A stretch of DNA of 64,000 nt, taken from contig DHJC01000023.1 in the NCBI GenBank assembly GCA_002404155.1, forward strand, positions 98,733-162,732, written 5' to 3'. This DNA comes from Chloroflexi bacterium UBA4730 (GTDB lineage Bacteria > Chloroflexota > Limnocylindria > P2-11E). This document shows positions 1-64,000 of the stretch, in pieces (within the stretch, counting starts at the first letter, position 1; every line of letters begins with the position of its first letter). The notes under the pieces were generated by a model. It was not told the origin of the DNA, ran no database searches, and was given only the letters and a program-made list of their open reading frames with translations. The position numbers were made by a program, and so were the translations under genes.

Positions 1-206
1 GGCTGTCGTCCGCGGACGCGACGGCCAGGCTCCTCACGCGCACGCTCGAGCTCGCCGGGGCGGTGACGGAGAAGCAGCTGCTGCGGTTGTTCGATTGGGA
101 CGAGGCCGTCGCACATCGCGCGGTCGCACGGGCCGAGGCCGCCAAGAAGCTCGTCCGCGTGAACGGGTCGCTCGTCCTCTCGGCGCTTTACGATGGCCGT
201 CCGTAA
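1..206 (+). CDS. 3' end of a gene that begins upstream of the window (hypothetical protein, C-terminal fragment)
   Basis: Frame 3 is open from the window edge to TAA at 204-206 (...EKQLLRLFDWDEAVAHRAVARAEAAKKLVRVNGSLVLSALYDGRP*). The stop overlaps the ATG of the next gene (TAATG). It is absent from the ORF track because no start lies in the window. Confidence 0.4.
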   Translation, partial: LSSADATARLLTRTLELAGAVTEKQLLRLFDWDEAVAHRAVARAEAAKKLVRVNGSLVLSALYDGRP

Positions 207-2986
207 TGGACATTCACCAGCTTCGCTCGTGGATCTTCGAGCTGTATGAGCCCCTCGAGGACGAGCGGCAGTACATCGTCTTCGATAGCGTCCGCGGCAA
301 CCTGCTCGTCGATGCGCCACCGTTCAGCGAGCGGGCGCTGCGGCTCATCCGCGGGACCGGTCCGGCCTCGGTCCTGCTTATCACGAATGGCGCGCGCGGC
401 GGTGATGCCGCGCGGTACCGCGACGCGCTGGGCGTCCAGATCGCGGCGCACGAAGATGACGCAAGCTACATCCCCGGCGGCGCGGACCTCGTCCTGAAGA
501 CCGAGGAGCTCGTGCGCCCCGATGCCCGCGTCATCCGCGTCGGCGACGACGGCGACGGGGCAACGGTCATGCTCGGTCGCAAGGCCGGGGGGGTGCTCTT
601 CTGCGGCGATCTCGACCTCGGCAGCGACGCGGCGCGCGGGCTCACCAAGCTGCAGTTCTCCGCGGTCCTGTCGGCCCGGCGGCCCCCGATGTGGAACGCC
701 GGACGCGACACGCTTCTGTTCCTGCAGCGCGAGCTTCCGCAGCCGAAGAAGCGCTTCGGCATCCTCCTACAGGCGCCCTGGGATCGGGCGTACAAGGGCC
801 GCCTCGAGGACCAAATGAAGCCGAACCCGCTCATCGTCCCGTCGGACGAGACGGCGGCGCGCGAGGCCGCAATGGGTACCGAGACGCTGGTCGTCGCTCA
901 GCAGGTGCGCGCGCGCACCGAAGCCGCGCCGCGTCCGGTGCGCGGGGGTGCGGCCGCCGCGGAGCCCAGAGCGGACGCGGCCGGAGGCCGCGGTGAGAAA
1001 CGGACCAGCACCCGACCGCGCAGCTTCGCGGAGGACTGGGCGGCTGAGAGCACGGTCTCGCCCGCGACCACCGTCGCGAATCCGCCGGCCGACCTGGTCG
1101 CGGCTCCGGTGCGCTTCCGCCCGGTGCCGCTCGGCGACGGCTTCCAGCGACTCGACGCGCAGCTCGTCGGAGGGCTGCCGAGCGTCGACTTCTTCTGGGG
1201 CGGCATCGACCTCTCACCCGATGGGTCCGAGGTCGCGTTCTCGTGGAACCGTACCGGCGCGTACGAGCTGTACTCCGCGCCGATCGCCGGCGACAAGATC
1301 ATCCAGCTCACCGAATCGGACACCCGCAGCGTGTCGCCGCGCTGGTCGCCCGACGGATCGCAGATCGCGTTCACCCGTGACGACGCGGGTACCGAACGCA
1401 TGTCCATCTGGCTTGTGGACCGCGACGGAGAGCACGAGCGGAAGCTCACCTCCGACGACGCCGCGATGCATCGCGACATCGCGTGGTCGCCCGACGGCCG
1501 GTCCCTCGCGTGCGTCGCGAACATCGGCGGCAGGCGCTTCAGCATCCAGCTGATCGATAGCGCGACCGGCGCGCGCACCGAGCGCACCGACGGCGCGTAC
1601 GAGGATGCCCGGCCGCGGTTCTCGCCGGACGGCAAATGGATCCTGTTCGAATCGTGGCGGACGGGCGCGCGGATCGAGGCGGACCTGTACGTCATGCCGT
1701 CAGACGGCGGCGACGCCGTCCGGCTCGACACGCGCGAGGGAAAGAGCGGCGACTCGCAATTCGCCAGCTGGTCGCCGGATGGACGGACGATCGCGTTCAC
1801 CTCGAGCGCGCGTGGCCGGCGGGAGATCGCATTGATCGATCTCGAGGGGATGAAAGGCGCGCGCCTCCGGTACCTCACCGATAACCCTTTCGACGAGCAG
1901 AACCCGGTGTGGCGTCCCGACGCGCGCGGCGTCGTGTACCTGCAGGACAAGGACGCGAGCCGCGCGGTCCATCGGGCCTTCTCCGCGTCACGCGCGGCGA
2001 CGCCGGTGGCCGACCTCCCGGGGATGTACGAATGGCCGCGCGTCGGTCCGGACAGCGAGACCGTCGCGATGACGTTCACGTCGGCGCGCCGGCCGACGGA
2101 TGTGTGGGTGCGCGAAGGCGATCAGGTCACGCTCCGGCAGCTCACCGATTCGCTGGGCGGCAAGATCGACCCGAGGGTCCTCGTCGAGCCCGCGCACGTG
2201 CGCTACCCGACCGCCGACGGCCGCGAGGTCCCGGCGCTGCTCTACATGCCGCATGCCGAGGCGGTGCGCGGCGGCACCCCGGGCGCGGTCATGTACGTCC
2301 ACGGCGGGCCGACCGGCCAGCACTTCCGGTGGTGGGATCCGACGCCGCAGCTCCTCGCGAACCGCGGCTTCGTCGTCCTCGCGCCGAATGTGCGCGGCTC
2401 GACGGGCTACGGCCGCGCGTGGCAGGAGCTCAACCGCCGCGATTGGGGCGGCGGCGACCTCGCCGACGTCATGGCCGGCGTCGATTGGCTCGTGAAGGAC
2501 GGCATCGCCGATCCGAAGCGCATCGGCATCACCGGCGGCAGCTATGGCGGCTACATGACGCTGTACGCACTCGCGCGTCATCCTGATCGGTTCGCCGCGG
2601 GCGTCTCGAGCGTCGGTGTCGTGTCGTGGAAGACGCTGTTCGACACGACCCGCGGGGACCTCCGCGAGTACCTCATCCGCGAGCTGGGCGATGCAACGAA
2701 GGATCCCCAGCTCTACCTCGACCGCTCGCCGATCACCCACGCGAAGAACATCCGCGCGGCGCTGCTCGTGCTGCAGGGCGCCAACGACCCGCGCGTGCCG
2801 AAGGGCGAGGCGCTGCAGATCGTCGAGGCGCTCAAGACGAACGGCGCGCCCCATCAGTACCACGAGTACGCGAACGAGGGCCACGGGTTCTCGCGCGTCG
2901 CGAACCGCGTCGATGCGCTTCAGCGGACCGCGGACTGGCTGACGAAATACCTGACCCCGCTGATGGACCGGTACCTGGCCGACTAG
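206..2986 (+). CDS. Fusion protein: degenerate metallo-beta-lactamase-like N-domain + TolB-type beta-propeller + S9 (prolyl oligopeptidase/dipeptidyl aminopeptidase) serine peptidase
   Basis: ATG at 206 overlaps the upstream stop; the track start at 95 is a TTG extension. The N-domain (YIVFDSVRGNLLVDAPP...LLITNGARGGDA) looks MBL-like but lacks the HxHxDH histidines. Repeated blades are RWSPDGSQIAF, AWSPDGRSLA, FSPDGKWILF, SWSPDGRTIAF. S9 triad contexts are GGSYGGYM, GANDPRV and EGHGF. Confidence 0.8.
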   Translation: MDIHQLRSWIFELYEPLEDERQYIVFDSVRGNLLVDAPPFSERALRLIRGTGPASVLLITNGARGGDAARYRDALGVQIAAHEDDASYIPGGADLVLKTEELVRPDARVIRVGDDGDGATVMLGRKAGGVLFCGDLDLGSDAARGLTKLQFSAVLSARRPPMWNAGRDTLLFLQRELPQPKKRFGILLQAPWDRAYKGRLEDQMKPNPLIVPSDETAAREAAMGTETLVVAQQVRARTEAAPRPVRGGAAAAEPRADAAGGRGEKRTSTRPRSFAEDWAAESTVSPATTVANPPADLVAAPVRFRPVPLGDGFQRLDAQLVGGLPSVDFFWGGIDLSPDGSEVAFSWNRTGAYELYSAPIAGDKIIQLTESDTRSVSPRWSPDGSQIAFTRDDAGTERMSIWLVDRDGEHERKLTSDDAAMHRDIAWSPDGRSLACVANIGGRRFSIQLIDSATGARTERTDGAYEDARPRFSPDGKWILFESWRTGARIEADLYVMPSDGGDAVRLDTREGKSGDSQFASWSPDGRTIAFTSSARGRREIALIDLEGMKGARLRYLTDNPFDEQNPVWRPDARGVVYLQDKDASRAVHRAFSASRAATPVADLPGMYEWPRVGPDSETVAMTFTSARRPTDVWVREGDQVTLRQLTDSLGGKIDPRVLVEPAHVRYPTADGREVPALLYMPHAEAVRGGTPGAVMYVHGGPTGQHFRWWDPTPQLLANRGFVVLAPNVRGSTGYGRAWQELNRRDWGGGDLADVMAGVDWLVKDGIADPKRIGITGGSYGGYMTLYALARHPDRFAAGVSSVGVVSWKTLFDTTRGDLREYLIRELGDATKDPQLYLDRSPITHAKNIRAALLVLQGANDPRVPKGEALQIVEALKTNGAPHQYHEYANEGHGFSRVANRVDALQRTADWLTKYLTPLMDRYLAD

Positions 2987-2990
2987 GCCG

Positions 2991-5900
2991 TCACACCGCG
3001 GCGGGCATCGGCTCCAGCGTCCCGAGCAAGGCTTTGGCGTTCGCGCGCTCCGCGTACGCCCGCACCTCGGCGCGCTCGGCCGCGGCCTCGTCGAGCCGGC
3101 GGTGCGCGGCCAGCGCCCGTGCGTGATCGGCCATCGCGACCATGCGCTCGTACTCGAGGTTCAGCGTCGCGAACGCCTGCATCGCGTCGAAGAGCAGCGT
3201 CTCCGCCTTCACGTGCTCGCCGCGGCGTAGCGCGCGGAGCCCCTGGGCCTGCGTCAGCAGTGCGCGGCCGCGGGCGTACTCCGTGCGCTCCACGAGCGAT
3301 CCGATGCGCTCTTCGTTCAGGTCGTCATCGATGCCCCAGCGCGCCGCAGCCACGGCCATGACCGGGCCCCAGATGGTCCGGTCGACGATCCCGCTCGGGG
3401 CGCCCGCGCTCCGCGCGGCCTGGTACGCGCTCTCGCTCTCGCGCCAGCCGTAGATGGCGGCCAAGAGCTCGGCCGTGGCGACCTCCGCCGGGCTTGGCTC
3501 GCTCTCGGCGAGCCGGTCGCGGAAGCGCTGCTCGTCCGTCGGGCTCCCGATCGCGGCGGCGGCGCCCATACCGAGCCCGAGCAGGGCCTTCCAGTTGGGG
3601 TCGACGTGCGTGAGATCGAGCGCCGGCGACCCGTTCACGGTCGCGACCGCGCCGTCGAAGTCGCCGGCGAGCAGCCGCGCGCCTGCCGCGAGGACCAGCG
3701 CGTAGCCCCCCAGGCGTGGCTTCTCCGTGGACTGCGCGATCTCGCTCGCAAGCCGTGCGTGCTCGATGGCCTCGTCGAGGTTGCCGAGCACGACCGCACT
3801 CGCGCTGACCATGTTGTGCGCGTCGATGAGCTCATCGCTGTCCTGGAGCGATTGCGCGATCGGGATCCGCCGCTGGTTCGCGGCATAGGCGTCGCGGAAT
3901 CTGCCGAGCGCGCGGTAGGCATACCCGATGGCATCGAGGCAGAGCGAGACCTCGCGCAGCAGCCCAAGCTCCTCCGCGATCTCGAGCGCCTCTTCTGCCG
4001 TCCGCAGGGCCACCTGCCAGTCGCCTTCGGTCGCGCGCGCCAGCTTGCGCGGCGCGAACGCGCGCGCCGCGAGGAGCCGCACCCGCTCGGGAGACGGCTC
4101 GTCGCCGACGAGCGCGAGTCCGCGGGCGATGAGGCCCTCGAGGTCCGGGTGCTTCGCATCCCAGCGGGTCGCGAGCTCGGCCATGTGCGCGTACACCGTC
4201 GCGATCTGGAATTGATCGCGCTCGGGCTTCGACTCGACCAGGATCCGCGCCCGTTCGTACGCCGCGAGAGCCGCGTCACCCTCACCGTGATAGCGGCGGA
4301 CGCGGCCGACGAGGTACAGCGCGTCGACGGCGTGGTCGATCTCGCCCAGCTTCTCGTACAGCTCGACGGCCTGCTCCGCGAAGCGGAGCGCCTCGACATG
4401 GGCGTGGATGTTCATGGCCCGCTGCGCGGCCTTCCACGAATACGCCGCGGCCTTGTCCGGCACCTCGCCGAGCAGGTAGTGGTGCGCGAGCGCCGGGTAG
4501 AAGTCGCGGATCTCGTTCGCCAGGACGTTCTCCATCGACAACGCGACGCGGCGATGCAGCTCCGTCCGGCGGCGGACGAGAAGCGTGTTGTACGCGACCT
4601 CCTGGGTCACCGCGTGCTTGAACCGGAAGCGGCCCTCGCGGCGCTCGCCCGGGGCGGCCTCGACCACGAGGTCGGCGGCGATGAGGATGTCGACAGCGTC
4701 GGCGAGACGCTCCCCACCGGCGGCGCGCAGGACGCCATCGCCGAAGCGCTGGCCGATGACCGACGCGAGCTGGATGCACTCCTTCGCGAGCGGCGGGAGC
4801 CGGTCGATGCGTGCCGCGACGACCGCGTGCAGCGTCGCTGGCACGTCCAGCGCGGCGGCGCGCTCGCGGAGGACCCAATCGCCCTTCTCGTCGCGCGCGA
4901 TCGCACCGGAGTCCACCAGGGCGCGGATCGATTCCTCGATGAAGAACGGGTTTCCGCCGGCGCGGGCGACGATGCGATCGCGCAGCTCGGCGGGCGCCCA
5001 TTCGAGCGTCGACTCGACGATGCGCGCGGCCTCTTCGTCGGTGAGCGGCTCCAAGACCATCTGCGTGAAGTTCGTACGCGACGGCCTCGGCTGGCCGCCC
5101 GCGCCGATCCGCTGCGCGAGGAGGATCAGGAGCGGCACACGCGCCCCGCGTGACGCGAGGAACCAGAGGAGGTCGAGCGAGGCCGAGTCCGCGTAGTGCA
5201 GGTCCTCGAGCACGTACAACAGTGGCCGCGTCCGGGCGAGCGCCCCGAGGAGGTCGAAGATGATGAGAAACATCCGGCGCTTCCACTCGTCCGACTCGCT
5301 CGTCGCTTCCTCCGCACCCGGCAGATGCAGGAACTGCGCGAGGATCGGGCTCGTCACCGCCGCGTTCGCGAATCCGAGCTCCGAGAGCTTCGCGGTCAGC
5401 CGGTCGCGCGCGTCGGCCGCCGTCGGGTCGATCGTGAGCTCGACGAGGAGCGGCTCGATGAACCCGGCGTAGCTGCGCTGGTTGACTCGCGAGAACGTCC
5501 AGCGGAGGACGCGCGGCGCAGCGTTGCCCGCGGCGCCGTCGTCCGCGGTCACGAGGCCGATGAACTCCGAGACGAGCCGGCTCTTGCCGATGCCGGGTTC
5601 TCCTGCGATGAGGACGACCTCGGTGCGTCCGATCCGCGCCGACTGATATGCGAGGTCGAGGCGGGAGAGCTCCATCCAGCGGCCGACCAGCGGCGCGTTC
5701 AGCTCGATCGCGACCCGGATGTCCGACCGTTCGCCGGTGAGGGCGTATGCGAGGACCGGCTTCTCTTTGCCCTTCATCTCGATCGGGCCGACCTCGCGGA
5801 ACGTGAACTCGCGGTTCGTGAGCCGGAAGGTGGCCTGCGTGACGTAGGTCTCGCCCGGCGGCGCCGACTCCTGGAGCCGCGAGGCGGTGTTCACGGTGTC

Positions 5901-6305
5901 GCCCATGACCCCGTACTCCGCGACCGAGCGGACGTTTCCGGCCACCACCATCCCGGTGTGGACGCCGATCCGAAGACCGAGCTCGATGCCCCGCTCGTTC
6001 TTCGCGCGCGCGGCGTGCTCGGCGAACACCTGGTGCATCGCGAGCGCCGTGCGCAGCGCGCGCCGGGGGTCGTCCTCGTGGGCGATGGGCGCACCGAAGA
6101 TCACGAAGATCGCGTCCCCGATGAACTTCTCGATGGTCCCGTCGTACGTGACGGCCTGCTCAGCGAGGTCCTCGAAGATCCCGGAGACGAGCTCCTGGAG
6201 GACCTCGGCGTCGAGCTCCTCCGCCAGGGTCGTGAACCCGACGAAGTCCGCGAACAGCACCGTGACTAGGCGCCGCTCCTGGCCGAACTGGACCGCGTCT
6301 CTCAC
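2991..6305 (-). CDS. Class III adenylate/guanylate cyclase fused to a P-loop STAND ATPase and a TPR-like helical C-terminus (no LuxR HTH seen)
   Basis: Cyclase motifs VTVLFADFVGFTTLAE, KFIGDAIFVIFGAP and RIGVHTGMVVAG. Walker A is GEPGIGKS. A long helical repeat region follows. GTG start at 6305. Confidence 0.85.
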   Translation of the reverse strand: MRDAVQFGQERRLVTVLFADFVGFTTLAEELDAEVLQELVSGIFEDLAEQAVTYDGTIEKFIGDAIFVIFGAPIAHEDDPRRALRTALAMHQVFAEHAARAKNERGIELGLRIGVHTGMVVAGNVRSVAEYGVMGDTVNTASRLQESAPPGETYVTQATFRLTNREFTFREVGPIEMKGKEKPVLAYALTGERSDIRVAIELNAPLVGRWMELSRLDLAYQSARIGRTEVVLIAGEPGIGKSRLVSEFIGLVTADDGAAGNAAPRVLRWTFSRVNQRSYAGFIEPLLVELTIDPTAADARDRLTAKLSELGFANAAVTSPILAQFLHLPGAEEATSESDEWKRRMFLIIFDLLGALARTRPLLYVLEDLHYADSASLDLLWFLASRGARVPLLILLAQRIGAGGQPRPSRTNFTQMVLEPLTDEEAARIVESTLEWAPAELRDRIVARAGGNPFFIEESIRALVDSGAIARDEKGDWVLRERAAALDVPATLHAVVAARIDRLPPLAKECIQLASVIGQRFGDGVLRAAGGERLADAVDILIAADLVVEAAPGERREGRFRFKHAVTQEVAYNTLLVRRRTELHRRVALSMENVLANEIRDFYPALAHHYLLGEVPDKAAAYSWKAAQRAMNIHAHVEALRFAEQAVELYEKLGEIDHAVDALYLVGRVRRYHGEGDAALAAYERARILVESKPERDQFQIATVYAHMAELATRWDAKHPDLEGLIARGLALVGDEPSPERVRLLAARAFAPRKLARATEGDWQVALRTAEEALEIAEELGLLREVSLCLDAIGYAYRALGRFRDAYAANQRRIPIAQSLQDSDELIDAHNMVSASAVVLGNLDEAIEHARLASEIAQSTEKPRLGGYALVLAAGARLLAGDFDGAVATVNGSPALDLTHVDPNWKALLGLGMGAAAAIGSPTDEQRFRDRLAESEPSPAEVATAELLAAIYGWRESESAYQAARSAGAPSGIVDRTIWGPVMAVAAARWGIDDDLNEERIGSLVERTEYARGRALLTQAQGLRALRRGEHVKAETLLFDAMQAFATLNLEYERMVAMADHARALAAHRRLDEAAAERAEVRAYAERANAKALLGTLEPMPAAV

Positions 6306-6352
6306 GGGCTAAGTGTGGGCTAGGCGGGACCCGCCATCACCGTCGCGGCCCA

Positions 6353-6387
6353 GCCAAAGAAGGAGGGCCCCCCGAAGGGGCCCTCCT
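6353..6387 (-). terminator. Intrinsic-terminator-like hairpin (11-bp GC stem, 5-nt loop, UUCUUUGG tail on the minus strand) inside the divergent intergenic region
   Basis: AGGAGGGCCCC (6361-6371) pairs with GGGGCCCTCCT (6377-6387). On the minus strand the stem is followed by TTCTTTGG. It sits about 55 nt upstream of the cyclase-STAND GTG on the same strand. Confidence 0.4.
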
Positions 6388-6484
6388 CAGCGCACGGCTG
6401 ACCGTGTGGGTGGTGATCCCATTTGCGGTATCGATCCCAGCCGTTTCCTCGCCGTCCGGTGCAGCCGGTTTGGGTCCCTACCTA

Positions 6485-6505
6485 CCGGTCAGTAGACTTG
6501 ACCGG
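6485..6505. promoter_or_regulatory. Inverted repeat CCGGTCA-N7-TGACCGG abutting the TetR gene start (candidate operator)
   Basis: CCGGTCA at 6485-6491 and TGACCGG at 6499-6505 are perfect 7-bp arms. The repeat ends 2 nt before the GTG at 6508. Confidence 0.35.
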
Positions 6506-6507
6506 AC

Positions 6508-7134
6508 GTGTCGGATCAGGCCGGAAAATGGCACCCGCGGCCCCGTTCACGGCCATCCGGCAGCTCCACGCGCGAGCGGCTGCTCCAGGCCGCCGACCGC
6601 CTCTGGAGCGAGCGCGGCGTCCACGGTGCGTCGCTCGAGGACATCGCACGCGACGCGGCGGTGACGAAGCCGACCCTCTACTACTACTTCGCCGACAAGA
6701 GTGTCCTGTTCACCGAGATGGTATGCAGCGTCCTCGAGCAGCACGGCGGCGGGCTTCGCACCGCGAGCCGGGCGGCCTCATCGGCGCGCGAGCGGCTCGT
6801 CGCCGCGATCGCATACCTGATCCGCGCGCGCTGCAGTGGTCCGCGGCTCCTTCGCGAAGGGGGCGTGCCGTTGACGATCGATCAGCTCAGCCAGACCCGG
6901 AGCGCCTTCTTCCGACACTTCTTCTCGCCGCTGCAGCAGATCCTCGACGACGGGGTCCGGGCCGGCGAGCTCCGCTCGATGGACAGCGCGTTCACGGCGC
7001 AGGCCCTGCTGAACCTCATCGATCCGTGGACCGCGCGTGAGGCGAGGCCGGGCGGCCGGAACGCGGATCAGCTCGCCGCGGACATCGTCGACCTCGTCGT
7101 CGACGGGATCGGGGTCAGCGGTCGGCGGAGGTGA
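6508..7134 (+). CDS. TetR/AcrR family transcriptional regulator
   Basis: N-terminal HTH signature ERLLQAADRLWSERGVHGASLEDIARDAAVTKPTLYYYFADKSVLF. Typical size of about 200 aa. Confidence 0.85.
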   Translation: MSDQAGKWHPRPRSRPSGSSTRERLLQAADRLWSERGVHGASLEDIARDAAVTKPTLYYYFADKSVLFTEMVCSVLEQHGGGLRTASRAASSARERLVAAIAYLIRARCSGPRLLREGGVPLTIDQLSQTRSAFFRHFFSPLQQILDDGVRAGELRSMDSAFTAQALLNLIDPWTAREARPGGRNADQLAADIVDLVVDGIGVSGRRR

Positions 7135-8338
7135 TGCTGCCCGCCGCGGCCGTGACCCGGCCCTGCCGGGCGGCGTGGGCCCACTCGCCGATGCGCGTCA
7201 CCGCGGACTGCAGGTTCTTCAGCGAGTTCGCGTAGGACAACCGGAGGTAGCCCTCACCGCCGGCCCCGAAGTTCGTGCCGGCGAGCGTCGCGATCCCGGC
7301 CTCGTGGAGGATCCGCTCCTGGACGGTCGCGGAGTCACCGAGGCCGAGGCCGGTGATGTTCGGGAAGACGTAGAACGCGCCCTTCGGCTCACGGCAGCTG
7401 ATGCCGTCGATCTTGTTCAGGCCGGTGACGACGACGTCGCGCCGCTCGCGGAACGCCTTCACCATGTCCGCGACCTCCGGCGGGCGTGACGTCAGCGCCG
7501 CCGTGCCGGCCCGTTGCGTGAATGTCGCGGTACAGGACACCGAGTTCGTCACGAGCTTCGTGACCGGCTCGACGAGGGGCCACGGGAACACCCCGTAGCC
7601 GAGCCGCCATCCGGTCATCGCGAAGGTCTTGCTGAAGCCGTCGAGCAGGATCGTCCGCTCGGCCATCCCGTCCTCGCGGAGGATCGAATGATGGCTGCCT
7701 TCGTACATGATCTCGGCGTAGATCTCGTCCGCGAGCACCCAGAGATCCCGCGCGCGCGCGATGTGTGCGATCTCCTTGAGCACGCTCTGCGACAGGACCC
7801 CGCCGGTCGGATTCTCCGGGCTGTTCAGCACGATGAGCTTCGTGCGGTCGGTGACGAGCGTCTTCAGCTCGTCGAGGTCGGGATTGAAATCGTCCTTCTC
7901 GCGGAGCTTCAACGGGACGCCCTTCGCCCCGGCGAAGTCGATCATTGACGAGTAGATCGGGAAGCCCGGGTCCGGGTAGATCGCTTCGTCGCCCGCGTCC
8001 AGGAGCGCGAGCATCGCGAAGAACATGATCGGCTTTGCGCCCGGGGTGACGATCACCTGCCCGGGGTCGACGCTGAGGTGGCGCGTCTTGTTGAGGTGAT
8101 CCGCGATCGCCTGGCGCAGCTCGGGGACCCCGGCCGATGGCGTGTAGTGCGTCTCGCCCCGCTGGAGCGCCGACAGCCCGGCGCGCACGATGGACGGGGG
8201 CGTGTCGAAGTCGGGTTCGCCGATCTCCAGGTGGATGATGTCGCGGCCCTGCGCCTCGAGTGCGCGTGCCTTCGCGAGCACCTCGAACGCGGTCTCGGTG
8301 CCGAGGCGAGACATGCGCGGAGCGAGCGGTCGGGTCAT
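7115..8338 (-). CDS. Pyridoxal-phosphate-dependent aminotransferase, class I/II (aspartate aminotransferase-like)
   Basis: MSRLGTETAFEVLAKARALEAQGRDIIHLEIGEPDFDTP, NSPENPTGG, and SFSKTFAMTGWRLGY (PLP lysine context). Start trimmed to the ATG at 8338 (MTRPLAPRMSRLG), because the track start at 8482 would run through the cupin gene. Confidence 0.85.
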   Translation of the reverse strand: MTRPLAPRMSRLGTETAFEVLAKARALEAQGRDIIHLEIGEPDFDTPPSIVRAGLSALQRGETHYTPSAGVPELRQAIADHLNKTRHLSVDPGQVIVTPGAKPIMFFAMLALLDAGDEAIYPDPGFPIYSSMIDFAGAKGVPLKLREKDDFNPDLDELKTLVTDRTKLIVLNSPENPTGGVLSQSVLKEIAHIARARDLWVLADEIYAEIMYEGSHHSILREDGMAERTILLDGFSKTFAMTGWRLGYGVFPWPLVEPVTKLVTNSVSCTATFTQRAGTAALTSRPPEVADMVKAFRERRDVVVTGLNKIDGISCREPKGAFYVFPNITGLGLGDSATVQERILHEAGIATLAGTNFGAGGEGYLRLSYANSLKNLQSAVTRIGEWAHAARQGRVTAAAGSITSADR

Positions 8339-8366
8339 CCGGCGGCAGTCTAGACCCGCGTCACGA

Positions 8367-8651
8367 TCAGCTTTCGCTGTCCGGAAGGGCGCGACGGCGG
8401 GCCTTGCCTTCGATGCACGCGCAGCCGCTCGGACCCACGATCGCCGCGTGCGGCATGCCCGCGGGCACGACCATGCGGTCACCGACCACGAGATGGATGA
8501 CCTGGTCGTCGAGCGTGAAGTCGATCGAGCCGGAGACGCAGTACAGGATCTTCGTGTACGCGTGCACGTGTCGCGCGTAGCGGTCGTCCGGCTCGTTCGA
8601 CCACCCGTACACGTCGTCCGCTTCGGCCCGCAGGCGTTGGTCGATACTCAC
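8367..8651 (-). CDS. Cupin domain protein
   Basis: 94 aa. The cupin-like core is HVHAYTKILYCVSGSIDFTLDDQVIHLVVGDRMVVPAGMPHAA. It lies 28 nt upstream of the aminotransferase on the same strand. Confidence 0.7.
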   Translation of the reverse strand: MSIDQRLRAEADDVYGWSNEPDDRYARHVHAYTKILYCVSGSIDFTLDDQVIHLVVGDRMVVPAGMPHAAIVGPSGCACIEGKARRRALPDSES

Positions 8652-8656
8652 CGGCG

Positions 8657-9517
8657 ATGCGCCTGCATGCCGTCTTCCCGCAGACCGAGATCGGAAGCGA
8701 CCCGGCGGTCATCGGACGGTTCGTCCGCGAGGTCGAGGCGATGGGCTTCGACGGACTGGTGGCGTACGACCACGTGCTTGGGGCCGACCCCGCGCGGCCT
8801 GGCTGGTCCGGCCCATACACCATCGAGTCGACGTTCCATGAGGTCATGGTCCTCTTCGCGTACGCCGCCGCGATCACTACGAAGCTCGAGCTCTCGACGG
8901 GTGTGCTGATCCTGCCGCAGCGGCAGACCGCGCTCGTTGCGAAGCAGGCCGCCGCCCTCGACGTGCTGTCCGGCGGTCGGCTGCGCCTCGGCGTCGGGGT
9001 GGGCTGGAACTGGGTCGAGTTCGCCGCTCTCGGCATGAGCTTCACGGACCGCGGCAAACGCATCGAGGAGCAGATCGCGCTGCTGCGCCGCCTGTGGACC
9101 GAGCCCTCGGTCACGTTCGATGGCACGTGGCATCACGTCGATCGCGCCGGCATCAATCCGCTCCCGGTGCAGCGGCCGATCCCGCTCTGGATGGGCGCGG
9201 ACAGCGAGCCGGCCATCCGCCGCGTCGCGCGCCTCGCCGACGGCTTCTTCGCGCATTTCGCCCCGACCGACGACGGCGCGAAGCAAGCCGCGACGTTCTG
9301 GGAATGGGTGCGCGAGGCGGGGCGCGATCCGAAGGACGTCGGGCTGGAATGCCGGATGGGCGCGAAGATGCCCGACGACGAGCTCGCGCGCGCGGCCGAG
9401 CGGTTCCGGGCGATGGGCGCGACGGACTTCGAATGCAACACGATGCGCGCGGGGTTCCGCTCGCCGGACGAGCACCTCGCGGCCTACCGCCGGTTCCTCG
9501 ACCGCCTCAGGGCGTAG
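8657..9517 (+). CDS. LLM-class (luciferase-like) oxidoreductase, probably F420-dependent
   Basis: MRLHAVFPQTEIGSDPAVIGRFVREVEAMGFDGLVAYDHVLGADP...LRLGVGVGWNWVEFAALGMSFTDRGKRIEEQIALLRRLW is a typical LLM TIM-barrel pattern. Confidence 0.8.
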   Translation: MRLHAVFPQTEIGSDPAVIGRFVREVEAMGFDGLVAYDHVLGADPARPGWSGPYTIESTFHEVMVLFAYAAAITTKLELSTGVLILPQRQTALVAKQAAALDVLSGGRLRLGVGVGWNWVEFAALGMSFTDRGKRIEEQIALLRRLWTEPSVTFDGTWHHVDRAGINPLPVQRPIPLWMGADSEPAIRRVARLADGFFAHFAPTDDGAKQAATFWEWVREAGRDPKDVGLECRMGAKMPDDELARAAERFRAMGATDFECNTMRAGFRSPDEHLAAYRRFLDRLRA

Positions 9518-11630
9518 TGGACACGGGCACACCGAGCGCACTGATCCGCACCGGATCACCGCCAATGAGCGGGATCGCGTAGAGGCCGGTCTCCCGCGCG
9601 ACGTAGAACCAGCTTCCGTCCGGCGACCACCCGGCGAATCTCCCGTCGGTGTCCGCGGCGACGATGACGCCCGTCTCGGCATCACGAACGAGTGGCCGGC
9701 CGACGGTCATGCCGACCAAGTGGCCCTGGGGCGACCACCGGACGTCGCCGACCGTCTGTCCCGCCAGCACGAGCGTCGGCTTGCCATCCGCCGATCGCAC
9801 GAATACATAGAAGAATCCGACCGATCCCGCTGCGGGACTTACGCGTACCGACAGCGTGCCTCCGTCGGCGGAAGCGCCCAGCGCTGAGAGCTGCAACGGG
9901 CGAGCAGCGAAGACGCCGAGCAGCGGATCCGCCGCGAGCTGCGCCGTCGTCGTGACGGTCCGGTTGGACGTGGTACTGACGGATTCGACGACCGCCTGGT
10001 CGGTGCGCGTCTGCAGTTGCTGGTTCAGCTTCCCGTTGTCGATGAGGTACGTCCTGCCGCCGCCGAACGCGATCTCGCGCGCCCCGTACGCCGTAAGGCG
10101 AGCGCCGTTCGTAGGCGTGACGATCCGCACCTCGCCGTCGGCGCCGAATCCCGCGGAGTCGAACGAGCTGATGAGGTCCGTGTACGCGACGTTGCCGTCG
10201 GGCGACCACGTTGGGAACGGTCCGGCGGCGTCCTGATCGCTCAGCCGGCCGCCGGTGCCGGTCACGTCGGTGACGAACACCGCACCGGCGAACGAGCTCG
10301 CGAGCACGTCGAAGTAGAGGATCCGGTCGCCGCGCGGCGACCACTGCGGGATCGCGACGCCGCTCAGCCGACGCGTATCGAGATCGTTCGACTGCAGCTG
10401 TTGAAGCAGGCGTACCTCGCCCGTGGCGTCCGTCGCCCAGATCAGCCCGGCGAGCGCGAATGCGTATCGGGCCGCCGGCCGAGGCGGTGCGGACGGCGCG
10501 GCCGAGGAGCGTGCGATCGTGACGGTCTCCGGGTACCACGCGTCGGGCTGGGTCACGTCGCTGAGGAGCACCACCGGCTGGTCGGGCTGGGCCGTGTCGT
10601 AGCGGAAGATGCGCGAGCTGGTGACGCCGATCGCGGTGCGGCGGTCAGGCGAGAACACGACGCGGTCGACGACGCCGACCGTCGTGTCGATCGGCGGCTG
10701 ACCGTTGGCGAGGAACGCGAGCGCGGTGCTCGCGCCTTGATGCACGACGAACCGCCCGTTCGGCCATCGCGCGACGAGGCGGACGTCGTCGTAGAGCTGC
10801 GTGGTCTCCTGCCGGATGTCGCCACCGTCGAGCGTGAGGCTCCAGACGCGAGCCTGACCGGCGTTGATCACCGGCACGGTCGCGTCTCGCACGGCCGAGG
10901 AGACCTGCCCGGCGAAGTAGTAGACCCGCCCGTCGTCACCGAGGAACGGCGATGTCGCGACCTGCGCGGTGAGCGGCCGGAGCCGCGAGCCGTCCACGCG
11001 CTGCACGGCGATGAGCCCGTTCTGGGTGTGCACGAGGAGCTCGTCCGCGGAGATCCATTGCGAGAGGAAGGCGTTGCGCAGCAGCGTCACGTTCCGCCAC
11101 GCGCCGCCGCCTGCGAGCGCGACGTACACGTCGGTGTTCTGGCTTCCCGCATCGCGTTGGGTCGCGGCGAGGGACCGGCTGTCGGTCGACCAGTCGAAGT
11201 CGATGAACCGTGAGCCCGCCGTCACCAGCGCCGGTGGCAGCGGCAGGTCGACGTGCGAGCCGTCGAGCCGCTGGACCGCGACGGATTGTCCGCCATGGTC
11301 AAGGTACCCGATGGACTCGCCGTCGGGCGACCAGCGTGTGGCCGTGACGCCACTCAGCGCATCGGTCTTCGCGATCGCCCGCCGCTGGCTGCCGTCGATG
11401 TTCGCGACCCAGAGCTGGTTGCCGCCGCTCGGATCCGTGCGCCAGTACGTGATGCGGCCCGCGCGCGAGAGCTCGACGGGGGCGCGGGTGGCCGTCGGGG
11501 CGGGGGACGCGTCCGCGACGACGCGCTCCTCGAGCAGGCCGCCCGTCGCAAGGGCGCCCGCGAGCACCGCGATCGAGACCACGACCACGAGCGTGGCCGT
11601 GATCGCATATGGCGCCAGCGACCGTCGCAT
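9507..11630 (-). CDS. Membrane-anchored TolB-like WD40/beta-propeller repeat protein
   Basis: Start trimmed to the ATG at 11630 (MRRSLAPYAITATLVVVVSIAVLAG, an N-terminal TM anchor). Repeated blades are RWSPDGESIGY, FSPDRRTAIG, QWSPRGDRILY, TWSPDGNVAY, RWSPQGHLVG and GWSPDGSWFY. The Arg/Pro-rich upstream part of the track ORF looks non-coding. Confidence 0.75.
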   Translation of the reverse strand: MRRSLAPYAITATLVVVVSIAVLAGALATGGLLEERVVADASPAPTATRAPVELSRAGRITYWRTDPSGGNQLWVANIDGSQRRAIAKTDALSGVTATRWSPDGESIGYLDHGGQSVAVQRLDGSHVDLPLPPALVTAGSRFIDFDWSTDSRSLAATQRDAGSQNTDVYVALAGGGAWRNVTLLRNAFLSQWISADELLVHTQNGLIAVQRVDGSRLRPLTAQVATSPFLGDDGRVYYFAGQVSSAVRDATVPVINAGQARVWSLTLDGGDIRQETTQLYDDVRLVARWPNGRFVVHQGASTALAFLANGQPPIDTTVGVVDRVVFSPDRRTAIGVTSSRIFRYDTAQPDQPVVLLSDVTQPDAWYPETVTIARSSAAPSAPPRPAARYAFALAGLIWATDATGEVRLLQQLQSNDLDTRRLSGVAIPQWSPRGDRILYFDVLASSFAGAVFVTDVTGTGGRLSDQDAAGPFPTWSPDGNVAYTDLISSFDSAGFGADGEVRIVTPTNGARLTAYGAREIAFGGGRTYLIDNGKLNQQLQTRTDQAVVESVSTTSNRTVTTTAQLAADPLLGVFAARPLQLSALGASADGGTLSVRVSPAAGSVGFFYVFVRSADGKPTLVLAGQTVGDVRWSPQGHLVGMTVGRPLVRDAETGVIVAADTDGRFAGWSPDGSWFYVARETGLYAIPLIGGDPVRISALGVPVSTTP

Positions 11631-11650
11631 ATCGCAATACTCCGCTTCGC

Positions 11651-12442
11651 ATGGATGCGTCACTGGTCCGTGAGTTCCTGCGCACCCTCCCCGACCGCCT
11701 GCCTGACGAGGGTACGGTCGCGCGCATGCGCGCGTACCTCGAAGCCATCGGCCGGCCGGACGTCCGATATCTGGTCGGCATCGTTCGGGGCGAGGGCGCC
11801 GGGACCGTGGCGCGCTACGCCCGCGGCGTGCTGGAGGCAGCAGGTGCGGGCGTTGCCGCGGCGGACGACCCCCTCGACGATCCCCTCGTCGCGATCGCCG
11901 GCACGTCCGTCGCGACCATGGGGTATCAGCTCGCGTCGACCCATCCCGAGCTCGGCGAGCTCTCGCGCCGCGAAGCCGAGACGCTGCTCGCGTTCGTTGC
12001 GCACGCCGAGGCGAGCCGGCGGGTGCTCTTGCTCGTCGACGACACGCTCGATCCGCGCGCGCCGCTTCACGGTGCGACGCCTGACGTGATCGCCGTGGCG
12101 CGAGCCTCGGACGAGCAGCTCGCGGCGGCGATCGCGGACGCACCGGAGCGCCGGCCGTTCGTCATCGCACCGCGGGATGTGAGCGCCGCGGCGCGGGCGA
12201 TGGGCGCCCGCGCGCTGCCGTACGTCCTCGGTGGGCGGGACTTCGTCGCGAGACGGTCGGGCTCGACGTTGGACCTCGCCGTCGGTGACGAGCGGTACGG
12301 AGAGCTGGCCCTCGGTACGGGCGACGATCCCGAGCTCGCCGCGACCGGGATCGTCACCGGCCTGGCCATCGCGGCGTTCGGGGTGCGGATGCGTCCGGAA
12401 TGGGTGGAGCTCGGTGCGCGTGCGGCGGCGGCGCGAGAATGA
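11651..12442 (+). CDS. Degenerate FolC/Mur-ligase-like protein (P-loop lost, C-terminal domain absent)
   Basis: ATG at 11651 (MDASLVREFLRTLPD). VARMRAYLEAIGRPDVRYLVGIVRGEGAGTVARYARGVLEAAG aligns by eye to the bona fide FolC in this window (LGRMRALLRSAGEPDRQLRVVLIAGTKGKGSTAAFLAAMLHTAG), with GTKGKGS replaced by VRGEGAG. LLLVDDTLDPRAPLHGATPDVIAV matches AIVEVGLGGGLDATNALDAEVSVI. Confidence 0.5.
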   Translation: MDASLVREFLRTLPDRLPDEGTVARMRAYLEAIGRPDVRYLVGIVRGEGAGTVARYARGVLEAAGAGVAAADDPLDDPLVAIAGTSVATMGYQLASTHPELGELSRREAETLLAFVAHAEASRRVLLLVDDTLDPRAPLHGATPDVIAVARASDEQLAAAIADAPERRPFVIAPRDVSAAARAMGARALPYVLGGRDFVARRSGSTLDLAVGDERYGELALGTGDDPELAATGIVTGLAIAAFGVRMRPEWVELGARAAAARE

Positions 12443-12446
12443 CAGC

Positions 12447-12776
12447 GTGACACCGCTCGAAGCCGCCAAGACGTTCATGGCCGGGCTCGAGGCCGGGGAC
12501 GCCGACAAGGCCGCGTCGGTGTGCAGCGACGATGTGACCGTCGTCCTCCCCGGCGGCGAGACCGAGCTGCAGGGCAAGGATGCGACGAAGCGCCTGATCC
12601 GGATGGCGCCGCCATTCATCCGCCGGGTCCGCGAGGAGGACGTGCAGGGCAACACGGTCATCCTTCGCGGCCTTACCCGATCGCCGGGTCACTTCGCGAA
12701 TTTCACCACCTGGACGTTCGAGACGGAGGGCGATCGCATCGTGCACGTCTCATTCGCCTGGCGGCCGGCGAACTGA
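12447..12776 (+). CDS. SnoaL-like / NTF2-fold small protein
   Basis: In-frame GTG at 12447, 4 nt after the upstream TGA. VTPLEAAKTFMAGLEAGDADKAASVCSDDVTVVLPGG...GDRIVHVSFAW matches the usual SnoaL-like polyketide-cyclase-fold pattern. The 5' part of the track ORF (12231-) overlaps the preceding gene out of frame. Confidence 0.6.
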   Translation: MTPLEAAKTFMAGLEAGDADKAASVCSDDVTVVLPGGETELQGKDATKRLIRMAPPFIRRVREEDVQGNTVILRGLTRSPGHFANFTTWTFETEGDRIVHVSFAWRPAN

Positions 12777-13017
12777 TATGGAGCGGCCTGTCAACGGGCG
12801 AGCCGTCGTCGGCGGTCCGGTGGCACGGGGGAAGGCGGGCAGGTGGCAGCGGCGTCTGGCCACTCTGATATTCGCGGATCTGTCCCGCATGCGGGTGGTG
12901 CGCCGGAGGCCGCCTCTCACTAGACGCGCGGATCCGGCGCGTTCCGCCGGCCGCATAGTTCGATCGAGGATCCCTCCGCAGGATGCGCTCGCCCGTTCCC
13001 CGGTGCCTCCGGACCAC

Positions 13018-13329
13018 TTAGGCCGGGGCGATGACCGCGCAGTCGACGCCGAGGGTGGCGAAGGTCCGCTGCAGCCCATAGCCGGTCGGCCCGGCCTCAT
13101 AGCAAACCCGCACCGCCGCCGGGTCCTTCCAGCGACGGACAAGCTTGCGCACCGCCTCGGGGGTGTTCGCGATCTGGTCTTCGTCGAGGCTCGGCCCGTC
13201 GGGGCGCAGGAGCGCGACGCTGATGCTGTCCTGGTGAACGTCGAGGCCGACGTACGTGATCGGCGCGATACTGGTTTGCACGGCCGGTGTCCTCCGTATG
13301 TGGCAATCTCCGGGCGCCAGCGCGGTCAA
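13018..13329 (-). pseudogene. IS110-family transposase, N-terminal fragment only (truncated remnant)
   Basis: ITYVGLDVHQDSISVALL...RVCYEAGPTGYGLQRTFATLGVDCAVIAPA* matches the DEDD-type N-terminal domain of IS110 transposases. It stops where full-length proteins continue (..IAPSLIP..). No C-terminal domain is recognisable in any frame of 12777-13017. Confidence 0.75.
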
Positions 13330-13367
13330 TCCACGAGGCTACGCAGGCGCCGGCCGCTCCATACTCA

Positions 13368-13664
13368 CTAGCCCTCGACGTAGCGGAATGAGCGCGGGAC
13401 CTTCGCGAGGCCGAACTCGCTCAGCGCCCGCGGCACTCGATAGCGCCGTGGCTTCGTGATCGGGAGGGCCCAGCCCTGTGCAGATCTACGCGTCGGCGCA
13501 CCGAGGTCACACTCGCCGACGATCGCACGTTCCTCCACGACGGCCAAGTACGCGCGCGCGGGGAGCCGTTTCGGTGGGACGGTGCGGTGCTCGAAGCGAG
13601 CGGTGCCGTCAAGGATGGCGTCGGCGTGGTCCGCGTGGATGGCGAGGACGACGGCGTTGGGCAT
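13368..13664 (-). CDS. ASCH (PUA-like fold) domain protein
   Basis: ATG at 13664 is preceded by GGGGAGGA (SD) with a 6-nt spacer. MPNAVVLAIHADHADAILDGTARFEHRTVPP...AIVGECDLG...GWALPITKPRRYRVPRALSEFGLAKVPRSFRYV fits the ASCH pattern. Confidence 0.6.
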   Translation of the reverse strand: MPNAVVLAIHADHADAILDGTARFEHRTVPPKRLPARAYLAVVEERAIVGECDLGAPTRRSAQGWALPITKPRRYRVPRALSEFGLAKVPRSFRYVEG

Positions 13665-13775
13665 GGCGATCCTCCCCAGCATGATCGCCTCGGGTATCGG
13701 ACTGGCCTTGCGCCGGACGCGGGAGAGGAGCGGATCACTCCGCTCCTCTTGTCGCACGGTTCAGTACAGGCGCGC

Positions 13776-14390
13776 TCAAGTGGTGAGGGGGGTCGCGACG
13801 GGTCGCTTTGGAGCCGGTGACGAGAGCATCCTGCCCCGCCACGGCGTGCCGAGGATCGGGAGCAGATAGCGGTCGATACCGATGAAGCCGGCGGTCTTCC
13901 ACGCGAGGACGAGGAGGAAGCCCAGGAGGAGCAGCACCGGGTTGGTGCTGGCGCTGCCGGCGAGCATGAAGTTGAGGTTCATGAACGCGCCACCGACGGC
14001 CGCGATGCCGACGAAGGCACCGAAGATCAGGCCGAGCCCGACGGCGGTCTCACCGAAGGCGATGAGCTTGCCGAAGACGCCCTCCCAGTGGTTGTTGACC
14101 ATGAACGTGATGAAGCCGTTGTACCAGTCGTAGGTGATGACCGACTTGGCCGGTGCGACCGGGTCGGCCGCGATGCGCTGCCAGAAGGCGTACAGGCCGG
14201 CGCCGTCGATGATGTAGTTCGTCTTCGCGCCGGTATCGATGACCTTGTGCCAGCCCGCGTCGAGCCAGCTGAATCCGACGTACATCCGGATGATGAACCA
14301 CACCGGCGCCATCCGCGTGTCGGAGAACAAGAGCTTTGCGAGCGGCGGGTCCTTGACGACGGTGTCCTTGTGGATGATCGCTGTCTTCAC
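13776..14390 (-). CDS. DoxX-family integral membrane protein
   Basis: GTG at 14390 with an AAGGAGA SD 7 nt upstream. There are four predicted TM segments (WFIIRMYVGFSWLDAGWHKV, LIAFGETAVGLGLIFGAFVGIAAVGGAFMNLNFMLAG, NPVLLLLGFLLVLAW). Confidence 0.7.
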   Translation of the reverse strand: MKTAIIHKDTVVKDPPLAKLLFSDTRMAPVWFIIRMYVGFSWLDAGWHKVIDTGAKTNYIIDGAGLYAFWQRIAADPVAPAKSVITYDWYNGFITFMVNNHWEGVFGKLIAFGETAVGLGLIFGAFVGIAAVGGAFMNLNFMLAGSASTNPVLLLLGFLLVLAWKTAGFIGIDRYLLPILGTPWRGRMLSSPAPKRPVATPLTT

Positions 14391-14417
14391 GTTGGTGTCT
14401 CCTTTCTTCGTGATGCG

Positions 14418-14720
14418 CTACGCCGTGATGGTCGATGTGGCGTACGTGTCGCGGGTGCCGACGTACGAGACGGTCGCGATGATGACGGCGAAGGCGATGC
14501 CCGGGACGAGGTAGAAACCGTCGATCGTCGGGCCGAAGTTCGTGATCGCCGCGAAGACGGTGCTGCCCGGGAACGTTTCGCTGGCGAAGTACGCCCCGAA
14601 GATAGCGGTCACGCCCACGATGAGAAAGTCGTAGGGGGACTTCTTGGCTCCGAGGACCTGCACGGCGACGCCGGCGAGCAGCGAGACAACCACGATGGCT
14701 GCGAACACTGCGAGGCCCAT
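14418..14720 (-). CDS. GlsB/YeaQ/YmgE-family (transglycosylase-associated) small stress membrane protein
   Basis: 100 aa with 3-4 TM segments rich in G/A/V (MGLAVFAAIVVVSLLAGVAVQVLG...FLIVGVTAIFGAYFA...GIAFAVIIATVSYV). ATG is preceded by AAAGGAGGTAACGAC. Confidence 0.65.
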   Translation of the reverse strand: MGLAVFAAIVVVSLLAGVAVQVLGAKKSPYDFLIVGVTAIFGAYFASETFPGSTVFAAITNFGPTIDGFYLVPGIAFAVIIATVSYVGTRDTYATSTITA

Positions 14721-14995
14721 GTCGTTACCTCCTTTTCAAACTTGCTGATGTTGACGATGCGGTCACGATGGTCTCGCCGACAGGGCCGTTCGGCCCGGAA
14801 ACGCGGGACCGGAGACCCCGCGGTGGCCCGAGATCGGCGTGCGATTCGGCCCCAGAGATATGAGCCGTTCGGCAGCATCCGGCCCGTTCAGCGGGGGAGA
14901 GCATGGCGCTACAGCCTGCGACCCAGCTGCTGACGGTGAGCGGTATCCGCGAGCGGCGGTCGCGCCTCGAGATCGGCACGACAACGTGCTCAAGA

Positions 14996-15625
14996 TCAAC
15001 GCGCAGGTCGGCCGCTGCCGCGCGGCGGCTCCGTTCCAAGCCCCAGCAGCCTCGTGTTGTCCGCGTATTCGGGCGACCGCTCGCGCAAGCGCTTCGCGAT
15101 CGCGCGCAGGTCGCCTGGCTCGATCCCGGCGAAGAACGCGGACGTCTCCTGCAGGAAGCGGGTCTCGCGCGCGGCGCGCTCGACATCGTCGTCGGTCTCG
15201 TCGGACGCGACCGCCTGGATCTGCCAGCGGTACCCGAGGACGTGGCGGAACGTCTCGGTCGCGCGCTCGAGGTGGAACGGTGAGGTGATCACCGACAGCG
15301 GACGCGGTTCGATGTCCTTCAGATAGCGGACCGCGGTGAGCACGGCGTTCCCGATCGTGTCGCGCGATTCGTTCTCGACCGCGATCCGCTCGGGCGCGAC
15401 GCCCCAGGCCGTGATGAGGTCGCGCATGAGGGCCGCCTCGCTCGGGGTCCCGTCCGCGGCCTCGAGCTGCCGGTCGCCCGAGCAGATGAGCACGAGCTCC
15501 GGACGCTCGCGGGCGAGCTGCGCGGCGCGATGCGCGCGAGCCTGCGTGGAGGGGAGTGCAGTACCGTCGGGCGCGACGCCGCCACCGAGGACGACCGCGA
15601 GCTCCGGCGCGTCCGCGACTTCCAT
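14996..15625 (-). CDS. YdcF/ElyC (DUF218) family protein
   Basis: LAVVLGGGVAPDG...LVLICSGD...SEAALMRDLITAWGVAPERIAVENESRDTIGNAVLTAVRYL...SVITSPFHLERA is the canonical DUF218 pattern. Confidence 0.75.
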   Translation of the reverse strand: MEVADAPELAVVLGGGVAPDGTALPSTQARAHRAAQLARERPELVLICSGDRQLEAADGTPSEAALMRDLITAWGVAPERIAVENESRDTIGNAVLTAVRYLKDIEPRPLSVITSPFHLERATETFRHVLGYRWQIQAVASDETDDDVERAARETRFLQETSAFFAGIEPGDLRAIAKRLRERSPEYADNTRLLGLGTEPPRGSGRPAR

Positions 15626-15640
15626 CGCGTAAACCTACAG

Positions 15641-15673
15641 AAAAACACGAGGCGCCCCGTTTCGGGGCGCGTC
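15641..15673 (-). terminator. Rho-independent terminator downstream of the ABC substrate-binding protein gene
   Basis: Minus strand reads GACGCGCCCCG-AAA-CGGGGCGCCTC followed by GTGTTTTTCTG. The stem is 15649-15659 / 15663-15673, and the A-run 15641-15645 on plus gives the U-tract. Confidence 0.7.
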
Positions 15674-15695
15674 GTGCGACGAGCCATGCCGTCGA

Positions 15696-17453
15696 CTAGA
15701 TGCTGTGGAGCGTCCCGTTGTAGATGAGGATCGACGTGAAGAGGTCGCCGCTGCCGTTCTTGTACACCGGGTCGCTGTCGGCCGGCCACGGTGCGACGCG
15801 CTTCTTCTCGTTCACCGGGTTGTTGCCGTAGCGCTCCCAGAGCGGGATGTTCGGCAGCAGGTCGTTGTACGCGAGGATCGCCTGCGTCACCAAGGGCTTC
15901 TGCTTCTCGGTGTCGAAGCCGTCGCCCATCGTGTTGATGAGCGCGTTGAAGTCCGTGCTGCCCTGGGTGAGCGGGTAGGCCATGCCGCCGCCCGCGGGGA
16001 TGGTGTTGTGGACCTGCAGGTCCTGCACGAAGCTGCCCTGCGGGTGCGGGTTCGCCGCGCCCCAGCCCATGATCGCGATCTGGAACTTGCCCGCGTTCAC
16101 GTCGGCGAGCTGGGTCGAGCGGATAGCGCCGCGCGGCGTGATCTTGATGCCGAACTTGTTGAGCGAGTCGCTCGCATGGTTCGCGGCGCTCGTCCAGTCC
16201 GCGAAGTCGCTCGGGAAGTAGAGCTCGTACGCGAGGGCCTTGCCGCCCTTCGCGTAGATGCCGTCGCTGCCCTTCGCGTAGCCCGCGTCGGTCATGAGCT
16301 TCGCGGCCGCGGCGAGGTCGTAGTCGTACGACTTCAGCTTCGCCTGGTCCGCCGTGCTGAGCCAGAGCGGCACGATGTTGTCGCTGACTCCGGCCATGAA
16401 CTTCTGGGCCTTGGCCGACTGGCCGTAGGTGATCGTCGCCGACTCGGACTTGTTGATCGCCATCGCGACGGCCTGACGAAGCCGCTTGTCCTGGAACTCG
16501 GGTGCGGCCGTCCAGTGGAAGAAGATCCCCGGGCCGGTGTACAGCGGACCGCGGACGACGCGGAGGCCGTTGTCACCGAAGGCCTTGTCCGTCGCGAGCG
16601 GGAAGCCGTGGGTCGCGTAGTCGACGTCGCCGGCGAGCACGAGCGGGGTCACCGCGTCGGTCTCACCCTGGTAGACGATGAGCTTGTCGAAATTCACCTG
16701 GTCCGCGAACAGGCCACCCGGGTTCTTGACCATGGTGAGCTGCGCGGCCGTGACGCTCGCCTTGTCGATCTTGTAGGGGCCGACGGACGGCGGATTGTCC
16801 GGACGGAAGTCGGCGACCTGCTTGGCGATCGCCTTCACCTCGTCGGACGCCGTGGTCTTGCCGGCGTTGTAGAGATCCTGGAGCTGCTTCGCGAACGTGC
16901 CGAACTGCGAGTCCGGACGGATGTTGTTGCGCAGCACCAGGCGCGGCACAAGCGCCGACGGGCGGCTGATGTGGAACCGCACCGTGCTCTTGTCCGGGGT
17001 CTCGAGCTTGTCCGCGTAGGTCCAGATCCCGAAGCCCTGCGAGCGGCCCACCCAATACGTGGTCGCGACGTCGGCCGAGGTGAACTCCTTGCCGTCGTCC
17101 CACTTGAGCCCCGTCTTCAGCTTGATCTCGTAGTTCTCGCCGTTCTGGGTGGCCGACTCCATGAGCCAGTTTTCCCATTTGCCCTCGGCCCAGCGGTAGA
17201 CCGCCAGCGAGGGGATGAAGAAGTCGGTCAGGTAGCTGCCCGAGAGGATCGTGCCGGCGGAGAGGTAGTTGTAGTGGCCCTTCGGCGGGAGATCCCACGG
17301 CCATGCGGCGTGGAATTCGCCACCCTTCTTTGCCGTGCCGCCGCCCGTGGTCGTAGTGCCGGGCGCGCAGGCCGCGGCGACGATGCCGAGGCTGACGAGC
17401 GCGGAATCACGCAGGAACCGGCGCCGGTCAACGCGATATCGCGGGTCGCTCAT
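15696..17453 (-). CDS. ABC transporter substrate-binding protein, family 5 (peptide/nickel/opine type), Tat/lipoprotein-like signal
   Basis: The N-terminus RRRFLRDSALVSLGIVAAACAP carries a twin-arginine and lipobox-like Cys. 585 aa, typical SBP_bac_5 size, and first gene downstream of the permease/ATPase genes. Confidence 0.9.
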   Translation of the reverse strand: MSDPRYRVDRRRFLRDSALVSLGIVAAACAPGTTTTGGGTAKKGGEFHAAWPWDLPPKGHYNYLSAGTILSGSYLTDFFIPSLAVYRWAEGKWENWLMESATQNGENYEIKLKTGLKWDDGKEFTSADVATTYWVGRSQGFGIWTYADKLETPDKSTVRFHISRPSALVPRLVLRNNIRPDSQFGTFAKQLQDLYNAGKTTASDEVKAIAKQVADFRPDNPPSVGPYKIDKASVTAAQLTMVKNPGGLFADQVNFDKLIVYQGETDAVTPLVLAGDVDYATHGFPLATDKAFGDNGLRVVRGPLYTGPGIFFHWTAAPEFQDKRLRQAVAMAINKSESATITYGQSAKAQKFMAGVSDNIVPLWLSTADQAKLKSYDYDLAAAAKLMTDAGYAKGSDGIYAKGGKALAYELYFPSDFADWTSAANHASDSLNKFGIKITPRGAIRSTQLADVNAGKFQIAIMGWGAANPHPQGSFVQDLQVHNTIPAGGGMAYPLTQGSTDFNALINTMGDGFDTEKQKPLVTQAILAYNDLLPNIPLWERYGNNPVNEKKRVAPWPADSDPVYKNGSGDLFTSILIYNGTLHSI

Positions 17454-17683
17454 TGTTGCTTCCTCCTTCGCTGGACCGAGGCATTGTGCGCTTTGGGCAT
17501 CCGGGGTGTCGAATACCAGACCAGTACAGCCACGAGTGACATGAAGATCAGACCGATCACGAGGGCCATCGCGCTCACGACGAATTCCGCCGAGTCGCGC
17601 GGCTCGAAGATCAACAGCAGCAGCGCGACGCCCGCTACGAGCACGGCGACCCGGAAGCCCGCACGGAGGATCTGCGGGTCCAC
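17450..17683 (-). CDS. Small two-TM membrane protein embedded in the ABC operon (hypothetical)
   Basis: In-frame GTG at 17683, 1 nt after the ATPase TAA. Its stop overlaps the SBP ATG (ATGA at 17450-17453). Two hydrophobic spans are FRVAVLVAGVALLLLIF and FVVSAMALVIGLIFMSLVAVLVWY. It fills an otherwise unexplained 231-bp gap. Confidence 0.45.
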   Translation of the reverse strand: MDPQILRAGFRVAVLVAGVALLLLIFEPRDSAEFVVSAMALVIGLIFMSLVAVLVWYSTPRMPKAHNASVQRRRKQQ

Positions 17684-17684
17684 G

Positions 17685-18722
17685 TTAGGCGAGCAGTTCC
17701 GCGGCGGGTCGGCGCTCGCGGATGGCCACGTGGCACGCAACTTCCCGCGGCGTGTCGGCGGGCAACGGCAGGAGCTCGGGGATCTGCACGTCGCACAGGC
17801 CAGGCTCCGCGAGCGGGCAGCGCGGATGGAACGTGCAGCCAGGGGGAAGGGCGAGCAGGCTCGGCACCTCGGCAGTCTTCAGCGCGACGCGCTCCTTGGA
17901 GCGGGTGATCCGCGGGTCGGCTTCCGGGATCGCCGCGATGAGGGCGGCGGAGTACGGATGCGCCGGGTCCGAGACGAGCGCTTCGCTGTGCCCCAGCTCG
18001 ACCATTCGTCCGAGGTACATCACCCCGATCCGTCCCTCGCGCGCGAAGTAGCGCGCGACCGCGAGGTCGTGCGTGATGAGCACGATGCTGACGCCCATCT
18101 CGCTCCGGAGGCCGAGCAGCAGGTTGAGCAATGAGATGCGGATCGAGACGTCGACCATCGACACGGCCTCGTCGGCCACGATCACCCGCGGGTCGACCGT
18201 GAGCGCGCGTGCGATCGCGACGCGCTGCCGCTGGCCGCCGGAGAGCTGATGCGGGTACTTCCCGAGGAAGTCGTCCGGCGGCGTGAGCCCGACGACGTCG
18301 AGCAGATGGCGGACGCGGTTCGTCGCGTCGCGGTTGCCCTTGGCCTTCTTGTGGCGATAGAGCGGTGCGGACAGGGTCTGGAAGATCGTGCGCGTCGGAT
18401 TGAGCGACGCATACGGGTCCTGGTGCACGAGCTGCACCGCGCGACGGAACGTGGACAGCTCGTTGCCCTTCTTGCGCCACACGTCCTCGCCTTCGTAGAG
18501 GAGCCGGCCGCTCGTCGGATGCAGGATGCCCGCGAGCATCCGTCCGGTGGTCGTCTTGCCGCAGCCGCTCTCGCCCACGATGCACAGGGCCTCTCCGGCG
18601 CCGATCGCCAGCGACACGCCGTCGACCGCGGTGATCGTGCCGCCCGGCACCTTGAACGCGCGGCTCACGTGGTCGAGCTCGATGACCGCACGCCCCGCGA
18701 CGGTGCTGTCGGCGACGCTCAT
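17685..18722 (-). CDS. ABC transporter ATP-binding protein (OppF/DppF-like)
   Basis: Walker A GESGCGKTT, signature LSGGQRQRVAIARAL, Walker B VIVADEAVSMVDVS. The C-terminal oligopeptide-type extension has a Cys cluster (CTFHPRCPLAEPGLC). Confidence 0.9.
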   Translation of the reverse strand: MSVADSTVAGRAVIELDHVSRAFKVPGGTITAVDGVSLAIGAGEALCIVGESGCGKTTTGRMLAGILHPTSGRLLYEGEDVWRKKGNELSTFRRAVQLVHQDPYASLNPTRTIFQTLSAPLYRHKKAKGNRDATNRVRHLLDVVGLTPPDDFLGKYPHQLSGGQRQRVAIARALTVDPRVIVADEAVSMVDVSIRISLLNLLLGLRSEMGVSIVLITHDLAVARYFAREGRIGVMYLGRMVELGHSEALVSDPAHPYSAALIAAIPEADPRITRSKERVALKTAEVPSLLALPPGCTFHPRCPLAEPGLCDVQIPELLPLPADTPREVACHVAIRERRPAAELLA

Positions 18723-19753
18723 GCCGTGGCGATCTTCTCGGCGACGGCGACCTCAGCCGTGCCGACCTGCTCGGCGACCGTCTTCCACCGGATACAGCGC
18801 GCCTCGTGGTTCGGCGTGTCCACCGGCACGAGATCGGGCTCCCGCTCGGCACACGCCGCGATCGCGAGCGGACAGCGGGGGACATACGTGCAGCCTGATG
18901 GCAGCCGGATGAGGTCGGGAGGCGATCCGGGGATCGAGGCGACCGAGCCCATCGCGCCCGAGACCCGCGGCACCGCGCGGAGCAGTCCGACCGAGTACGG
19001 ATGGCGAGGCCGATAGAAGAGGTCGGTCACCGACGCACGCTCGACGATGGTGCCGGCGTACATCGTGATCATGCGATCCGCGAGCTCGGCCGCGATCGAG
19101 AGGTCGTGCGAGATGAAGATCAGCGAGAAGCCGAGCTTCTTCCGCAGCTGCCCGAGGAGATCGATGATCGAGCGCTGGGTGAGGATGTCGAGCGCGGTGG
19201 TCGGCTCGTCGAGGATGATCAGCTGCGGCTCGAGCAGCAGGCTGAGCGCGATGAGCACCCGTTGCTTCATCCCGCCGGACAGCTCGTGCGGATACGCCTT
19301 GAGGATGCGGTCGGGATCGAGGTGCACGAGATCGAGCAGCTCCTGGGCCCGGGCGTGGATCTTCGCGCTGTCCTTCATGCCGTGGGCCCGCGCGGTGTCG
19401 GCGAACTGCTCCCAGATGTTGATGACCGGATTGAAGGAGTTGAGCGCGGCCTGGAAGACCATCGCGCATTCGCTCCAGCGATACTGGCGGAGCTCGTCGT
19501 CGGGCAACGTCTGGATGTCGACGGTCTCGCGATCGTTCGTGTACAGGATCTGACCCTTCGTGATGCGCGCCGATCGCGGCGACAGGCGGATGAAGCTGAC
19601 CGCCAGGGTCGTCTTGCCCGAGCCGCTCTCGCCGATGATCGCGACGGTCTCGCCCTTCTCGATGTCGAACGACACGTCGCGTACCGCGTGCACCGGTCCG
19701 CGCCGGGTGCGGTAGTCGATCGACAGGTCGCGAACGGAGAGGATCGGCGTCAT
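18719..19753 (-). CDS. ABC transporter ATP-binding protein (OppD/DppD-like)
   Basis: Walker A GESGSGKTT, signature LSGGMKQRVLIALSL, Walker B LIILDEPTTALD. The C-terminal segment is CTYVPRCPLAIAAC. Confidence 0.9.
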   Translation of the reverse strand: MTPILSVRDLSIDYRTRRGPVHAVRDVSFDIEKGETVAIIGESGSGKTTLAVSFIRLSPRSARITKGQILYTNDRETVDIQTLPDDELRQYRWSECAMVFQAALNSFNPVINIWEQFADTARAHGMKDSAKIHARAQELLDLVHLDPDRILKAYPHELSGGMKQRVLIALSLLLEPQLIILDEPTTALDILTQRSIIDLLGQLRKKLGFSLIFISHDLSIAAELADRMITMYAGTIVERASVTDLFYRPRHPYSVGLLRAVPRVSGAMGSVASIPGSPPDLIRLPSGCTYVPRCPLAIAACAEREPDLVPVDTPNHEARCIRWKTVAEQVGTAEVAVAEKIATA

Positions 19754-20652
19754 GACGAGCGGAGGCGCGGGTTGAAGATGTCCTCCATGGCGTTGACGAA
19801 CAGGACGAGGGACAGCTGCAGCAGGATGATGGCGAAGATCGGACTGAACACGAACCAGAACGCGTCGCGGAAGTAGAATGCCCCCTGGGTCTGCGCGAAA
19901 TAGAGCATGAGGGCCCAGTTCTTTCCGGAGAACGGCACGAGCCCGAGGATGATGAGCGCGACCTGCGCGTAGATCGCCCCGGTCATCGCCAGTACGAAGT
20001 GGATGACGATGTAGCTCCGCATGTTGGGCAGGATCTCGCGGAACACGATGTGCGTGAGGCCGAGATCCAACGATTTCGCGGCCTCCACGTAATCGCGCTC
20101 CTTCAGGGTGAGGACCTGCGCCCGGACCTGGCGCATGAGTCCAGCCCAGCCGAGGAGCGAAAGCACGAGCGCGAGTGCCAGGAAGTTCGTCGGCCGGGCC
20201 AACGCGGAGATGACGATGAGCACGATGAGCGGCGGTACCGTGAGGAGGATGTCCGCGAGGCCGACGAGCGCGGCATCGAAGCGCCCGCCCACGAGCGCTG
20301 AGACCGATCCGAGCACCGTCGCGACGAGCGTCGTGAGGAACGCGGTGATGAGTGCGACGCCGATGATCTCCTTGCCACCCTGGACGATCTGGTTCAAGAC
20401 ATCCCGGCCGGTGTTGTCGGTGCCGAGGAAATGCTGGGCGGACGGCGTCTGATAGATGGCGTTCACGTCGCCGCTCTCCTGATTCGGGACGAAGATCGGC
20501 GCGACGAACGCGAGCACGAGGAAGAACACGATGCCGGCGAAGCCGACGAGCCCGCTGGGCCGCCGCGAGAGCAGCCGGAGGAACTCGAGCCCACCCTCGA
20601 TCGGGCCGGGAAGGGTCCGGTCACCGCGGCGCGGGATCGCGGCGGCGGTCAT
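19750..20652 (-). CDS. ABC transporter permease (DppC/OppC-like)
   Basis: ATG at 20652 overlaps the upstream permease stop (ATGA). FLGTDNTGRDVLNQIVQGGKE and the EAA-type loop DYVEAAKSLDLGLTHIVFREILPN are present. The upstream part of the 639-aa track ORF is an out-of-frame shadow of the neighbouring permease. Confidence 0.85.
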   Translation of the reverse strand: MTAAAIPRRGDRTLPGPIEGGLEFLRLLSRRPSGLVGFAGIVFFLVLAFVAPIFVPNQESGDVNAIYQTPSAQHFLGTDNTGRDVLNQIVQGGKEIIGVALITAFLTTLVATVLGSVSALVGGRFDAALVGLADILLTVPPLIVLIVISALARPTNFLALALVLSLLGWAGLMRQVRAQVLTLKERDYVEAAKSLDLGLTHIVFREILPNMRSYIVIHFVLAMTGAIYAQVALIILGLVPFSGKNWALMLYFAQTQGAFYFRDAFWFVFSPIFAIILLQLSLVLFVNAMEDIFNPRLRSS

Positions 20653-21758
20653 GTGCCCGTCGCCCCGCCCGCACGGCCGATCCGTGGGTCGAGCCGGCTG
20701 TAGAGAAGATCGGCGGCGAGGTTCAAGATGACCACCGAGAGCGTCACCATCAGCAGGATCCCCTGCATCACCGGGTAGTCGCGCTGCGTGACCGCGGCCT
20801 GGAGCCTCAGGCCGACGCCCTGGTAGACGAAGTAGCTCTCGATGATGATCGAGCCGCCGATGGCGAGTCCGGCGGTGATCGCGAGCTGGGTCACCAGCGG
20901 AAGCACGGCGTTGCGGCCGACATATGCGGTCATGATCCGGCCGTCCGAGAGACCGCGAGCCCGCGCTGCGCTCACGTAGTCCTCTTCGAGCGCGTTGATC
21001 GTCGCGCTCTTCATGCCGAGGATCCAGTGGCCGACGCTCGCAAGGAAGTACACCGAGACCGGCAGTATCGCGTGGAACAGCACGTCGCCGATGAACGAGA
21101 AGGTGAACCCGGGCTGGATGCCGGAGCTCGTCGCGCCGCGCATCTGGGTGATCGGGACCCACCGTAGCTCGACCCCGAGCACGATCACGATCAGCAACGC
21201 GATGAAGTAGTTCGGGACAGCGCTGATGATCGAGCCGCCGAGCGAGAGGATGTGATCCGCCCGCGTGTTCCGGTTGTACGCAGCGAAGAGTCCAAGGAAC
21301 ACGCCCACGCTGAAGCTCAACAGCAGCCCCGTGCCGACCGAGAAGAGCGTCCACGGCAGCACCGCGAGCACGATCGCGGTGACCGGCGTGCCCTGCGACA
21401 CGAAGGAATAGCCGAGGTTGCCGTGTGCGAGATTGCCGATGAACGAGACGTACTGCTCGAGGACGGGCTTGTCGAGATCGATGCTGAAGAGGCTGGCCGC
21501 CTGCGCGCGGGCCTCCTGATACGTCATGAGGCCGTCCTTGGTGAGCTCGTCGATCTTGATATCGATCGGATTGCCAGGCATGAGCCGGATGAGGAAGAAC
21601 GTGATGGTCGTCGTGACGAACACGGTGAGGAAGGCCTTCAGCACGGCCTGCGCGACCGGATGGCGCCAATACCCGAGGATGTGGCGGGCGCGGCTCGCGC
21701 GCGGTGTGGCCGGGAGCTGCTGCGCGACCATCCTCGCGTCGGCGGGCGTCGTGGTCAC
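20649..21758 (-). CDS. ABC transporter permease (DppB/OppB-like)
   Basis: LKAFLTVFVTTTITFFLIRLMPGNP is the characteristic N-terminus, and the EAA loop is DYVSAARARGLSDGRIMTAYVGRNA. The start is ambiguous between the GTG at 21758 and the ATG at 21731. Confidence 0.85.
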   Translation of the reverse strand: MTTTPADARMVAQQLPATPRASRARHILGYWRHPVAQAVLKAFLTVFVTTTITFFLIRLMPGNPIDIKIDELTKDGLMTYQEARAQAASLFSIDLDKPVLEQYVSFIGNLAHGNLGYSFVSQGTPVTAIVLAVLPWTLFSVGTGLLLSFSVGVFLGLFAAYNRNTRADHILSLGGSIISAVPNYFIALLIVIVLGVELRWVPITQMRGATSSGIQPGFTFSFIGDVLFHAILPVSVYFLASVGHWILGMKSATINALEEDYVSAARARGLSDGRIMTAYVGRNAVLPLVTQLAITAGLAIGGSIIIESYFVYQGVGLRLQAAVTQRDYPVMQGILLMVTLSVVILNLAADLLYSRLDPRIGRAGGATGT

Positions 21759-21767
21759 GCGCGCATC

Positions 21768-22448
21768 TTAGGACGGCCGCTGGCGCCGGGACCCGTCCAG
21801 CAGCATTTCGAGCGAGACCGTGGCAAGTGAATCGAACCGGTGGTCGGCGCCGGTGAGGTCCATCGCCACGGTGAGCTCGTTCGGCACCACGACGCAGCGC
21901 ATCCCCGCGGCCTGGGCCGCGAGCATGCCGTTACGCGAGTCCTCGAACGCGATCGCCTCCGCCGGGCGCACACCCAGGCCCGCGCACGCCGCCAGATACA
22001 GATCCGGCGCCGGCTTCGCCCGCAGCTCCGGTCGATCGCGGCACTGGACGTGATCGAAGAACGCGCGCAGGTCCAGGCGCTCGAGATGGCCCAGGACCCA
22101 TTTCGGCGTCGAGCTCGAGCACACCGCGAGGCGGAGCCAGCGGGACGTTGCGTCCGTGAGCAGGCGGCGCAGGCCGGCGGTCTCCGCGACCGCCATCACG
22201 AGCTCCGTCTTGCGCGCGTCCCGGCGCTGCTGGATCGCGTCGCGATCGTCGCGCGGCCCGACCAGCCCTTCGAGGTACGCCAGCGCGTCGAACCAGTTGC
22301 CCTCGCGCCCGATGTAGTCGAGCCACAGTTCCTTCGGCAGCTCGTGCCCGAACTCGCGATAGATCTCGACCCAGGCCTGATACGCGGGCGTTTCCGTTTC
22401 CAAGATCAGGCCGTCGAAGTCGAAGACGAGCGCCCGGATCACCACCAT
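21768..22448 (-). CDS. HAD-superfamily hydrolase (beta-phosphoglucomutase/phosphatase-like, subfamily IA)
   Basis: ATG at 22448. Motif I is LVFDFDGLILETE, motif II is AVCSSST, motif IV is IAFEDSRNGMLAAQAAGM. Only the last 226 aa of the 654-aa track ORF are credible. Confidence 0.8.
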   Translation of the reverse strand: MVVIRALVFDFDGLILETETPAYQAWVEIYREFGHELPKELWLDYIGREGNWFDALAYLEGLVGPRDDRDAIQQRRDARKTELVMAVAETAGLRRLLTDATSRWLRLAVCSSSTPKWVLGHLERLDLRAFFDHVQCRDRPELRAKPAPDLYLAACAGLGVRPAEAIAFEDSRNGMLAAQAAGMRCVVVPNELTVAMDLTGADHRFDSLATVSLEMLLDGSRRQRPS

Positions 22449-23707
22449 CGCTCCGACGGTACGAGACCGAGGGTCGTGCGTGCGTCGGCGGCGAGGGCGA
22501 GCGATCCGGCGACGCAGACCAGGCCATCCGGCCCCGCCGTTCGGCGGGCGGCGCCAAGCGCCGCCGGAGGATCCGCTGCGGTCGTAACGGGAATGCGCGC
22601 AACGCGCGCCGCGACGCGCGCGACGTCGATCGGGTCCGCGGCGCGTGGGCTCGAAGAGCGAGTGACGATCACCGCCGCGGACACACGGGCCAGCGGCTTG
22701 ATCACGGCGCGGGCGTCCTTGTCCCGGTTGATCCCAATGACGAGGACCAACCGTCTGCCGCCGCGTTCCTGACGGAGCGTGCGCGCGAGGGCCTCGGCGG
22801 ACGCGCCGTTGTGCGCCCCGTCGAGCACGATCGGCGGATGGCCGCGCACGCGCTCGAATCGCGCGGGCCACGTCGTCGTGCGCAGCCCATTCGCGATCGC
22901 GGGCTCGTCGATGCCGAGCGCGCGCGCCGCCGCGATCGCGAGCGCCGCGTTCTGTCGCTGGTGATCGCCCGGCAGCGCGAGATCGGCATGCACGCCGAGC
23001 GGCCGCACGAGGCGGCATATTGCGGCGTTCTCGCGACAGATCCGCTCGATCGCCCGCGCGGCCGCCGGCCGTTGCACCGCGACGATCGCGGGGCGCCCGC
23101 GCCGGACGATGCCCGCCTTCTCGGTCGCGATGGCTCCAAGCGTCCGTCCGAGGACCGCGGTGTGGTCGTAACTGATCGAGGTGATGACCGAGACCTCCGC
23201 ATCGAGCGCGTTCGTCGCGTCCAGCCCGCCACCGAGCCCCACCTCGACGATGGCGACCGCGCAGTCGCGCTCGGCGAACGCGCGCAACGCGAGCAGGAGC
23301 GTGAGCTCGAACGTCGTGGGCTCGCCTGCGGCGGGATGCTCGCGGCGAAGCCGCGAGACGAGGGGGCGAAGCTGTTCGATGGCTCGCGCGAAGTCCGCCT
23401 CGCCGAGCATCGCACCGTCGATGCGGACGCGCTCGCGATAGGTCTGGAGGTGCGGCGAGGTGAACAGGCCGGCGCGGACGCCCGCCGTGTGCAGCATCGC
23501 GGCGAGGAACGCCGCGGTCGAGCCCTTGCCCTTCGTTCCGGCGATCAGCACGACCCGCAGCTGCCGGTCCGGCTCGCCCGCTGACCGCAGCAGGGCGCGC
23601 ATCCGGCCGAGCCGCCAGCGCGCCGCCCGGCTCGCGCGCGGGTTCCACCCGATCCCGAGCTCCGGATCGGAGAAGCCGAGCAGCCACTCGAGCGCGGATC
23701 TGCGCAT
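22439..23707 (-). CDS. folC: Bifunctional folylpolyglutamate synthase / dihydrofolate synthase
   Basis: P-loop IAGTKGKGSTAAFLAAML, FTSPHLQTYRERVRIDG, VEVGLGGGLDATN, ITSISYDHTAVLG and DGAHNGASAEAL. The start is at 23707 (MRRSALEW) or 23737 (MVWRG...). Confidence 0.85.
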   Translation of the reverse strand: MRRSALEWLLGFSDPELGIGWNPRASRAARWRLGRMRALLRSAGEPDRQLRVVLIAGTKGKGSTAAFLAAMLHTAGVRAGLFTSPHLQTYRERVRIDGAMLGEADFARAIEQLRPLVSRLRREHPAAGEPTTFELTLLLALRAFAERDCAVAIVEVGLGGGLDATNALDAEVSVITSISYDHTAVLGRTLGAIATEKAGIVRRGRPAIVAVQRPAAARAIERICRENAAICRLVRPLGVHADLALPGDHQRQNAALAIAAARALGIDEPAIANGLRTTTWPARFERVRGHPPIVLDGAHNGASAEALARTLRQERGGRRLVLVIGINRDKDARAVIKPLARVSAAVIVTRSSSPRAADPIDVARVAARVARIPVTTAADPPAALGAARRTAGPDGLVCVAGSLALAADARTTLGLVPSERWW

Positions 23708-23755
23708 GGACGGTCGGATTGTGCCGCGCCATACCATCGTTCGTGGAGTGGCCGA

Positions 23756-24277
23756 TTGATCGAAGACCTTGACGGTGTCACCGAGCCGCGTCCTTCGTGG
23801 CCGGCGCGATGGCTGCTGCCGGTCGTAGGCGGGCTCCTGCTGGCCGTCGTGCTCGCGACGAGCTTCCTGCGCTTCACGCCGGCCCGCGTGAGCGTGCTCG
23901 ACTCCGCGCCGCCGGCGACGGGGATCAAGGCGATCGAGCTGCCCCGGAACTTCGCGACCCTCGAGACGCGGCTGCAGTTCTCGGGCATCACGGGGCTGAC
24001 CAGCATGGCCATGAGCGAAGGGTTCCGCGACACGTATCGCCTCGCGGATGGTCGCCTGGCGATCGTCATCGAGTACCCCGATCCGGCGGGCGACGCGCTG
24101 CTCGCGCCGGAGCAGCGCGTCACGGTACCGGTCCGCGGCGTGACCGGCGCGTTCTTCGATACGGTCGCGGCGAGCCAGCCGAAAGCGATCGCGTGGGTCG
24201 CGGACGGGATGCAGTACCAGGTGGGCGGCGCGTTCTCCGCCGACGAGCTGATCGGTCTCGCGGAGCAGCTGCGCTAA
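23756..24277 (+). CDS. Hypothetical membrane-anchored protein (single N-terminal TM, extracytoplasmic beta-rich domain)
   Basis: TTG start. The TM segment is WLLPVVGGLLLAVVLATSFL. No diagnostic motif was recognised. It fills the gap between folC and the CN-hydrolase gene. Confidence 0.5.
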   Translation: MIEDLDGVTEPRPSWPARWLLPVVGGLLLAVVLATSFLRFTPARVSVLDSAPPATGIKAIELPRNFATLETRLQFSGITGLTSMAMSEGFRDTYRLADGRLAIVIEYPDPAGDALLAPEQRVTVPVRGVTGAFFDTVAASQPKAIAWVADGMQYQVGGAFSADELIGLAEQLR

Positions 24278-24308
24278 TGTCCGCACCGTTGATGGAGGGG
24301 ACTACCGA

Positions 24309-25148
24309 ATGGCGAAGGTGAAGGCCGCGCTCGTCCAAACCGCGTGGACCGGCGACAAGGACTCGATGGTCGCCTGTCACCTCAAGCACATCGATGATGC
24401 GGCGAAGCAGGGCGCGCAGGTGATCTGCCTCCAGGAGCTCTTCTATGGTCCGTACTTCTGCCAGGTCGAGGACAAGAAGGGCTACGCCTACACCGAGCGC
24501 ATCCCCGACGGACCCACCACCAAGCTCCTTCAAGAGCGGGCGAAGAAGCACTCGATGGTGATCATCGCCCCGATGTACGAGGAGGATCAGCCGGGGCTCT
24601 ACTACAACACCGCCGCGGTCATCGACGCGGACGGCAAATACCTCGGCAAGTACCGCAAGACGCACATCCCGCACCTGCCGGGCTTCTGGGAGAAGTTCTA
24701 CTTCCGCCCCGGCAACATGGGCTACCCGGTTTTCGACACCGCCGTCGGCAAGGTCGGTGTGTACATCTGCTACGACCGCCACTTCCCGGAGGGCGCGCGG
24801 ATGCTCGGCCTGCATGGCGCCGAGCTCGTGTTCATCCCGTCCGCGACCTCCCGCGGCCTGTCGATGCACCTCTGGTTCATCGAGCAGACCGCGCACGCCA
24901 TCGCGAACGGCTACTGGGTCGGCACGATCAACCGCGTCGGCGTCGAGGCCGAGTACGGGAAGAACGAGTACTACGGCTCCTCGTACTTCGCCGATCCGCG
25001 CGGCAAGATCGTCGCACAGGCCTCCGACAAGGAAGAGCAACTGCTCGTCGCGGATCTCGACATGGACCTCGTCCGCGAGGTGCGCGACACCTGGCAGTTC
25101 TACCGCGACCGCCGGCCCGACATGTACGCCGACGTGACCGCGCCGTAG
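24309..25148 (+). CDS. Carbon-nitrogen hydrolase family enzyme, beta-ureidopropionase / N-carbamoyl-amino-acid amidohydrolase-like
   Basis: Catalytic triad contexts are ICLQELF (Glu), KYRKTHIP (Lys) and VYICYDRHFPE (Cys). GPTTKLLQERAKKHSMVIIAPMYEE resembles beta-alanine synthases. Confidence 0.8.
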   Translation: MAKVKAALVQTAWTGDKDSMVACHLKHIDDAAKQGAQVICLQELFYGPYFCQVEDKKGYAYTERIPDGPTTKLLQERAKKHSMVIIAPMYEEDQPGLYYNTAAVIDADGKYLGKYRKTHIPHLPGFWEKFYFRPGNMGYPVFDTAVGKVGVYICYDRHFPEGARMLGLHGAELVFIPSATSRGLSMHLWFIEQTAHAIANGYWVGTINRVGVEAEYGKNEYYGSSYFADPRGKIVAQASDKEEQLLVADLDMDLVREVRDTWQFYRDRRPDMYADVTAP

Positions 25149-26593
25149 TGGCGGTGCGCCCCGCGCTGAATCACATCGGCGGGGCCTGGGTCGAGTCGTC
25201 GTCGCATGCGACCGTCGAGGATCGCGACCCCGCCCATACCGATCGGGTCCTCGCGAACGCGACCGCGTCGACCCCGGCCGACGTCCGCAACGCGATCGAC
25301 GCCGCGGAGAAGGCGTTCCCGGAGTGGCGTGCGACGCCGGCGCCGCAACGCGGCGACATCGTGCGCAAGGCGGCGGATCTCATGGAGCGCCGCCGCGATC
25401 AGCTTGCGCGCCTGCTGACGCAGGAGGAGGGCAAAGTCCTCGCCGAATCCTTCGTCGAGGTCGACCGCGCGATCGCGAACGTACGCTTCTCCGGCGCCCA
25501 GGGGACGCGCCTGGTCGGCGAGACGATCCCGTCCGCGCAGCGCGGCACCTTCATCTACACCACCCGTGAGCCGCTCGGCGTCGTCGTGTGCGTCACCCCG
25601 TGGAACTTCCCGATCGCCATCCCGGCATGGAAGATCGCGCCCGCGCTCGTCGCCGGAAACGCGGTCGTCTTCAAGCCCGCGTCGCTCACGCCGCTGTGCG
25701 CGACCGAGGTCGTGCAGTGCTTCCTCGACGCAGGGCTACCCGACGGGGTGCTCAACCTCGTGCTCGGCTCCGGCGAGGCGCTCTCGAGCGCGCTCATCGA
25801 CGACGGACGGATCAAGGCGATCTCGTTCACCGGCTCGTCCGCCGTCGGCCGCACGCTGTACGCGCGCGCGGCGCAGCGCCTCTGCAAGGTGCAGCTCGAG
25901 ATGGGCGGAAAGAACGCGGTGATCGTCCTCGCCGACGCGGATCTCGAGAAGGCCGCGGAGAGCGTCGCGTCGGGCGCGTTCGGCGCGACCGGACAGCGCT
26001 GCACCGCGACGAGCCGGGCCGTCGTCGCGAAGCCGCTCCTCGCCGACTTCGTGAAGCTCCTCGGATCGAAGGCCGAGTCGTGGAAGCCCGGCGATGGCCT
26101 GGCCGACGGCGTGAAGATGGGACCGTTGGTCGACGCGTCGCAGCTGAAGAAGGTGCAGGCGAAGATCGCCGACGGGAAGCGCGAGGGCGCGACGCTCGTG
26201 CGGGATGGGACGAACGTCGGCATCGAGGGCGGCTACTTCGTCGCGCCGACGATCTTCACCGAGGTCGATCCGCGGATGAGCATCGCGCAGGAAGAGATCT
26301 TCGGTCCGGTCGTCAGCGTGATCCCGGCGGACGACCTCGAGTCGGCGCTCGCGAAGGCGAACGCCGTGGGCTACGGGTTGTCGTCATCGATCTACACCCG
26401 CGATCTCCACTCCGCGTTCCGCTACGCGGACGCTTCGGAGGCCGGAATGCTCCACATCAACCTGCCGACCTTGGGTGGCGAAGCGCACGTGCCGTTCGGC
26501 GGGGTGAAGGACTCCGGGTTCGGCGACCGCGAGTGCGGGGCTGCGGCGTTCGACTTCTTCAGCGAGCAAAAGGTGGTCTACGTCGGGTACTAG
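25148..26593 (+). CDS. NAD(P)-dependent aldehyde dehydrogenase
   Basis: GTG overlaps the upstream TAG (TAGTG). [32 protein letters not shown] (catalytic Cys) and EEIFGPV are present. Confidence 0.9.
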
Positions 26594-26621
26594 CGACCCG
26601 CGCGATGAGCGTGGGCTGGTC

Positions 26622-28016
26622 GTGGAGGCGTTGCGTCTCGCGCTACGCGAAGCCGAGGCGTACCTCGCGACCATCGACACGGATCGCGTCGCCGGTACGA
26701 GCACCTTCCGGACGGCCGAGGCGATGGGCGGCGCCCTACCGGAGCACGGCGTTGGCGCCCTCGCCGCGATCCGCGAGCTTGCCGCCGCCCATCCGGCGGC
26801 GCTGCGCTCGTCGGGGCCGCGATTCTTCCACTGGGTCGTCGGCGGCGGCACGCCGGCCGCGCTCGCGGCCGACTGGCTGGCATCGACGTACGACCAGAAC
26901 GCGTTCGCCTGGGAGTCGTCGCCGCTCGGCACTCGGCTCGAGGAGATCGCGATCGACTGGCTCAAGGACCTCTTCGCCCTTCCGCCGGCATGGGGTGGCG
27001 TTCTCACGACGGGCGCGACGATGGCGAACTTCACCGGTCTCGCGGCGGGGCGCCGCTGGTGGGCGGAGCGTCACGGCGTCGATGTCGACTCCCACGGCTT
27101 CAGCGGGCTGCCACCGGTCCCGGTCTTCTCGAGCGGGTGCATCCACGCGTCGGCGACGAAGGCGCTGGCGATGCTTGGCGTCGGCCGCGACTCGGTGCGG
27201 CGGTTCGCCCAGGACGCCGTTGGCCGGCTCGATCTGGCGGCGCTCGAGGCGGCGCTGCGCGAGCTGCGCGGCGCGCCGGCGATCCTCGTTGCGAACGCCG
27301 GCGAGGTGAACGCCGGCGACTTCGATCCGATCGACGCGATGGCCGATCTCGCGGCGACGTACGGCGCGTGGCTCCATGTCGACGGCGCGTTCGGCCTCTT
27401 CGTGCGGATCACGCCGGCGGCCGTCGAGCCGGGTGACGGGATCGAGCGCGCCGACTCCGTCATCTCCGACGGTCACAAGTGGTTGAACGTGCCGTACGAC
27501 TCCGGCTTCGCGTTCGTTCGCGACCCGCGCCTCCTCGCCGGAGCCTTCGCGTTGAGCGGCGCCTACCTCCCCGTACCCGGCGAGCACGCGAGCTTTGGCT
27601 ACCTCGGTCCGGAGGCGTCGCGCCGCGCGCGGGGCCTCGCTGTGTGGGCGACCCTGCGTGCCTACGGACGCGAGGGCTATCGGTCCATGGTCGAGCGGCA
27701 CCTCGGGCTCGCGCGCCGGCTCGCGATACGTGTCGACGACGCTCCCGATCTGGAGCGCCTGGCCGACGCGCGATTGAACATCGTGTGCTTCCGCTTCCGC
27801 CCGACTGGCGTCGCCGAGGCCGACCTCGACGCGCTCAACACCCGCATCGGCAAGGCGCTCCTCGAGGATGGCCGGGTGTACGTCGGCACCACCCGATACG
27901 GCGGCCGCGTCGCGTTCCGACCGGCCATCGTGAACTGGCGTACCACCGAGGCCGACGTCGACCTCATTGCCGACGTCATCCGCGAGCTCGGGGCCCGCGT
28001 GCTCGTCGCGGCGTAG
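26622..28016 (+). CDS. Pyridoxal-dependent decarboxylase (group II, aspartate-aminotransferase fold)
   Basis: SDGHKWLNVPYDSGF (PLP lysine), TGATMANFTGLAAGR and HVDGAFG. GTG start at 26622; substrate unknown. Confidence 0.8.
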   Translation: MEALRLALREAEAYLATIDTDRVAGTSTFRTAEAMGGALPEHGVGALAAIRELAAAHPAALRSSGPRFFHWVVGGGTPAALAADWLASTYDQNAFAWESSPLGTRLEEIAIDWLKDLFALPPAWGGVLTTGATMANFTGLAAGRRWWAERHGVDVDSHGFSGLPPVPVFSSGCIHASATKALAMLGVGRDSVRRFAQDAVGRLDLAALEAALRELRGAPAILVANAGEVNAGDFDPIDAMADLAATYGAWLHVDGAFGLFVRITPAAVEPGDGIERADSVISDGHKWLNVPYDSGFAFVRDPRLLAGAFALSGAYLPVPGEHASFGYLGPEASRRARGLAVWATLRAYGREGYRSMVERHLGLARRLAIRVDDAPDLERLADARLNIVCFRFRPTGVAEADLDALNTRIGKALLEDGRVYVGTTRYGGRVAFRPAIVNWRTTEADVDLIADVIRELGARVLVAA

Positions 28017-28041
28017 AAGATCGCCGCGAGATGCGGGTCGG

Positions 28042-29478
28042 CTAGGAGGCCTTCACTCCGGCGACGAGCTTCGCGACCGCCTCCTTCGCGTCACCGAACA
28101 GCATCTGGGTCTTCGGGTCGAGGTAGAGGTCATTGTCGATCCCGGCAAATCCGGGCTTCATGCTCCGCTTGATCACGATGATCTGCTGGGCCTTGTCCAC
28201 GTCGAGGATCGGCATCCCGTAGATCGGGCTGCCCTTCGTGCTGCGCGCGGCCGGGTTGGTGACGTCGTTCGCCCCGATGACGAGCGCGACGTCGGCGCGC
28301 GGGAACTCCGGGTTCACCGCGTCCATGTCCATCAGCTTTTCGTACGGGATGTTCGCCTCCGCGAGCAGCACGTTCATGTGGCCCGGCATGCGGCCGGCGA
28401 CCGGGTGGATCGCGTACACCACGTTCACGCCACGCGACTCGAGCAGGTCCGCGAGCTCGCGCACGTTGTGCTGCGCCTGCGCGACGGCCAGGCCGTAGCC
28501 GGGGACGATGATGACGTTGCGCGCGTACGCGAGCAGCGTCGCGGCATCCTCTGCCGTCGTCTCGCGCACGGTCCGTCCGTCGTCGGCGCGCATCGGCCCG
28601 CCGACCTCGCCGCCGCCGGCGGGCGCCGCGCCGAACGCGCCGAACAGGACGTTCGCGATGGACCGGTTCATCGCCTTGGACATGAGGCGGGTGAGGATCG
28701 TGCCGGAGGCGCCCACGAGCGTTCCGGCGACGATGAGGAGCTGGTTGCCAAGCACGAATCCGGCTGCCGCCACCGCGAGGCCGGTGAACGCGTTCAGGAG
28801 CGAGATCACCACCGGCATGTCCGCACCGCCGATCGGCATGACGAGCGCGACACCGAACAGGAGGGCCAGCAGCGCGACCCCCGTCATGACCGCGAGCTGG
28901 GGCACGCCGACCGTGCTGGCGACCGACGCGGTGAGCAGCAGCGAGAGGACGATCATCCCGCCGAACAGCACGCTGGTGACGATCTGCTGGCCACCGTACT
29001 TGAAGGCTCGGGGGGTGATGAGGCCCTGCAGCTTGCCGAACGCGATGGCGCTGCCGGAGAACGAGACCGCGCCGATGATCAGGCCGAGCATCGAGGTGAT
29101 CGTCTCGCCCGGGGTCACGCCCGCGCCGCCGAGCCCGCGCATCAACTCGAGGATCGACACGAGCGCGGCCGCGCCGCCGCCCGCGCCGTTGAACAGGGCG
29201 ACCATCTGCGGCATCGCGGTCATCTTCACCAGCCGAGCGCCGACGAAGCCGGCGGCGCCGCCGACGACGAGGCCGGCGGCGGTGACGAGGAGGCCGGTGG
29301 TGCCGTAGCTCTGGAACTCGACGTCGAAGAACGTCGCACCGACGGCGAGGAGCATGCCCGCCGCGGCGATGCGGTTGCCGTTCACGGCCGTCTTCGGACC
29401 GGACAGGCCCTTCAAGCCGAGGACGAACGTGACCGCGGCAATGAGGTAGGTGAGCGGGATGAGCGAGCGGAGGTCCAC
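28042..29478 (-). CDS. pntB: NAD(P) transhydrogenase subunit beta
   Basis: GTG at 29478 overlaps the upstream TAG. The polytopic N-terminus is followed by the NADP(H) domain VIIVPGYGLAVAQAQH...VVYAIHPVAGRMPGHMNVLLAEA...ALVIGANDVTNP. Confidence 0.9.
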   Translation of the reverse strand: MDLRSLIPLTYLIAAVTFVLGLKGLSGPKTAVNGNRIAAAGMLLAVGATFFDVEFQSYGTTGLLVTAAGLVVGGAAGFVGARLVKMTAMPQMVALFNGAGGGAAALVSILELMRGLGGAGVTPGETITSMLGLIIGAVSFSGSAIAFGKLQGLITPRAFKYGGQQIVTSVLFGGMIVLSLLLTASVASTVGVPQLAVMTGVALLALLFGVALVMPIGGADMPVVISLLNAFTGLAVAAAGFVLGNQLLIVAGTLVGASGTILTRLMSKAMNRSIANVLFGAFGAAPAGGGEVGGPMRADDGRTVRETTAEDAATLLAYARNVIIVPGYGLAVAQAQHNVRELADLLESRGVNVVYAIHPVAGRMPGHMNVLLAEANIPYEKLMDMDAVNPEFPRADVALVIGANDVTNPAARSTKGSPIYGMPILDVDKAQQIIVIKRSMKPGFAGIDNDLYLDPKTQMLFGDAKEAVAKLVAGVKAS

Positions 29479-29774
29479 TACTTCCGTTGCCCGGGCTTCT
29501 GCTTGAACATCGCGAGCATCCGGTCGGTGACCACGAACCCGCCGACGACGTTCGCCGTGCCGAGCACCACCGCGAAGAACCCGAGGAGCAGCCCGAGCGG
29601 ACCCCCGACGGCCGCGGACACGAGCATCGCACCGATGACGATGATCCCGTGGATCGCGTTCGCGCCGGACATGAGCGGGGTGTGCAGCGTCGACGGGACC
29701 TTCGAGATGACCTCGAAGCCGACGAAGATGGCGAGGACGAACACGTAGAGGCCGACGATCGCTTCGGTGCTCAT
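29478..29774 (-). CDS. pntAB: NAD(P) transhydrogenase subunit alpha, part 2 (membrane segment)
   Basis: 98 aa with 3 TM segments. VISKVPSTLHTPLMSGANAIHGIIVIGA is the conserved PntA C-terminal motif. ATGA overlap with pntAA. Confidence 0.85.
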   Translation of the reverse strand: MSTEAIVGLYVFVLAIFVGFEVISKVPSTLHTPLMSGANAIHGIIVIGAMLVSAAVGGPLGLLLGFFAVVLGTANVVGGFVVTDRMLAMFKQKPGQRK

Positions 29775-30898
29775 GCCTTCTCCAGCGCGGCCTTGGTGGC
29801 CGCGTGCACGACCTCGCCCTGATGCGTGATGAGCGCGCCCTTGATGATCTCGTCCTCGAGGTCGATTGCGAGCGCACCATCCTTCACCAGGAGGCCGATG
29901 AGTGCGGAGACGTTGCGCGCGTACAGCTGGCTCGCGTGGAACGCGACGGTGCTCGGGAGATTCACTTCGCCGTGGATCGTGACGCGCTCTCGCACGACGG
30001 TCTCGCCGGGCGAGGTGAGCTCGCAGTTGCCGCCCATCTCGGCGGCGAGGTCGACGATCACCGATCCGGGCCGCATTCCACGGACCATGTCCGCGGTCAC
30101 GAGGATCGGCGCCCGGCGGCCCGGCACGAGTGCCGTCGTGATGACCACGTCCGCATCCTTCACGTGCGTGCCCACGAGCTCCTGTTCCTTGCGGTGCGCT
30201 TCCTCGGAGAGCTCCTTCGCGTAGCCACCGGTGCCCTCGCCCTGCTCGCCGAGCTCGATCTCGAGGAACTTGGCGCCGAGGCTCTGGACTTGCTCCTTCA
30301 CGACCGGGCGCGTGTCGAACGCCTCGACGACCGCGCCGAGACGGCGGGCCGTCGCGATCGCTTGGAGACCCGCCACGCCCGCGCCGAGCACCAGGACGCG
30401 CGCCGGCGTCACGGTACCGGCCGCCGTGGTCAGCATCGGGAAAAACTTCGGGAGCGAGTTCGCGGCGACGACCACGGCCTTGTAGCCGGCGATGTTGCTC
30501 TGCGACGAGAGGGAGTCCATCGACTGGGCCCGCGTCACCCGCGGGATCGCATCCATGCTGAACGCGGTCGTACGTTTGCCCGCGAGCGCGCGCACGGCAT
30601 CCGTGTTGGTGAGCGGCTGGATCGTGGCGATAAGCGCGGCGCCATCGCGAAGCAGCGCGATCTCGTCGGCCGACGGCTTCTGCACCTTCACCACGAGATC
30701 CGCACCGAAGACCGCATTGCGGTCGGCGACCGCCGCGCCGGCCTTGCGATACGACTCGTCGTCGTGACCGCTACCGGCGCCCGCGCCCGATTCGACGACG
30801 ACCTCGGTCCCGGCTTTGGTGAGCTTGCCGACCGCTTCCGGCACGAGCGCGACCCGTCGTTCGCCGGGCACGGTCTCTCGCGGCACTCCGACCTTCAT
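29771..30898 (-). CDS. pntAA: NAD(P) transhydrogenase subunit alpha, part 1 (alanine-dehydrogenase/PNT NAD(H) domain)
   Basis: MKVGVPRETVPGERRVALVPE..., the Rossmann motif VLVLGAGVAGLQAIATARRLGA, and MRPGSVIVDLA. Confidence 0.9.
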   Translation of the reverse strand: MKVGVPRETVPGERRVALVPEAVGKLTKAGTEVVVESGAGAGSGHDDESYRKAGAAVADRNAVFGADLVVKVQKPSADEIALLRDGAALIATIQPLTNTDAVRALAGKRTTAFSMDAIPRVTRAQSMDSLSSQSNIAGYKAVVVAANSLPKFFPMLTTAAGTVTPARVLVLGAGVAGLQAIATARRLGAVVEAFDTRPVVKEQVQSLGAKFLEIELGEQGEGTGGYAKELSEEAHRKEQELVGTHVKDADVVITTALVPGRRAPILVTADMVRGMRPGSVIVDLAAEMGGNCELTSPGETVVRERVTIHGEVNLPSTVAFHASQLYARNVSALIGLLVKDGALAIDLEDEIIKGALITHQGEVVHAATKAALEKA

Positions 30899-30944
30899 CT
30901 GACGGCGAAAAGTTAGCAGGTCAACGCGGCGGTCGCGTTCTCGC

Positions 30945-32009
30945 CTAGCGAGACGCGGTGGTGGCCTCCGTCAAGCCGACGGCCTTGCGCGCATCCGCGG
31001 CGGGCAGCTGCCAGATCGTGGATGCCCACGCCTGCTTGAACCCGAGCTGGGTGTTGATGCCCAGCATCTGCGCGTTCGTGTTCGCGTTGCCGGTGCGGAT
31101 GAGCTTGGCCTCCGGCCGCTCGCGGACGATCCGGTCGAGCATCGCGGCCTTCATCCAGAGGCCGAGCTTGTGCCCGCGGTGCGGATCGATGACCGCGGTG
31201 CCCTCTTGCCAGATGACCCAGGGCTGCTTCGGGTCGTACGTCACCTCGGTGAAGCCGGCGCCCTGGCCGGTCGCCCCGTGCACGGCGAGGAGCAGCCACC
31301 AGTCGACGCCGACCTGCTTGAACCAGTCCTCACGGTCGTGGACCTGCTCCTCGGTGAGCGTCCAGTCCGCCATCTTCAGGTCGCCCCTCGGGGCGTCATT
31401 CATCCCGTTGGAGGAGTCGATGAACGCGCGCATGAGCTGCTCGGGCACCGCTCCGTCCGCGCGCTCGAGGCGGTACCCCGGCGGGTCGAGCTTCGCCCAC
31501 TCGGCGACCTTCGCGCGGTCGACCGACGGGATGTCCAGCTGGTTCGTCTTCATCGGGAGGCCGGGCTGCGCGCCCGCCGCGCGGAGGAACGCCTCCCCGC
31601 CCGGCGCGCGATCGTTCGACATCCCCATGAACACGAGCTCCGGGTGCTGGCCCTCGCACGCGAGGACGAACTCGCGGAACATTGCGGTCCCGAGGCCTTT
31701 GCGTCGCTGCTGGGGATGGACCTGCACCTCGCACCACATGATGTGCGCGTTCTCCGGCTCGTTGAGGCTGCGGCCGCCGCTGATCCAGCCGACCACGTTG
31801 CCCTTCGCGTCGCGCGCGCGGACGCGCGCCCTCCACTGGTTCGCCGGCTTCGAACGCAGCCGCGCGAGGATCGCCGGCAGCGGACGCTCCGGCTCCACCG
31901 GAACGAGCTCCGTGCTCATGACCTGGAGGAGGCGTGCGATGGCCTCTTGCTCCGCCTCGGGAAGATCGGCGGGGTCGATGCGGTCGATGCGGTAGCCCGG
32001 TACGTCCAT
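30945..32009 (-). CDS. Two-domain GNAT-family N-acetyltransferase
   Basis: ATG at 32009 (MDVPGYRIDR). The first acetyl-CoA loop is VHPQQRRKGLGTAMF and the second is IDPHRGHKLGLWMKAAM. Only the C-terminal 354 aa of the 806-aa track ORF are credible. Confidence 0.7.
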   Translation of the reverse strand: MDVPGYRIDRIDPADLPEAEQEAIARLLQVMSTELVPVEPERPLPAILARLRSKPANQWRARVRARDAKGNVVGWISGGRSLNEPENAHIMWCEVQVHPQQRRKGLGTAMFREFVLACEGQHPELVFMGMSNDRAPGGEAFLRAAGAQPGLPMKTNQLDIPSVDRAKVAEWAKLDPPGYRLERADGAVPEQLMRAFIDSSNGMNDAPRGDLKMADWTLTEEQVHDREDWFKQVGVDWWLLLAVHGATGQGAGFTEVTYDPKQPWVIWQEGTAVIDPHRGHKLGLWMKAAMLDRIVRERPEAKLIRTGNANTNAQMLGINTQLGFKQAWASTIWQLPAADARKAVGLTEATTASR

Positions 32010-32045
32010 GCCACGGAGCCTACCCGCGGCCGCGCACGGGACCAT

Positions 32046-32075
32046 CAACCGCGATACGTTCAACCGCGATACGTT
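32046..32075. repeat. Perfect 15-bp tandem duplication CAACCGCGATACGTT x2 in the GNAT/dihydropyrimidinase divergent promoter region
   Basis: 32046-32060 and 32061-32075 are identical. The repeat lies 37 bp upstream of the dihydropyrimidinase ATG and 37 bp from the GNAT ATG. Confidence 0.9.
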
Positions 32076-32111
32076 CGCGCTAGCATCGCCGCCGCGACCA
32101 AGGGGAGGGCG

Positions 32112-33524
32112 ATGCCGAAGACGCTCATCACCGGCGGCACGATCGTTACAGCTGCCGACATGTACAAGGCCGACGTGCTCATCGATGGGGAGAAGATCGC
32201 CGCCATCGGCACCGGCCTCAAGGTTGCCGGCGCGAAGCGGATCGACGCGAGCCGCATGTACGTCATCCCCGGCGGCATCGACGTCCACACGCACATGGAG
32301 CTGCCGTTCGGCGGCACGATGGCCTCCGACGATTTCGAGACCGGCACGACCGCCGCCGCGTTCGGCGGCACGACGACGATCGTCGACTTCGCGGTCCAAG
32401 GCTTCGGCGAGCCGCTGGAGACGGCCCGTGACCTGTGGCTGAAGAAGGCCCGCGGCAAGGCCGTGGTCGATTACGGGCTGCACATGATCGTGCGTGACGT
32501 CTCGGACCAGGTCCTCCGCGAGATGGAGACGATGGTCGGCGACGGGATCTCGAGCTTCAAGCTGTTCATGGCGTACCCCGGCGTGTTCATGGTCGACGAC
32601 GCCGCGATCTTCAAGGCGCTCGTCCGGAGCGCGGAGATCGGCGGCCTCATCTGCATGCACGCCGAGAACGGCGGCGTCATCGACGTGCTCGTGAAGAAGG
32701 CGCTCGCCGCGAAGCACACCGAGCCGAAGTGGCACGCGCTCACCCGGCCACCCGAGGCCGAGGGTGAAGCGACCGGACGTGCGTTCGCGCTCGCGGAGAT
32801 GGCCGGCGGCGTGCCGCTGTACATCGTCCATCTCTCCGCCGCGCAGGCGCTCGAGCAGGTGCGCCTCTTCCGCGATCGCGGCCTTCCCGCGTACGCGGAG
32901 ACCTGTCCGCAGTACCTGTTCTTGAGCTACGACAACTATGAGGAGCCCGGCTTCGACGGCGCGAAGTACGTCATGTCTCCGCCGCTCCGCGAGAAGTGGC
33001 ATCAGGACGAGCTCTGGAAGGGACTTCAGCGCAACGACCTGCAGGTCGTGTCGACGGACCACTGCCCGTTCTGCATGAAGGAAGGCTTCAGGGGTTTGCC
33101 GAAGCAGAAGGAGCTCGGCAGGGGCGACTTCTCGAAGATCCCGAATGGCGCCCCGGGCGTCGAGACGCGCATGGCCCTCCTCTTCGACGGCGGCGTGGCC
33201 CAGGGCCGCATCACCGCGAGCCGCTGGGTCGAGCTGACCGCCACGACGCCGGCCAAGATCATGGGTCTGTTTCCCCGGAAGGGGACCCTCGCGGTGGGTA
33301 GCGACGCGGACATCGTGCTGTGGGATCCGAAGGCCACCCAGACGCTCTCCGCGAAGACGCACCACATGCGCGTGGACTACAACCCGTACGAGGGCCGCAA
33401 GGTGAAGGGCAGGGCGACGACCGTGCTCTCCCGCGGCGAGGTCATCGTGGCGGATGGGAAGTTCCTTGGGAAGACGGGCCGCGGGAAGTTCCTCAAGCGC
33501 GGCCGTCCGATCCTGCAGAGGTGA
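32112..33524 (+). CDS. Dihydropyrimidinase / D-hydantoinase (cyclic amidohydrolase)
   Basis: ATG at 32112 with an AAGGGGAGGG SD. GGIDVHTHMELPF (HxH), ISSFKLFMAY (carboxylated Lys context), MHAENG, HLSA and STDHCPF. The upstream part of the 784-aa track ORF is antisense to the GNAT gene. Confidence 0.9.
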   Translation: MPKTLITGGTIVTAADMYKADVLIDGEKIAAIGTGLKVAGAKRIDASRMYVIPGGIDVHTHMELPFGGTMASDDFETGTTAAAFGGTTTIVDFAVQGFGEPLETARDLWLKKARGKAVVDYGLHMIVRDVSDQVLREMETMVGDGISSFKLFMAYPGVFMVDDAAIFKALVRSAEIGGLICMHAENGGVIDVLVKKALAAKHTEPKWHALTRPPEAEGEATGRAFALAEMAGGVPLYIVHLSAAQALEQVRLFRDRGLPAYAETCPQYLFLSYDNYEEPGFDGAKYVMSPPLREKWHQDELWKGLQRNDLQVVSTDHCPFCMKEGFRGLPKQKELGRGDFSKIPNGAPGVETRMALLFDGGVAQGRITASRWVELTATTPAKIMGLFPRKGTLAVGSDADIVLWDPKATQTLSAKTHHMRVDYNPYEGRKVKGRATTVLSRGEVIVADGKFLGKTGRGKFLKRGRPILQR

Positions 33525-34027
33525 GCGAGCCCGCGGTGCGCGGTCCGCTCGACCACGTGCTGCGTCACAACAGCTGGGCCACGATCGCTCTCCTGGAGTT
33601 CTGCCGGGCCCTCGACCCGGCGATGCTCGAAGCGCAGGCCGTCGGCACGTACGGCGAGCTCTACGGCACGCTCCAGCATCTCGTCGGCGCGGAGCAGGCC
33701 TACGTCCTGCCCCTCACCGGCGAGCTCCTCGGACGTCCGCGTATCCGCAAAGACCAACGGCACTCCCTCGACGACCTCATCGCCACCGCGAAGGCGATCG
33801 GCGCGCGCGCGCTCTCCGTGGCGGCCATCGATGACGTGACCCGGCGGATCGAGATGAACGAAGGCCGGCAGTCCACGGTCGGCGTCATCCTCGCGCAGCT
33901 GATCCATCACGGGAACGAGCACCGGGCCCAGGCGACTACGATCCTCGGCGCGAACGGCATCGAGCCGCCACCGCTGAGCGCCTGGGGCTACGGCCGCGCA
34001 GTCGGCATCTCGGAGGCAGAGGAATGA
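33521..34027 (+). CDS. DinB-family (four-helix bundle, metal-dependent) protein, copy 1
   Basis: GTG at 33521 overlaps the upstream TGA (GTGA). LRHNSWATIALLEFC...GTLQHLVGAEQAY...[24 protein letters not shown]. Confidence 0.7.
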   Translation: MSEPAVRGPLDHVLRHNSWATIALLEFCRALDPAMLEAQAVGTYGELYGTLQHLVGAEQAYVLPLTGELLGRPRIRKDQRHSLDDLIATAKAIGARALSVAAIDDVTRRIEMNEGRQSTVGVILAQLIHHGNEHRAQATTILGANGIEPPPLSAWGYGRAVGISEAEE

Positions 34028-34518
34028 GCGATCTCGCCGTCCCGATCGAATACGACAACTGGGCGACCGAGAAGCTCGCGCAGTTCTGTGCCGCGCTCTC
34101 GCCCGAACAGCGCGCGCTCACGACCCCCGGGACGATGGGCACGATCGAGGCGACGCTCATCCACCTCGTCGGCGCGAAGGAGCGCTACGCGGCGGCCCTC
34201 CAAGGGACGGCCCCGCCGGACGATGCCGTCCGCGAGACGACGACGAAGGACCTCGGCCAGGTCGTCGCTCGGGCGAAGAAGCTGAGCGAGTGGTTCGCCG
34301 GCTTCGCGAAGGGCGACCTCGACCTCGATCGGGTCATCGAGCGTCGCGGGGCCGATGGCACAACGCAGCGCATGCCGATGGGGATCCTGATCGCGCAGTT
34401 CCTGCATCACGGGAACGAGCACCGAGCCCAGCTGGGCTCGATCTTCGGCGCGAACGGCATCGAGCCGCCCCACTACTCCGCGTTCCATTGGGGGCACGAG
34501 CTGGGGAAAATCAGCTAG
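34024..34518 (+). CDS. DinB-family protein, copy 2 (tandem paralog)
   Basis: ATGA overlap with copy 1. [13 protein letters not shown]...[13 protein letters not shown]...[24 protein letters not shown]. Confidence 0.75.
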
Positions 34519-35627
34519 GCGGGTGCCTCTTTCGTCGTGGTCACCGCGAACGCGGGCACCGGCTGATGGAATCCCTTCAGCTCGATCTCGCCGATCGACC
34601 TCGCGTCGACAGCGCCCTCGATGGCCGCATGTACGCGGCTGCTGACGAGGATCTCGCCGGCCTTCGCGGCTGCCGACAGCCGCGACGCCTGGATGACCAC
34701 CATCCCGACCGCGCCGTAATCGAACCGGCCCTCGAAGCCGATGCGGCCGAGCGTCGCGTAGCCGACCGCGATCCCGATGCCGAGCCCGAGGTCGTACCCG
34801 CGCTTCTTCCATCCTGCCTGCAACTCGGCGAAGCGCGTCTGCATCGCGAGCGCCATGCGCGTCGCCTGGAGATGCGGCTCGGGGATCGGCATCGGATCGT
34901 TGAAGAACACCATGATCCCGTCGCCAGCGAAGTGCTCGACCGTGCCCTCGTGATGGAAGATGAGCTCGCCCATCGCCGCGTGATACGCGCGCAGCACCCC
35001 GAGCGCCTCCTCGGGCTCCGCGGTCTCCGAGAACGACGTGAAGCCGCGCAGGTCCGCGAAGACGACGGTGATCTCGCGGCGGTGGCCCGCCAGGAAGTCG
35101 TCGGCCCCCTGCGAGACGACGACGTCGGCGATCTGCGGGGAGAGGAACCGGCGCAGCCGGCCGAGCCGTCCGAGCTCGTCGACCTGATCCCGCACGCGAT
35201 CCTCGAGCGTCCGGTTCCAGTCCGCGAGCTCGGTCTTCTGCCGCTCGATCTCGTCGTGATACGTCTTCACCCGCAGGAGCGAACGCACGCGGGCGAGCAG
35301 CTCAGGCTGGTCGAAGGGCTTCGCGATGAAGTCGTCGGCGCCGGCCTCGATGGCCCTGACCTTCTCGGGGAGGCCGCTCGCGGTGACCATCACGACCGGC
35401 AGGAAGCTCGTCTTTGGATCCGCGCGCAGCCGGCGGCAGACTTCGTAGCCATCGATGCCCGGCAGCATGATGTCCAGGAGGACGAGGTCCGGCTTCTCCT
35501 TCAGGACCTGGAGCAGCGCGTCCTCGCCCGTTCCCGCCGTGACGACCTCGAAGCCGTTCGGCGCCAGCACCGCTTCCATCAGCCGCAGGTTCTGCGGGAC
35601 GTCGTCGACCGCGAGGATTTTGGTCAT
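34515..35627 (-). CDS. Response-regulator receiver domain fused to a class III adenylate/guanylate cyclase
   Basis: REC: [13 protein letters not shown]...[17 protein letters not shown]...PVVMVTA...DDFIAKP. A coiled-coil linker follows. Cyclase: [45 protein letters not shown]. Confidence 0.9.
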
Positions 35628-36004
35628 TGTTTCGCGTCCAGATACGCCCGCACTTGGCCGGGGAAGTTCTTCACCTCGATCGGTTTCGCGATGAAGCCGT
35701 CGAAGCCGGCCTCGTTGAACCGCTCGCGATCGCCGGACATCACCGACGCGGTGAGCGCGACGGTCGGGATGTGCTTCGTCCGCGCGTCTGCGCGGATGCG
35801 CTTCATCGCGACGATGCCGTCGATCCCGGGCAGCTGGATGTCCATCAGGATCAGCGCCGGCAGATGCTCCAGGCTCATCGTGATCGCAGATTCGCCGTCG
35901 GTCGCCTCGACCGTGCGGTAGCCGTGGAACCGCAGCACGTCGCGGGCGAGCTTCAGGTTCTTCTCGTTGTCTTCCACGATGAGGATCAGCTCGTTCGCCA
36001 TCAC
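35624..36004 (-). CDS. Stand-alone response-regulator receiver (CheY-like)
   Basis: [13 protein letters not shown]...[16 protein letters not shown]...[10 protein letters not shown]...[13 protein letters not shown] overlaps are present at both ends. Confidence 0.9.
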
Positions 36005-39000
36005 GTCTCCTTCAATAGGGGCAGCGTGACCGTGAAAGTACTGCCTTTGCCCGGTGCGCTATCGACGCTGATCGTTCCGCCGTGCAGCTCGACCATCCGT
36101 TTCGACAGCGTCAGCCCGAGCCCGGTGCCCTCGCGAGACCGCTCGCCTTGGTGCGTCGCCTGCTGGAATTCCTGGAAGATCCGCTCCTGGTCCTCCGGCG
36201 CGATCCCGATGCCGGTGTCGTGCACGGCCAGGCGGACCTCGCCGTTCTCGCGCGCGGCGCGCAGGGTCACGGTGCCGCCGTCCGGCGTGAACTTCACGGC
36301 GTTCGCGAGGAGGTTCACGACGACCTGCTTCAGCTTGCGCTCGTCCGCGACCACCGTGTCGAGCTCCGGGGCGACCTCGAGCGCGAGTTTGATCCCGTGG
36401 CTCTGCGCGCGCTCCCGCACGAGCGTCACGGCGTTGTTCAGCGCGGCGACGAGCGAGAACGGCGCGGCCTCGAGCTCCATCCGGCCGGCTTCGATCTTGG
36501 ACAGGTCGAGGATGTCGTTGATCAGCGTGAGCAGATGTTGCCCCGAGCTCTTGACGTCTTCGAGGTAGTCGGCCTGCTGCTCGTTCAGCTCGCCGAACAT
36601 CCGCTGCAGGAGGACCTCGGAGAAGCCGATGATCGCGTTCAGCGGCGTACGCAGCTCGTGCGACATGTTCGCCAGGAACTCGGTCTTGTGGCGGTTCGCG
36701 ACCTCGAGCTGCGCCGACTTCTCCTGGATCTCCTTGAACAGCCGGACGTTCTCGATCGCGATCGCGGCCTGCCGAGCGAACGACTCGACGAGTTCGATCT
36801 CGCGCTCCTCGAACGGTCGGACGTCGATCCGGACGAGGATGATGACCCCGAGCGCCACATTGCCGCGCAGCAGCGGCACGCCGAGACCGGTACGCGCCCC
36901 GATGTCGATCATGCCCTTCGAGTCGGCGACGGTCGGATCGGCCCTGATGTCATTCACATGGACAGTTCGACGTTCGCGGTATGCGCGTCCCATGACCGAC
37001 GCGGCCTCTCCGATCCGAGCGGTCGGAGACAACGGAGCCAACGGGGAGCCTGCGGCCTCAGGCCGCTTGGACGCGACGATGCGGCCGGTGCCATCGGCAT
37101 CGATCTGACGGATCCAGCCATACTCGGCTTTGCACAACGCGAGCGATTTCTCGAGGACCATCTCGAACACGCGCTTGAGATCGAACGCGCTCTCGCTCAT
37201 CGCCGCCAGAAGCTCGCTCGTCGCGGTCTGCCGCTCGAGCGCCTCCTGCGTCTTGTTGAAGAGCCGGACGTTCTCCATCGCGATCGCCGCCTGGGTCGCG
37301 AAGGACTCGACGACCTCGATCTCGCGTTGCGAGAACGGCGTTGGCTCGCGACGGCCCAGTCGGATCACGCCGATCGGTTCGCCGTCCTTCATGATCGGAA
37401 CGGCCAGGCGGCTGCGGCTCGCGTGGGCGGACGCGACGGCGCGCATGATCGGATCCTCCAGCACGTCGGGGACGTGAACCGAGCGTCGGCTCTTCACCGC
37501 CCGGGAGATCATGGGATGCTCACTCTCATCCTCGATGTCGACGACTGATCCGAGGGGAAGCGAAGGCCAATCTGCGGAGACCGCGCGCAGCACGTAATCA
37601 GAGCTCGAGCCCTCCCGGGCATAGACGCCGGCGTGATTCGCATGACAGATATCGATCGCCGAGTCGACGATGGCCTGCAGGACAGGATCGATGTCGAACG
37701 CCGAGCCGCTGATCACGCGGAGCACCGAAGACGTCGCCGTCTGCCGCTCGAGCGCCTCCTTCGTCTCGGTGAACAGCCGGACGTTTTCGATCGCGATGAC
37801 GGCCTGGGCCGCGAACGTCTCCAGCGCACCGATCTCGCGCTCGTTGAATGGCCGGGCGTCGGAGCGCCGAAGCGCGATCGTGCCGATGGCCACCCCATCG
37901 CGGAGGAGCGGCGCGACCACGACGGCGTGGTAGCCGCCGGCCCGCGCGTTCTCAGCGCCGCGCGGGAACTCGGCCTCCGTTTGCAGATCCTGCACCGCGA
38001 TGGTCCGCGCCCCGAGGAAGGCACGGGAGCTCATAGAGGTCCCGTCGTTCGGGTAGCGCAGGTCGCTCGGGAGAGGCAACGGTCCGCTTTGCGCGGCCAG
38101 CCCCAGGTGGTCGCCGGCCGGAAGCATGACGATCGCGTTCTCGGCGGCGCAGAACCGCAGCGCGTTCTCGACGATCGCTTCGAGGACCGGCCGGACGTCG
38201 GTGGGTGACGCGGAGATCACTCGCAGGATCTCGCTGATCGCCGTCTGCCGCTCGAGCGACTCCTTCGTCTCGTTGAACAGACGCACGTTCTCGATCGCGA
38301 TCGCGGCTTGATCCGCGAAGGTCTGGACGAGCTCGACCTGGCGGTCCGTGAAAGGCACGGCTTCGCGGCGCCGGAGGACCACGGCACCGAGGGCCCGCTC
38401 CTTGACGAGCAGCGGCGCCGCAAGCAGGGCGCGCTGCCCGCTCCCGCCGTCAGCCAGCGCGAACGCCTTGCTCTGTGGGAACTCGTCGTCGGCCGTGACG
38501 TCCGTCGAGACAATCGTCCGCCGATCCAGGATCGCGCGGCCCGTCACCGACGCGCGGTCAAGCGGCGACGCGCTCGCCATCGAGACCGGACCATGGTGGG
38601 CTGACGGGACCGCCTGGTCGCCGCGAACGAGCAGCACTGAGGCATCCTCGGCGTTGGCGAAACGCGCCGCGCTGGAGGCGATCGCGTCGAGGACCGGCTG
38701 GATGTCGGTCGGGGACGCGGAGATCACCTTCAGGATGTCGCTCACCGCGGTCTGCCGCTCCAGCGATTCCGTTGTCTCGTTGAACAACCGAGCGTTCTCG
38801 ATGGCGATGACGGCTTGATCGGCAAAGCTCTCGACGAGCCTGATCTGCTCCTGCGAGAACGGACGCAGTGCTGTTCGCCACAACGCGATCACGCCGATCG
38901 CGCGGTTGCTGCTGATGAGCGGGACCGCGAGTAGCACGCGGAAGCCGCCGAGGCGTTTGGCGTCCGCGTAGGTGTACGTCGGATCGGCGTCGACGTCGGG

Positions 39001-41442
39001 GATATGGATCGTGCGCCGCTCGGCGAACGCCCGTCCGGTAGCCGATCCGGTGTGGTCCGTCCTGATCGGATGCTCGCGTTGCCACTCGCGCATGACATCG
39101 GCTCGCTCACCGAACGAAGCGCGCATCGCAAGGAGATCGCCGTCGACCTGGTACACGAAGCCGTTCTCAGCCTCAGTGAGCTGGCTGGCGTACGCGATGA
39201 CGGTGTGGAGCACGCCGGCGAGATCGAAGGCGGTCCCGCTGATCGCCTTCATGACCTCGCTGGTCGCGGTCTGACGCTCGAGGGAATCCGTCGTCTCGTT
39301 GAATAGCCGGACGTTCTCGATTGCGATCACGGCTTGATCGGCGAATGTCTGCACAAGCTCGATCTGCCGCAGCGAGAAAGGACGCACCTCGTTGCGGGTC
39401 AGGACGAAGACGCCGATGGGGAAGCCGTCCCGCATCAGTGGGACGCCGAGCATCGTCCGGTATCCACCCAGTCGCTGGAGGTCCTTTGCCTCGTACTCTT
39501 GGACCGTCTCGCGTTCGATCGCGACCCGCCCGATGAGCGTCGTGCGCCCGGCGACGCGCGGCGTGTCGTACGCGACGTGCTCGTACTCTTCGTTCTTCGG
39601 CCCGTAGAACGCCGCCGTGCGGTACGCCGATCCATCCCAGCGGTGGATCGATCCGCGCTCGGCCTCGCACAGCCGCGCGGCGTACTCGAGGACGGTATCG
39701 AGCACCGGTTGGAGGTCCTGGCCCGAACGGCTGATCACATTAAGGATTTCGGCGGTCGCAGTCTGCCGCTCGAGCGCCTCCTTCGTCTCATTGAACAGGC
39801 GAACGTTCTCGATCGCGATGACCGCCTGGTTCGCGAACGTCTCGACAAGCGCGATCTGCTGGGCGGTGAATGGGCCCGGCGCCTTGCGCCGCAGCTGGAT
39901 CGTTCCGATCACTTCCTCCCGCCGCCGCAACGGGGTGACGATCGCCGCCCTAAACGGCAGCGTTGCGGCCCGACCTTGCCCGAGCCCATCAGGGAAGTCC
40001 GCGATGGTGGCAGGGTCTTGCAGATCGGGGAGGTGGATCGTGACCCGGTCGAGGACGGCCCGGCCCTGGACTCGGTCACGCGTCACCTTGGCATCAAACT
40101 CGGTCTCGTCGATCGGACCAACGTGCGCCCACGCGGAGATCCGGCCTTCGTGGAACAGATGGAGCGCGGCATCCTCGGCACCGCAGTAGCGGACCGCATT
40201 CGTTGCGATCGCGTCGAGCACCGGCTGCACGTCCGTCGGCGACTCCGAGATCGCGCGGAGGATCTCGGCGGTGGCGGTCTGCCGCTCGAGCGCCTCCTTC
40301 GTCTCGTTGAACAGACGCACGTTCTCGATGGCGATGACCGCTTGGGACGCGAACGTCTCGACCAGCTCCACCTGCTGGGGAGTGAACGCGCCGGCCTGGC
40401 GTCGCCGGAGCTGGATGGCGCCGATGGCTGCCCCGTTCTTGATCAGCGGGGCGGCGAGGAAACCGCGGTAGCCCTGTCGCCGGGCGATCTCCTTGCCCTC
40501 GCGGAACTGGTCATCGTTGAGCGACTCCATGTCCGCGATGTTGAACGTCCGCGCCTCCCTGATCGCCCGGGTCGTCACCGAGAGCGATTCGATCGAGTAC
40601 GCGCGGTACGCCCACTCGATCGGCCCATGGTGCGCGATGAGGCTGACCGATCCGTCCTTGATGAGGGCAACGCCCGCATCCTCCACTGCGGTGAAGTCGG
40701 CGGCGCTCTTGGCGATCGTCTCGAGGACCGGTTGGACGTCGGTCGGTGAGCTTGAGATCACCCGCAGGATCTCGCTGATGGCCGTCTGCCGCTCCAGCGC
40801 CTCCGTTGTCTCGGTGAAGAGACGGGCGTTCTCCATCGCGACCGCGAGCTGGTCGACGAAGGTCTCCATGAGCGCGATCGTCGGCTTGTCGAAGCCGCCG
40901 GGATCGTCGCGCGACATCGTGAGCACGCCGATGGACTCACCGTCTCGGAGGATCGGCACCGACAGCCGGGTCCGGCGCTTCTCGGCATCCGGAAGCTTGG
41001 GCTCCGCGAACTTCGTGTCGGCGTAGTGGAAGCGCTGACCGCTGAGGGCCGCCCGGCCCCACAGCGATCCGGGCTCCGCCTCCATCCGCATGCCGCGTTC
41101 GAGGCCGGTCGAGCCGTACGTCGCGCCGACGACCCACGCGTCCGCCTCGCGGCGGATGAAGCTGCCATTGTCCGCGCCAGCCAGCCTCTTGGAAGCCTTC
41201 ACGATCATGTCGGCGACCTGATCGAGGCCGACCGCGGGATCGGCGAGGGATCGCATGACCTGGCTGACGACGGCGAGGTGATCGGCCGCGCCCGCGGCAG
41301 GGCCCGGCGCCGCAGTGCGCTTCGGCGCGGCAGCCTTTTTCGGCGCCGCCCGTACCGTCTTCTCCTTTGCTCCCGCCCTCACCCTGCGCAGTATCGGCGG
41401 GTCCTCGGCCCCTGGGCTAGGGCCGTCCGTTACCTGGGACAC
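36001..41442 (-). CDS. Cytoplasmic sensor histidine kinase with nine tandem GAF domains + HisKA + HATPase_c (1813 aa)
   Basis: Nine GAF modules of about 170 aa are joined by near-identical linkers, (I/M)EN(V/A)RLF(N/T)ET(K/T)E(A/S)LERQTA(T/I)(A/S)E(I/V)L. The H-box is [21 protein letters not shown], the N-box is [12 protein letters not shown], and the G-boxes are DTGIGI and [13 protein letters not shown]. No TM segment was seen. Confidence 0.9.
36734..40843 (-). repeat. Intragenic periodic repeat: nine copies of a 35-65-bp conserved segment spaced about 510 bp apart (GAF-GAF linker helices)
   Basis: On the plus strand, GTCTGCCGCTCGAGCGCCTCCTTCGTCTCGTTGAACAGACGCACGTTCTCGATCGCGAT-like segments occur near 36734, 37220, 37730, 38235, 38745, 39255, 39755, 40275 and 40781. 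Confidence 0.8.
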
Positions 41443-41505
41443 CTGGCGCGGGTGCTCTTCGCAACGCTCGCCAACGCTCCTACCCTGAACGCCCCGGGAG
41501 GGTGG

Positions 41506-43638
41506 ATGGACATCTGGCAGACCCTGCGTGACCGGCTGGACTACGCATCGTTCGTTCCGACGCCCGTCTCGGACGTCGAGCGCGCCGATCTGCGCCGCCG
41601 CGACGGCAATCCGTACACGATGCTGAAGAACCCGACCGGCGACCGCGGCGCGGGTCGCTACCTGCGTCTGGACCCCGCCGACGTCGAGCTGTTCGAGCTC
41701 ATGGATGGCCGGCGCTCGATCCAGGAGATCCTCGTGGCGCAGCTCGAGCGCACCGGCGTGTTCGCGCTCGATCGGCTGGCGCGGCTCACTGCCGCGCTCC
41801 GGGCCAATGGCTTCTTCGGTGAGGAGCCGCCGGTCCTGTACGAGAAGCTGGCCGCGCGCAAGGCGATGCGCGATCCGATCGTGCGCGCATCGCTGTTCCT
41901 CCGCCGGCTCGTCCTCTGGGACATCGCACGGTGGTCGAACGCGGACCGCGTCGTCGATCGCGTGTACCGCCTCGGCGGTTGGCTCGCGTTCACGCGCATC
42001 GGCGCGTCGCTCCTGGTCGGCTTCGGTCTTTACGGGCTATGGCTGTGGTTCCAAGAGGTCCGTGATCCGAAGCTGCAGCTGGTCACGATCGACGGCTCGT
42101 ACGCGCGCGGGATCCTGGCCCTCATCGTCCTGCAGGTGATCTCGATCTCGGTGCACGAAGCGGGTCACGCGCTCGCGATCCGCCACTACAAGCGCCACGT
42201 CCGGCGGTTCGGCGTCGCGATGTACTACCTCTTCCCGTGCTTCTACGTCGACTCGACCGACATGACCCTTGGCTCACGTGGGCAGCGCATCGTCGTCTCG
42301 CTCGCCGGGCCGTTCGCGGGCCTCACTACCGCGGCCGCCTGTGCGGTGGCGGCCGCGGCCCTGCCCGGTACGCTCGCCGGCGAGCTCGCGTTCAAGGCCG
42401 CGAGCCTGTTCGTCTTCCAGTTCATCTTCAACCTGCTCCCGATCCTCGAGCTCGACGGGTACCACGTGCTCGTCGACGCGGTCGATGCGCCATTCCTCCG
42501 GCAGCGCGCGATGTGGTTCGTGCGCAGCGCCGCGCTCCGGAAGCTGCGTGCGCGCGCCCGGTGGACGCGTGAGGAGGCCGGGCTCGCGCTGTTCGGCGTG
42601 GCCGCGATCGTCACGTCCCTGCTGACGCTCGTCATGTCGATCCTGCTGTGGCAGTCGCGCATCGCCAGAGCGGGGCGCGAGCTCCTCGCGGGCGGTCCGG
42701 CCGGTCTCGCCGTGCTCGCCCTCCTCGTCCTCGTGTTCGTTGGACCGCTCGCGGTCGCGGTGATCGCGCGGCTCATCGGCATCGTGAGAACGAGCGTCAC
42801 GCTTGCGACGGCGCGCAGCCGCGCTGCGACCGCGCGCGAACAGGGGGCGCGCACGGCGATGCTCGGGCGGGTCCGATTCCTCGCCGGCCTCCCGGGCCCG
42901 ACACTCGCCGCGCTCGCGTCACACCTGCGCGTCGAGCGGGTCGACGCGGGCCACACCGTCATCACGGCCGGCAGCGTCGGCGATCGCTTTTATCTCGTGC
43001 GGTCCGGACGGCTCCAGGCGGTCGCGCCCGACGGCGCCGTCCTCGGCGAGATCGCCCCCGGCGAAGGCTTCGGCGAGCTCGCGCTCATCGACCGGACGCC
43101 GCGCACCGCGACGGTCCACGCGCTCGAGGCGGCCGAGCTTTGGTCGCTCGACAGCTCGCATTTCCAGCGCTGGGTCCGCGACCGCTTCGAGATCGCAGCG
43201 CGGATCCGCGCCGATCAGGGGCAGCGTCAGGCGCTCGCGACGTTGCCATTCTTCCGCGACCTCGAGGGCCGCGAGCTCGACCGGATCGCCGCCCGGGTGC
43301 AGACCCGCCGGTACGAAGGTGGCGAGGTCGTCATCCAGGCGGGCGAGACCGGTGGCGGCTACTACCTTATCCGCGAGGGCACCGCCGACGTCACCCTTCC
43401 TGATGGCCGCTACGTCCGGACCCTCGGACCGGGGGACGGCTTCGGCGAGCTGGCCCTCATCTTCGGCGTGCCCCGGACCGCGACCGTAACGGCCAAGGGC
43501 CCGCTCGCCGTCGGGGTCCTCGGCCGGCCGGACTTCGCGGCGCTGGTCGCGGCGTCAGGTGAATCGATGCGTGATTTCCGCGCGCGGACGGGCCATTATG
43601 TCGGTGCCGGCCTCGGTGGGGCCGTTGGGGGAGCGTGA
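41506..43638 (+). CDS. Site-2 (M50) intramembrane metalloprotease with an N-terminal PqqD/RRE-like cytoplasmic domain and two C-terminal cyclic-nucleotide-binding domains
   Basis: ATG at 41506 with a [21 protein letters not shown] lies in a TM helix, and the second S2P motif is [15 protein letters not shown], with about 6-7 TM segments. The N-domain is [39 protein letters not shown]. The CNB cassettes are [21 protein letters not shown] and [21 protein letters not shown]. Confidence 0.85.
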
Positions 43639-43854
43639 GTGGACTGCTGGATCTGCGAGCGGCCGGCGCTCGCCGCGTGCCGGTTCTGCGGTCGGGGGGC
43701 GTGCCGGGAGCACGCGAAGAGCCACCCGTTCGTTCTAGACGTGTATCGCGGCGAAAAGCATCGTTCGCTGCGCGCCCTCGTCGTGGAAGACGCGATCCAT
43801 TGCGGGGTCTGCCGGCCCAGGAGCGAGCCGGTGGATATGCCCGAGCTGGAATAG
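43639..43854 (+). CDS. Small Cys-rich zinc-ribbon protein (DUF2180-like pattern)
   Basis: GTG follows the protease TGA immediately. The 71-aa protein VDCWICERPALAACRFCGRGACREHAKSH...IHCGVCRP has the pattern CxxC-x7-CxxCGxGxCxxH...CxxC and no TM segment. Confidence 0.6.
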   Translation: MDCWICERPALAACRFCGRGACREHAKSHPFVLDVYRGEKHRSLRALVVEDAIHCGVCRPRSEPVDMPELE

Positions 43855-43986
43855 GGGAGGCGACGCCCGGGACGGTCTGAAGGTTAGGTAGATCACGTAT
43901 CAGGCGTGCCGGCGTGTATCGAGCGGGGTCCGCGTTCGGCGCACATTTCACGCAATTCCACAAGGAAAGAAAGAAGGAGCAAGGCG

Positions 43987-44976
43987 ATGGCAAGCAAGAA
44001 CCTAGGGGCAGTGATCCAGCGAGCGATCAGCGACGGGGCGTTCCGTCGCCAGCTTCAGTCCGACCCTGCCGCGGCGCTCCGCGGCTTCAACCTCACGGCG
44101 GACGAGGTCGCTGCGATCCGCAGCGGTGACTCGAGCAAGCTCATGTCGCTCGGTGTCGACCAGCGGATGAGCAAGGCGTTCTCACTCGGTGGCGGGATCG
44201 GCGGCGGCGCGGCACGCACGTCGGTCTCCGACCTGAGCGGCGGCGCCACGGCGAGCACGATCGCGAACGACCCGACAGCCGGCGCCCGCGAAGGCATCGT
44301 CGGCGACCCGACCTCCGGATCGCGCGAAGCGATCACGACCGGAAACGTCGGCGGCACCCGCGCGGTCAACGACTCGGCGCCGTTCGATGGCGGCCGGGCT
44401 AGCTTCGCCGACCCGACCACAAGCGGCACCCGTGCGATCCATGACAGCGAGCCGGCTGATCTCCGTTCAGCGGCGAGCACCGGCGGCTTCTCCGGCACCC
44501 GCGCGGTCAACGACAGCGAGCCGTTCGCTGGCAACGCCGCGATCAACGACAACATGGCAGCGGCGAACGCCGGCCGCGGCGGATCGCTCACCGGCGACAT
44601 GTCCGACGGCAGCGCCCGGGCCATCCACGACGTAGCTCCGTTCGGCACAACTGGATCCTCGGCGATCGAGGACCCGAACTCACCGGAGTACGCGGCGGCT
44701 AACGACGGTGGGACCCTCGCCAGCCGCATGGCCGACGCAGGCACGGCCGACGCGGTCCGCGCGATCCACGACGTCGCACCGTTCGAGGGCAACGTCAACG
44801 CGGCCGCATCGAGCGGCGGCGAGTTCCTCGGCGGCGACGCCCGCCTCGACCCGGGCACCGACAGCTCGCACGGCTTCGTCCCGAGCGACTCGGCGGACGT
44901 GCAGCGCGAGCTGCTCGATCCAGGCGACGACCACGGCAACGCTCTCGGCAACGTCGGCGGCGGCCACCCCAGCTAG
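43987..44976 (+). CDS. Repeat protein with an NHLP/Os1348-like leader-type N-terminal domain (hypothetical)
   Basis: ATG at 43987 with a GAAGGAG SD (43973-43979). The N-terminus is MASKNLGAVIQRAISDGAFRRQLQSDPAAALRGFNLTADEVAAIRSGD, followed by the Gly run SLGGGIGGGA. At least 5 repeats follow: GTRAVNDSAPF, GTRAIHDSEPA, GTRAVNDSEPF, SARAIHDVAPF, AVRAIHDVAPF. The upstream 27 codons of the track ORF were discarded. Confidence 0.7.
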   Translation: MASKNLGAVIQRAISDGAFRRQLQSDPAAALRGFNLTADEVAAIRSGDSSKLMSLGVDQRMSKAFSLGGGIGGGAARTSVSDLSGGATASTIANDPTAGAREGIVGDPTSGSREAITTGNVGGTRAVNDSAPFDGGRASFADPTTSGTRAIHDSEPADLRSAASTGGFSGTRAVNDSEPFAGNAAINDNMAAANAGRGGSLTGDMSDGSARAIHDVAPFGTTGSSAIEDPNSPEYAAANDGGTLASRMADAGTADAVRAIHDVAPFEGNVNAAASSGGEFLGGDARLDPGTDSSHGFVPSDSADVQRELLDPGDDHGNALGNVGGGHPS

Positions 44977-45002
44977 CAGGTCAGCGCACCCTCTACGTCC
45001 AC

Positions 45003-45031
45003 GGAAGCGGCCCCCGACCGGGGCCGCTTTC
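45003..45031. terminator. GC-rich stem-loop between convergent genes (candidate bidirectional terminator)
   Basis: GGAAGCGGCCCC (45003-45014) pairs with GGGGCCGCTTTCC (45020-45031/2) around a 5-nt loop. It lies between the repeat-protein stop (44976) and the Crp stop (45037). Confidence 0.5.
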
Positions 45032-45036
45032 CGCGT

Positions 45037-45747
45037 CTAGTACCGGATCTCGCTCTGGAGGAGCGCGCGGTCCTTCAGCTGGATGTGGCGCCGGCCGATC
45101 TTGATCCCGCCGCGGTTCTCCAGGTCCGCGAGCACCCGATTCACCGAGACCCGCGTGGCCCCGACGAAGCTCGCGAGATCCTCCTGCGTCAGGTCGACCT
45201 GGTTGCCCCCCGAGGCCTCCGCGAGATCGAGGAGGCACTTCGCCACCCGACCCGGCAGGTCGAGGAACACGAGGTCCTCGACGTGCCCGGTGCTGTGACG
45301 GACCGTCTTCACCAAGAGGGCGAGCATCCGGCGCATCGCATCGGGGTTGCGTTCGAGCGTGGTGAGGAACTCCTGGCGCGCGAGCGCGAGGGTGTGGGTC
45401 TCGGTGAGCGCCGTGACCGTGGCCGACCGCGGACCTTCGTCGAAGAGCGCAAGTTCGCCGAAGACGTCGCCACCGCGCTCGAGCGCGATCACTACTTCGT
45501 GGCCCTGCTCGTCGGGCACGGATACCTTCACCGTGCCGGAAGCGATCAGGAACACCTGGCCTGCCGCATCGTCACGGTGGAAGACGACTTCGTCGCGAGC
45601 GAACTGACGCGGACGCATCTTCGAGGCGAGAGCGAGCCGGTCGTCGGCGCTCAGGCAGGCGAAGAGCGGGCTCTCCGCGAGGAAATCGGCGATCGCCGTG
45701 GCGTCCACGTCGGCTGAATAGTGCCGCCCGGCGTCAAGCGGCATCAC
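45037..45747 (-). CDS. Crp/Fnr-family transcriptional regulator (cNMP-binding + HTH)
   Basis: The CNB domain is LFACLSADDRLALASKM...GDVFGELALFDEGPRSATVTA. The C-terminal HTH is LTQEDLASFVGATRVSVNRVLADLENRG. Confidence 0.9.
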   Translation of the reverse strand: MMPLDAGRHYSADVDATAIADFLAESPLFACLSADDRLALASKMRPRQFARDEVVFHRDDAAGQVFLIASGTVKVSVPDEQGHEVVIALERGGDVFGELALFDEGPRSATVTALTETHTLALARQEFLTTLERNPDAMRRMLALLVKTVRHSTGHVEDLVFLDLPGRVAKCLLDLAEASGGNQVDLTQEDLASFVGATRVSVNRVLADLENRGGIKIGRRHIQLKDRALLQSEIRY

Positions 45748-45779
45748 CGGAGGGATCGCCGCGTCGCGGGGAAGGCGGC

Positions 45780-46721
45780 CTAGCTGAGGCCCCCGACGAG
45801 CTCCAGGAAGCGTGGCTTCACCTCGGTCATCGTCCGCTCGATCGTCTCGCGGTCGAACGGCGGCGACATCCCGAACAGGAACCCCTTCACTCCGACCTTG
45901 TGGTATTCGACGAGCTTTTTCGCGATGTCGTCGGGCTTCCCGAGCAGCCCCGGCCGGTTCGGCGCCTCGACCTTGTTCCGCGCGGCGATCTCGCGCATCC
46001 GTTTGTCGACCGTGTTCAGGTCGTCGCGCACCAGGACCGACCCGCCGGCCGTCGGCGCGATCTCGTTGTAGTTACGGCCGACGTCGTCGCAATGCCTCTT
46101 CAGGACGCCGAGCTTGTGCTTGATCACGTCCGCGGTCCCGAAGCCGTGCCACCAGTCCGCGTAGTGCGCCGTGATCTTGAGCGTCACCTGCTCACCGCCG
46201 CCGCCGATCAGGACCGGCAGGCGCTTCTGGATCGGGCGGGTGCCGAGCGTCGCGCGCTCCAGCTGGTAGTACTTGCCCTGGTACGTCACTTTTCCGGTGT
46301 CGAGCAGGCCGCGGATGATGCGCGTCGCCTCGCGCAGCTTCGCGAGCCGGATCGCCGGCGTGTCGAAGGCGATGCCGTACATCTTGTGCTCGTGCTCGTT
46401 CCACGCGGCACCGATCCCGAGGACCGCGCGACCGTTCGTGATGTTGTCGAGCGTGGCGGCCATGTTCGCGAGCACGGCGGGGTGGCGGTAGGTGTTTCCC
46501 GTGACCAGCATCCCGATCAGCGGCCTCTTCGTGATCGCGCCGAAGGCCGCGAGCACCTGCCAGCCCTCGAGGTTCGGTCCGGTGACGTCGCCCATGAGCG
46601 GGACGAAGTGATCCCAGGTCATGAGGACATCCCAGCCTGCCTGCTCGGCAAGAAGCGCGGCCTCGCGCATCTCATCCCAGGTCGTGTACTGCGGGTGCAG
46701 CTGCAGGCCGAAGAAGGTCAT
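45780..46721 (-). CDS. LLM-class F420-dependent oxidoreductase
   Basis: MTFFGLQLHPQYTTWDEMREAALLAEQAGWDVLMTWDHFVP...LVTGNTYRHPAVLANMAATLDNITNGRAVLGIGAAWNEHEH...LIGGGGEQ. Confidence 0.85.
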   Translation of the reverse strand: MTFFGLQLHPQYTTWDEMREAALLAEQAGWDVLMTWDHFVPLMGDVTGPNLEGWQVLAAFGAITKRPLIGMLVTGNTYRHPAVLANMAATLDNITNGRAVLGIGAAWNEHEHKMYGIAFDTPAIRLAKLREATRIIRGLLDTGKVTYQGKYYQLERATLGTRPIQKRLPVLIGGGGEQVTLKITAHYADWWHGFGTADVIKHKLGVLKRHCDDVGRNYNEIAPTAGGSVLVRDDLNTVDKRMREIAARNKVEAPNRPGLLGKPDDIAKKLVEYHKVGVKGFLFGMSPPFDRETIERTMTEVKPRFLELVGGLS

Positions 46722-46753
46722 TGCCCGCCTCCGAGCGTATAGTCCGAACGCCG

Positions 46754-48097
46754 ATGGCGCTCACCCAGGATCGCACCGACGTCGCGAAAGTCCTCGCGGA
46801 CACGCAGAAGCACGTCCTTGTCAACTGGTCCGCGCAGGGGAATATTTCGCCCCTCGTGATCACTGGGGCGGACGGCGTCTGGCTCCATTCCGGTGATCGC
46901 CGGATCCTCGACTTCAGCTCCGAGCTCGTGAATTCGAACCTCGGCCACGGCCATCCGCGCGTGGTACGCGCGATCCAGGAGCAGGCCGCGATCCTCAACT
47001 ACGTGACTCCCGCCTTCACCACCGAGGCCCAGGCGACGCTCGCCCGGAAGCTCGCGGACGTCGCACCGGGGGACCTGACGAAGACGATCTTCACGACCGG
47101 CGGCACCGAGGCCAACGAGAACGCGATCAAGCTCGCGCGCCTGTACACCGGCCGCCACAAGATCCTCACCCAGTGGCGGAGCTTCCACGGGCAGACCCAG
47201 GGCGCGATGACCCTCGGTGGGGATAACCGCCGCTGGGCGAACGAGCCGGGCATCACCGGTGTCGTGCACTTCCTCAATCCCGATCCGTATCGCTCGGTCT
47301 TCGGCAGCGATGCCCGCAAGGCGCTCGCCCACGTCGAAGAGGTCATCTGGTACGAGGGGCCGCAGTACATCGCGGCGATCCTGCTCGAGCCGATCGTCGG
47401 CACGTCGGGGCTGCTCGTCCCGCCCGACGGATTCCTGCAAGGCCTGCGGACCCTCTGCGACACGTACGGCATCGTCCTCGTGTTCGACGAGGTCATGACC
47501 GGCTTCGGGCGAACCGGGAAGTGGTTCGCGTCCGAGCACTGGAACACCGTGCCCGACATCATGACCTTCGCGAAGGGCGTGAACTCCGGCTATGTCCCGC
47601 TCGGCGGCGCGATCGTGAACGAGAAGATCGCGAAGCACTTCGACGACAACGTGTACTGGGGCGGCCTCACGTATAGCGGCCACGCCCTTGCCTGCGCGGC
47701 CGGCGTGGCGACGATCGAGGCGTACGAGAGCGAAGACCTCATCGGCAACTCCGCACGGATGGGTGAGCTGCTCGGGCGCCAGCTGAACGCGCTCGCGGCA
47801 AAGCACCCGTCCATCGGCGACGTCCGCGGCCGTGGCCTCTTCTGGGGCATCGAGCTCGTGAAGGACCGCGGCACGAAGGAGATGCTCGAGCAGTGGAACG
47901 GGCCGTCGAGCGCGCTCGCCAACGCCCTCAAGGGCGAGCTCATGAAGCGGAACGTGTACGTGTTCTGCCGCTGGAACATGTTGTTCGTCGCCCCGCCGCT
48001 CATCGTCGACGAGGAAGAGCTGCGCATCGGTGTCAAGGCGATCGACGAGGCGCTCGAGGTCGCGGATCGCTTCGCGGCGACCGGCAAGCTCGCATAG
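46754..48097 (+). CDS. Class III (omega) aminotransferase
   Basis: ATG at 46754. TTGGTEANENAIKLAR, VFDEVMTGFGRTG and TFAKGVNSGYVPLGG (PLP lysine). Confidence 0.9.
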   Translation: MALTQDRTDVAKVLADTQKHVLVNWSAQGNISPLVITGADGVWLHSGDRRILDFSSELVNSNLGHGHPRVVRAIQEQAAILNYVTPAFTTEAQATLARKLADVAPGDLTKTIFTTGGTEANENAIKLARLYTGRHKILTQWRSFHGQTQGAMTLGGDNRRWANEPGITGVVHFLNPDPYRSVFGSDARKALAHVEEVIWYEGPQYIAAILLEPIVGTSGLLVPPDGFLQGLRTLCDTYGIVLVFDEVMTGFGRTGKWFASEHWNTVPDIMTFAKGVNSGYVPLGGAIVNEKIAKHFDDNVYWGGLTYSGHALACAAGVATIEAYESEDLIGNSARMGELLGRQLNALAAKHPSIGDVRGRGLFWGIELVKDRGTKEMLEQWNGPSSALANALKGELMKRNVYVFCRWNMLFVAPPLIVDEEELRIGVKAIDEALEVADRFAATGKLA

Positions 48098-49047
48098 CCC
48101 AGCGTCCTCGCCCGCACTGGGGCATCAACCTCCCGGCACAGCACACGACGTGGCCGGAGCTGCGCGACACCGCCGCGCTCGTCGACCGGCTTGGCTTCGA
48201 CTCGCTGTTCACCTGGGATCACTTCGTCCCGCTCGACGGCGATCCGAAGGGTCCGATGTTCGAGGCCTGGGAGCTGCTCGCGGCGTGGGGCGCGCTCACC
48301 TCGCGGGTGCGGCTCGGGACGCTCGTCACCGGCAACACGTATCGCCACCCGCCAGTGCTCGCGAAGATGGTCACGACCCTCGACCACGTGACCAACGGGC
48401 GCGCCATCCTCGGGCTCGGCGCGGCGTGGCACGAGGGCGAGCACGCGATGTACGGACTGCGGTTCCCATCCACCGGCGAGCGCCTCGCCCGGATGGACGA
48501 GGCTGCGCGGGTGCTGCGCCTCTTGCTCGACGACCCGGTCGCCAGCTTCGAGGGCAAGTATTACCAGCTCAAGGACGCGATCGCCGAGCCGAAGCCCGTA
48601 CAGAAACGGCTGCCCATCCTCATCGGAGGCGGCGGTGAGCAGAAGACGCTCCGGACGGTCGCGAAGTACGCGGACTACTGGCACGGCCACGGGACGCCCG
48701 AGGTCATCAAGCACAAGCTCGAGGTCCTCGCGGCCCATTGCGAAGCCGTGGGCCGTGACATCGCGGAGATCACGCCGCTCACGACCATCCGGCCGGACCT
48801 TGTCCTCCGCGACAACGTCCGCGACGTCGAGGCGCAGCTCGAGCGCGTGCGTGCACGGTCGAAGCGCGCCGACCCGCTGCCGGTGAACCCGATCCACACC
48901 GTCGATGCGCTGGTGGACCGCTGCGCCGCGCTCTGGCAGGCCGGCGCACGAGGATTCATCCTGTACTTCATGGCGCCGTTCGATTACGAGACGATCGAAC
49001 GCATCGCCACTGAGGTGCGGCCGAAGGTCGAAGAGGCGATCGCATGA
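48094..49047 (+). CDS. LLM-class F420-dependent oxidoreductase (paralog of 45780-46721); start codon uncertain
   Basis: WGINLPAQHTTWPELRDTAALVDRLGFDSLFTWDHFVP...LVTGNTYRHPPVLAKMVTTLDHVTNGRAILGLGAAWHEGEH...LIGGGGEQ. There is no in-frame ATG/GTG/TTG between the upstream stop and the conserved N-terminus. The coordinate 48094 is the ATA of an ATAG junction. Confidence 0.7.
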   Translation: MAQRPRPHWGINLPAQHTTWPELRDTAALVDRLGFDSLFTWDHFVPLDGDPKGPMFEAWELLAAWGALTSRVRLGTLVTGNTYRHPPVLAKMVTTLDHVTNGRAILGLGAAWHEGEHAMYGLRFPSTGERLARMDEAARVLRLLLDDPVASFEGKYYQLKDAIAEPKPVQKRLPILIGGGGEQKTLRTVAKYADYWHGHGTPEVIKHKLEVLAAHCEAVGRDIAEITPLTTIRPDLVLRDNVRDVEAQLERVRARSKRADPLPVNPIHTVDALVDRCAALWQAGARGFILYFMAPFDYETIERIATEVRPKVEEAIA

Positions 49048-50261
49048 CCGTCGCGGTTCGCGCGGCCACGCTCATCGACGGCACCGGCGCCGATCCGGTC
49101 CGCGGACGCTTCGTGGTCATCGAGGACGGGGTCATCCAGCGCATCGCGAAGGCCGCGCCGAAGGGCGCGGAGGTCATCGACGCCGGCGAGCTCACCATCC
49201 TTCCCGGCCTCATCGACTGTCATGTGCACCTCGCGCTCGGACAGGAGAACATCCAGCAGCGGCTCCTCACGCCCCTGAGCCTCAATACCGCGATGGCGCT
49301 CGTGCACGCGCGCGAGACGCTCGATGCCGGCTTCACCACCGTGCGCGACGCCGGCTTCACCACCCGCGGCGTGAAGATGGCCGTCGAGCGTGGGCTCTTC
49401 GCTGGCCCGCGGATGCGCATCGCGGTCTCGCCGCTCTCGCAGACCGGCGGGCACGGGGATTCGATGACGCCGTCCGGCGTGAACATGTGGCCTGGCGATC
49501 CGGAGCGGCCGAACGGTGTCGTCGACGGGATCGAGGGCGTCCGTCGCGCGAGCCGCGAGGTGCTGCGAGCGGGCGCCGACCAGATCAAGATCATGACCTC
49601 GGGCGGCGTGTTGTCCCCGAACGACGAGCCCGGCGCGACCGGGTTCTCGCCGGAGGAGATCGCCGCCGTCGTGTACGAGGCTCACGCCTCGGGCAAGACC
49701 GTGATGTCGCACGCGCAGGCGACGCAGGGCATCAAGAACGCCGTGCTCGCAGGCGTCGAATCGATCGAGCACGGCATCTACCTCGACGAGGAGACCTGCG
49801 CGGAGATGAAGAAGCGCGGGACGTACCTCGTCGCCACGCTCATCGCGCCGCTCTGGGTGCTCCGCCGCGCCGAGAAGGATCCCTCGGCCATCCCGCCGTA
49901 CGCGCTGCGGAAGGCGAAGGAGGTCGTCGAGGCCCACCGCCGCTCGTTCCGGATGGCCGTCGAGAAGGGCCTGAAGATCGCGATGGGCACCGACACCGGC
50001 GTCGGCCCACACGGGACGAACGCCGAGGAGATCGCGGTCATGGTCGAGAACGGCATGACGCCGATGCAAGCGATCGTCGCGACGACCAGGACGGCAGCCG
50101 AGTGCGCGCGCGTCGACACGCTGGTCGGAACGATCGAGCCCGGCAAGCGCGCGGACCTCGTGGGCGTGCGGGGCGATCCGCTCGCGAACATCGCGCTGTT
50201 CAAGGATCAGAGCTGCGTCGCGTTCGTCATGAAGGACGGCGCGGTCCACAAGCGGAGCTAG
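49044..50261 (+). CDS. Metal-dependent amidohydrolase (amidohydrolase_1 family)
   Basis: ATGA overlap with the upstream gene. LPGLIDCHVHLA (HxH), VMSHAQA, SIEHG and MGTDTG. Confidence 0.85.
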   Translation: MTVAVRAATLIDGTGADPVRGRFVVIEDGVIQRIAKAAPKGAEVIDAGELTILPGLIDCHVHLALGQENIQQRLLTPLSLNTAMALVHARETLDAGFTTVRDAGFTTRGVKMAVERGLFAGPRMRIAVSPLSQTGGHGDSMTPSGVNMWPGDPERPNGVVDGIEGVRRASREVLRAGADQIKIMTSGGVLSPNDEPGATGFSPEEIAAVVYEAHASGKTVMSHAQATQGIKNAVLAGVESIEHGIYLDEETCAEMKKRGTYLVATLIAPLWVLRRAEKDPSAIPPYALRKAKEVVEAHRRSFRMAVEKGLKIAMGTDTGVGPHGTNAEEIAVMVENGMTPMQAIVATTRTAAECARVDTLVGTIEPGKRADLVGVRGDPLANIALFKDQSCVAFVMKDGAVHKRS

Positions 50262-51283
50262 TGCAGCGCTGGCGTCCGCCCGAGGGCTGGCGGCGCATCA
50301 CGACCCTCGATTCGCACGCTGCGGGCGAGCCGCTCCGCATCGTCACCGGTGGGGTCGATCCGATCCCGGGCCGGACGATCCTCGAGAAGCGGCGCTACGC
50401 GCGCGAGCACCTGGACGGACTGCGGCGCGCGATCGTGTTCGAACCGCGCGGCCATGCCGACATGTACGGCGCGATCCCCACCGAGCCGGTGACGGCCGAC
50501 GGCGACCTCGGCGTCCTCTTCATGCACAACGAGGGCTGGAGCACGATGTGCGGCCACGGGATCATCGCCCTGACCACCGCGCTCCTCGAGACCGGGGAGC
50601 GCTCCGGCGATGTCGTTAGATACGACGCGCCGCCCGGCCGGGTGACCGCGCGAGCGACCCGCGATGGGACACGCGTGCGCGAGGTCGCGTTCGAGAACGT
50701 GCCGTCGTTCGCCGTCGCGCTCGACGAGACGGTGGATGTCGAGGGGCTTGGCGAGGTCCGGTACGACCTCGCGTTCGGCGGTGCGTTCTACGCGTTCGTC
50801 GACGCCGATGCCCTCGGCGTGCCGCTCGACGAAAGCGGCTTTCGGCAGTGCATCGACGTCGGGATGCGCATCAAGCGCGCGGTCATGGCAAGCACACCGG
50901 TGCGGCACCCCGAGTCGCCTGATTCCGCGGACCTCTCCTTCTTGTACGGGACGATCCTTACCGGGCGGCCCCACCAACCCGGCGCGGACTCGCGGAACGT
51001 CTGCGTGTTCGCGGAGGGAGAGGTCGACCGGTCGCCCACCGGGACCGGCGTGAGCGCCCGTGTGGCGATCGAGCATGCGCGCGGGCGGCTGCGCGACGGC
51101 GCGAGCTTCACCGTCGAGAGCATCATCGGCACCCGCTTCCGTGGTCGCGCGTTGCGGGCAGCGACGGTGGGTCCATATGCCGCCGTGGTGCCGGAGGTCG
51201 CGGGCTCCGCGTGGACCGTCGGTCGCTCGGAGCTCTGGATCGCGCCCGACGATCCGCTCCGCGAGGGCTTCGTCCTCCGCTAG
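50261..51283 (+). CDS. Proline-racemase-family enzyme of the Cys/Thr type (trans-3-hydroxy-L-proline dehydratase-like)
   Basis: GTG overlaps the upstream TAG. HAAGEPLRIVTGG, STMCGHG (Cys codon 50549-50551) and EVDRSPTGTG (Thr codon 51038-51040, where racemases/epimerases carry Cys). Confidence 0.8.
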   Translation: MQRWRPPEGWRRITTLDSHAAGEPLRIVTGGVDPIPGRTILEKRRYAREHLDGLRRAIVFEPRGHADMYGAIPTEPVTADGDLGVLFMHNEGWSTMCGHGIIALTTALLETGERSGDVVRYDAPPGRVTARATRDGTRVREVAFENVPSFAVALDETVDVEGLGEVRYDLAFGGAFYAFVDADALGVPLDESGFRQCIDVGMRIKRAVMASTPVRHPESPDSADLSFLYGTILTGRPHQPGADSRNVCVFAEGEVDRSPTGTGVSARVAIEHARGRLRDGASFTVESIIGTRFRGRALRAATVGPYAAVVPEVAGSAWTVGRSELWIAPDDPLREGFVLR

Positions 51284-52293
51284 ACCGTCGTGCCTGCGAG
51301 CAATCCGCGCAGCTTCGGGATGATGTCCGTGCCGTATGCCTCGAGCTGCCGCTCCTCGTCACCGCTCATGAGGTAGAGGTTGAACTGCGACATCCCGGCT
51401 TCTGCGAGTGCGTGCAGCTTCTCGACCTGCTCGGCGACCTCACCGGTGACGCAGAAGCGGTCCACTGATTCGTCGTCGACGAAGCCGGCGTTCGACGAGC
51501 CTGACTCCGCATGGTGCTTGTAGTCGTATCCCGGCCGGTTACGCACGTAGCTCGTGAGGTCCGCCGGCAGGCCCTGCTCGCCGTAGCGGCGCACCAGATC
51601 GACGACGTGGTTGCTCACGAGGGCGGGGAACCAGCGCACCCGCTCGCGCACATCCGCCTTGCGGCCCACGTGCGCGGGCGCCGCGACCATCACTTTCACC
51701 TCGCTCGCGTCGCGCTTCGCGGCGCGGGTGCCCTCGCGCAGTAGACCGACGCACCACCGCACGAGGCTCGGGTCGGCGATCTGGATGACCGCGCCGTCCG
51801 CGATGCGGCCGCTGATCGCGAGGGCCTTCGGTCCGTAGCCGGCGATCCACACCGGCAGGTCGTACGGCTCGGCCCAGTCGAGCTTGAGGTCAGTGCCGTC
51901 GTACGTCACCGCGCGACCTTCGCAGAGATCGCGGATCGCGACCGTGGCCGCCTCGAGGTCGTCGAGGGTGGTCGGCTTCTTGCCGAGCACGCGGCGCGCG
52001 GAGTCGCCGCGCCCGATGCCAAGGTCCATGCGGCCTTTTGACAGGATCTGGAGCACCGCGAGGGTGCTCGCCGTGACCGACGGCTCGCGCGTTGCCGGGT
52101 TAGTGACGCACGTGCCGAGCCGCAGCCTCGTGCTGTTCTGGGCCATGAGCGTGAGGAGCACGTACGGCTCCTTCCAAAGAACGTGGCTGTCGAAGACCCA
52201 GCCGTGGGTGAAGCCGCACTGCTCGGCGAGCTTCGTCAGCGAAACGACGCGCTCGAGCGGATGGTCGGGCTTGAGGGTGAAGCCGAATTCCAT
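51280..52293 (-). CDS. LLM-class F420-dependent oxidoreductase (Mer/methylene-H4MPT-reductase-like subgroup)
   Basis: MEFGFTLKPDHPLERVVSLTKLAEQCGFTHGWVFDSHVLWKEPYV...LGTCVTNPATREP...DLGIGRGDSARR. Confidence 0.85.
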   Translation of the reverse strand: MEFGFTLKPDHPLERVVSLTKLAEQCGFTHGWVFDSHVLWKEPYVLLTLMAQNSTRLRLGTCVTNPATREPSVTASTLAVLQILSKGRMDLGIGRGDSARRVLGKKPTTLDDLEAATVAIRDLCEGRAVTYDGTDLKLDWAEPYDLPVWIAGYGPKALAISGRIADGAVIQIADPSLVRWCVGLLREGTRAAKRDASEVKVMVAAPAHVGRKADVRERVRWFPALVSNHVVDLVRRYGEQGLPADLTSYVRNRPGYDYKHHAESGSSNAGFVDDESVDRFCVTGEVAEQVEKLHALAEAGMSQFNLYLMSGDEERQLEAYGTDIIPKLRGLLAGTTV

Positions 52294-52309
52294 AGGGCGC
52301 CGAGTCTAG

Positions 52310-52708
52310 TTACGCGTGCCACTCCACCGTGCGTTCGGCGGTGAGCTTGATCACGAGGTTTCCTGCGAGCGGGAGGTCGTCGTACTGCGGGTATTTCGCG
52401 GTGAGGAGGATGAGCGCCTCGTCGCGTTCCCGTCCGTCCTCGAGCATCTCGGCCGGACCCTCGACGAGTACGTACGAGAGGTTCTTCCAGTCCTCGCTCC
52501 ATCGATCGACGACGAGTGAGGCCCGGCCGGTCTCAGTGATGTTCCGCACGCGCCGGAGGAGCATCGTGCGCTTCGGCTTGCCGTCGATCGCGGTGTAGAT
52601 GTACGGCGGTAGCCAGGCGAAGCACACCGGGACCACGTGCGGGCGACCATCGCCGCTCGCCGTAGCGAGGTGGCCGAGGCGCGCGGTGGCGAGCAGATCC
52701 TCTTTCAG
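52310..52708 (-). CDS. PPOX-class (pyridoxamine-5'-phosphate-oxidase fold) probable F420-dependent enzyme; start codon uncertain
   Basis: LATARLGHLATASGDGRPHVVPVCFAWLPPYIYTAIDGKPKRT...RASLVVDRWSEDWKNLSYVLVEG resembles the Rv0121-type split-barrel family. The only junction start candidate is the CTG at 52708 (CTGA with the upstream stop). The Arg/Gly-rich 5' part of the track ORF overlaps the upstream gene. Confidence 0.65.
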   Translation of the reverse strand: MKEDLLATARLGHLATASGDGRPHVVPVCFAWLPPYIYTAIDGKPKRTMLLRRVRNITETGRASLVVDRWSEDWKNLSYVLVEGPAEMLEDGRERDEALILLTAKYPQYDDLPLAGNLVIKLTAERTVEWHA

Positions 52709-53703
52709 GGGTGCTTCCGCAGGAGCGGCAGGACCTCGGCCGCGTAGTGGGCCATTGCCCGCTCCTGGTCCTTTCCCGGGAAGTGGAAGACGAGGTGGGT
52801 GAAGCCGAGCGCCAGGTACGGCTCGATCTCGGCGACGCACTCGTCGGGATCGTTCGTGACGATGAACCGCGAGTGCGCGTTGTCCGCGGCGCCCGCCGCA
52901 CGGCGCTCCATCTCGCGAGGGTCCTCGACGCCGGCCTTGTCCTCGGCGGGCAGCGCGAGCGCGGCCCACTCGCGAGTGTCGGCGAGCGCGCGGTCGCGGT
53001 CGGCGTCGTAGCTCACCTTGATCTCGATCATCTTTTCGATCGTCGCGGCGTCTCGCCCGGCCTCTCGCGCGCCCTTCTCGAGATTCGGGAGCAGGACGTC
53101 GCGGTAGAGCTCGATGCCCTTCCCGCTCGTGCAGATGAATCCGTCGCCCAGCTTCCCGACCTGCTCCGCGGCCTTCGGGCCGGCGGCCGCGATGAAGATC
53201 GGCACCGGCTCCTTCGGCTTGTCGAAGATCTTTGCCGCCTCGGTGCGGTAGTGCCTGCCCTTCCAGGTGACGTAGTCGTCGGACCAGAGCTCCTTGATTA
53301 GCTCGACAGCCTCACCGAGCCGGCGGAGCCGCTCGCCGGGCGGCGGCCATTCGCGACCGGTGACCGGTGTCTCGTTCATCGATTCGCCGCTCCCGACGCC
53401 GAGGAACACGCGGCCGGGGAATAGCACGCCGAGCGTCGCGAAGGCTTGCGCGACGATCGCCGGGTGATAGCGGAACGTTGGCGTGACGACGCTCGTCCCG
53501 AGGCGAGCCCGGGTCGTGCGTGCGCCCATCGCGCCCAGCCAGGCGAACGAGAACGGCGCATGGCCGTCGGTGTCCTTCCACGGATGGAAGTGGTCGCTGA
53601 CCACGATGCTGTCGAACCCGTGCTTCTCGGCGGCGATCCCGTAGTCGAGCAGCTCGTGCGGGCCGAACTGTTCGGCCGATGCTTTCCAACCGAGGGTGAG
53701 CAC
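52705..53703 (-). CDS. F420-dependent oxidoreductase of the glucose-6-phosphate dehydrogenase (FGD) family
   Basis: LTLGWKASAEQFGPHELLDYGIAAEKHGFDSIVVSDHFHPWKDTDGHAPFSFAWLGAMG...FLGVGSGESMNE is the FGD-family N-terminal signature. GTG start at 53703. Confidence 0.85.
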   Translation of the reverse strand: MLTLGWKASAEQFGPHELLDYGIAAEKHGFDSIVVSDHFHPWKDTDGHAPFSFAWLGAMGARTTRARLGTSVVTPTFRYHPAIVAQAFATLGVLFPGRVFLGVGSGESMNETPVTGREWPPPGERLRRLGEAVELIKELWSDDYVTWKGRHYRTEAAKIFDKPKEPVPIFIAAAGPKAAEQVGKLGDGFICTSGKGIELYRDVLLPNLEKGAREAGRDAATIEKMIEIKVSYDADRDRALADTREWAALALPAEDKAGVEDPREMERRAAGAADNAHSRFIVTNDPDECVAEIEPYLALGFTHLVFHFPGKDQERAMAHYAAEVLPLLRKHP

Positions 53704-53734
53704 GCCTTCACGCTATCAGCGAAACTCTGAGGCG

Positions 53735-54487
53735 GTGTCCGACGTCACGCTCATCCCCATCGACGGCCTTCCAGAGATCAAGCCGGGCGACGACCTCGCC
53801 GCGATGCTCATCCGCGCGCTTCGGGCCAGCGGCCGTTCGTTCGAGGTCGGCGATGTGCTCGCGCTCGCCCAGAAAGTCGTGTCGAAATCCGAAGGGCGCA
53901 TCCGCAAGCTCGCGGACGTCGTGCCTGGCGCGGAGGCCCTGCGTATGGCCGACGAGTCCGGGAAGGACCCGAAGAATTTGCAGGTCGTGCTCGACGAGAC
54001 CGCGCGCATCGTCCGGTGGCAGCGCGGCGTGCTCATCGTCGAGACGAAGCATGGCTTCGTCTGCGCGAACGCCGGCGTGGACCACTCCAACGCCGGCGCG
54101 CCGGACACGCTCATCCTCCTGCCGGTCGACCCGGACGCCTCGGCCGGGCGCATCCGCGAGGGCATCAGGAAGGCGACCGGGGTCGACGTCCCCGTGGTGA
54201 TCACCGACACGTTCGGCCGGGCCTGGCGCGAAGGCCACATGAATATCGCGATCGGCATCAGCGGCCTCCCCGCGCTCCGCCGGTACATCGGCGAGTTCGA
54301 CCCGGATGGCTATGAGCTGCGCGTGACCGAGATCGCGATCGCCGACGAGATCGCGGCCGCGACCGAGCTCGTGATGGGGAAGCTCGATCGCCGGCCCGCG
54401 GCGATCGTGCGGGGACTCACGCGCCCCGAAGGCAGCGAGACCGCGCGCACGTACGTGCGACCGCACGACAAGGACATGTTCAGGTAG
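53735..54487 (+). CDS. cofE: Coenzyme F420-0:L-glutamate ligase
   Basis: LIPIDGLPEIKPGDDLA...LALAQKVVSKSEGR...HGFVCANAGVDHSN...VVITDTFGRAWREGHMNIAIG...DEIAAATELVMGK. The start is the GTG at 53735, or alternatively the GTG at 53696. Confidence 0.85.
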   Translation: MSDVTLIPIDGLPEIKPGDDLAAMLIRALRASGRSFEVGDVLALAQKVVSKSEGRIRKLADVVPGAEALRMADESGKDPKNLQVVLDETARIVRWQRGVLIVETKHGFVCANAGVDHSNAGAPDTLILLPVDPDASAGRIREGIRKATGVDVPVVITDTFGRAWREGHMNIAIGISGLPALRRYIGEFDPDGYELRVTEIAIADEIAAATELVMGKLDRRPAAIVRGLTRPEGSETARTYVRPHDKDMFR

Positions 54488-54495
54488 ACATCGTC

Positions 54496-54968
54496 GTGCG
54501 CGACGCCCTGGGCAAGGGGAAGGGCGTCTTCGCTTCGCGACCGTTCGCCAAACCTGACGTGATCCTGGCCTTCGAGCAGGGACCGATCGTCGATCGTGAC
54601 GGGTTGACTCACCTTGGCCCGTGGGAGCGTGAACATCTTTCCGAGATCGGCATCGGTCTTTGGCGTGTCTTGCCGGAACCGCGTTGTTACCTCAATCACG
54701 CGTGCGATCCCAACGCGGTCAGCACGGACGTTGCGGTCTACGCATTGCGTCCGATCGCTCTGCACGAGGAGATCACGATCGACTACCGGCTCAATGCTTA
54801 CATCGACGGCGCGGTCTGGGTCATGCGCTGCACGTGCGATCGACGGCGCGGAAGGCACGATGTCCTCGGCGACTTCTTTCGCTTCCCGAGGCCACGCAGG
54901 AGCGCTACCTGGAGTGGGCTCCGGCATTCATCCGCGAGATGTACGCAGATCGCCGCGCGAGGAAATGA
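54496..54968 (+). pseudogene. SET-domain (lysine methyltransferase-like) gene interrupted by a 1-nt frameshift
   Basis: Frame A gives VRDALGKGKGVFASRPF...YLNHACDPNAV...HEEITIDYR...CTCDRRRGRHDVLGDFF up to 54879. The homologous C-terminus SLPEATQERYLEWAPAFIREMYADRRARK* continues in the -1 frame from 54879 to 54968. The switch point is the run TTCTTTC (54874-54880). Confidence 0.7.
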
Positions 54969-55001
54969 AGGGACCCCCGGTCTTGCGATCGGGGGTCCTT
55001 C
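54968..55001. terminator. Stem-loop between convergent genes (candidate bidirectional terminator)
   Basis: AAGGGACCCCCG (54968-54979) pairs with CGGGGGTCCTT (54990-55000) around a 10-nt loop. The minus-strand tail is TTCATTTCC. Confidence 0.5.
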
Positions 55002-55021
55002 ACTAGACCAGCCGAACGCTG

Positions 55022-55364
55022 CTAGTAGCGAGCTCCGCGCGATGCCGACGGCCGCACCTGCTCGAAGCAGGAGCTGCAGTAGACCGGCTTGTCGCCGCGA
55101 GGCTGGAACGGAACGCGTGCCTCACCGCCGCAGTTGCTGCAGGTCGCGGTGAAGAACTCGCGCGGGCCACCCATACCCCGACCACCGCCGTACATGCCGC
55201 CACCCGCGCCGCCACCGGTCGACCGGCGCGCCGCGCGGCACGACGGGCACCGGCCCGGCTCGTTCACGAGACCACGGGACTGGTAGAACTCCTGCTCTCC
55301 CGCGGTCCAGATAAATTCCTGACCGCAGTCCTTGCAGGTCAGGGTCTTGTCAGAGAAGCTCACG
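55022..55364 (-). CDS. Zinc-ribbon protein with an N-terminal CxxC...CxxC ribbon, a Gly-rich linker and a C-terminal CxxC-x17-CxxC domain
   Basis: GTG at 55364, 9 nt downstream of GGGAGGA. LTCKDCGQEFIWTAGEQEFYQSRGLVNEPGRCPSCR, then GGGAGGGMYGGGRGMGG, then ATCSNCGGEARVPFQPRGDKPVYCSSCF. Confidence 0.7.
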
Positions 55365-55463
55365 GTGAAGCTTCCTCCCTTTTTGTTTGCTGGCTTCTCG
55401 AGCCGCGCTCGGTCTCGGGAGGACTGCCTCACTCGACGCTCGCGTTGATAGCTCTTGTCGCCG

Positions 55464-56030
55464 CTACCCCCCTTTGGAGGGCGGCACGAATGTACCAGCG
55501 GGGCTGCCCGGGGGGAAGACCTCGCCCAGCCAATCGTCGTACCACTGGCCGCTGCGGAATCCGTAACGCTTCAGCAGGCCCATTTGCCGGTAGCCCGACT
55601 TCTCGTTCGCCCGGCGGCTGCCGCGATTCCGCAGCGAGATCCAGTTGTGGACGCGATGCAGCCGCATTTCCCGCCAGGCGAATTCGGTCCGGAGCCGTAC
55701 CGCCTCCGTTGCGATGCCGCGGCCATACAGATCGGCCCGGCCGATGAAGATCCCGCTCTCGCAATCGCGCGCGACCCAGTCGATGTCGAAGAGCCCGGCG
55801 AAGCCGACGGTCTCGTCCTCGTACGCGATCGACCAGATGACGCGCGTCGGATCGTCCGCGTTCTTCTTGTGTCGCTCCGCGAAGGCTTCGTCACGGAAGT
55901 CGGCGGTGCGACCACCCCAGAAGCGCGTCGTCTCGGGCTCCAGCATCCACCGAACGAAGATCTTGGCGTCGTCGAGCGTCGGCGCCCGGAGCGTCACGCC
56001 GTTCTTGCCGTCGAGGCGCGGTCCGAACAT
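55464..56030 (-). CDS. GNAT-family N-acetyltransferase (RimJ/RimL-like), copy 1
   Basis: LRAPTLDDAKIFVRWM...WSIAYEDETVGFAGLFDIDW...YGRGIATEAVRLRTEFAWREMRLHRV...N..SRRANEKSGYRQ. Confidence 0.8.
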   Translation of the reverse strand: MFGPRLDGKNGVTLRAPTLDDAKIFVRWMLEPETTRFWGGRTADFRDEAFAERHKKNADDPTRVIWSIAYEDETVGFAGLFDIDWVARDCESGIFIGRADLYGRGIATEAVRLRTEFAWREMRLHRVHNWISLRNRGSRRANEKSGYRQMGLLKRYGFRSGQWYDDWLGEVFPPGSPAGTFVPPSKGG

Positions 56031-56627
56031 CTAACGCTCGCTGTCTTCGCCCAGCGGCGGGTACTCGCGTTCGTCCGGCCAGCGTTCGTTCCAGGTGTCG
56101 CGCTCCATTTGATACAGGTACTGATCGACGTAGGCGCCGTCGCGGTAATACACGCCGTGCCCGTGGCCGAAGCGCACGTAGCCGAGCCGTTCCAGGATGC
56201 GCTGCCGTCCGACGTCGTCCGCGGCGACTCGGTCGATGGCCGCGAGCCGCAGGTTCATGAAGTCGAACGCCCACCGGTGGAGCGTGAGTGCCGCGTCCCA
56301 GCCGTATCCCTTGCGCGCGTGCTCGGGATCGATGACGAACTGGTCGATCGAGATGCCGTCGGCGTGCGGCGCGCCGTCGAAGTGGATCCGCGCGTAGCCC
56401 ACGAGCTGATCGGCGGCAGCAATGGACCAGAGCACGCTCGACTTGTCCTTCGCCTGCTCCGTCCACCGTTCCTTCCAGGTCGCGGTGGCCGCGGGCTCGT
56501 GCCAGCGGCCGACCGGCCCGGCCCGCCGGATGCGCATGTCGGCCGCCCAGCGCTTGTGCGCCTCGAGATCCGCATCCGCCGGCACGCGCAGCGTCGTTTT
56601 CCTGCCGCGCACCGTCCCACCGAACAT
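56031..56627 (-). CDS. GNAT-family N-acetyltransferase, copy 2 (tandem paralog)
   Basis: LRVPADADLEAHKRW...WSIAAADQLVGYARIHFDG...ARKGYGWDAALTLHRWAFDFMNLRLAAI...RILERLGYV. Its stop abuts the start of copy 1. Confidence 0.75.
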   Translation of the reverse strand: MFGGTVRGRKTTLRVPADADLEAHKRWAADMRIRRAGPVGRWHEPAATATWKERWTEQAKDKSSVLWSIAAADQLVGYARIHFDGAPHADGISIDQFVIDPEHARKGYGWDAALTLHRWAFDFMNLRLAAIDRVAADDVGRQRILERLGYVRFGHGHGVYYRDGAYVDQYLYQMERDTWNERWPDEREYPPLGEDSER

Positions 56628-56644
56628 GGCGTGGAGTGTAGGAA

Positions 56645-58048
56645 CTACGTCGCGGCGGGAAGGTGGATCGCGAACTCCGCGCCGCCGCCGGGCGCGTTCC
56701 GCGCGTCGATCGATCCACCGTGCGCTTGGGCGATGGCCTGCGCGATCGCCAGTCCGAGGCCCGCGCCCGCGCGCGCAGCCGCGTTATCCCCACGCCAGAA
56801 GCGCGCGAACAACTTGCGCTCGGTGCCGGGCGGCAGGCCGGTGCCCTGATCGCGCACGCGGACGACGATCTCGCCGGCGAGGCGCTCTCCGTTCACGTGG
56901 ACGATCGCGCCGCGGGGCGAATGCTTCACCGCGTTGTCGAGCACGTTGATGAATAGCTGCGACAGCCGATCGGGATCGCCCACGACCGGGAGCACGCCGG
57001 CCTGGACGTCGAACGACACGCCGGCCTCACGTGCCTGGACGTCGAGCGCCGCGACCGCGCCGCGCAGCAGATCCGTGGCGGCGACCTGCTCGTGGGCGAG
57101 ACGCTGAACGCCCGCCTCCAGCTTCGCGACCTGCAACAGTCCCTCGACCATCCGCACCAGCCGCCGGGCCTCACGCTGGATGACCTCGGCGGCGCGCGGC
57201 ACGCCGTCACCGCGGGCCTCGCCTTCGGCGATCGCCTGCGCGAATCCGTGGATCGACGTGAGCGGCGTGCGGAGCTCGTGCGAGATGTCCGCGAGGAACG
57301 CCTGCTCGCTGGCACGGGCGCGTTCGATCTCGCCGGCCATCTCGTTGAACGCGCCACCCAGCGCCTGCACTTCCGTCGGTCCCGCGAGCGGGACCCGCGC
57401 GGTCTGATCCGAGGCGAACGCGCGCACGCCGCCGACGAGCCGGCGCAGCGGGCTGGTGATCGTGCGCGCGAGGAGACCGGCGACGACGAGCGCGAAGCCC
57501 GCCGCGATGATCCCCGCGATCACGAGCGAGGGGAGCAGCGCCCGGATCACGTCGGCGAACACGGCGCGCGGTCGCGCGACGACGATGAACCCCTGGCCGC
57601 CGGCGCCGAGGGCGGCAGTGCGTAGCTGCTGCTGCACGAAGATCCAGACCTCGCCGTCCTGGTCGGTGAATTGACCGATACCGGTCGCATCGACGACCGG
57701 GAGGCGCGCGTTGAGCATCGTGGCACCGCTATCGAGGAGCACGCGCCGCTGCGCGTTGTTCGGGGTGGGGTTGTTGCCCGGGCTCACGATGAGCACGCGC
57801 GCGTTCGCGGCCTGCACCTGCTCTTCCAGGCTCGCGATCGCGTCGCGCGGCTGCACGCCGTTGCGGACGGCGGTCTGGATCGCGGTCTGGAACGGCGCGG
57901 CCAGCTCCTGCAGGCGGATGCGCGTGACGTCGTTCTCGTACTTCAATAGGAGACCGCCGATCGCGAGACCGGCGACGAGCAGACCGACCGCGACGACCGC
58001 GAGATATGAGAGGAACAACCGTCCGGCGATGCTGCGCAGCGGATCCAT
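56645..58048 (-). CDS. Two-TM sensor histidine kinase (HAMP + HisKA + HATPase_c)
   Basis: ATG at 58048 overlaps the response-regulator stop (ATGA). TM1 is LFLSYLAVVAVGLLVAGLAIGGLLL and TM2 is LLPSLVIAGIIAAGFALVVAGLL. The H-box is [19 protein letters not shown], the N-box is NVLDNAVKHSP, and the G-boxes are DQGTGL and GAGLGLAIAQAIA. Confidence 0.9.
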   Translation of the reverse strand: MDPLRSIAGRLFLSYLAVVAVGLLVAGLAIGGLLLKYENDVTRIRLQELAAPFQTAIQTAVRNGVQPRDAIASLEEQVQAANARVLIVSPGNNPTPNNAQRRVLLDSGATMLNARLPVVDATGIGQFTDQDGEVWIFVQQQLRTAALGAGGQGFIVVARPRAVFADVIRALLPSLVIAGIIAAGFALVVAGLLARTITSPLRRLVGGVRAFASDQTARVPLAGPTEVQALGGAFNEMAGEIERARASEQAFLADISHELRTPLTSIHGFAQAIAEGEARGDGVPRAAEVIQREARRLVRMVEGLLQVAKLEAGVQRLAHEQVAATDLLRGAVAALDVQAREAGVSFDVQAGVLPVVGDPDRLSQLFINVLDNAVKHSPRGAIVHVNGERLAGEIVVRVRDQGTGLPPGTERKLFARFWRGDNAAARAGAGLGLAIAQAIAQAHGGSIDARNAPGGGAEFAIHLPAAT

Positions 58049-58725
58049 CACGCCGGCGGGACGAGCTTGTACCCGACGCCCCAGACGGTCTCGATCTTCG
58101 CCTTCGCGCCGTTCAGCTTGTCGCGCAGCTGCTTCACGTGGACGTCCACCGTCCGCGTCTCGCCGGGATATGCGAAGCCCCACACGTTCTCGAGGAGCTT
58201 GTCCCGGGTGAGGACAATGCCTGGTTGCCGGCAGAACGCCTCGAGGAGCTCGAACTCCTTCGCGCGCAGCGACACCTGCTGCCCGTCGACCGTCACTTCG
58301 TGTTTCGCTGGATCGAGCGTGAGGTTTCCGATCTCGAGCGGCCGCGTCCCGCCGCTGCCCGTCGCGCGACGGATCACGGCGTTCACGCGCGCGACGAGCT
58401 CGCGCGGGTTGAACGGCTTCGTCAGGTAATCGTCGAGACCTGCGTCGAGCCCCGCGATCGTTTGCACATCTTCCGCCCGTGCGGTCAGGGCCACGACGGG
58501 AGCGTCGTGCTTCCGCCGAAACTCGGCGAAGAGCTCGAGGCCGTCGGCGTCGGGAAGGCCGAGATCGAGCACGACGCACGCCGGTGCCCCGCGGGTGAAC
58601 GCCTCGCGGGCCTCCGCTCCGGTCGCACAGTGCTCGACGACGAAGCCGGCGTTCTTGAGGTACAGGGTCACGAGCTCGGCCACCGATGGGTCGTCCTCGA
58701 TGACCACGACACGCGTGCCGCTCAC
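58048..58725 (-). CDS. OmpR/PhoB-family response regulator
   Basis: VVVIEDDPSVAEL...CVVLDLGLPDADGLEL...VVALTARAE...DDYLTKPF, with the winged-helix C-terminus LRAKEFELLEAFCRQPGIVLTRDKLLENVWG...RTVDVHVKQLRDKL. Confidence 0.9.
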   Translation of the reverse strand: MSGTRVVVIEDDPSVAELVTLYLKNAGFVVEHCATGAEAREAFTRGAPACVVLDLGLPDADGLELFAEFRRKHDAPVVALTARAEDVQTIAGLDAGLDDYLTKPFNPRELVARVNAVIRRATGSGGTRPLEIGNLTLDPAKHEVTVDGQQVSLRAKEFELLEAFCRQPGIVLTRDKLLENVWGFAYPGETRTVDVHVKQLRDKLNGAKAKIETVWGVGYKLVPPA

Positions 58726-58746
58726 GCCTCGAATGCTAGGGCGGTG

Positions 58747-59442
58747 CTAGACGGCGACCGCCAGCGGGTGGGTGAGCGCGTCGGCCACCGCTTGGACCTG
58801 ACGCGCCGAGGTTTCCGATCGCGTGGCCCGCGAGCGCATGCGCTCGGCAAGGGCCTCGATGCCGCAGACGACCGGGACGGGCGAGCTCGCGCAATCATCG
58901 CCGGTCCCGCGCTCGAGGAGGACGTACGCGTCGACATTCGTGCGAATGTGACCGCCGCCGGAGATATCGGTCCGCACGCGCGTCGCGTTGTCCCGCGCGC
59001 GACGCGACGGCGAGTCGGCGAGGTGGTGGAGGCCCTGCGCCTCGACGCGATGCCAGCCGTCGTTGTAGCAACCGAAGACCGCGTCCTCACCCAGCGGCTC
59101 GATGGCGAAGATGCCCGACGGCCCGACGACCACGACCGGCACGACCGGACCGCCGTCACGCGGCGGGTATTCGGTGAGCACGACGTACTGCGGGCCGAGC
59201 GCCGTCGTCAGCTTGTCGGCGACGCGCTCCGCGAGCCTGCCGCCGTCGCGGGCACCGAGTGCGCGGATGCACTCGCGCACGGAGAGGACGAGCGGCGGGA
59301 GTATGAGCGCGTAGAAGAGCGGACCGGCAAGCTCCTTCGCCACGGCCGCGGTGCCGAGCGCGAGAGCCAGCCAGAAACACGCGGCGCGCAGATTGCGCCG
59401 CCAACGCACCGGCCGTGTCGCCCTGGAAGCAAGGATCGCCAC
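58747..59442 (-). CDS. NERD-domain protein with two N-terminal TM segments
   Basis: TM segments are LRAACFWLALALGTAAVA and LFYALILPPLVLSV. The NERD-like core is YVVLTEYPPRDGGPVVPVVVVGPSGIFAIEP...WHRV. Confidence 0.65.
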   Translation of the reverse strand: MAILASRATRPVRWRRNLRAACFWLALALGTAAVAKELAGPLFYALILPPLVLSVRECIRALGARDGGRLAERVADKLTTALGPQYVVLTEYPPRDGGPVVPVVVVGPSGIFAIEPLGEDAVFGCYNDGWHRVEAQGLHHLADSPSRRARDNATRVRTDISGGGHIRTNVDAYVLLERGTGDDCASSPVPVVCGIEALAERMRSRATRSETSARQVQAVADALTHPLAVAV

Positions 59443-59552
59443 GGAGTCACTCCCTTATGTCGCCGCCCGCTGGTGAGGACTCGATGCTCGCCCCCCGCCC
59501 GCGAGGGGACAAGTAGGAGAGTCGTACTAGAGGTCCGGTTAGCCTCGACCGG

Positions 59553-60584
59553 ATGTCACTCCGATCCGAGATCGCCGAGCAGCCCGTGGCCGTCCGGCGG
59601 CTCCTCGAAGTCGGCTGGCCCGAGGCCCGCACCCTCGCCCGACCCTTGGCGGCCGGCGAGCACCTGACCATCGCCGGCCGAGGCTCGTCGGACAACGCCG
59701 CCACCTACGGGAAATACCTGTTCGAGAGCCTCGCCGGCCTGGTCACCGCCCTCGCCGCCCCGTCGCTGGTGACCCGCTACCGGACCCCGCCGAACTTCGC
59801 GCGCGGCGCCGTCATCGGGATCTCCCAGTCCGGCGCCGCGCCCGACGTCGCCGCCGTGCTCGCCGAGGCCCGTGCGGTCCGGGCGCCCACGGTGGCCATC
59901 ACGAACCGCGCCTCCTCCCTATTGGCCCGCACGGCCCAGGAGACGTTCCTCCTCCGGTGTGGCCCCGAGCGTTCGGTCGCCGCGACGAAGACGTACACCG
60001 CGACCTGCGTCGCGCTCGCGCTGCTCGCGGCGAACGCCGCGGAGTCGCGCGGCCGCAGCGCGCTGTCGCTCGCCGGTCTCGTCGAGAGCGTCGCTGAGGC
60101 CGAGGGCACGGAGCGCGATGCCGATCGCGTGGCGCGCAAGATCGGGAAAGCGCGCGCGATCGTGGTGCTTGGCCGGGGCTACGAGTACGCGACGGCCCTT
60201 GAGGCGGCACTCAAGATCAAGGAGCTTGCGCGCGTCTGGGCCGAGCCGTACTCGAGCGCGGACTTCGCCCACGGCCCGATCGCGCTCCTCGAGACGGGCG
60301 TTCCAGTCCTGCTCTTTGGCGCGCGCGGCGCGGCGCAGTCAGAGGCCCGGGCGCTCTCGCGCACGTTGCGGTCGAAGGGCGCGCGGGTCTACGCGGTGAC
60401 GAACGATCCGGGGATGGCCGAGCTCGCCGACGACGCCGTGCTCCTGCGCGCGCCGCTCTCAGAGGCGCTCACGCCGATCAGCTTCGCCGTCGTGGCGCAG
60501 CTCGTCGCGCTCTGCCTCGCACGCCGGCTCGGGCGCGACGTGGAGCGCCCGCGCGGCCTTTCGAAGGTGACCCGGACCCGCTAG
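59553..60584 (+). CDS. Tandem-SIS-domain sugar isomerase/deaminase (GlmS isomerase-domain-like, no glutaminase domain)
   Basis: EIAEQPVAV...IAGRGSSDNAATYGKYLFE...GISQSGAAPDV...AITN...VAATKTYTA...VLGRGYEYATALEAALKIKE... The GlmS-like tail is ERPRGLSKVTRTR*. Confidence 0.85.
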   Translation: MSLRSEIAEQPVAVRRLLEVGWPEARTLARPLAAGEHLTIAGRGSSDNAATYGKYLFESLAGLVTALAAPSLVTRYRTPPNFARGAVIGISQSGAAPDVAAVLAEARAVRAPTVAITNRASSLLARTAQETFLLRCGPERSVAATKTYTATCVALALLAANAAESRGRSALSLAGLVESVAEAEGTERDADRVARKIGKARAIVVLGRGYEYATALEAALKIKELARVWAEPYSSADFAHGPIALLETGVPVLLFGARGAAQSEARALSRTLRSKGARVYAVTNDPGMAELADDAVLLRAPLSEALTPISFAVVAQLVALCLARRLGRDVERPRGLSKVTRTR

Positions 60585-61020
60585 CGCGTTTCCGCGGGGC
60601 GGGCTTCCGGACGGTCTCGGATCGGGGCGCCGCACCGGCCTTAACGGTGGCCTTCTGCGCCGGCGCGGACTTCTGCGTGCTTGCGCCCTTTGGAGCGGCT
60701 GCGCCCTTTGGAGCGGCTGCGCCCTTTGGAGCGGCTGCGCCCTTTGGAGCAGCTGCGCCTTTGAGAGAGAAGTCGACGGTCAGCTCGTAGCCGTACACCG
60801 TCGCGAGTCGCGCGAGCGACCGGAGCGACGGCAGATAGCGTGGGTCTTCCATGCGCCGGAGCTGCGTCTGCGAGGTCCCGAGCTTGCGCGCGGCGGCCCG
60901 CTCCGACAGTCCGGCCGAGTGGCGAAGGTCGCTCACGGAGCGCGCGACCGCGCTCGCGAGCGGATCGGGCGGCAGCTGCTGCGCTGCCGCAAGGGTCGTG
61001 TCCTTCAGTGTCTCCCGCAC
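60478..61020 (-). CDS. XRE-family HTH protein with a basic low-complexity tail containing (KGAAAP)n
   Basis: The HTH is LRHSAGLSERAAARKLGTSQTQLRRMEDP. The tail is KGAAAPKGAAAPKGAAAPKGAAAPKGAS...RKPAPRKRA.... The frame stays open to 60478, overlapping the convergent SIS gene by 107 nt. Confidence 0.65.
   Translation of the reverse strand: MRETLKDTTLAAAQQLPPDPLASAVARSVSDLRHSAGLSERAAARKLGTSQTQLRRMEDPRYLPSLRSLARLATVYGYELTVDFSLKGAAAPKGAAAPKGAAAPKGAAAPKGASTQKSAPAQKATVKAGAAPRSETVRKPAPRKRASGSGSPSKGRAGAPRRARAGVRGRARRAAPRRRS
60683..60754. repeat. 18-bp tandem repeat GCGCCCTTTGGAGCGGCT x4 (last copy carries 1 mismatch), coding KGAAAP on the minus strand
   Basis: Copies lie at 60683-60700, 60701-60718, 60719-60736 and 60737-60754 (G to A at 60751). 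Degenerate copies flank both sides. Confidence 0.95.
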
Positions 61021-61086
61021 CCGTAGATGGTATCGGGCGGTCCGGTGCGTCCGTACATAGGACGAACGTACTGTCGATAAGAGTCG

Positions 61087-62049
61087 TTACCGTTCCGCTT
61101 CCGCCGCGAAGGCGTCGATCACGTCGCGCTTCTCCGTGTCGTATGCGAACAGGATCGCGCCGTCGCACCCGGCATCGCGCGCAGCGCGCACGTGATCGCG
61201 CATGAGTGCACGTTCCCCGTCGTACGCCATCAGCCCACCCCACATGGGTGTTGACGGAGCGGCGCCGCGCGCCGCGCCGAGCAGCCGGCGTACCTCCGCG
61301 GTATCGGTCCGGTACGCCATCGGGCAGACGAGGTCGATCAGCTTCTCCGCGGCCCACTCGGGCCATCGCTGCAGGACGCGCTCGCGCGCGACCGCCGGAT
61401 CCGGGAAGACGGCGGCGGAGATGACGATCTCCGGCCGCGCCGCACGGAGCCGTGCGGATGTCTCGCGCACGAGCGCGGTGATCGCCCGGTGGTCATCGGG
61501 TGACCTCGCATACGTCGCCTGCGGGTAGCGGATGTAGTCGTGGTGGAAGCCCTCGACCGCGTACCGCCGCACGATGTCCGTGAAGACCTCCACCGTGTGC
61601 GAGCGTGCCGCCGCGTTCGTGGGATCGATGTAGGTTCCCTCCCAGTCGCTCCCGCCGACCGGATCGAGGTACCGCACGCCGTCGGGCCGAAGGAGCCAGT
61701 CCGGATGGGCGTTCACGAGGTGGGCCGGCGACCGAGGAAGGCTGTCACCCGGGCTCGACCAGACAAAGGTCCCGTTCGCCCAGGCGTGGATGCGCACGCC
61801 GACGGCAGCGCCCCCGCGCACGAGATGCGCGAGTGGATCGAGGGCCGGGTCCTCGAGCGCCTCGGCCCGCGGTTCGAGCGCGCTCGCGTAGTACGCATCG
61901 CCGCGGCCCCGCACCTGGACGACGAGGTCGCGGATGTTCCAGCCGACGCTGTCCGCAAGGAGGTCGTCGATCCCGCGCGTCGTCGTGATCCGGTCGCGCA
62001 CGACCCACAGCGCCTTTTGAAATGAGCCGCGGGCGCTTGCGAAGATCAT
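61087..62049 (-). CDS. Glycoside-hydrolase-like GHL10 (DUF187/YngK-like) TIM-barrel protein
   Basis: ALWVVRDRITT...VVQVRGRGDAYYAS...VRIHAWAN...AHPDWLL...YIDPTN...VEGFHHDYIRYP...LVCPMAY. No signal peptide is recognisable at the annotated start. Confidence 0.7.
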   Translation of the reverse strand: MIFASARGSFQKALWVVRDRITTTRGIDDLLADSVGWNIRDLVVQVRGRGDAYYASALEPRAEALEDPALDPLAHLVRGGAAVGVRIHAWANGTFVWSSPGDSLPRSPAHLVNAHPDWLLRPDGVRYLDPVGGSDWEGTYIDPTNAAARSHTVEVFTDIVRRYAVEGFHHDYIRYPQATYARSPDDHRAITALVRETSARLRAARPEIVISAAVFPDPAVARERVLQRWPEWAAEKLIDLVCPMAYRTDTAEVRRLLGAARGAAPSTPMWGGLMAYDGERALMRDHVRAARDAGCDGAILFAYDTEKRDVIDAFAAEAER

Positions 62050-62810
62050 CGGACGGCGGTGTAGGTCGAGAGCGTGATGCCGTTCCGCGCGATCGCGGTC
62101 TTGATGCGCGGATCGGTGAGGGTCGCGAGCTCGGCGACCCGAAGCGCGGCGTAGGTCGACGTGCGCGCGAGCTCCGCGTCGGGCTCACCGGGATGGCAGC
62201 CGAGCTCGGTCACCCCAGCGTCGATCTCGGCGAGGATCCGCTCGAGCGTCGGGATATCCACGTGGTCGTCGTGCTGGAAGTCGCGGCGGTAGCGATCGAC
62301 GGTCGGTACGCCGGCCGCGCGAAGCCGATCGCGTTGCACGTCGTCGTGCGGTCGCACGGCGGTGCCCGTCTCGCTCGCAAGCGCGATGACGGCCCACTCG
62401 AGCGCGGGCTCGTCGTGCAGCCAATGGTGGGAGTCGAGGTGCGTAGGCGCGCGCCCGAGGAGCTCGCGGGCCCGCGCGAATTGCGCGCGGTACTCGGTCA
62501 ATGCCTCATCGCGATCCGCGCGGCCCGTTCCGAGGAACGCGGCCCGCACCCGCGGGAACGATCCGTCGCGCTCCACGAGCGACGGGACCGCCCCGGGATC
62601 GGAGATCGGCCGCCCGTACGTGAGGGTCAGATGCACGCCGACATCGAGTGATGGGGTCGCCCGGGCGGCGCGTGCCGCAGCGTCCGCCGCGGGCGCGCTC
62701 ACCATGAGCGTCGTCGCGGTGACGATCCCGTCGCGGTGGGCCCGCAGGATGCCCGCGTTCACGCCGCGAGCGCGCCCGAAGTCATCCGCGTTGACGATCA
62801 GCCGCTTCAT
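62046..62810 (-). CDS. ChbG/YdjC-family carbohydrate deacetylase
   Basis: MKRLIVNADDFGRARGVNAGILRAHRDGIVTATTLMV...VGVHLTLT...LDSHHWLH is the YdjC signature (DDFG, H-x-H). Confidence 0.85.
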   Translation of the reverse strand: MKRLIVNADDFGRARGVNAGILRAHRDGIVTATTLMVSAPAADAAARAARATPSLDVGVHLTLTYGRPISDPGAVPSLVERDGSFPRVRAAFLGTGRADRDEALTEYRAQFARARELLGRAPTHLDSHHWLHDEPALEWAVIALASETGTAVRPHDDVQRDRLRAAGVPTVDRYRRDFQHDDHVDIPTLERILAEIDAGVTELGCHPGEPDAELARTSTYAALRVAELATLTDPRIKTAIARNGITLSTYTAVR

Positions 62811-63616
62811 CGGCCGTCGATCGCCCGACGCACGCTCCAGTCACTTGCCTCGAGCTTTGCCCGCGCCGCGTCCTCGCCGATCCCGAGCTCGTCACTCACC
62901 ATCCGGATGGCGCGGGCGCGCAGCTTCGCGTTCGTCGGTCGCAGATCGATCATGAGATCGCCTTTCGTGCGACCGCTCCGGATCATCGCCGCGGTCGACA
63001 GCATGTTCAGCACGAGCTTCGTGGCCGTCCCGGCCTTCAGCCGGCTCGAGCCGGCCAGGATCTCGGCACCGACATCGACGACGATCGGGATGTCCACGGC
63101 CGTTGCGAGCGCGGATCCGGAGACGCATGTGACGCACGCCGTGCGCGCACCGAAGGTCCGCGCCGCGTTCACCGCGGCGATGACGTAGCGGGCCGAGCCG
63201 CTGGCGGAGAGACCGACGACGACGTCACCCCTGCGCGCGACCTGCGCGATGTCGCGCTCGCCCGCGGCCGGATCATCTTCCGCGCCCTCGATCGAGCGCC
63301 GCAGCGCCGCGTCGCCCCCGGCGATGACGCCGTGGACGAGATCGGGCTCGACGCCAAAGGTCGGTGGCGCCTCGCTCGCGTCCAGGACGCCGAGACGTCC
63401 GCTCGTGCCCGCGCCGACGTACCGCAGCCGCCCGCCGGCCCCGAACGCGGCGGCGATCGCGTCGGCCGCGCGTGCGATGTCGGGGAGCGCGGATCGGATC
63501 GCATCCGGCAGCGTCGCGTCCTCATCGGCCATGAGCCCGACGATCGCGCTGGTCGACATCGACGCGAGCCCTGCGGCCTTCGGGTTCCGCCGCTCGGTGC
63601 CGGGAAGATCGGTCAC
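62807..63616 (-). CDS. murQ: N-acetylmuramic acid 6-phosphate etherase
   Basis: GTERRNP...LRYVGAGTSGRLGVLDASEAPPTFG...GAEDD...VVGLSASGSARYV...SSRLKAGTATKLVLNMLST. GTGA overlap with the upstream kinase gene. Confidence 0.85.
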   Translation of the reverse strand: MTDLPGTERRNPKAAGLASMSTSAIVGLMADEDATLPDAIRSALPDIARAADAIAAAFGAGGRLRYVGAGTSGRLGVLDASEAPPTFGVEPDLVHGVIAGGDAALRRSIEGAEDDPAAGERDIAQVARRGDVVVGLSASGSARYVIAAVNAARTFGARTACVTCVSGSALATAVDIPIVVDVGAEILAGSSRLKAGTATKLVLNMLSTAAMIRSGRTKGDLMIDLRPTNAKLRARAIRMVSDELGIGEDAARAKLEASDWSVRRAIDGR

Positions 63617-64000
63617 CTCGTGCCCCAGGCCAGTGTGGCAGCGAGCCGGGCGGCGCCCATCGCGGGCTCTTCGCGAACAGGCTCGACCGCGGCTCGCGGC
63701 AGCGCGCTCAGGAGCTCGAGTCGCACGGCCTTCTCGAGCGGCCGCACGTTCTCGAAAGCGCCGCCGGCCAGGTACACCGGGCCACCGTCGAGCAGCAGGC
63801 GGTGCGCGACGGTGGCGGCCATCCCGGCGAGCAAGCGCGCGCCGCGCTGGACGATGTGGACCGCGATCGCGTCTCCCTCGGCGAAGGCCCGCGCGACCGC
63901 GCGCGTCGACGCGAGGATCGCGGGAGGCGGATGTGGCTTGCCGTACAGGAGCGGGAGCACGCCGTTGAAGTCGGTCACGCCGAGGTCCTCGAAGAGGTGG
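63613..64000 (-). CDS. BadF/BadG/BcrA/BcrD-type ATPase (N-acetylglucosamine-kinase-like), 3' part; the gene start lies beyond the window
   Basis: The frame is open to the window edge (..HLFEDLGVTDFNGVLPLLYGKPHPPP...GPVYLAGGAFENV...EPAMGAARLA). The M at 63978 in the track is internal. Confidence 0.7.
   Translation of the reverse strand, partial: HLFEDLGVTDFNGVLPLLYGKPHPPPAILASTRAVARAFAEGDAIAVHIVQRGARLLAGMAATVAHRLLLDGGPVYLAGGAFENVRPLEKAVRLELLSALPRAAVEPVREEPAMGAARLAATLAWGTR

What the first reader, a model, noticed from the sequence alone, without database searches (positions are those of the whole stretch)
43987..44976. 329-aa protein: RiPP-leader-like N-terminus followed by a novel RA(I/V)xDxxPF repeat array
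The N-terminal 48 aa (GAVIQRAISDGAFRRQLQSDPAAALRGFNLTADEVAAIRSGD) match my memory of NHLP-clan/Os1348-type leader domains. What follows is not a short Cys/Ser/Thr-rich core. It is about 280 aa of G/A/S/D/T-rich sequence with five clear and about four degenerate repeats (GTRAVNDSAPF, GTRAIHDSEPA, GTRAVNDSEPF, SARAIHDVAPF, AVRAIHDVAPF, plus GAREGIVGD and GSREAITTG). The DNA repeats are diverged, so this is not a recent slippage product. I recognise no TM segment and no signal peptide. One possibility is a multi-core precursor cut into repeated peptides.
Basis: partly seen in the sequence, partly recalled or inferred. Interest (0 to 1): 0.7.

Follow-up and report, generated by a model that had tools for sequence, protein, structure and literature searches.

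The report
Leader-domain protein with disordered repeat tail
A soil Chloroflexota gene encodes a protein with a conserved, folded "RiPP-leader-like" head and a long, fast-evolving, acidic, disordered repeat tail, and it nearly always sits beside a membrane protease with cyclic-nucleotide sensors, so it is probably that protease's signal-controlled substrate rather than a proven multi-peptide antibiotic precursor.

Summary
The ORF at 43987-44976 (+) encodes 329 aa. Residues 5-62 match NCBIfam NF038399 (Os1348 family NHLP clan) above its cutoff. Five RA(I/V)xDxxP motifs are far beyond chance.

AlphaFold2 predicts six helices for residues 1-67. The remaining 260 residues are predicted disordered. 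They are acidic (net -21), have no Lys, Cys or Trp, and evolve fast (dN/dS 0.45-1.0 against 0.06-0.23 for the head).

Several hundred homologues exist, almost all in Limnocylindria/Chloroflexota metagenome-assembled genomes (MAGs). They keep the head and carry lineage-specific repeat tails of 100-470 aa. Motif copy number runs from 0 to 8.

The gene belongs to a tightly conserved module:
- an M50 site-2 protease with an RRE-like domain and two cNMP-binding domains
- a 71-aa Cys-rich protein
- this protein, in 1-3 copies
- a Crp-family regulator
- next to these, a 9-GAF histidine kinase, a response regulator and a response-regulator-fused cyclase

Dehalococcoidia carry the same protease/Cys-rich pair with five head-only paralogues. 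Actinomycetota lack the head protein.

My best reading is a cyclic-nucleotide-gated protease with this protein as its leader-domain substrate. The multi-core RiPP idea is not excluded, but no tailoring enzyme, exporter or family-wide core motif supports it. I class it as a new variant of a known kind, of moderate to high interest.

The parts
43987..44976 (+). Gene for the 329-aa protein (stop codon included): Os1348/LigA-like head plus disordered repeat tail
43987..44190 (+). N-terminal helical domain (aa 1-68), ending in the most conserved stretch LGVDQRMSKAF
   Evidence: NF038399 61.8 bits against a cutoff of 40. AlphaFold2 predicts six helices at pLDDT 80-87. PDB Os1348 6lk7 matches at E=1.3e-5. 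Foldseek finds SonA, Os1348 and LigA-type domains only at weak whole-model E-values (0.1-1). dN/dS 0.06-0.23.
44191..44973 (+). Acidic disordered tail (aa 69-329): net charge -21, no Lys, Cys or Trp, a mosaic of repeat types, and a sub-clade-conserved C-terminal block FVPSDSADVQRELLD...GNVGGGHPS
   Evidence: pLDDT 37-55 with essentially no predicted secondary structure (one 3-residue helix). Composition. dN/dS 0.45-1.0. Repeat-unit types.
44353..44388 (+). Motif copy 1, GTRAVNDSAPFD
44425..44460 (+). Motif copy 2, GTRAIHDSEPAD
44494..44529 (+). Motif copy 3, GTRAVNDSEPFA
44524..44551 (+). Degenerate motif copy FAGNAAINDN, which lacks the Arg
   Evidence: Family D3, 79% identical to the reference copy
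44611..44646 (+). Motif copy 4, SARAIHDVAPFG
44752..44787 (+). Motif copy 5, AVRAIHDVAPFE
44268..44334 (+). Separate 12-aa tandem duplication, DPTAGAREGIVG / DPTSGSREAITT.
   Evidence: Family D6, 77% identity
41506..43638 (+). 710-aa membrane metalloprotease: RRE-like beta3-alpha3 domain (aa ~25-100), M50/S2P core (HEAGH at 217-221, [10 protein letters not shown] at 309-318), and two cNMP-binding domains with intact GELAL...RTAT cassettes. The 870-aa ORF starting at 41026 overextends the true start.
43639..43854 (+). 71-aa Cys/His-rich protein. Its GTG start directly follows the protease stop codon. It co-occurs with the M50-cNMP gene in Chloroflexota and Actinomycetota.
43893..43909 (.). Conserved inverted repeat CACG-N7-CGTG in the 132-bp spacer upstream of the gene. 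A second conserved block, GGCGCA.ATT, lies at 43938-43947. Candidate operator/promoter.
   Evidence: Alignment of 25 orthologous upstream regions. Not tested statistically.
45037..45747 (-). Crp/Fnr-family regulator (cNMP-binding domain plus HTH), convergent with the gene
   Evidence: Present just downstream in 35 of 37 loci.
36001..41442 (-). 1813-aa histidine kinase with nine GAF domains, divergent from the protease gene
35624..36004 (-). Stand-alone response regulator
34515..35627 (-). Response regulator fused to a class III nucleotide cyclase (PF00211)

Best explanation
The protein is the dedicated partner, most likely the substrate, of a cyclic-nucleotide-gated, RRE-fused intramembrane M50 protease. 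It is the long-tailed Limnocylindria form of an Os1348/LigA-like 'leader-domain' protein.

**Proposed sequence of events (all inferred).**
1. The 9-GAF histidine kinase phosphorylates the response-regulator-fused cyclase, which makes cAMP or cGMP.
2. The nucleotide acts on the adjacent Crp-family regulator, which would control a conserved promoter/operator upstream of the gene.
3. The nucleotide also acts on the two cNMP-binding domains of the protease.
4. The protease's N-terminal RRE-like domain docks the conserved helical head.
5. The protease cuts, probably near the invariant ...DQRMSKAF / x(L/I)GG junction.
6. This frees, or destroys, the acidic disordered tail.

The tail's short repeated motifs (here TRA(I/V)(N/H)D(S/V)(A/E)PF) would be multivalent functional units whose number and sequence change quickly between lineages.

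**Shown:** domain identities, gene linkage, intact catalytic and nucleotide-binding motifs, predicted disorder, and the conservation pattern.

**Inferred:** binding, cleavage, nucleotide gating, and what the released tail does.
For: **Head.** It is a member of the Os1348 NHLP-clan family. It is related to the solved Os1348 structure and to the structured leader domain of the borosin precursor SonA. It is under strong purifying selection (dN/dS 0.06-0.23).

**Linkage from the protein side (80 metagenome loci).**
- The Cys-rich ORF lies just upstream in 52 of 55 loci.
- The M50 gene lies upstream in 35 of 36.
- Crp lies downstream in 35 of 37.

**Linkage from the protease side.** In GTDB Chloroflexota loci (almost all Limnocylindria) that hold enough downstream DNA, one to three copies follow the protease.

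**Linkage survives rearrangement.**
- In L070 a second copy sits directly after the kinase / response regulator / cyclase operon.
- In Dehalococcoidia L154/L155 the protease and Cys-rich genes, in a different order and orientation, are accompanied by five head-only paralogues. These are 40% identical over 45 aa (E=2e-11), and NF038399 is their only hit.

**Protease.**
- Its best NCBIfam matches are the daptide leader peptidase (134.6 bits, profile positions 23-371) and the YydH/LiaK epipeptide protease.
- The daptide enzyme is an RRE-fused S2P that removes a leader (bioRxiv 10.1101/2023.03.08.531785). M50 proteases EpeP and TglG also process RiPP peptides (PMC10885120).
- The model shows beta3-alpha3 at aa 25-100.
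- PqqD/RRE matches are weak but convergent.
- HExxH and NxxPxxxxDG are invariant.
- The tandem cNMP-binding domains resemble PKA-R/PKG.

**Signalling genes.** The cyclase and Crp are adjacent in the window and in orthologous loci.

**Promoter.** The upstream region of the gene has conserved elements, which are kept even where the gene is not preceded by the Cys-rich gene.
Against: - No biochemical data exist for any member. All homologues come from MAGs or metagenomes.
- S2P proteases usually cut transmembrane substrates, and this protein has no hydrophobic segment.
- RREs usually bind linear leader segments, not folded domains.
- The RRE assignment is below the curated thresholds.
- M50-cNMP proteins at 32-34% identity in Actinomycetota and Dormiibacterota keep the Cys-rich and Crp genes but have no Os1348-like gene. 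Two Limnocylindria loci (L028, L029) also lack it. So the protease has some role that does not need this protein.
- Most of the linkage evidence comes from one class, where inherited synteny inflates the counts.
- The Dehalococcoidia protease has HDxxH instead of HExxH.
Confidence: 0.45

Rival explanations
1. Multi-core RiPP precursor. The head is a leader, and each repeat unit is a core or recognition unit. The M50 protease or another protease excises many short peptides such as ...RAIHDVAPF..., which may be modified and exported.
For: - The pattern of a conserved leader with a hypervariable C-terminal region is typical of NHLP/Nif11-type precursors.
- There are 1-3 divergent paralogous precursor genes per locus.
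- The RRE-S2P architecture is shared with daptide biosynthesis (bioRxiv 10.1101/2023.03.08.531785).
- Copy number varies between close relatives.
- The peptide motif is kept despite synonymous divergence.
- EpeP-type M50 enzymes are thought both to cleave and to export (PMC10885120).
Against: - No tailoring enzyme is conserved within about 10 kb: no YcaO, rSAM, LanB/M, ATP-grasp, methyltransferase or P450.
- No C39/ABC exporter is conserved there either.
- The downstream aminotransferase fits a generic family, not the daptide one.
- The motif is confined to one sub-clade, and no tail motif is found in more than 30 of 140 family representatives.
- Units are of at least four different types and lengths with low-complexity G/A/S/T/D spacers.
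- The tail evolves almost neutrally overall.
- Tails are essentially Cys-free (11 of 53,809 residues).
- Head-only relatives with 5-7 residues after the domain use the same module.
Confidence: 0.15
2. It is co-regulated but not proteolysed. The protein is a stand-alone intrinsically disordered effector, for example a hydrophilin-like stress protectant, a polyanionic scaffold or a DNA/protein mimic. Its head only mediates dimerisation or docking. It sits in the locus because it belongs to the Crp/cAMP regulon.
For: - Os1348 crystallises as a stable dimer (PMC7726476).
- The tail is predicted fully disordered, hydrophilic and acidic.
- The gene has its own conserved upstream element and a convergent Crp gene.
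- The protease module exists without this protein in Actinomycetota and in L028/L029.
- Actinomycetota loci have a small basic repeat ORF in the same position.
Against: - The head family is otherwise known only from RiPP-type contexts, and its nearest solved relatives are precursor leader domains (PMC12353581).
- Linkage to the protease and Cys-rich pair persists across two Chloroflexota classes with rearranged gene order.
- The protease carries an RRE-like substrate-docking domain.
Confidence: 0.27
3. Cyclic-nucleotide anti-phage defence module (Pycsar-like). The cyclase makes a signal, the cNMP-binding membrane protease is the effector, and the repeat protein is an accessory or decoy.
For: PADLOC matches of the cNMP-binding domains to PycTIR effectors and of the cyclase to PycC.
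Against: - The matches cover only the generic cNMP-binding and class III cyclase domains.
- The cyclase is fused to a receiver domain under a 9-GAF kinase, which is ordinary two-component signalling.
- In Actinomycetota the module lies in a conserved chromosomal position among ribosomal and SRP genes.
- The window shows no mobile-element or defence-island context.
Confidence: 0.04
4. The tail is non-functional low-complexity sequence, or a mis-called frame, attached to a real small Os1348-like gene.
For: Tail dN/dS approaches 1 in the more distant pairs. Long antisense ORFs are common at 70% GC.
Against: - The reading frame stays open for 100-470 codons in several hundred homologues.
- Motifs are kept through synonymous change.
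- Close pairs give a tail dN/dS of about 0.45-0.5.
- The composition bias is strong and consistent, with Lys and Cys avoided.
- The C-terminal block is conserved within the sub-clade.
Confidence: 0.03

Closest known systems
Os1348 of Pseudomonas sp. Os17 (NCBIfam NF038399; PDB 6lk7; PMC7726476)
   Same: The N-terminal helical domain is homologous (61.8 bits, above cutoff; PDB match E=1.3e-5). Both are predicted as six helices. Both are encoded beside an HExxH metalloprotease.
   Different: Os1348 is 85 aa, with about 20 residues after the domain. Its cluster has a GNAT, a soluble HExxH protein and a SagB-type dehydrogenase. Here the tail is 261 aa of disordered repeats, and the partners are a membrane M50-cNMP protease, a Cys-rich protein and Crp. 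There is no GNAT or SagB.
Daptide system (precursor MpaA plus RRE-fused site-2 protease MpaP; NF041824)
   Same: The protease has the same N-terminal RRE-like domain plus M50 core layout, and NF041824 is its best NCBIfam match. There can be several precursor genes per locus.
   Different: The score is 134.6 bits against a cutoff of 300. The daptide precursor signature is absent (ELExMEAP motif, invariant C-terminal Thr). The daptide oxidoreductase, aminotransferase and methyltransferase set is absent (daptide_amino 247 bits against a cutoff of 450). The protease here carries two extra cNMP-binding domains.
SonA/SonM split borosins and LigA-like leader domains (PDB 7ltc, 8t1s, 9ch7; ECOD 'LigA-like domain' X-group, PMC12353581)
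   Same: It is a small helical LigA-like domain at the N-terminus of a ribosomal precursor, acting as a structured docking domain. Foldseek gives TM about 0.75 (normalised to the target) and rmsd about 1.8 Å. These matches come only at weak whole-model E-values (0.1-1).
   Different: Sequence similarity is marginal (E 0.03-0.2). No N-methyltransferase is encoded nearby. The SonA core is short.
NHLP/Nif11 leader precursors (proteusins, prochlorosins; TIGR03793) and their cNMP-domain transport partner TIGR03896
   Same: They belong to the same clan. They show the same pattern of conserved leader and hypervariable C-terminal part. Cyclic-nucleotide-binding proteins are associated with the processing or export machinery.
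   Different: TIGR03793 scores only 13 bits against a cutoff of 50.9. There is no C39-peptidase ABC exporter and no radical SAM or LanM enzymes. A Gly-Gly after the domain is common but not invariant.
Pfam PF14407 Frankia_peptide (graspetide-type precursors; PMC8939145)
   Same: A weak match to the same N-terminal domain (32.6 bits).
   Different: The match is below the gathering score of 48. No ATP-grasp ligase is found in the window or in orthologous loci.

Membership tests
Os1348 family NHLP clan protein (NF038399) | HMM score at or above the curated cutoff of 40 bits over the ~63-residue domain | tested here: met
   61.8 bits, aa 5-62, profile positions 2-63 of 63. NCBI already gives this name to homologues P0049, P0050 and P0105.
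Os1348 family NHLP clan protein (NF038399) | All-helical fold like PDB 6lk7 | tested here: met
   AlphaFold2 predicts six helices for aa 4-67 at pLDDT 80-87. phmmer against 6lk7 gives E=1.3e-5. Foldseek lists 6lk7 among the top hits with weak E-values, because the query model is mostly disordered.
Os1348-type gene cluster (PMC7726476) | Neighbouring GNAT, HEXXH protein and SagB-type dehydrogenase | tested here: not met
   The neighbours are M50-cNMP, a 71-aa Cys-rich protein and Crp. No GNAT or SagB appears in the gene tables of L001-L003.
Pfam PF14407 Frankia_peptide / graspetide precursor | Score at or above the gathering threshold of 48 bits | tested here: not met
   32.6 bits.
Pfam PF14407 Frankia_peptide / graspetide precursor | ATP-grasp ligase encoded nearby | tested here: not met
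   None within ±10 kb in L001-L003.
NHLP leader peptide family (TIGR03793) | HMM score at or above 50.9 bits | tested here: not met
   13 bits.
NHLP leader peptide family (TIGR03793) | Double-glycine cleavage site with a C39-peptidase ABC exporter in the cluster | tested here: not met
   x(L/I)GG follows the domain in about half of the diverse members but is not invariant. No ABC/C39 gene is in the loci.
Daptide RiPP | RRE-fused intramembrane M50 protease at equivalog level (NF041824, at or above 300 bits) | tested here: not met
   134.6 bits. The layout is the same but the score is below the cutoff.
Daptide RiPP | [quoted passage not shown] | tested here: not met
   The protein ends ...GGGHPS. 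Family C-termini vary (S, P, Q, E, Y, A).
Daptide RiPP | Daptide aminotransferase, oxidoreductase and methyltransferase | tested here: not met
   The neighbouring aminotransferase fits NF004718 (588 bits). daptide_amino scores 247 bits against a cutoff of 450.
Multi-core RiPP precursor (cyanobactin/graspetide/dikaritin style) | Repeated core units flanked by conserved recognition or cleavage sequences, with a cognate tailoring enzyme | tested here: inconclusive
   Repeats with a conserved 12-aa motif exist. No tailoring enzyme is present, and the motif is not shared across the family. Cleavage cannot be tested here.
RRE (PqqD-like) domain in the protease | Pfam PF05402 at or above 23.4 bits, or a beta3-alpha3 winged-helix fold | tested here: inconclusive
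   15.8-19.3 bits (E=0.0014 on the N-terminal 130 aa), with 3 of 11 diverse members matching. PDB PqqD 5sxy at E=0.23 and PaaA 5ff5 at E=0.61. The AlphaFold2 model has three strands plus three helices at aa 25-100, pLDDT about 64-85.
Site-2 protease (Peptidase M50) | HExxH and NxxPxxxxDG motifs in membrane helices, and a Pfam PF02163 match | tested here: met
   PF02163 41.8 bits against a gathering score of 27.2. H217, E218, H221, N309, P312, D317 and G318 are invariant in 13 sequences.
Pycsar defence system | Dedicated PycC cyclase with a cNMP-binding effector in a defence context | tested here: not met
   The matches are at domain level only. The cyclase is receiver-fused under a histidine kinase.

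The most novel reading that the evidence does not exclude
Soil Chloroflexota use a cyclic-nucleotide-gated, RRE-guided intramembrane protease to process, and perhaps export, a hypervariable family of giant disordered repeat polypeptides. These carry a folded RiPP-type leader domain. This would be either a new class of unmodified 'macro-core' or multi-core ribosomal products, or a new regulated-proteolysis signalling pathway in which second-messenger binding directly switches an S2P on.
Probability: 0.3. Interest if true: 0.8.

Novelty: new variant of a known kind. Interest (0 to 1): 0.6.

Why it matters
- **Leader-domain logic.** RiPP-type leader domains of the NHLP/LigA-like clan are known on short precursors next to tailoring enzymes. 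Here the same domain heads proteins of about 100-540 aa with disordered, rapidly changing repeat tails, and no tailoring enzyme is present. If the head really targets these tails to the protease, leader-domain logic reaches well beyond small peptides.
- **Protease regulation.** A site-2 protease fused to two cyclic-nucleotide-binding domains, sitting beside its own kinase-controlled cyclase and a Crp regulator, would be a direct link between a second messenger and intramembrane proteolysis. I found no paper describing this.
- **Ecology.** The module is widespread in Limnocylindria, which the source sample names suggest are mostly soil bacteria and which are known here only from MAGs and metagenomes. 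It may therefore be an ecologically relevant signalling or secretion trait.
- **Genome mining.** This is a family that precursor-centred tools would flag as RiPP, and NCBI and one MAG annotation already do so. That label may be misleading.

Tried and rejected
- **Downstream genes as tailoring enzymes.** The F420-dependent LLM oxidoreductases, class III aminotransferase, amidohydrolase and proline-racemase-like genes fit generic metabolic families. The daptide aminotransferase model is far below cutoff. In L003 two kinase genes separate this block from the module. Rejected.
- **A tail motif shared by the whole family.** Enumerating 4-of-6 patterns in 140 tails gave no pattern in more than 30 tails. 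Rejected.
- **Known families in the tail.** Pfam, NCBIfam, PADLOC and PDB sequence searches found nothing in the tail.
- **Tandem Repeats Finder.** No array found. The repeats are too diverged and too irregular.
- **Os1348-like genes beside distant M50-cNMP proteases.** In Actinomycetota and Dormiibacterota none was found. The position holds small basic repeat ORFs instead.
- **Foldseek on the protease model.** It returned only cNMP-binding-domain proteins, so it could not confirm the RRE or the S2P core.
- **phmmer of the protease N-terminus against the PDB.** No hits as a single sequence. The profile gave only weak PqqD and PaaA hits.
- **Defence (Pycsar) reading.** Considered and set aside.
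- **Literature searches.** Nothing found for this module, for M50 with cNMP domains, or for Limnocylindria RiPPs.
Full report
**1. The observation**

The ORF at 43987-44976 (+) translates to 329 aa. The stop-to-stop ORF begins at the GTG at 43906. The ATG at 43987 is the real start. It has a GAAGGAG ribosome-binding site, and in more than 100 homologues the conserved QRAISD sits at the same distance from the start.

Codon-position GC is that of a real gene: tail 0.69/0.63/0.88. The 298-aa antisense ORF has an atypical pattern.

The motif RA[IV]xDxxP occurs five times, with R at aa 125, 149, 172, 211 and 258. Only 11 of 20,000 shuffles of the tail gave even one match, and none gave more than one.

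The DNA copies are 68-87% identical and irregularly spaced. Tandem Repeats Finder finds no array. The motif codons differ synonymously between copies. So the repeats are old and are kept at the peptide level.

- GAREGIVGD and GSREAITTG are a separate 12-aa duplication.
- A true degenerate copy is FAGNAAINDN.

There is no hydrophobic segment (maximum Kyte-Doolittle value over 19 residues is 0.48).

**2. What the two halves are**

*Head.*
- Residues 5-62 match NCBIfam NF038399, 'Os1348 family NHLP clan protein', at 61.8 bits against a cutoff of 40.
- Pfam Frankia_peptide (32.6 bits) and NHLP TIGR03793 (13 bits) are below threshold.
- The closest solved structure by sequence is Os1348 itself (6lk7, E=1.3e-5). 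The LigA-domain leader of the borosin precursor SonA follows.
- AlphaFold2, run on a 53-sequence alignment, gives six helices for aa 4-67 at pLDDT 80-87.
- Foldseek's best matches to the model are LigA-type domains, Os1348 and SonA, with TM about 0.75 normalised to the target. Whole-model E-values are weak (0.1-1).
- ECOD curators have already grouped Frankia_peptide, Nif11, LigA and the nitrile hydratase alpha chain into one 'LigA-like' group (PMC12353581).

*Tail.*
- AlphaFold2 gives essentially no secondary structure for aa 70-329 (one 3-residue helix), at pLDDT 37-55.
- The 261-aa tail has 35 Asp+Glu against 14 Arg, and no Lys, Cys or Trp.

**3. The family**

A word-indexed search found at least 354 homologues, all metagenomic or from Chloroflexota/Limnocylindria MAGs. 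One is a 100% identical MAG protein annotated 'hypothetical'.

An exhaustive phmmer search with the head alone, against 1.84 billion cluster representatives, found 388 clusters at E≤1e-3 and 198 at E≤1e-10. In nearly all of the best 150, the domain sits at the N-terminus of a protein of about 100-540 aa; a few carry an upstream extension.

The head is nearly invariant. The tails are unalignable between lineages and carry lineage-specific repeats, among them:
- TRAVNDSEPF (this sub-clade)
- SYRAINDPDNTG
- VSRIRDLDTPDT
- SDAIEDQSHAF
- VRAGDDWKF
- AIHDDPNGFLAANA
- EPRDVAPVWIGD
- QSPDAxDRN
- HLRMIEQDLDTG

Other family-wide features:
- No 4-of-6 pattern occurs in more than 30 of 140 tails.
- Across 246 tails, Cys is 11 of 53,809 residues. 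Lys is 0.23%, against 3.0% in neighbouring genes.
- Within this sub-clade the motif count runs from 0 to 8 (5 here). Proteins about 90% identical over aligned columns have 8, 7 or 4 copies, mostly by gain or loss of a 23-aa unit SGTRAIHDSGPTDLRSAASTGDF.
- Against eight close orthologues, dN/dS is 0.06-0.23 for the head and 0.45-1.0 for the tail. Repeat misalignment inflates the tail value somewhat.

**4. The neighbourhood**

*The protease.* The gene upstream (41506-43638, 710 aa) has these features:
- a Peptidase_M50 core with invariant HExxH and NxxPxxxxDG
- two cNMP-binding domains with intact phosphate-binding cassettes, which resemble the tandem domains of PKA-R/PKG
- an N-terminal beta3-alpha3 domain at aa 25-100
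- weak but convergent similarity of that domain to PqqD/RRE domains: Pfam 19.3 bits at E=0.0014, PDB PqqD at E=0.23 and PaaA at E=0.61

Its best NCBIfam matches are the daptide leader peptidase (134.6 bits, below cutoff) and the YydH/LiaK epipeptide protease. The daptide enzyme is described as an RRE-dependent intramembrane peptidase (bioRxiv 10.1101/2023.03.08.531785). Other M50 enzymes (EpeP, TglG) also act on RiPP peptides (PMC10885120).

*The Cys-rich ORF.* Directly after the protease stop codon, a GTG opens a 71-aa Cys/His-rich ORF (43639-43854).

*Regulator and signalling genes.*
- Convergent with our gene lies a Crp-family regulator (45037-45747).
- Divergent from the protease lie a 9-GAF histidine kinase, a response regulator and a receiver-fused class III cyclase.

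**5. Is the linkage meaningful?**

*From the protein side* (80 metagenome loci):
- the Cys-rich ORF is just upstream in 52 of 55 loci
- the protease is upstream in 35 of 36
- Crp is downstream in 35 of 37

*From the protease side* (66 GTDB loci): in Chloroflexota loci (almost all labelled Limnocylindria) holding enough downstream DNA, one to three copies follow the protease. L028 and L029 are exceptions.

These counts come largely from one class, so three rearranged cases carry more weight:
- In L070, a second copy follows the kinase / response regulator / cyclase operon directly.
- In Dehalococcoidia L154/L155, the protease (on the other strand, and with HDxxH) and the Cys-rich gene are accompanied by five 65-66-aa head-only paralogues. 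These are 40% identical to our head over 45 aa (E=2e-11), and NF038399 is their only family hit.
- In Actinomycetota and Dormiibacterota, M50-cNMP proteins at 32-34% identity keep the Cys-rich gene and Crp. They have no Os1348-like gene. A small basic repeat ORF often occupies the same position.

So the core module is the protease, the Cys-rich protein and Crp. The Os1348-like head protein is a Chloroflexota partner of that module. The long repeat tail has so far been seen almost only in Limnocylindria-type loci.

**6. Mechanism**

The best-supported reading is that the head is a docking domain for the RRE-like domain of the protease. Proteolysis and transcription would both answer to the cyclic nucleotide made by the neighbouring kinase-controlled cyclase.

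The most conserved stretch of the whole protein...LGVDQRMSKAF followed often by x(L/I)GG, lies at the head/tail junction. It is the obvious candidate cleavage region.

What the freed acidic tail does is open. The pattern of conserved short motifs within a rapidly changing disordered chain fits multivalent short linear motifs.

Binding, cleavage and gating are all inferred.

**7. Rivals**

- *Multi-core RiPP.* This keeps some support: conserved leader with variable 'core', several paralogues per locus, and a daptide-like protease. It lacks tailoring enzymes, an exporter, a family-wide unit and any Cys chemistry. Head-only relatives use the same module.
- *Co-regulation only.* A stand-alone disordered effector in the Crp regulon is the strongest rival, because the protease module exists without this protein.
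- *Pycsar-like defence.* This rests only on generic domain matches.
- *Spurious tail.* This is contradicted by the open frame in hundreds of homologues and by motif conservation through synonymous change.

**8. Comparison and novelty**

The protein is a member of the Os1348 NHLP-clan family by the curated test. It is not a member of the Os1348-type cluster, nor of the graspetide, NHLP, daptide or borosin systems. Defining features of each were tested and not met, or the required partner enzyme is absent from the locus.

I found no paper that describes the long-tailed proteins, an M50 protease with cNMP-binding domains, or this module.

I rate it a new variant of a known kind: a leader-domain precursor with an RRE-fused S2P, plus an unprecedented tail and an unprecedented regulatory fusion.

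I set interest at 0.6. The features are real, widespread and unexplained. The mechanism is inferred from context only, and every member comes from an uncultured organism.

Noticed in passing
window 43639-43854 (+): A 71-aa ORF with eight Cys/His positions (CWxC...CRFCGRGxCxxH...HCGxC). It starts at a GTG immediately after the protease stop codon. It is conserved with M50-cNMP genes in Limnocylindria, Dehalococcoidia, Actinomycetota and Dormiibacterota. Pfam matches are all below threshold (C5HCH, B-box, DUF2180). It may be the universal partner or substrate of the protease.
   Followed up: partly
window 43893-43909 and 43938-43947: There are conserved non-coding elements in the 132-bp spacer upstream of the repeat-protein gene: the inverted repeat CACG-N7-CGTG and the block GGCGCA.ATT. 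They are also kept in loci where the gene follows a terminator-like hairpin instead of the Cys-rich gene. This may be the operator for the adjacent Crp-family regulator. It is not a classical TGTGA-N6-TCACA box.
   Followed up: partly
L053 12315-12602, L054 (same frame), L056 12100-12354, L057 4531-4713, L058 12389-12514, L152 8385-8513, L153 8388-8516: In Actinomycetota, the position taken here by the acidic repeat protein holds a small basic ORF. It has a shared start (ME(K/M)(P)KKI(S/T)P...) and simple basic repeats (TRQ, ARS, KKT/KRT). It is another low-complexity repeat product next to the same protease module, with the opposite charge.
   Followed up: partly
L154 244-3408 and L155 (Dehalococcoidia MAG): Five tandem 65-66-aa head-only Os1348-like paralogues end in short basic or hydrophobic tails (AIKFR, VAKVRP, GVKIRM, AMRWK, RKRFH). 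They are interleaved with predicted membrane or secreted proteins and lie near kinase- and O-methyltransferase-like genes. The M50-cNMP homologue there has HDACH in place of HEAGH.
   Followed up: partly
L028 8870-9985 and L029: In two Limnocylindria genomes the protease and the Cys-rich gene are followed directly by Crp, with no Os1348-like gene between them. So the repeat protein can be lost, or is encoded elsewhere in those genomes.
   Followed up: partly
window 36001-41442 (-): A very large histidine kinase (1813 aa) built from nine GAF domains separated by a recurring linker (...[21 protein letters not shown](S/A)EIL...). Orthologues range from 1153 to more than 2787 aa, so the number of GAF units also varies between relatives.
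   Followed up: no
window 45780-52293: A conserved block downstream of Crp. It holds three F420-dependent LLM oxidoreductases, a class III aminotransferase (NF004718), a Xaa-Pro-dipeptidase-like amidohydrolase and a proline-racemase/hydroxyproline-dehydratase homologue. It looks like proline or hydroxyproline-peptide catabolism and is unrelated to the finding.
   Followed up: partly
window 30945-33365 (-): An 806-aa ORF with no NCBIfam match and only a weak partial GNAT match. In L002 the corresponding position holds an AAA_16/cyclase protein. I did not check whether this ORF is a real gene.
   Followed up: no
family-wide, last 5-7 residues of the tails: The tails are otherwise unalignable, yet many end in a loosely similar sequence [P/G]-[D/E/N/Q]-[I/L/F]-x-x. 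Examples are GPEIQP, GPNISE, GDGNLQQ, PQISA and DIHPTDY. This window's protein ends GGGHPS. It may be a C-terminal recognition or degradation signal. It was not tested statistically.
   Followed up: no
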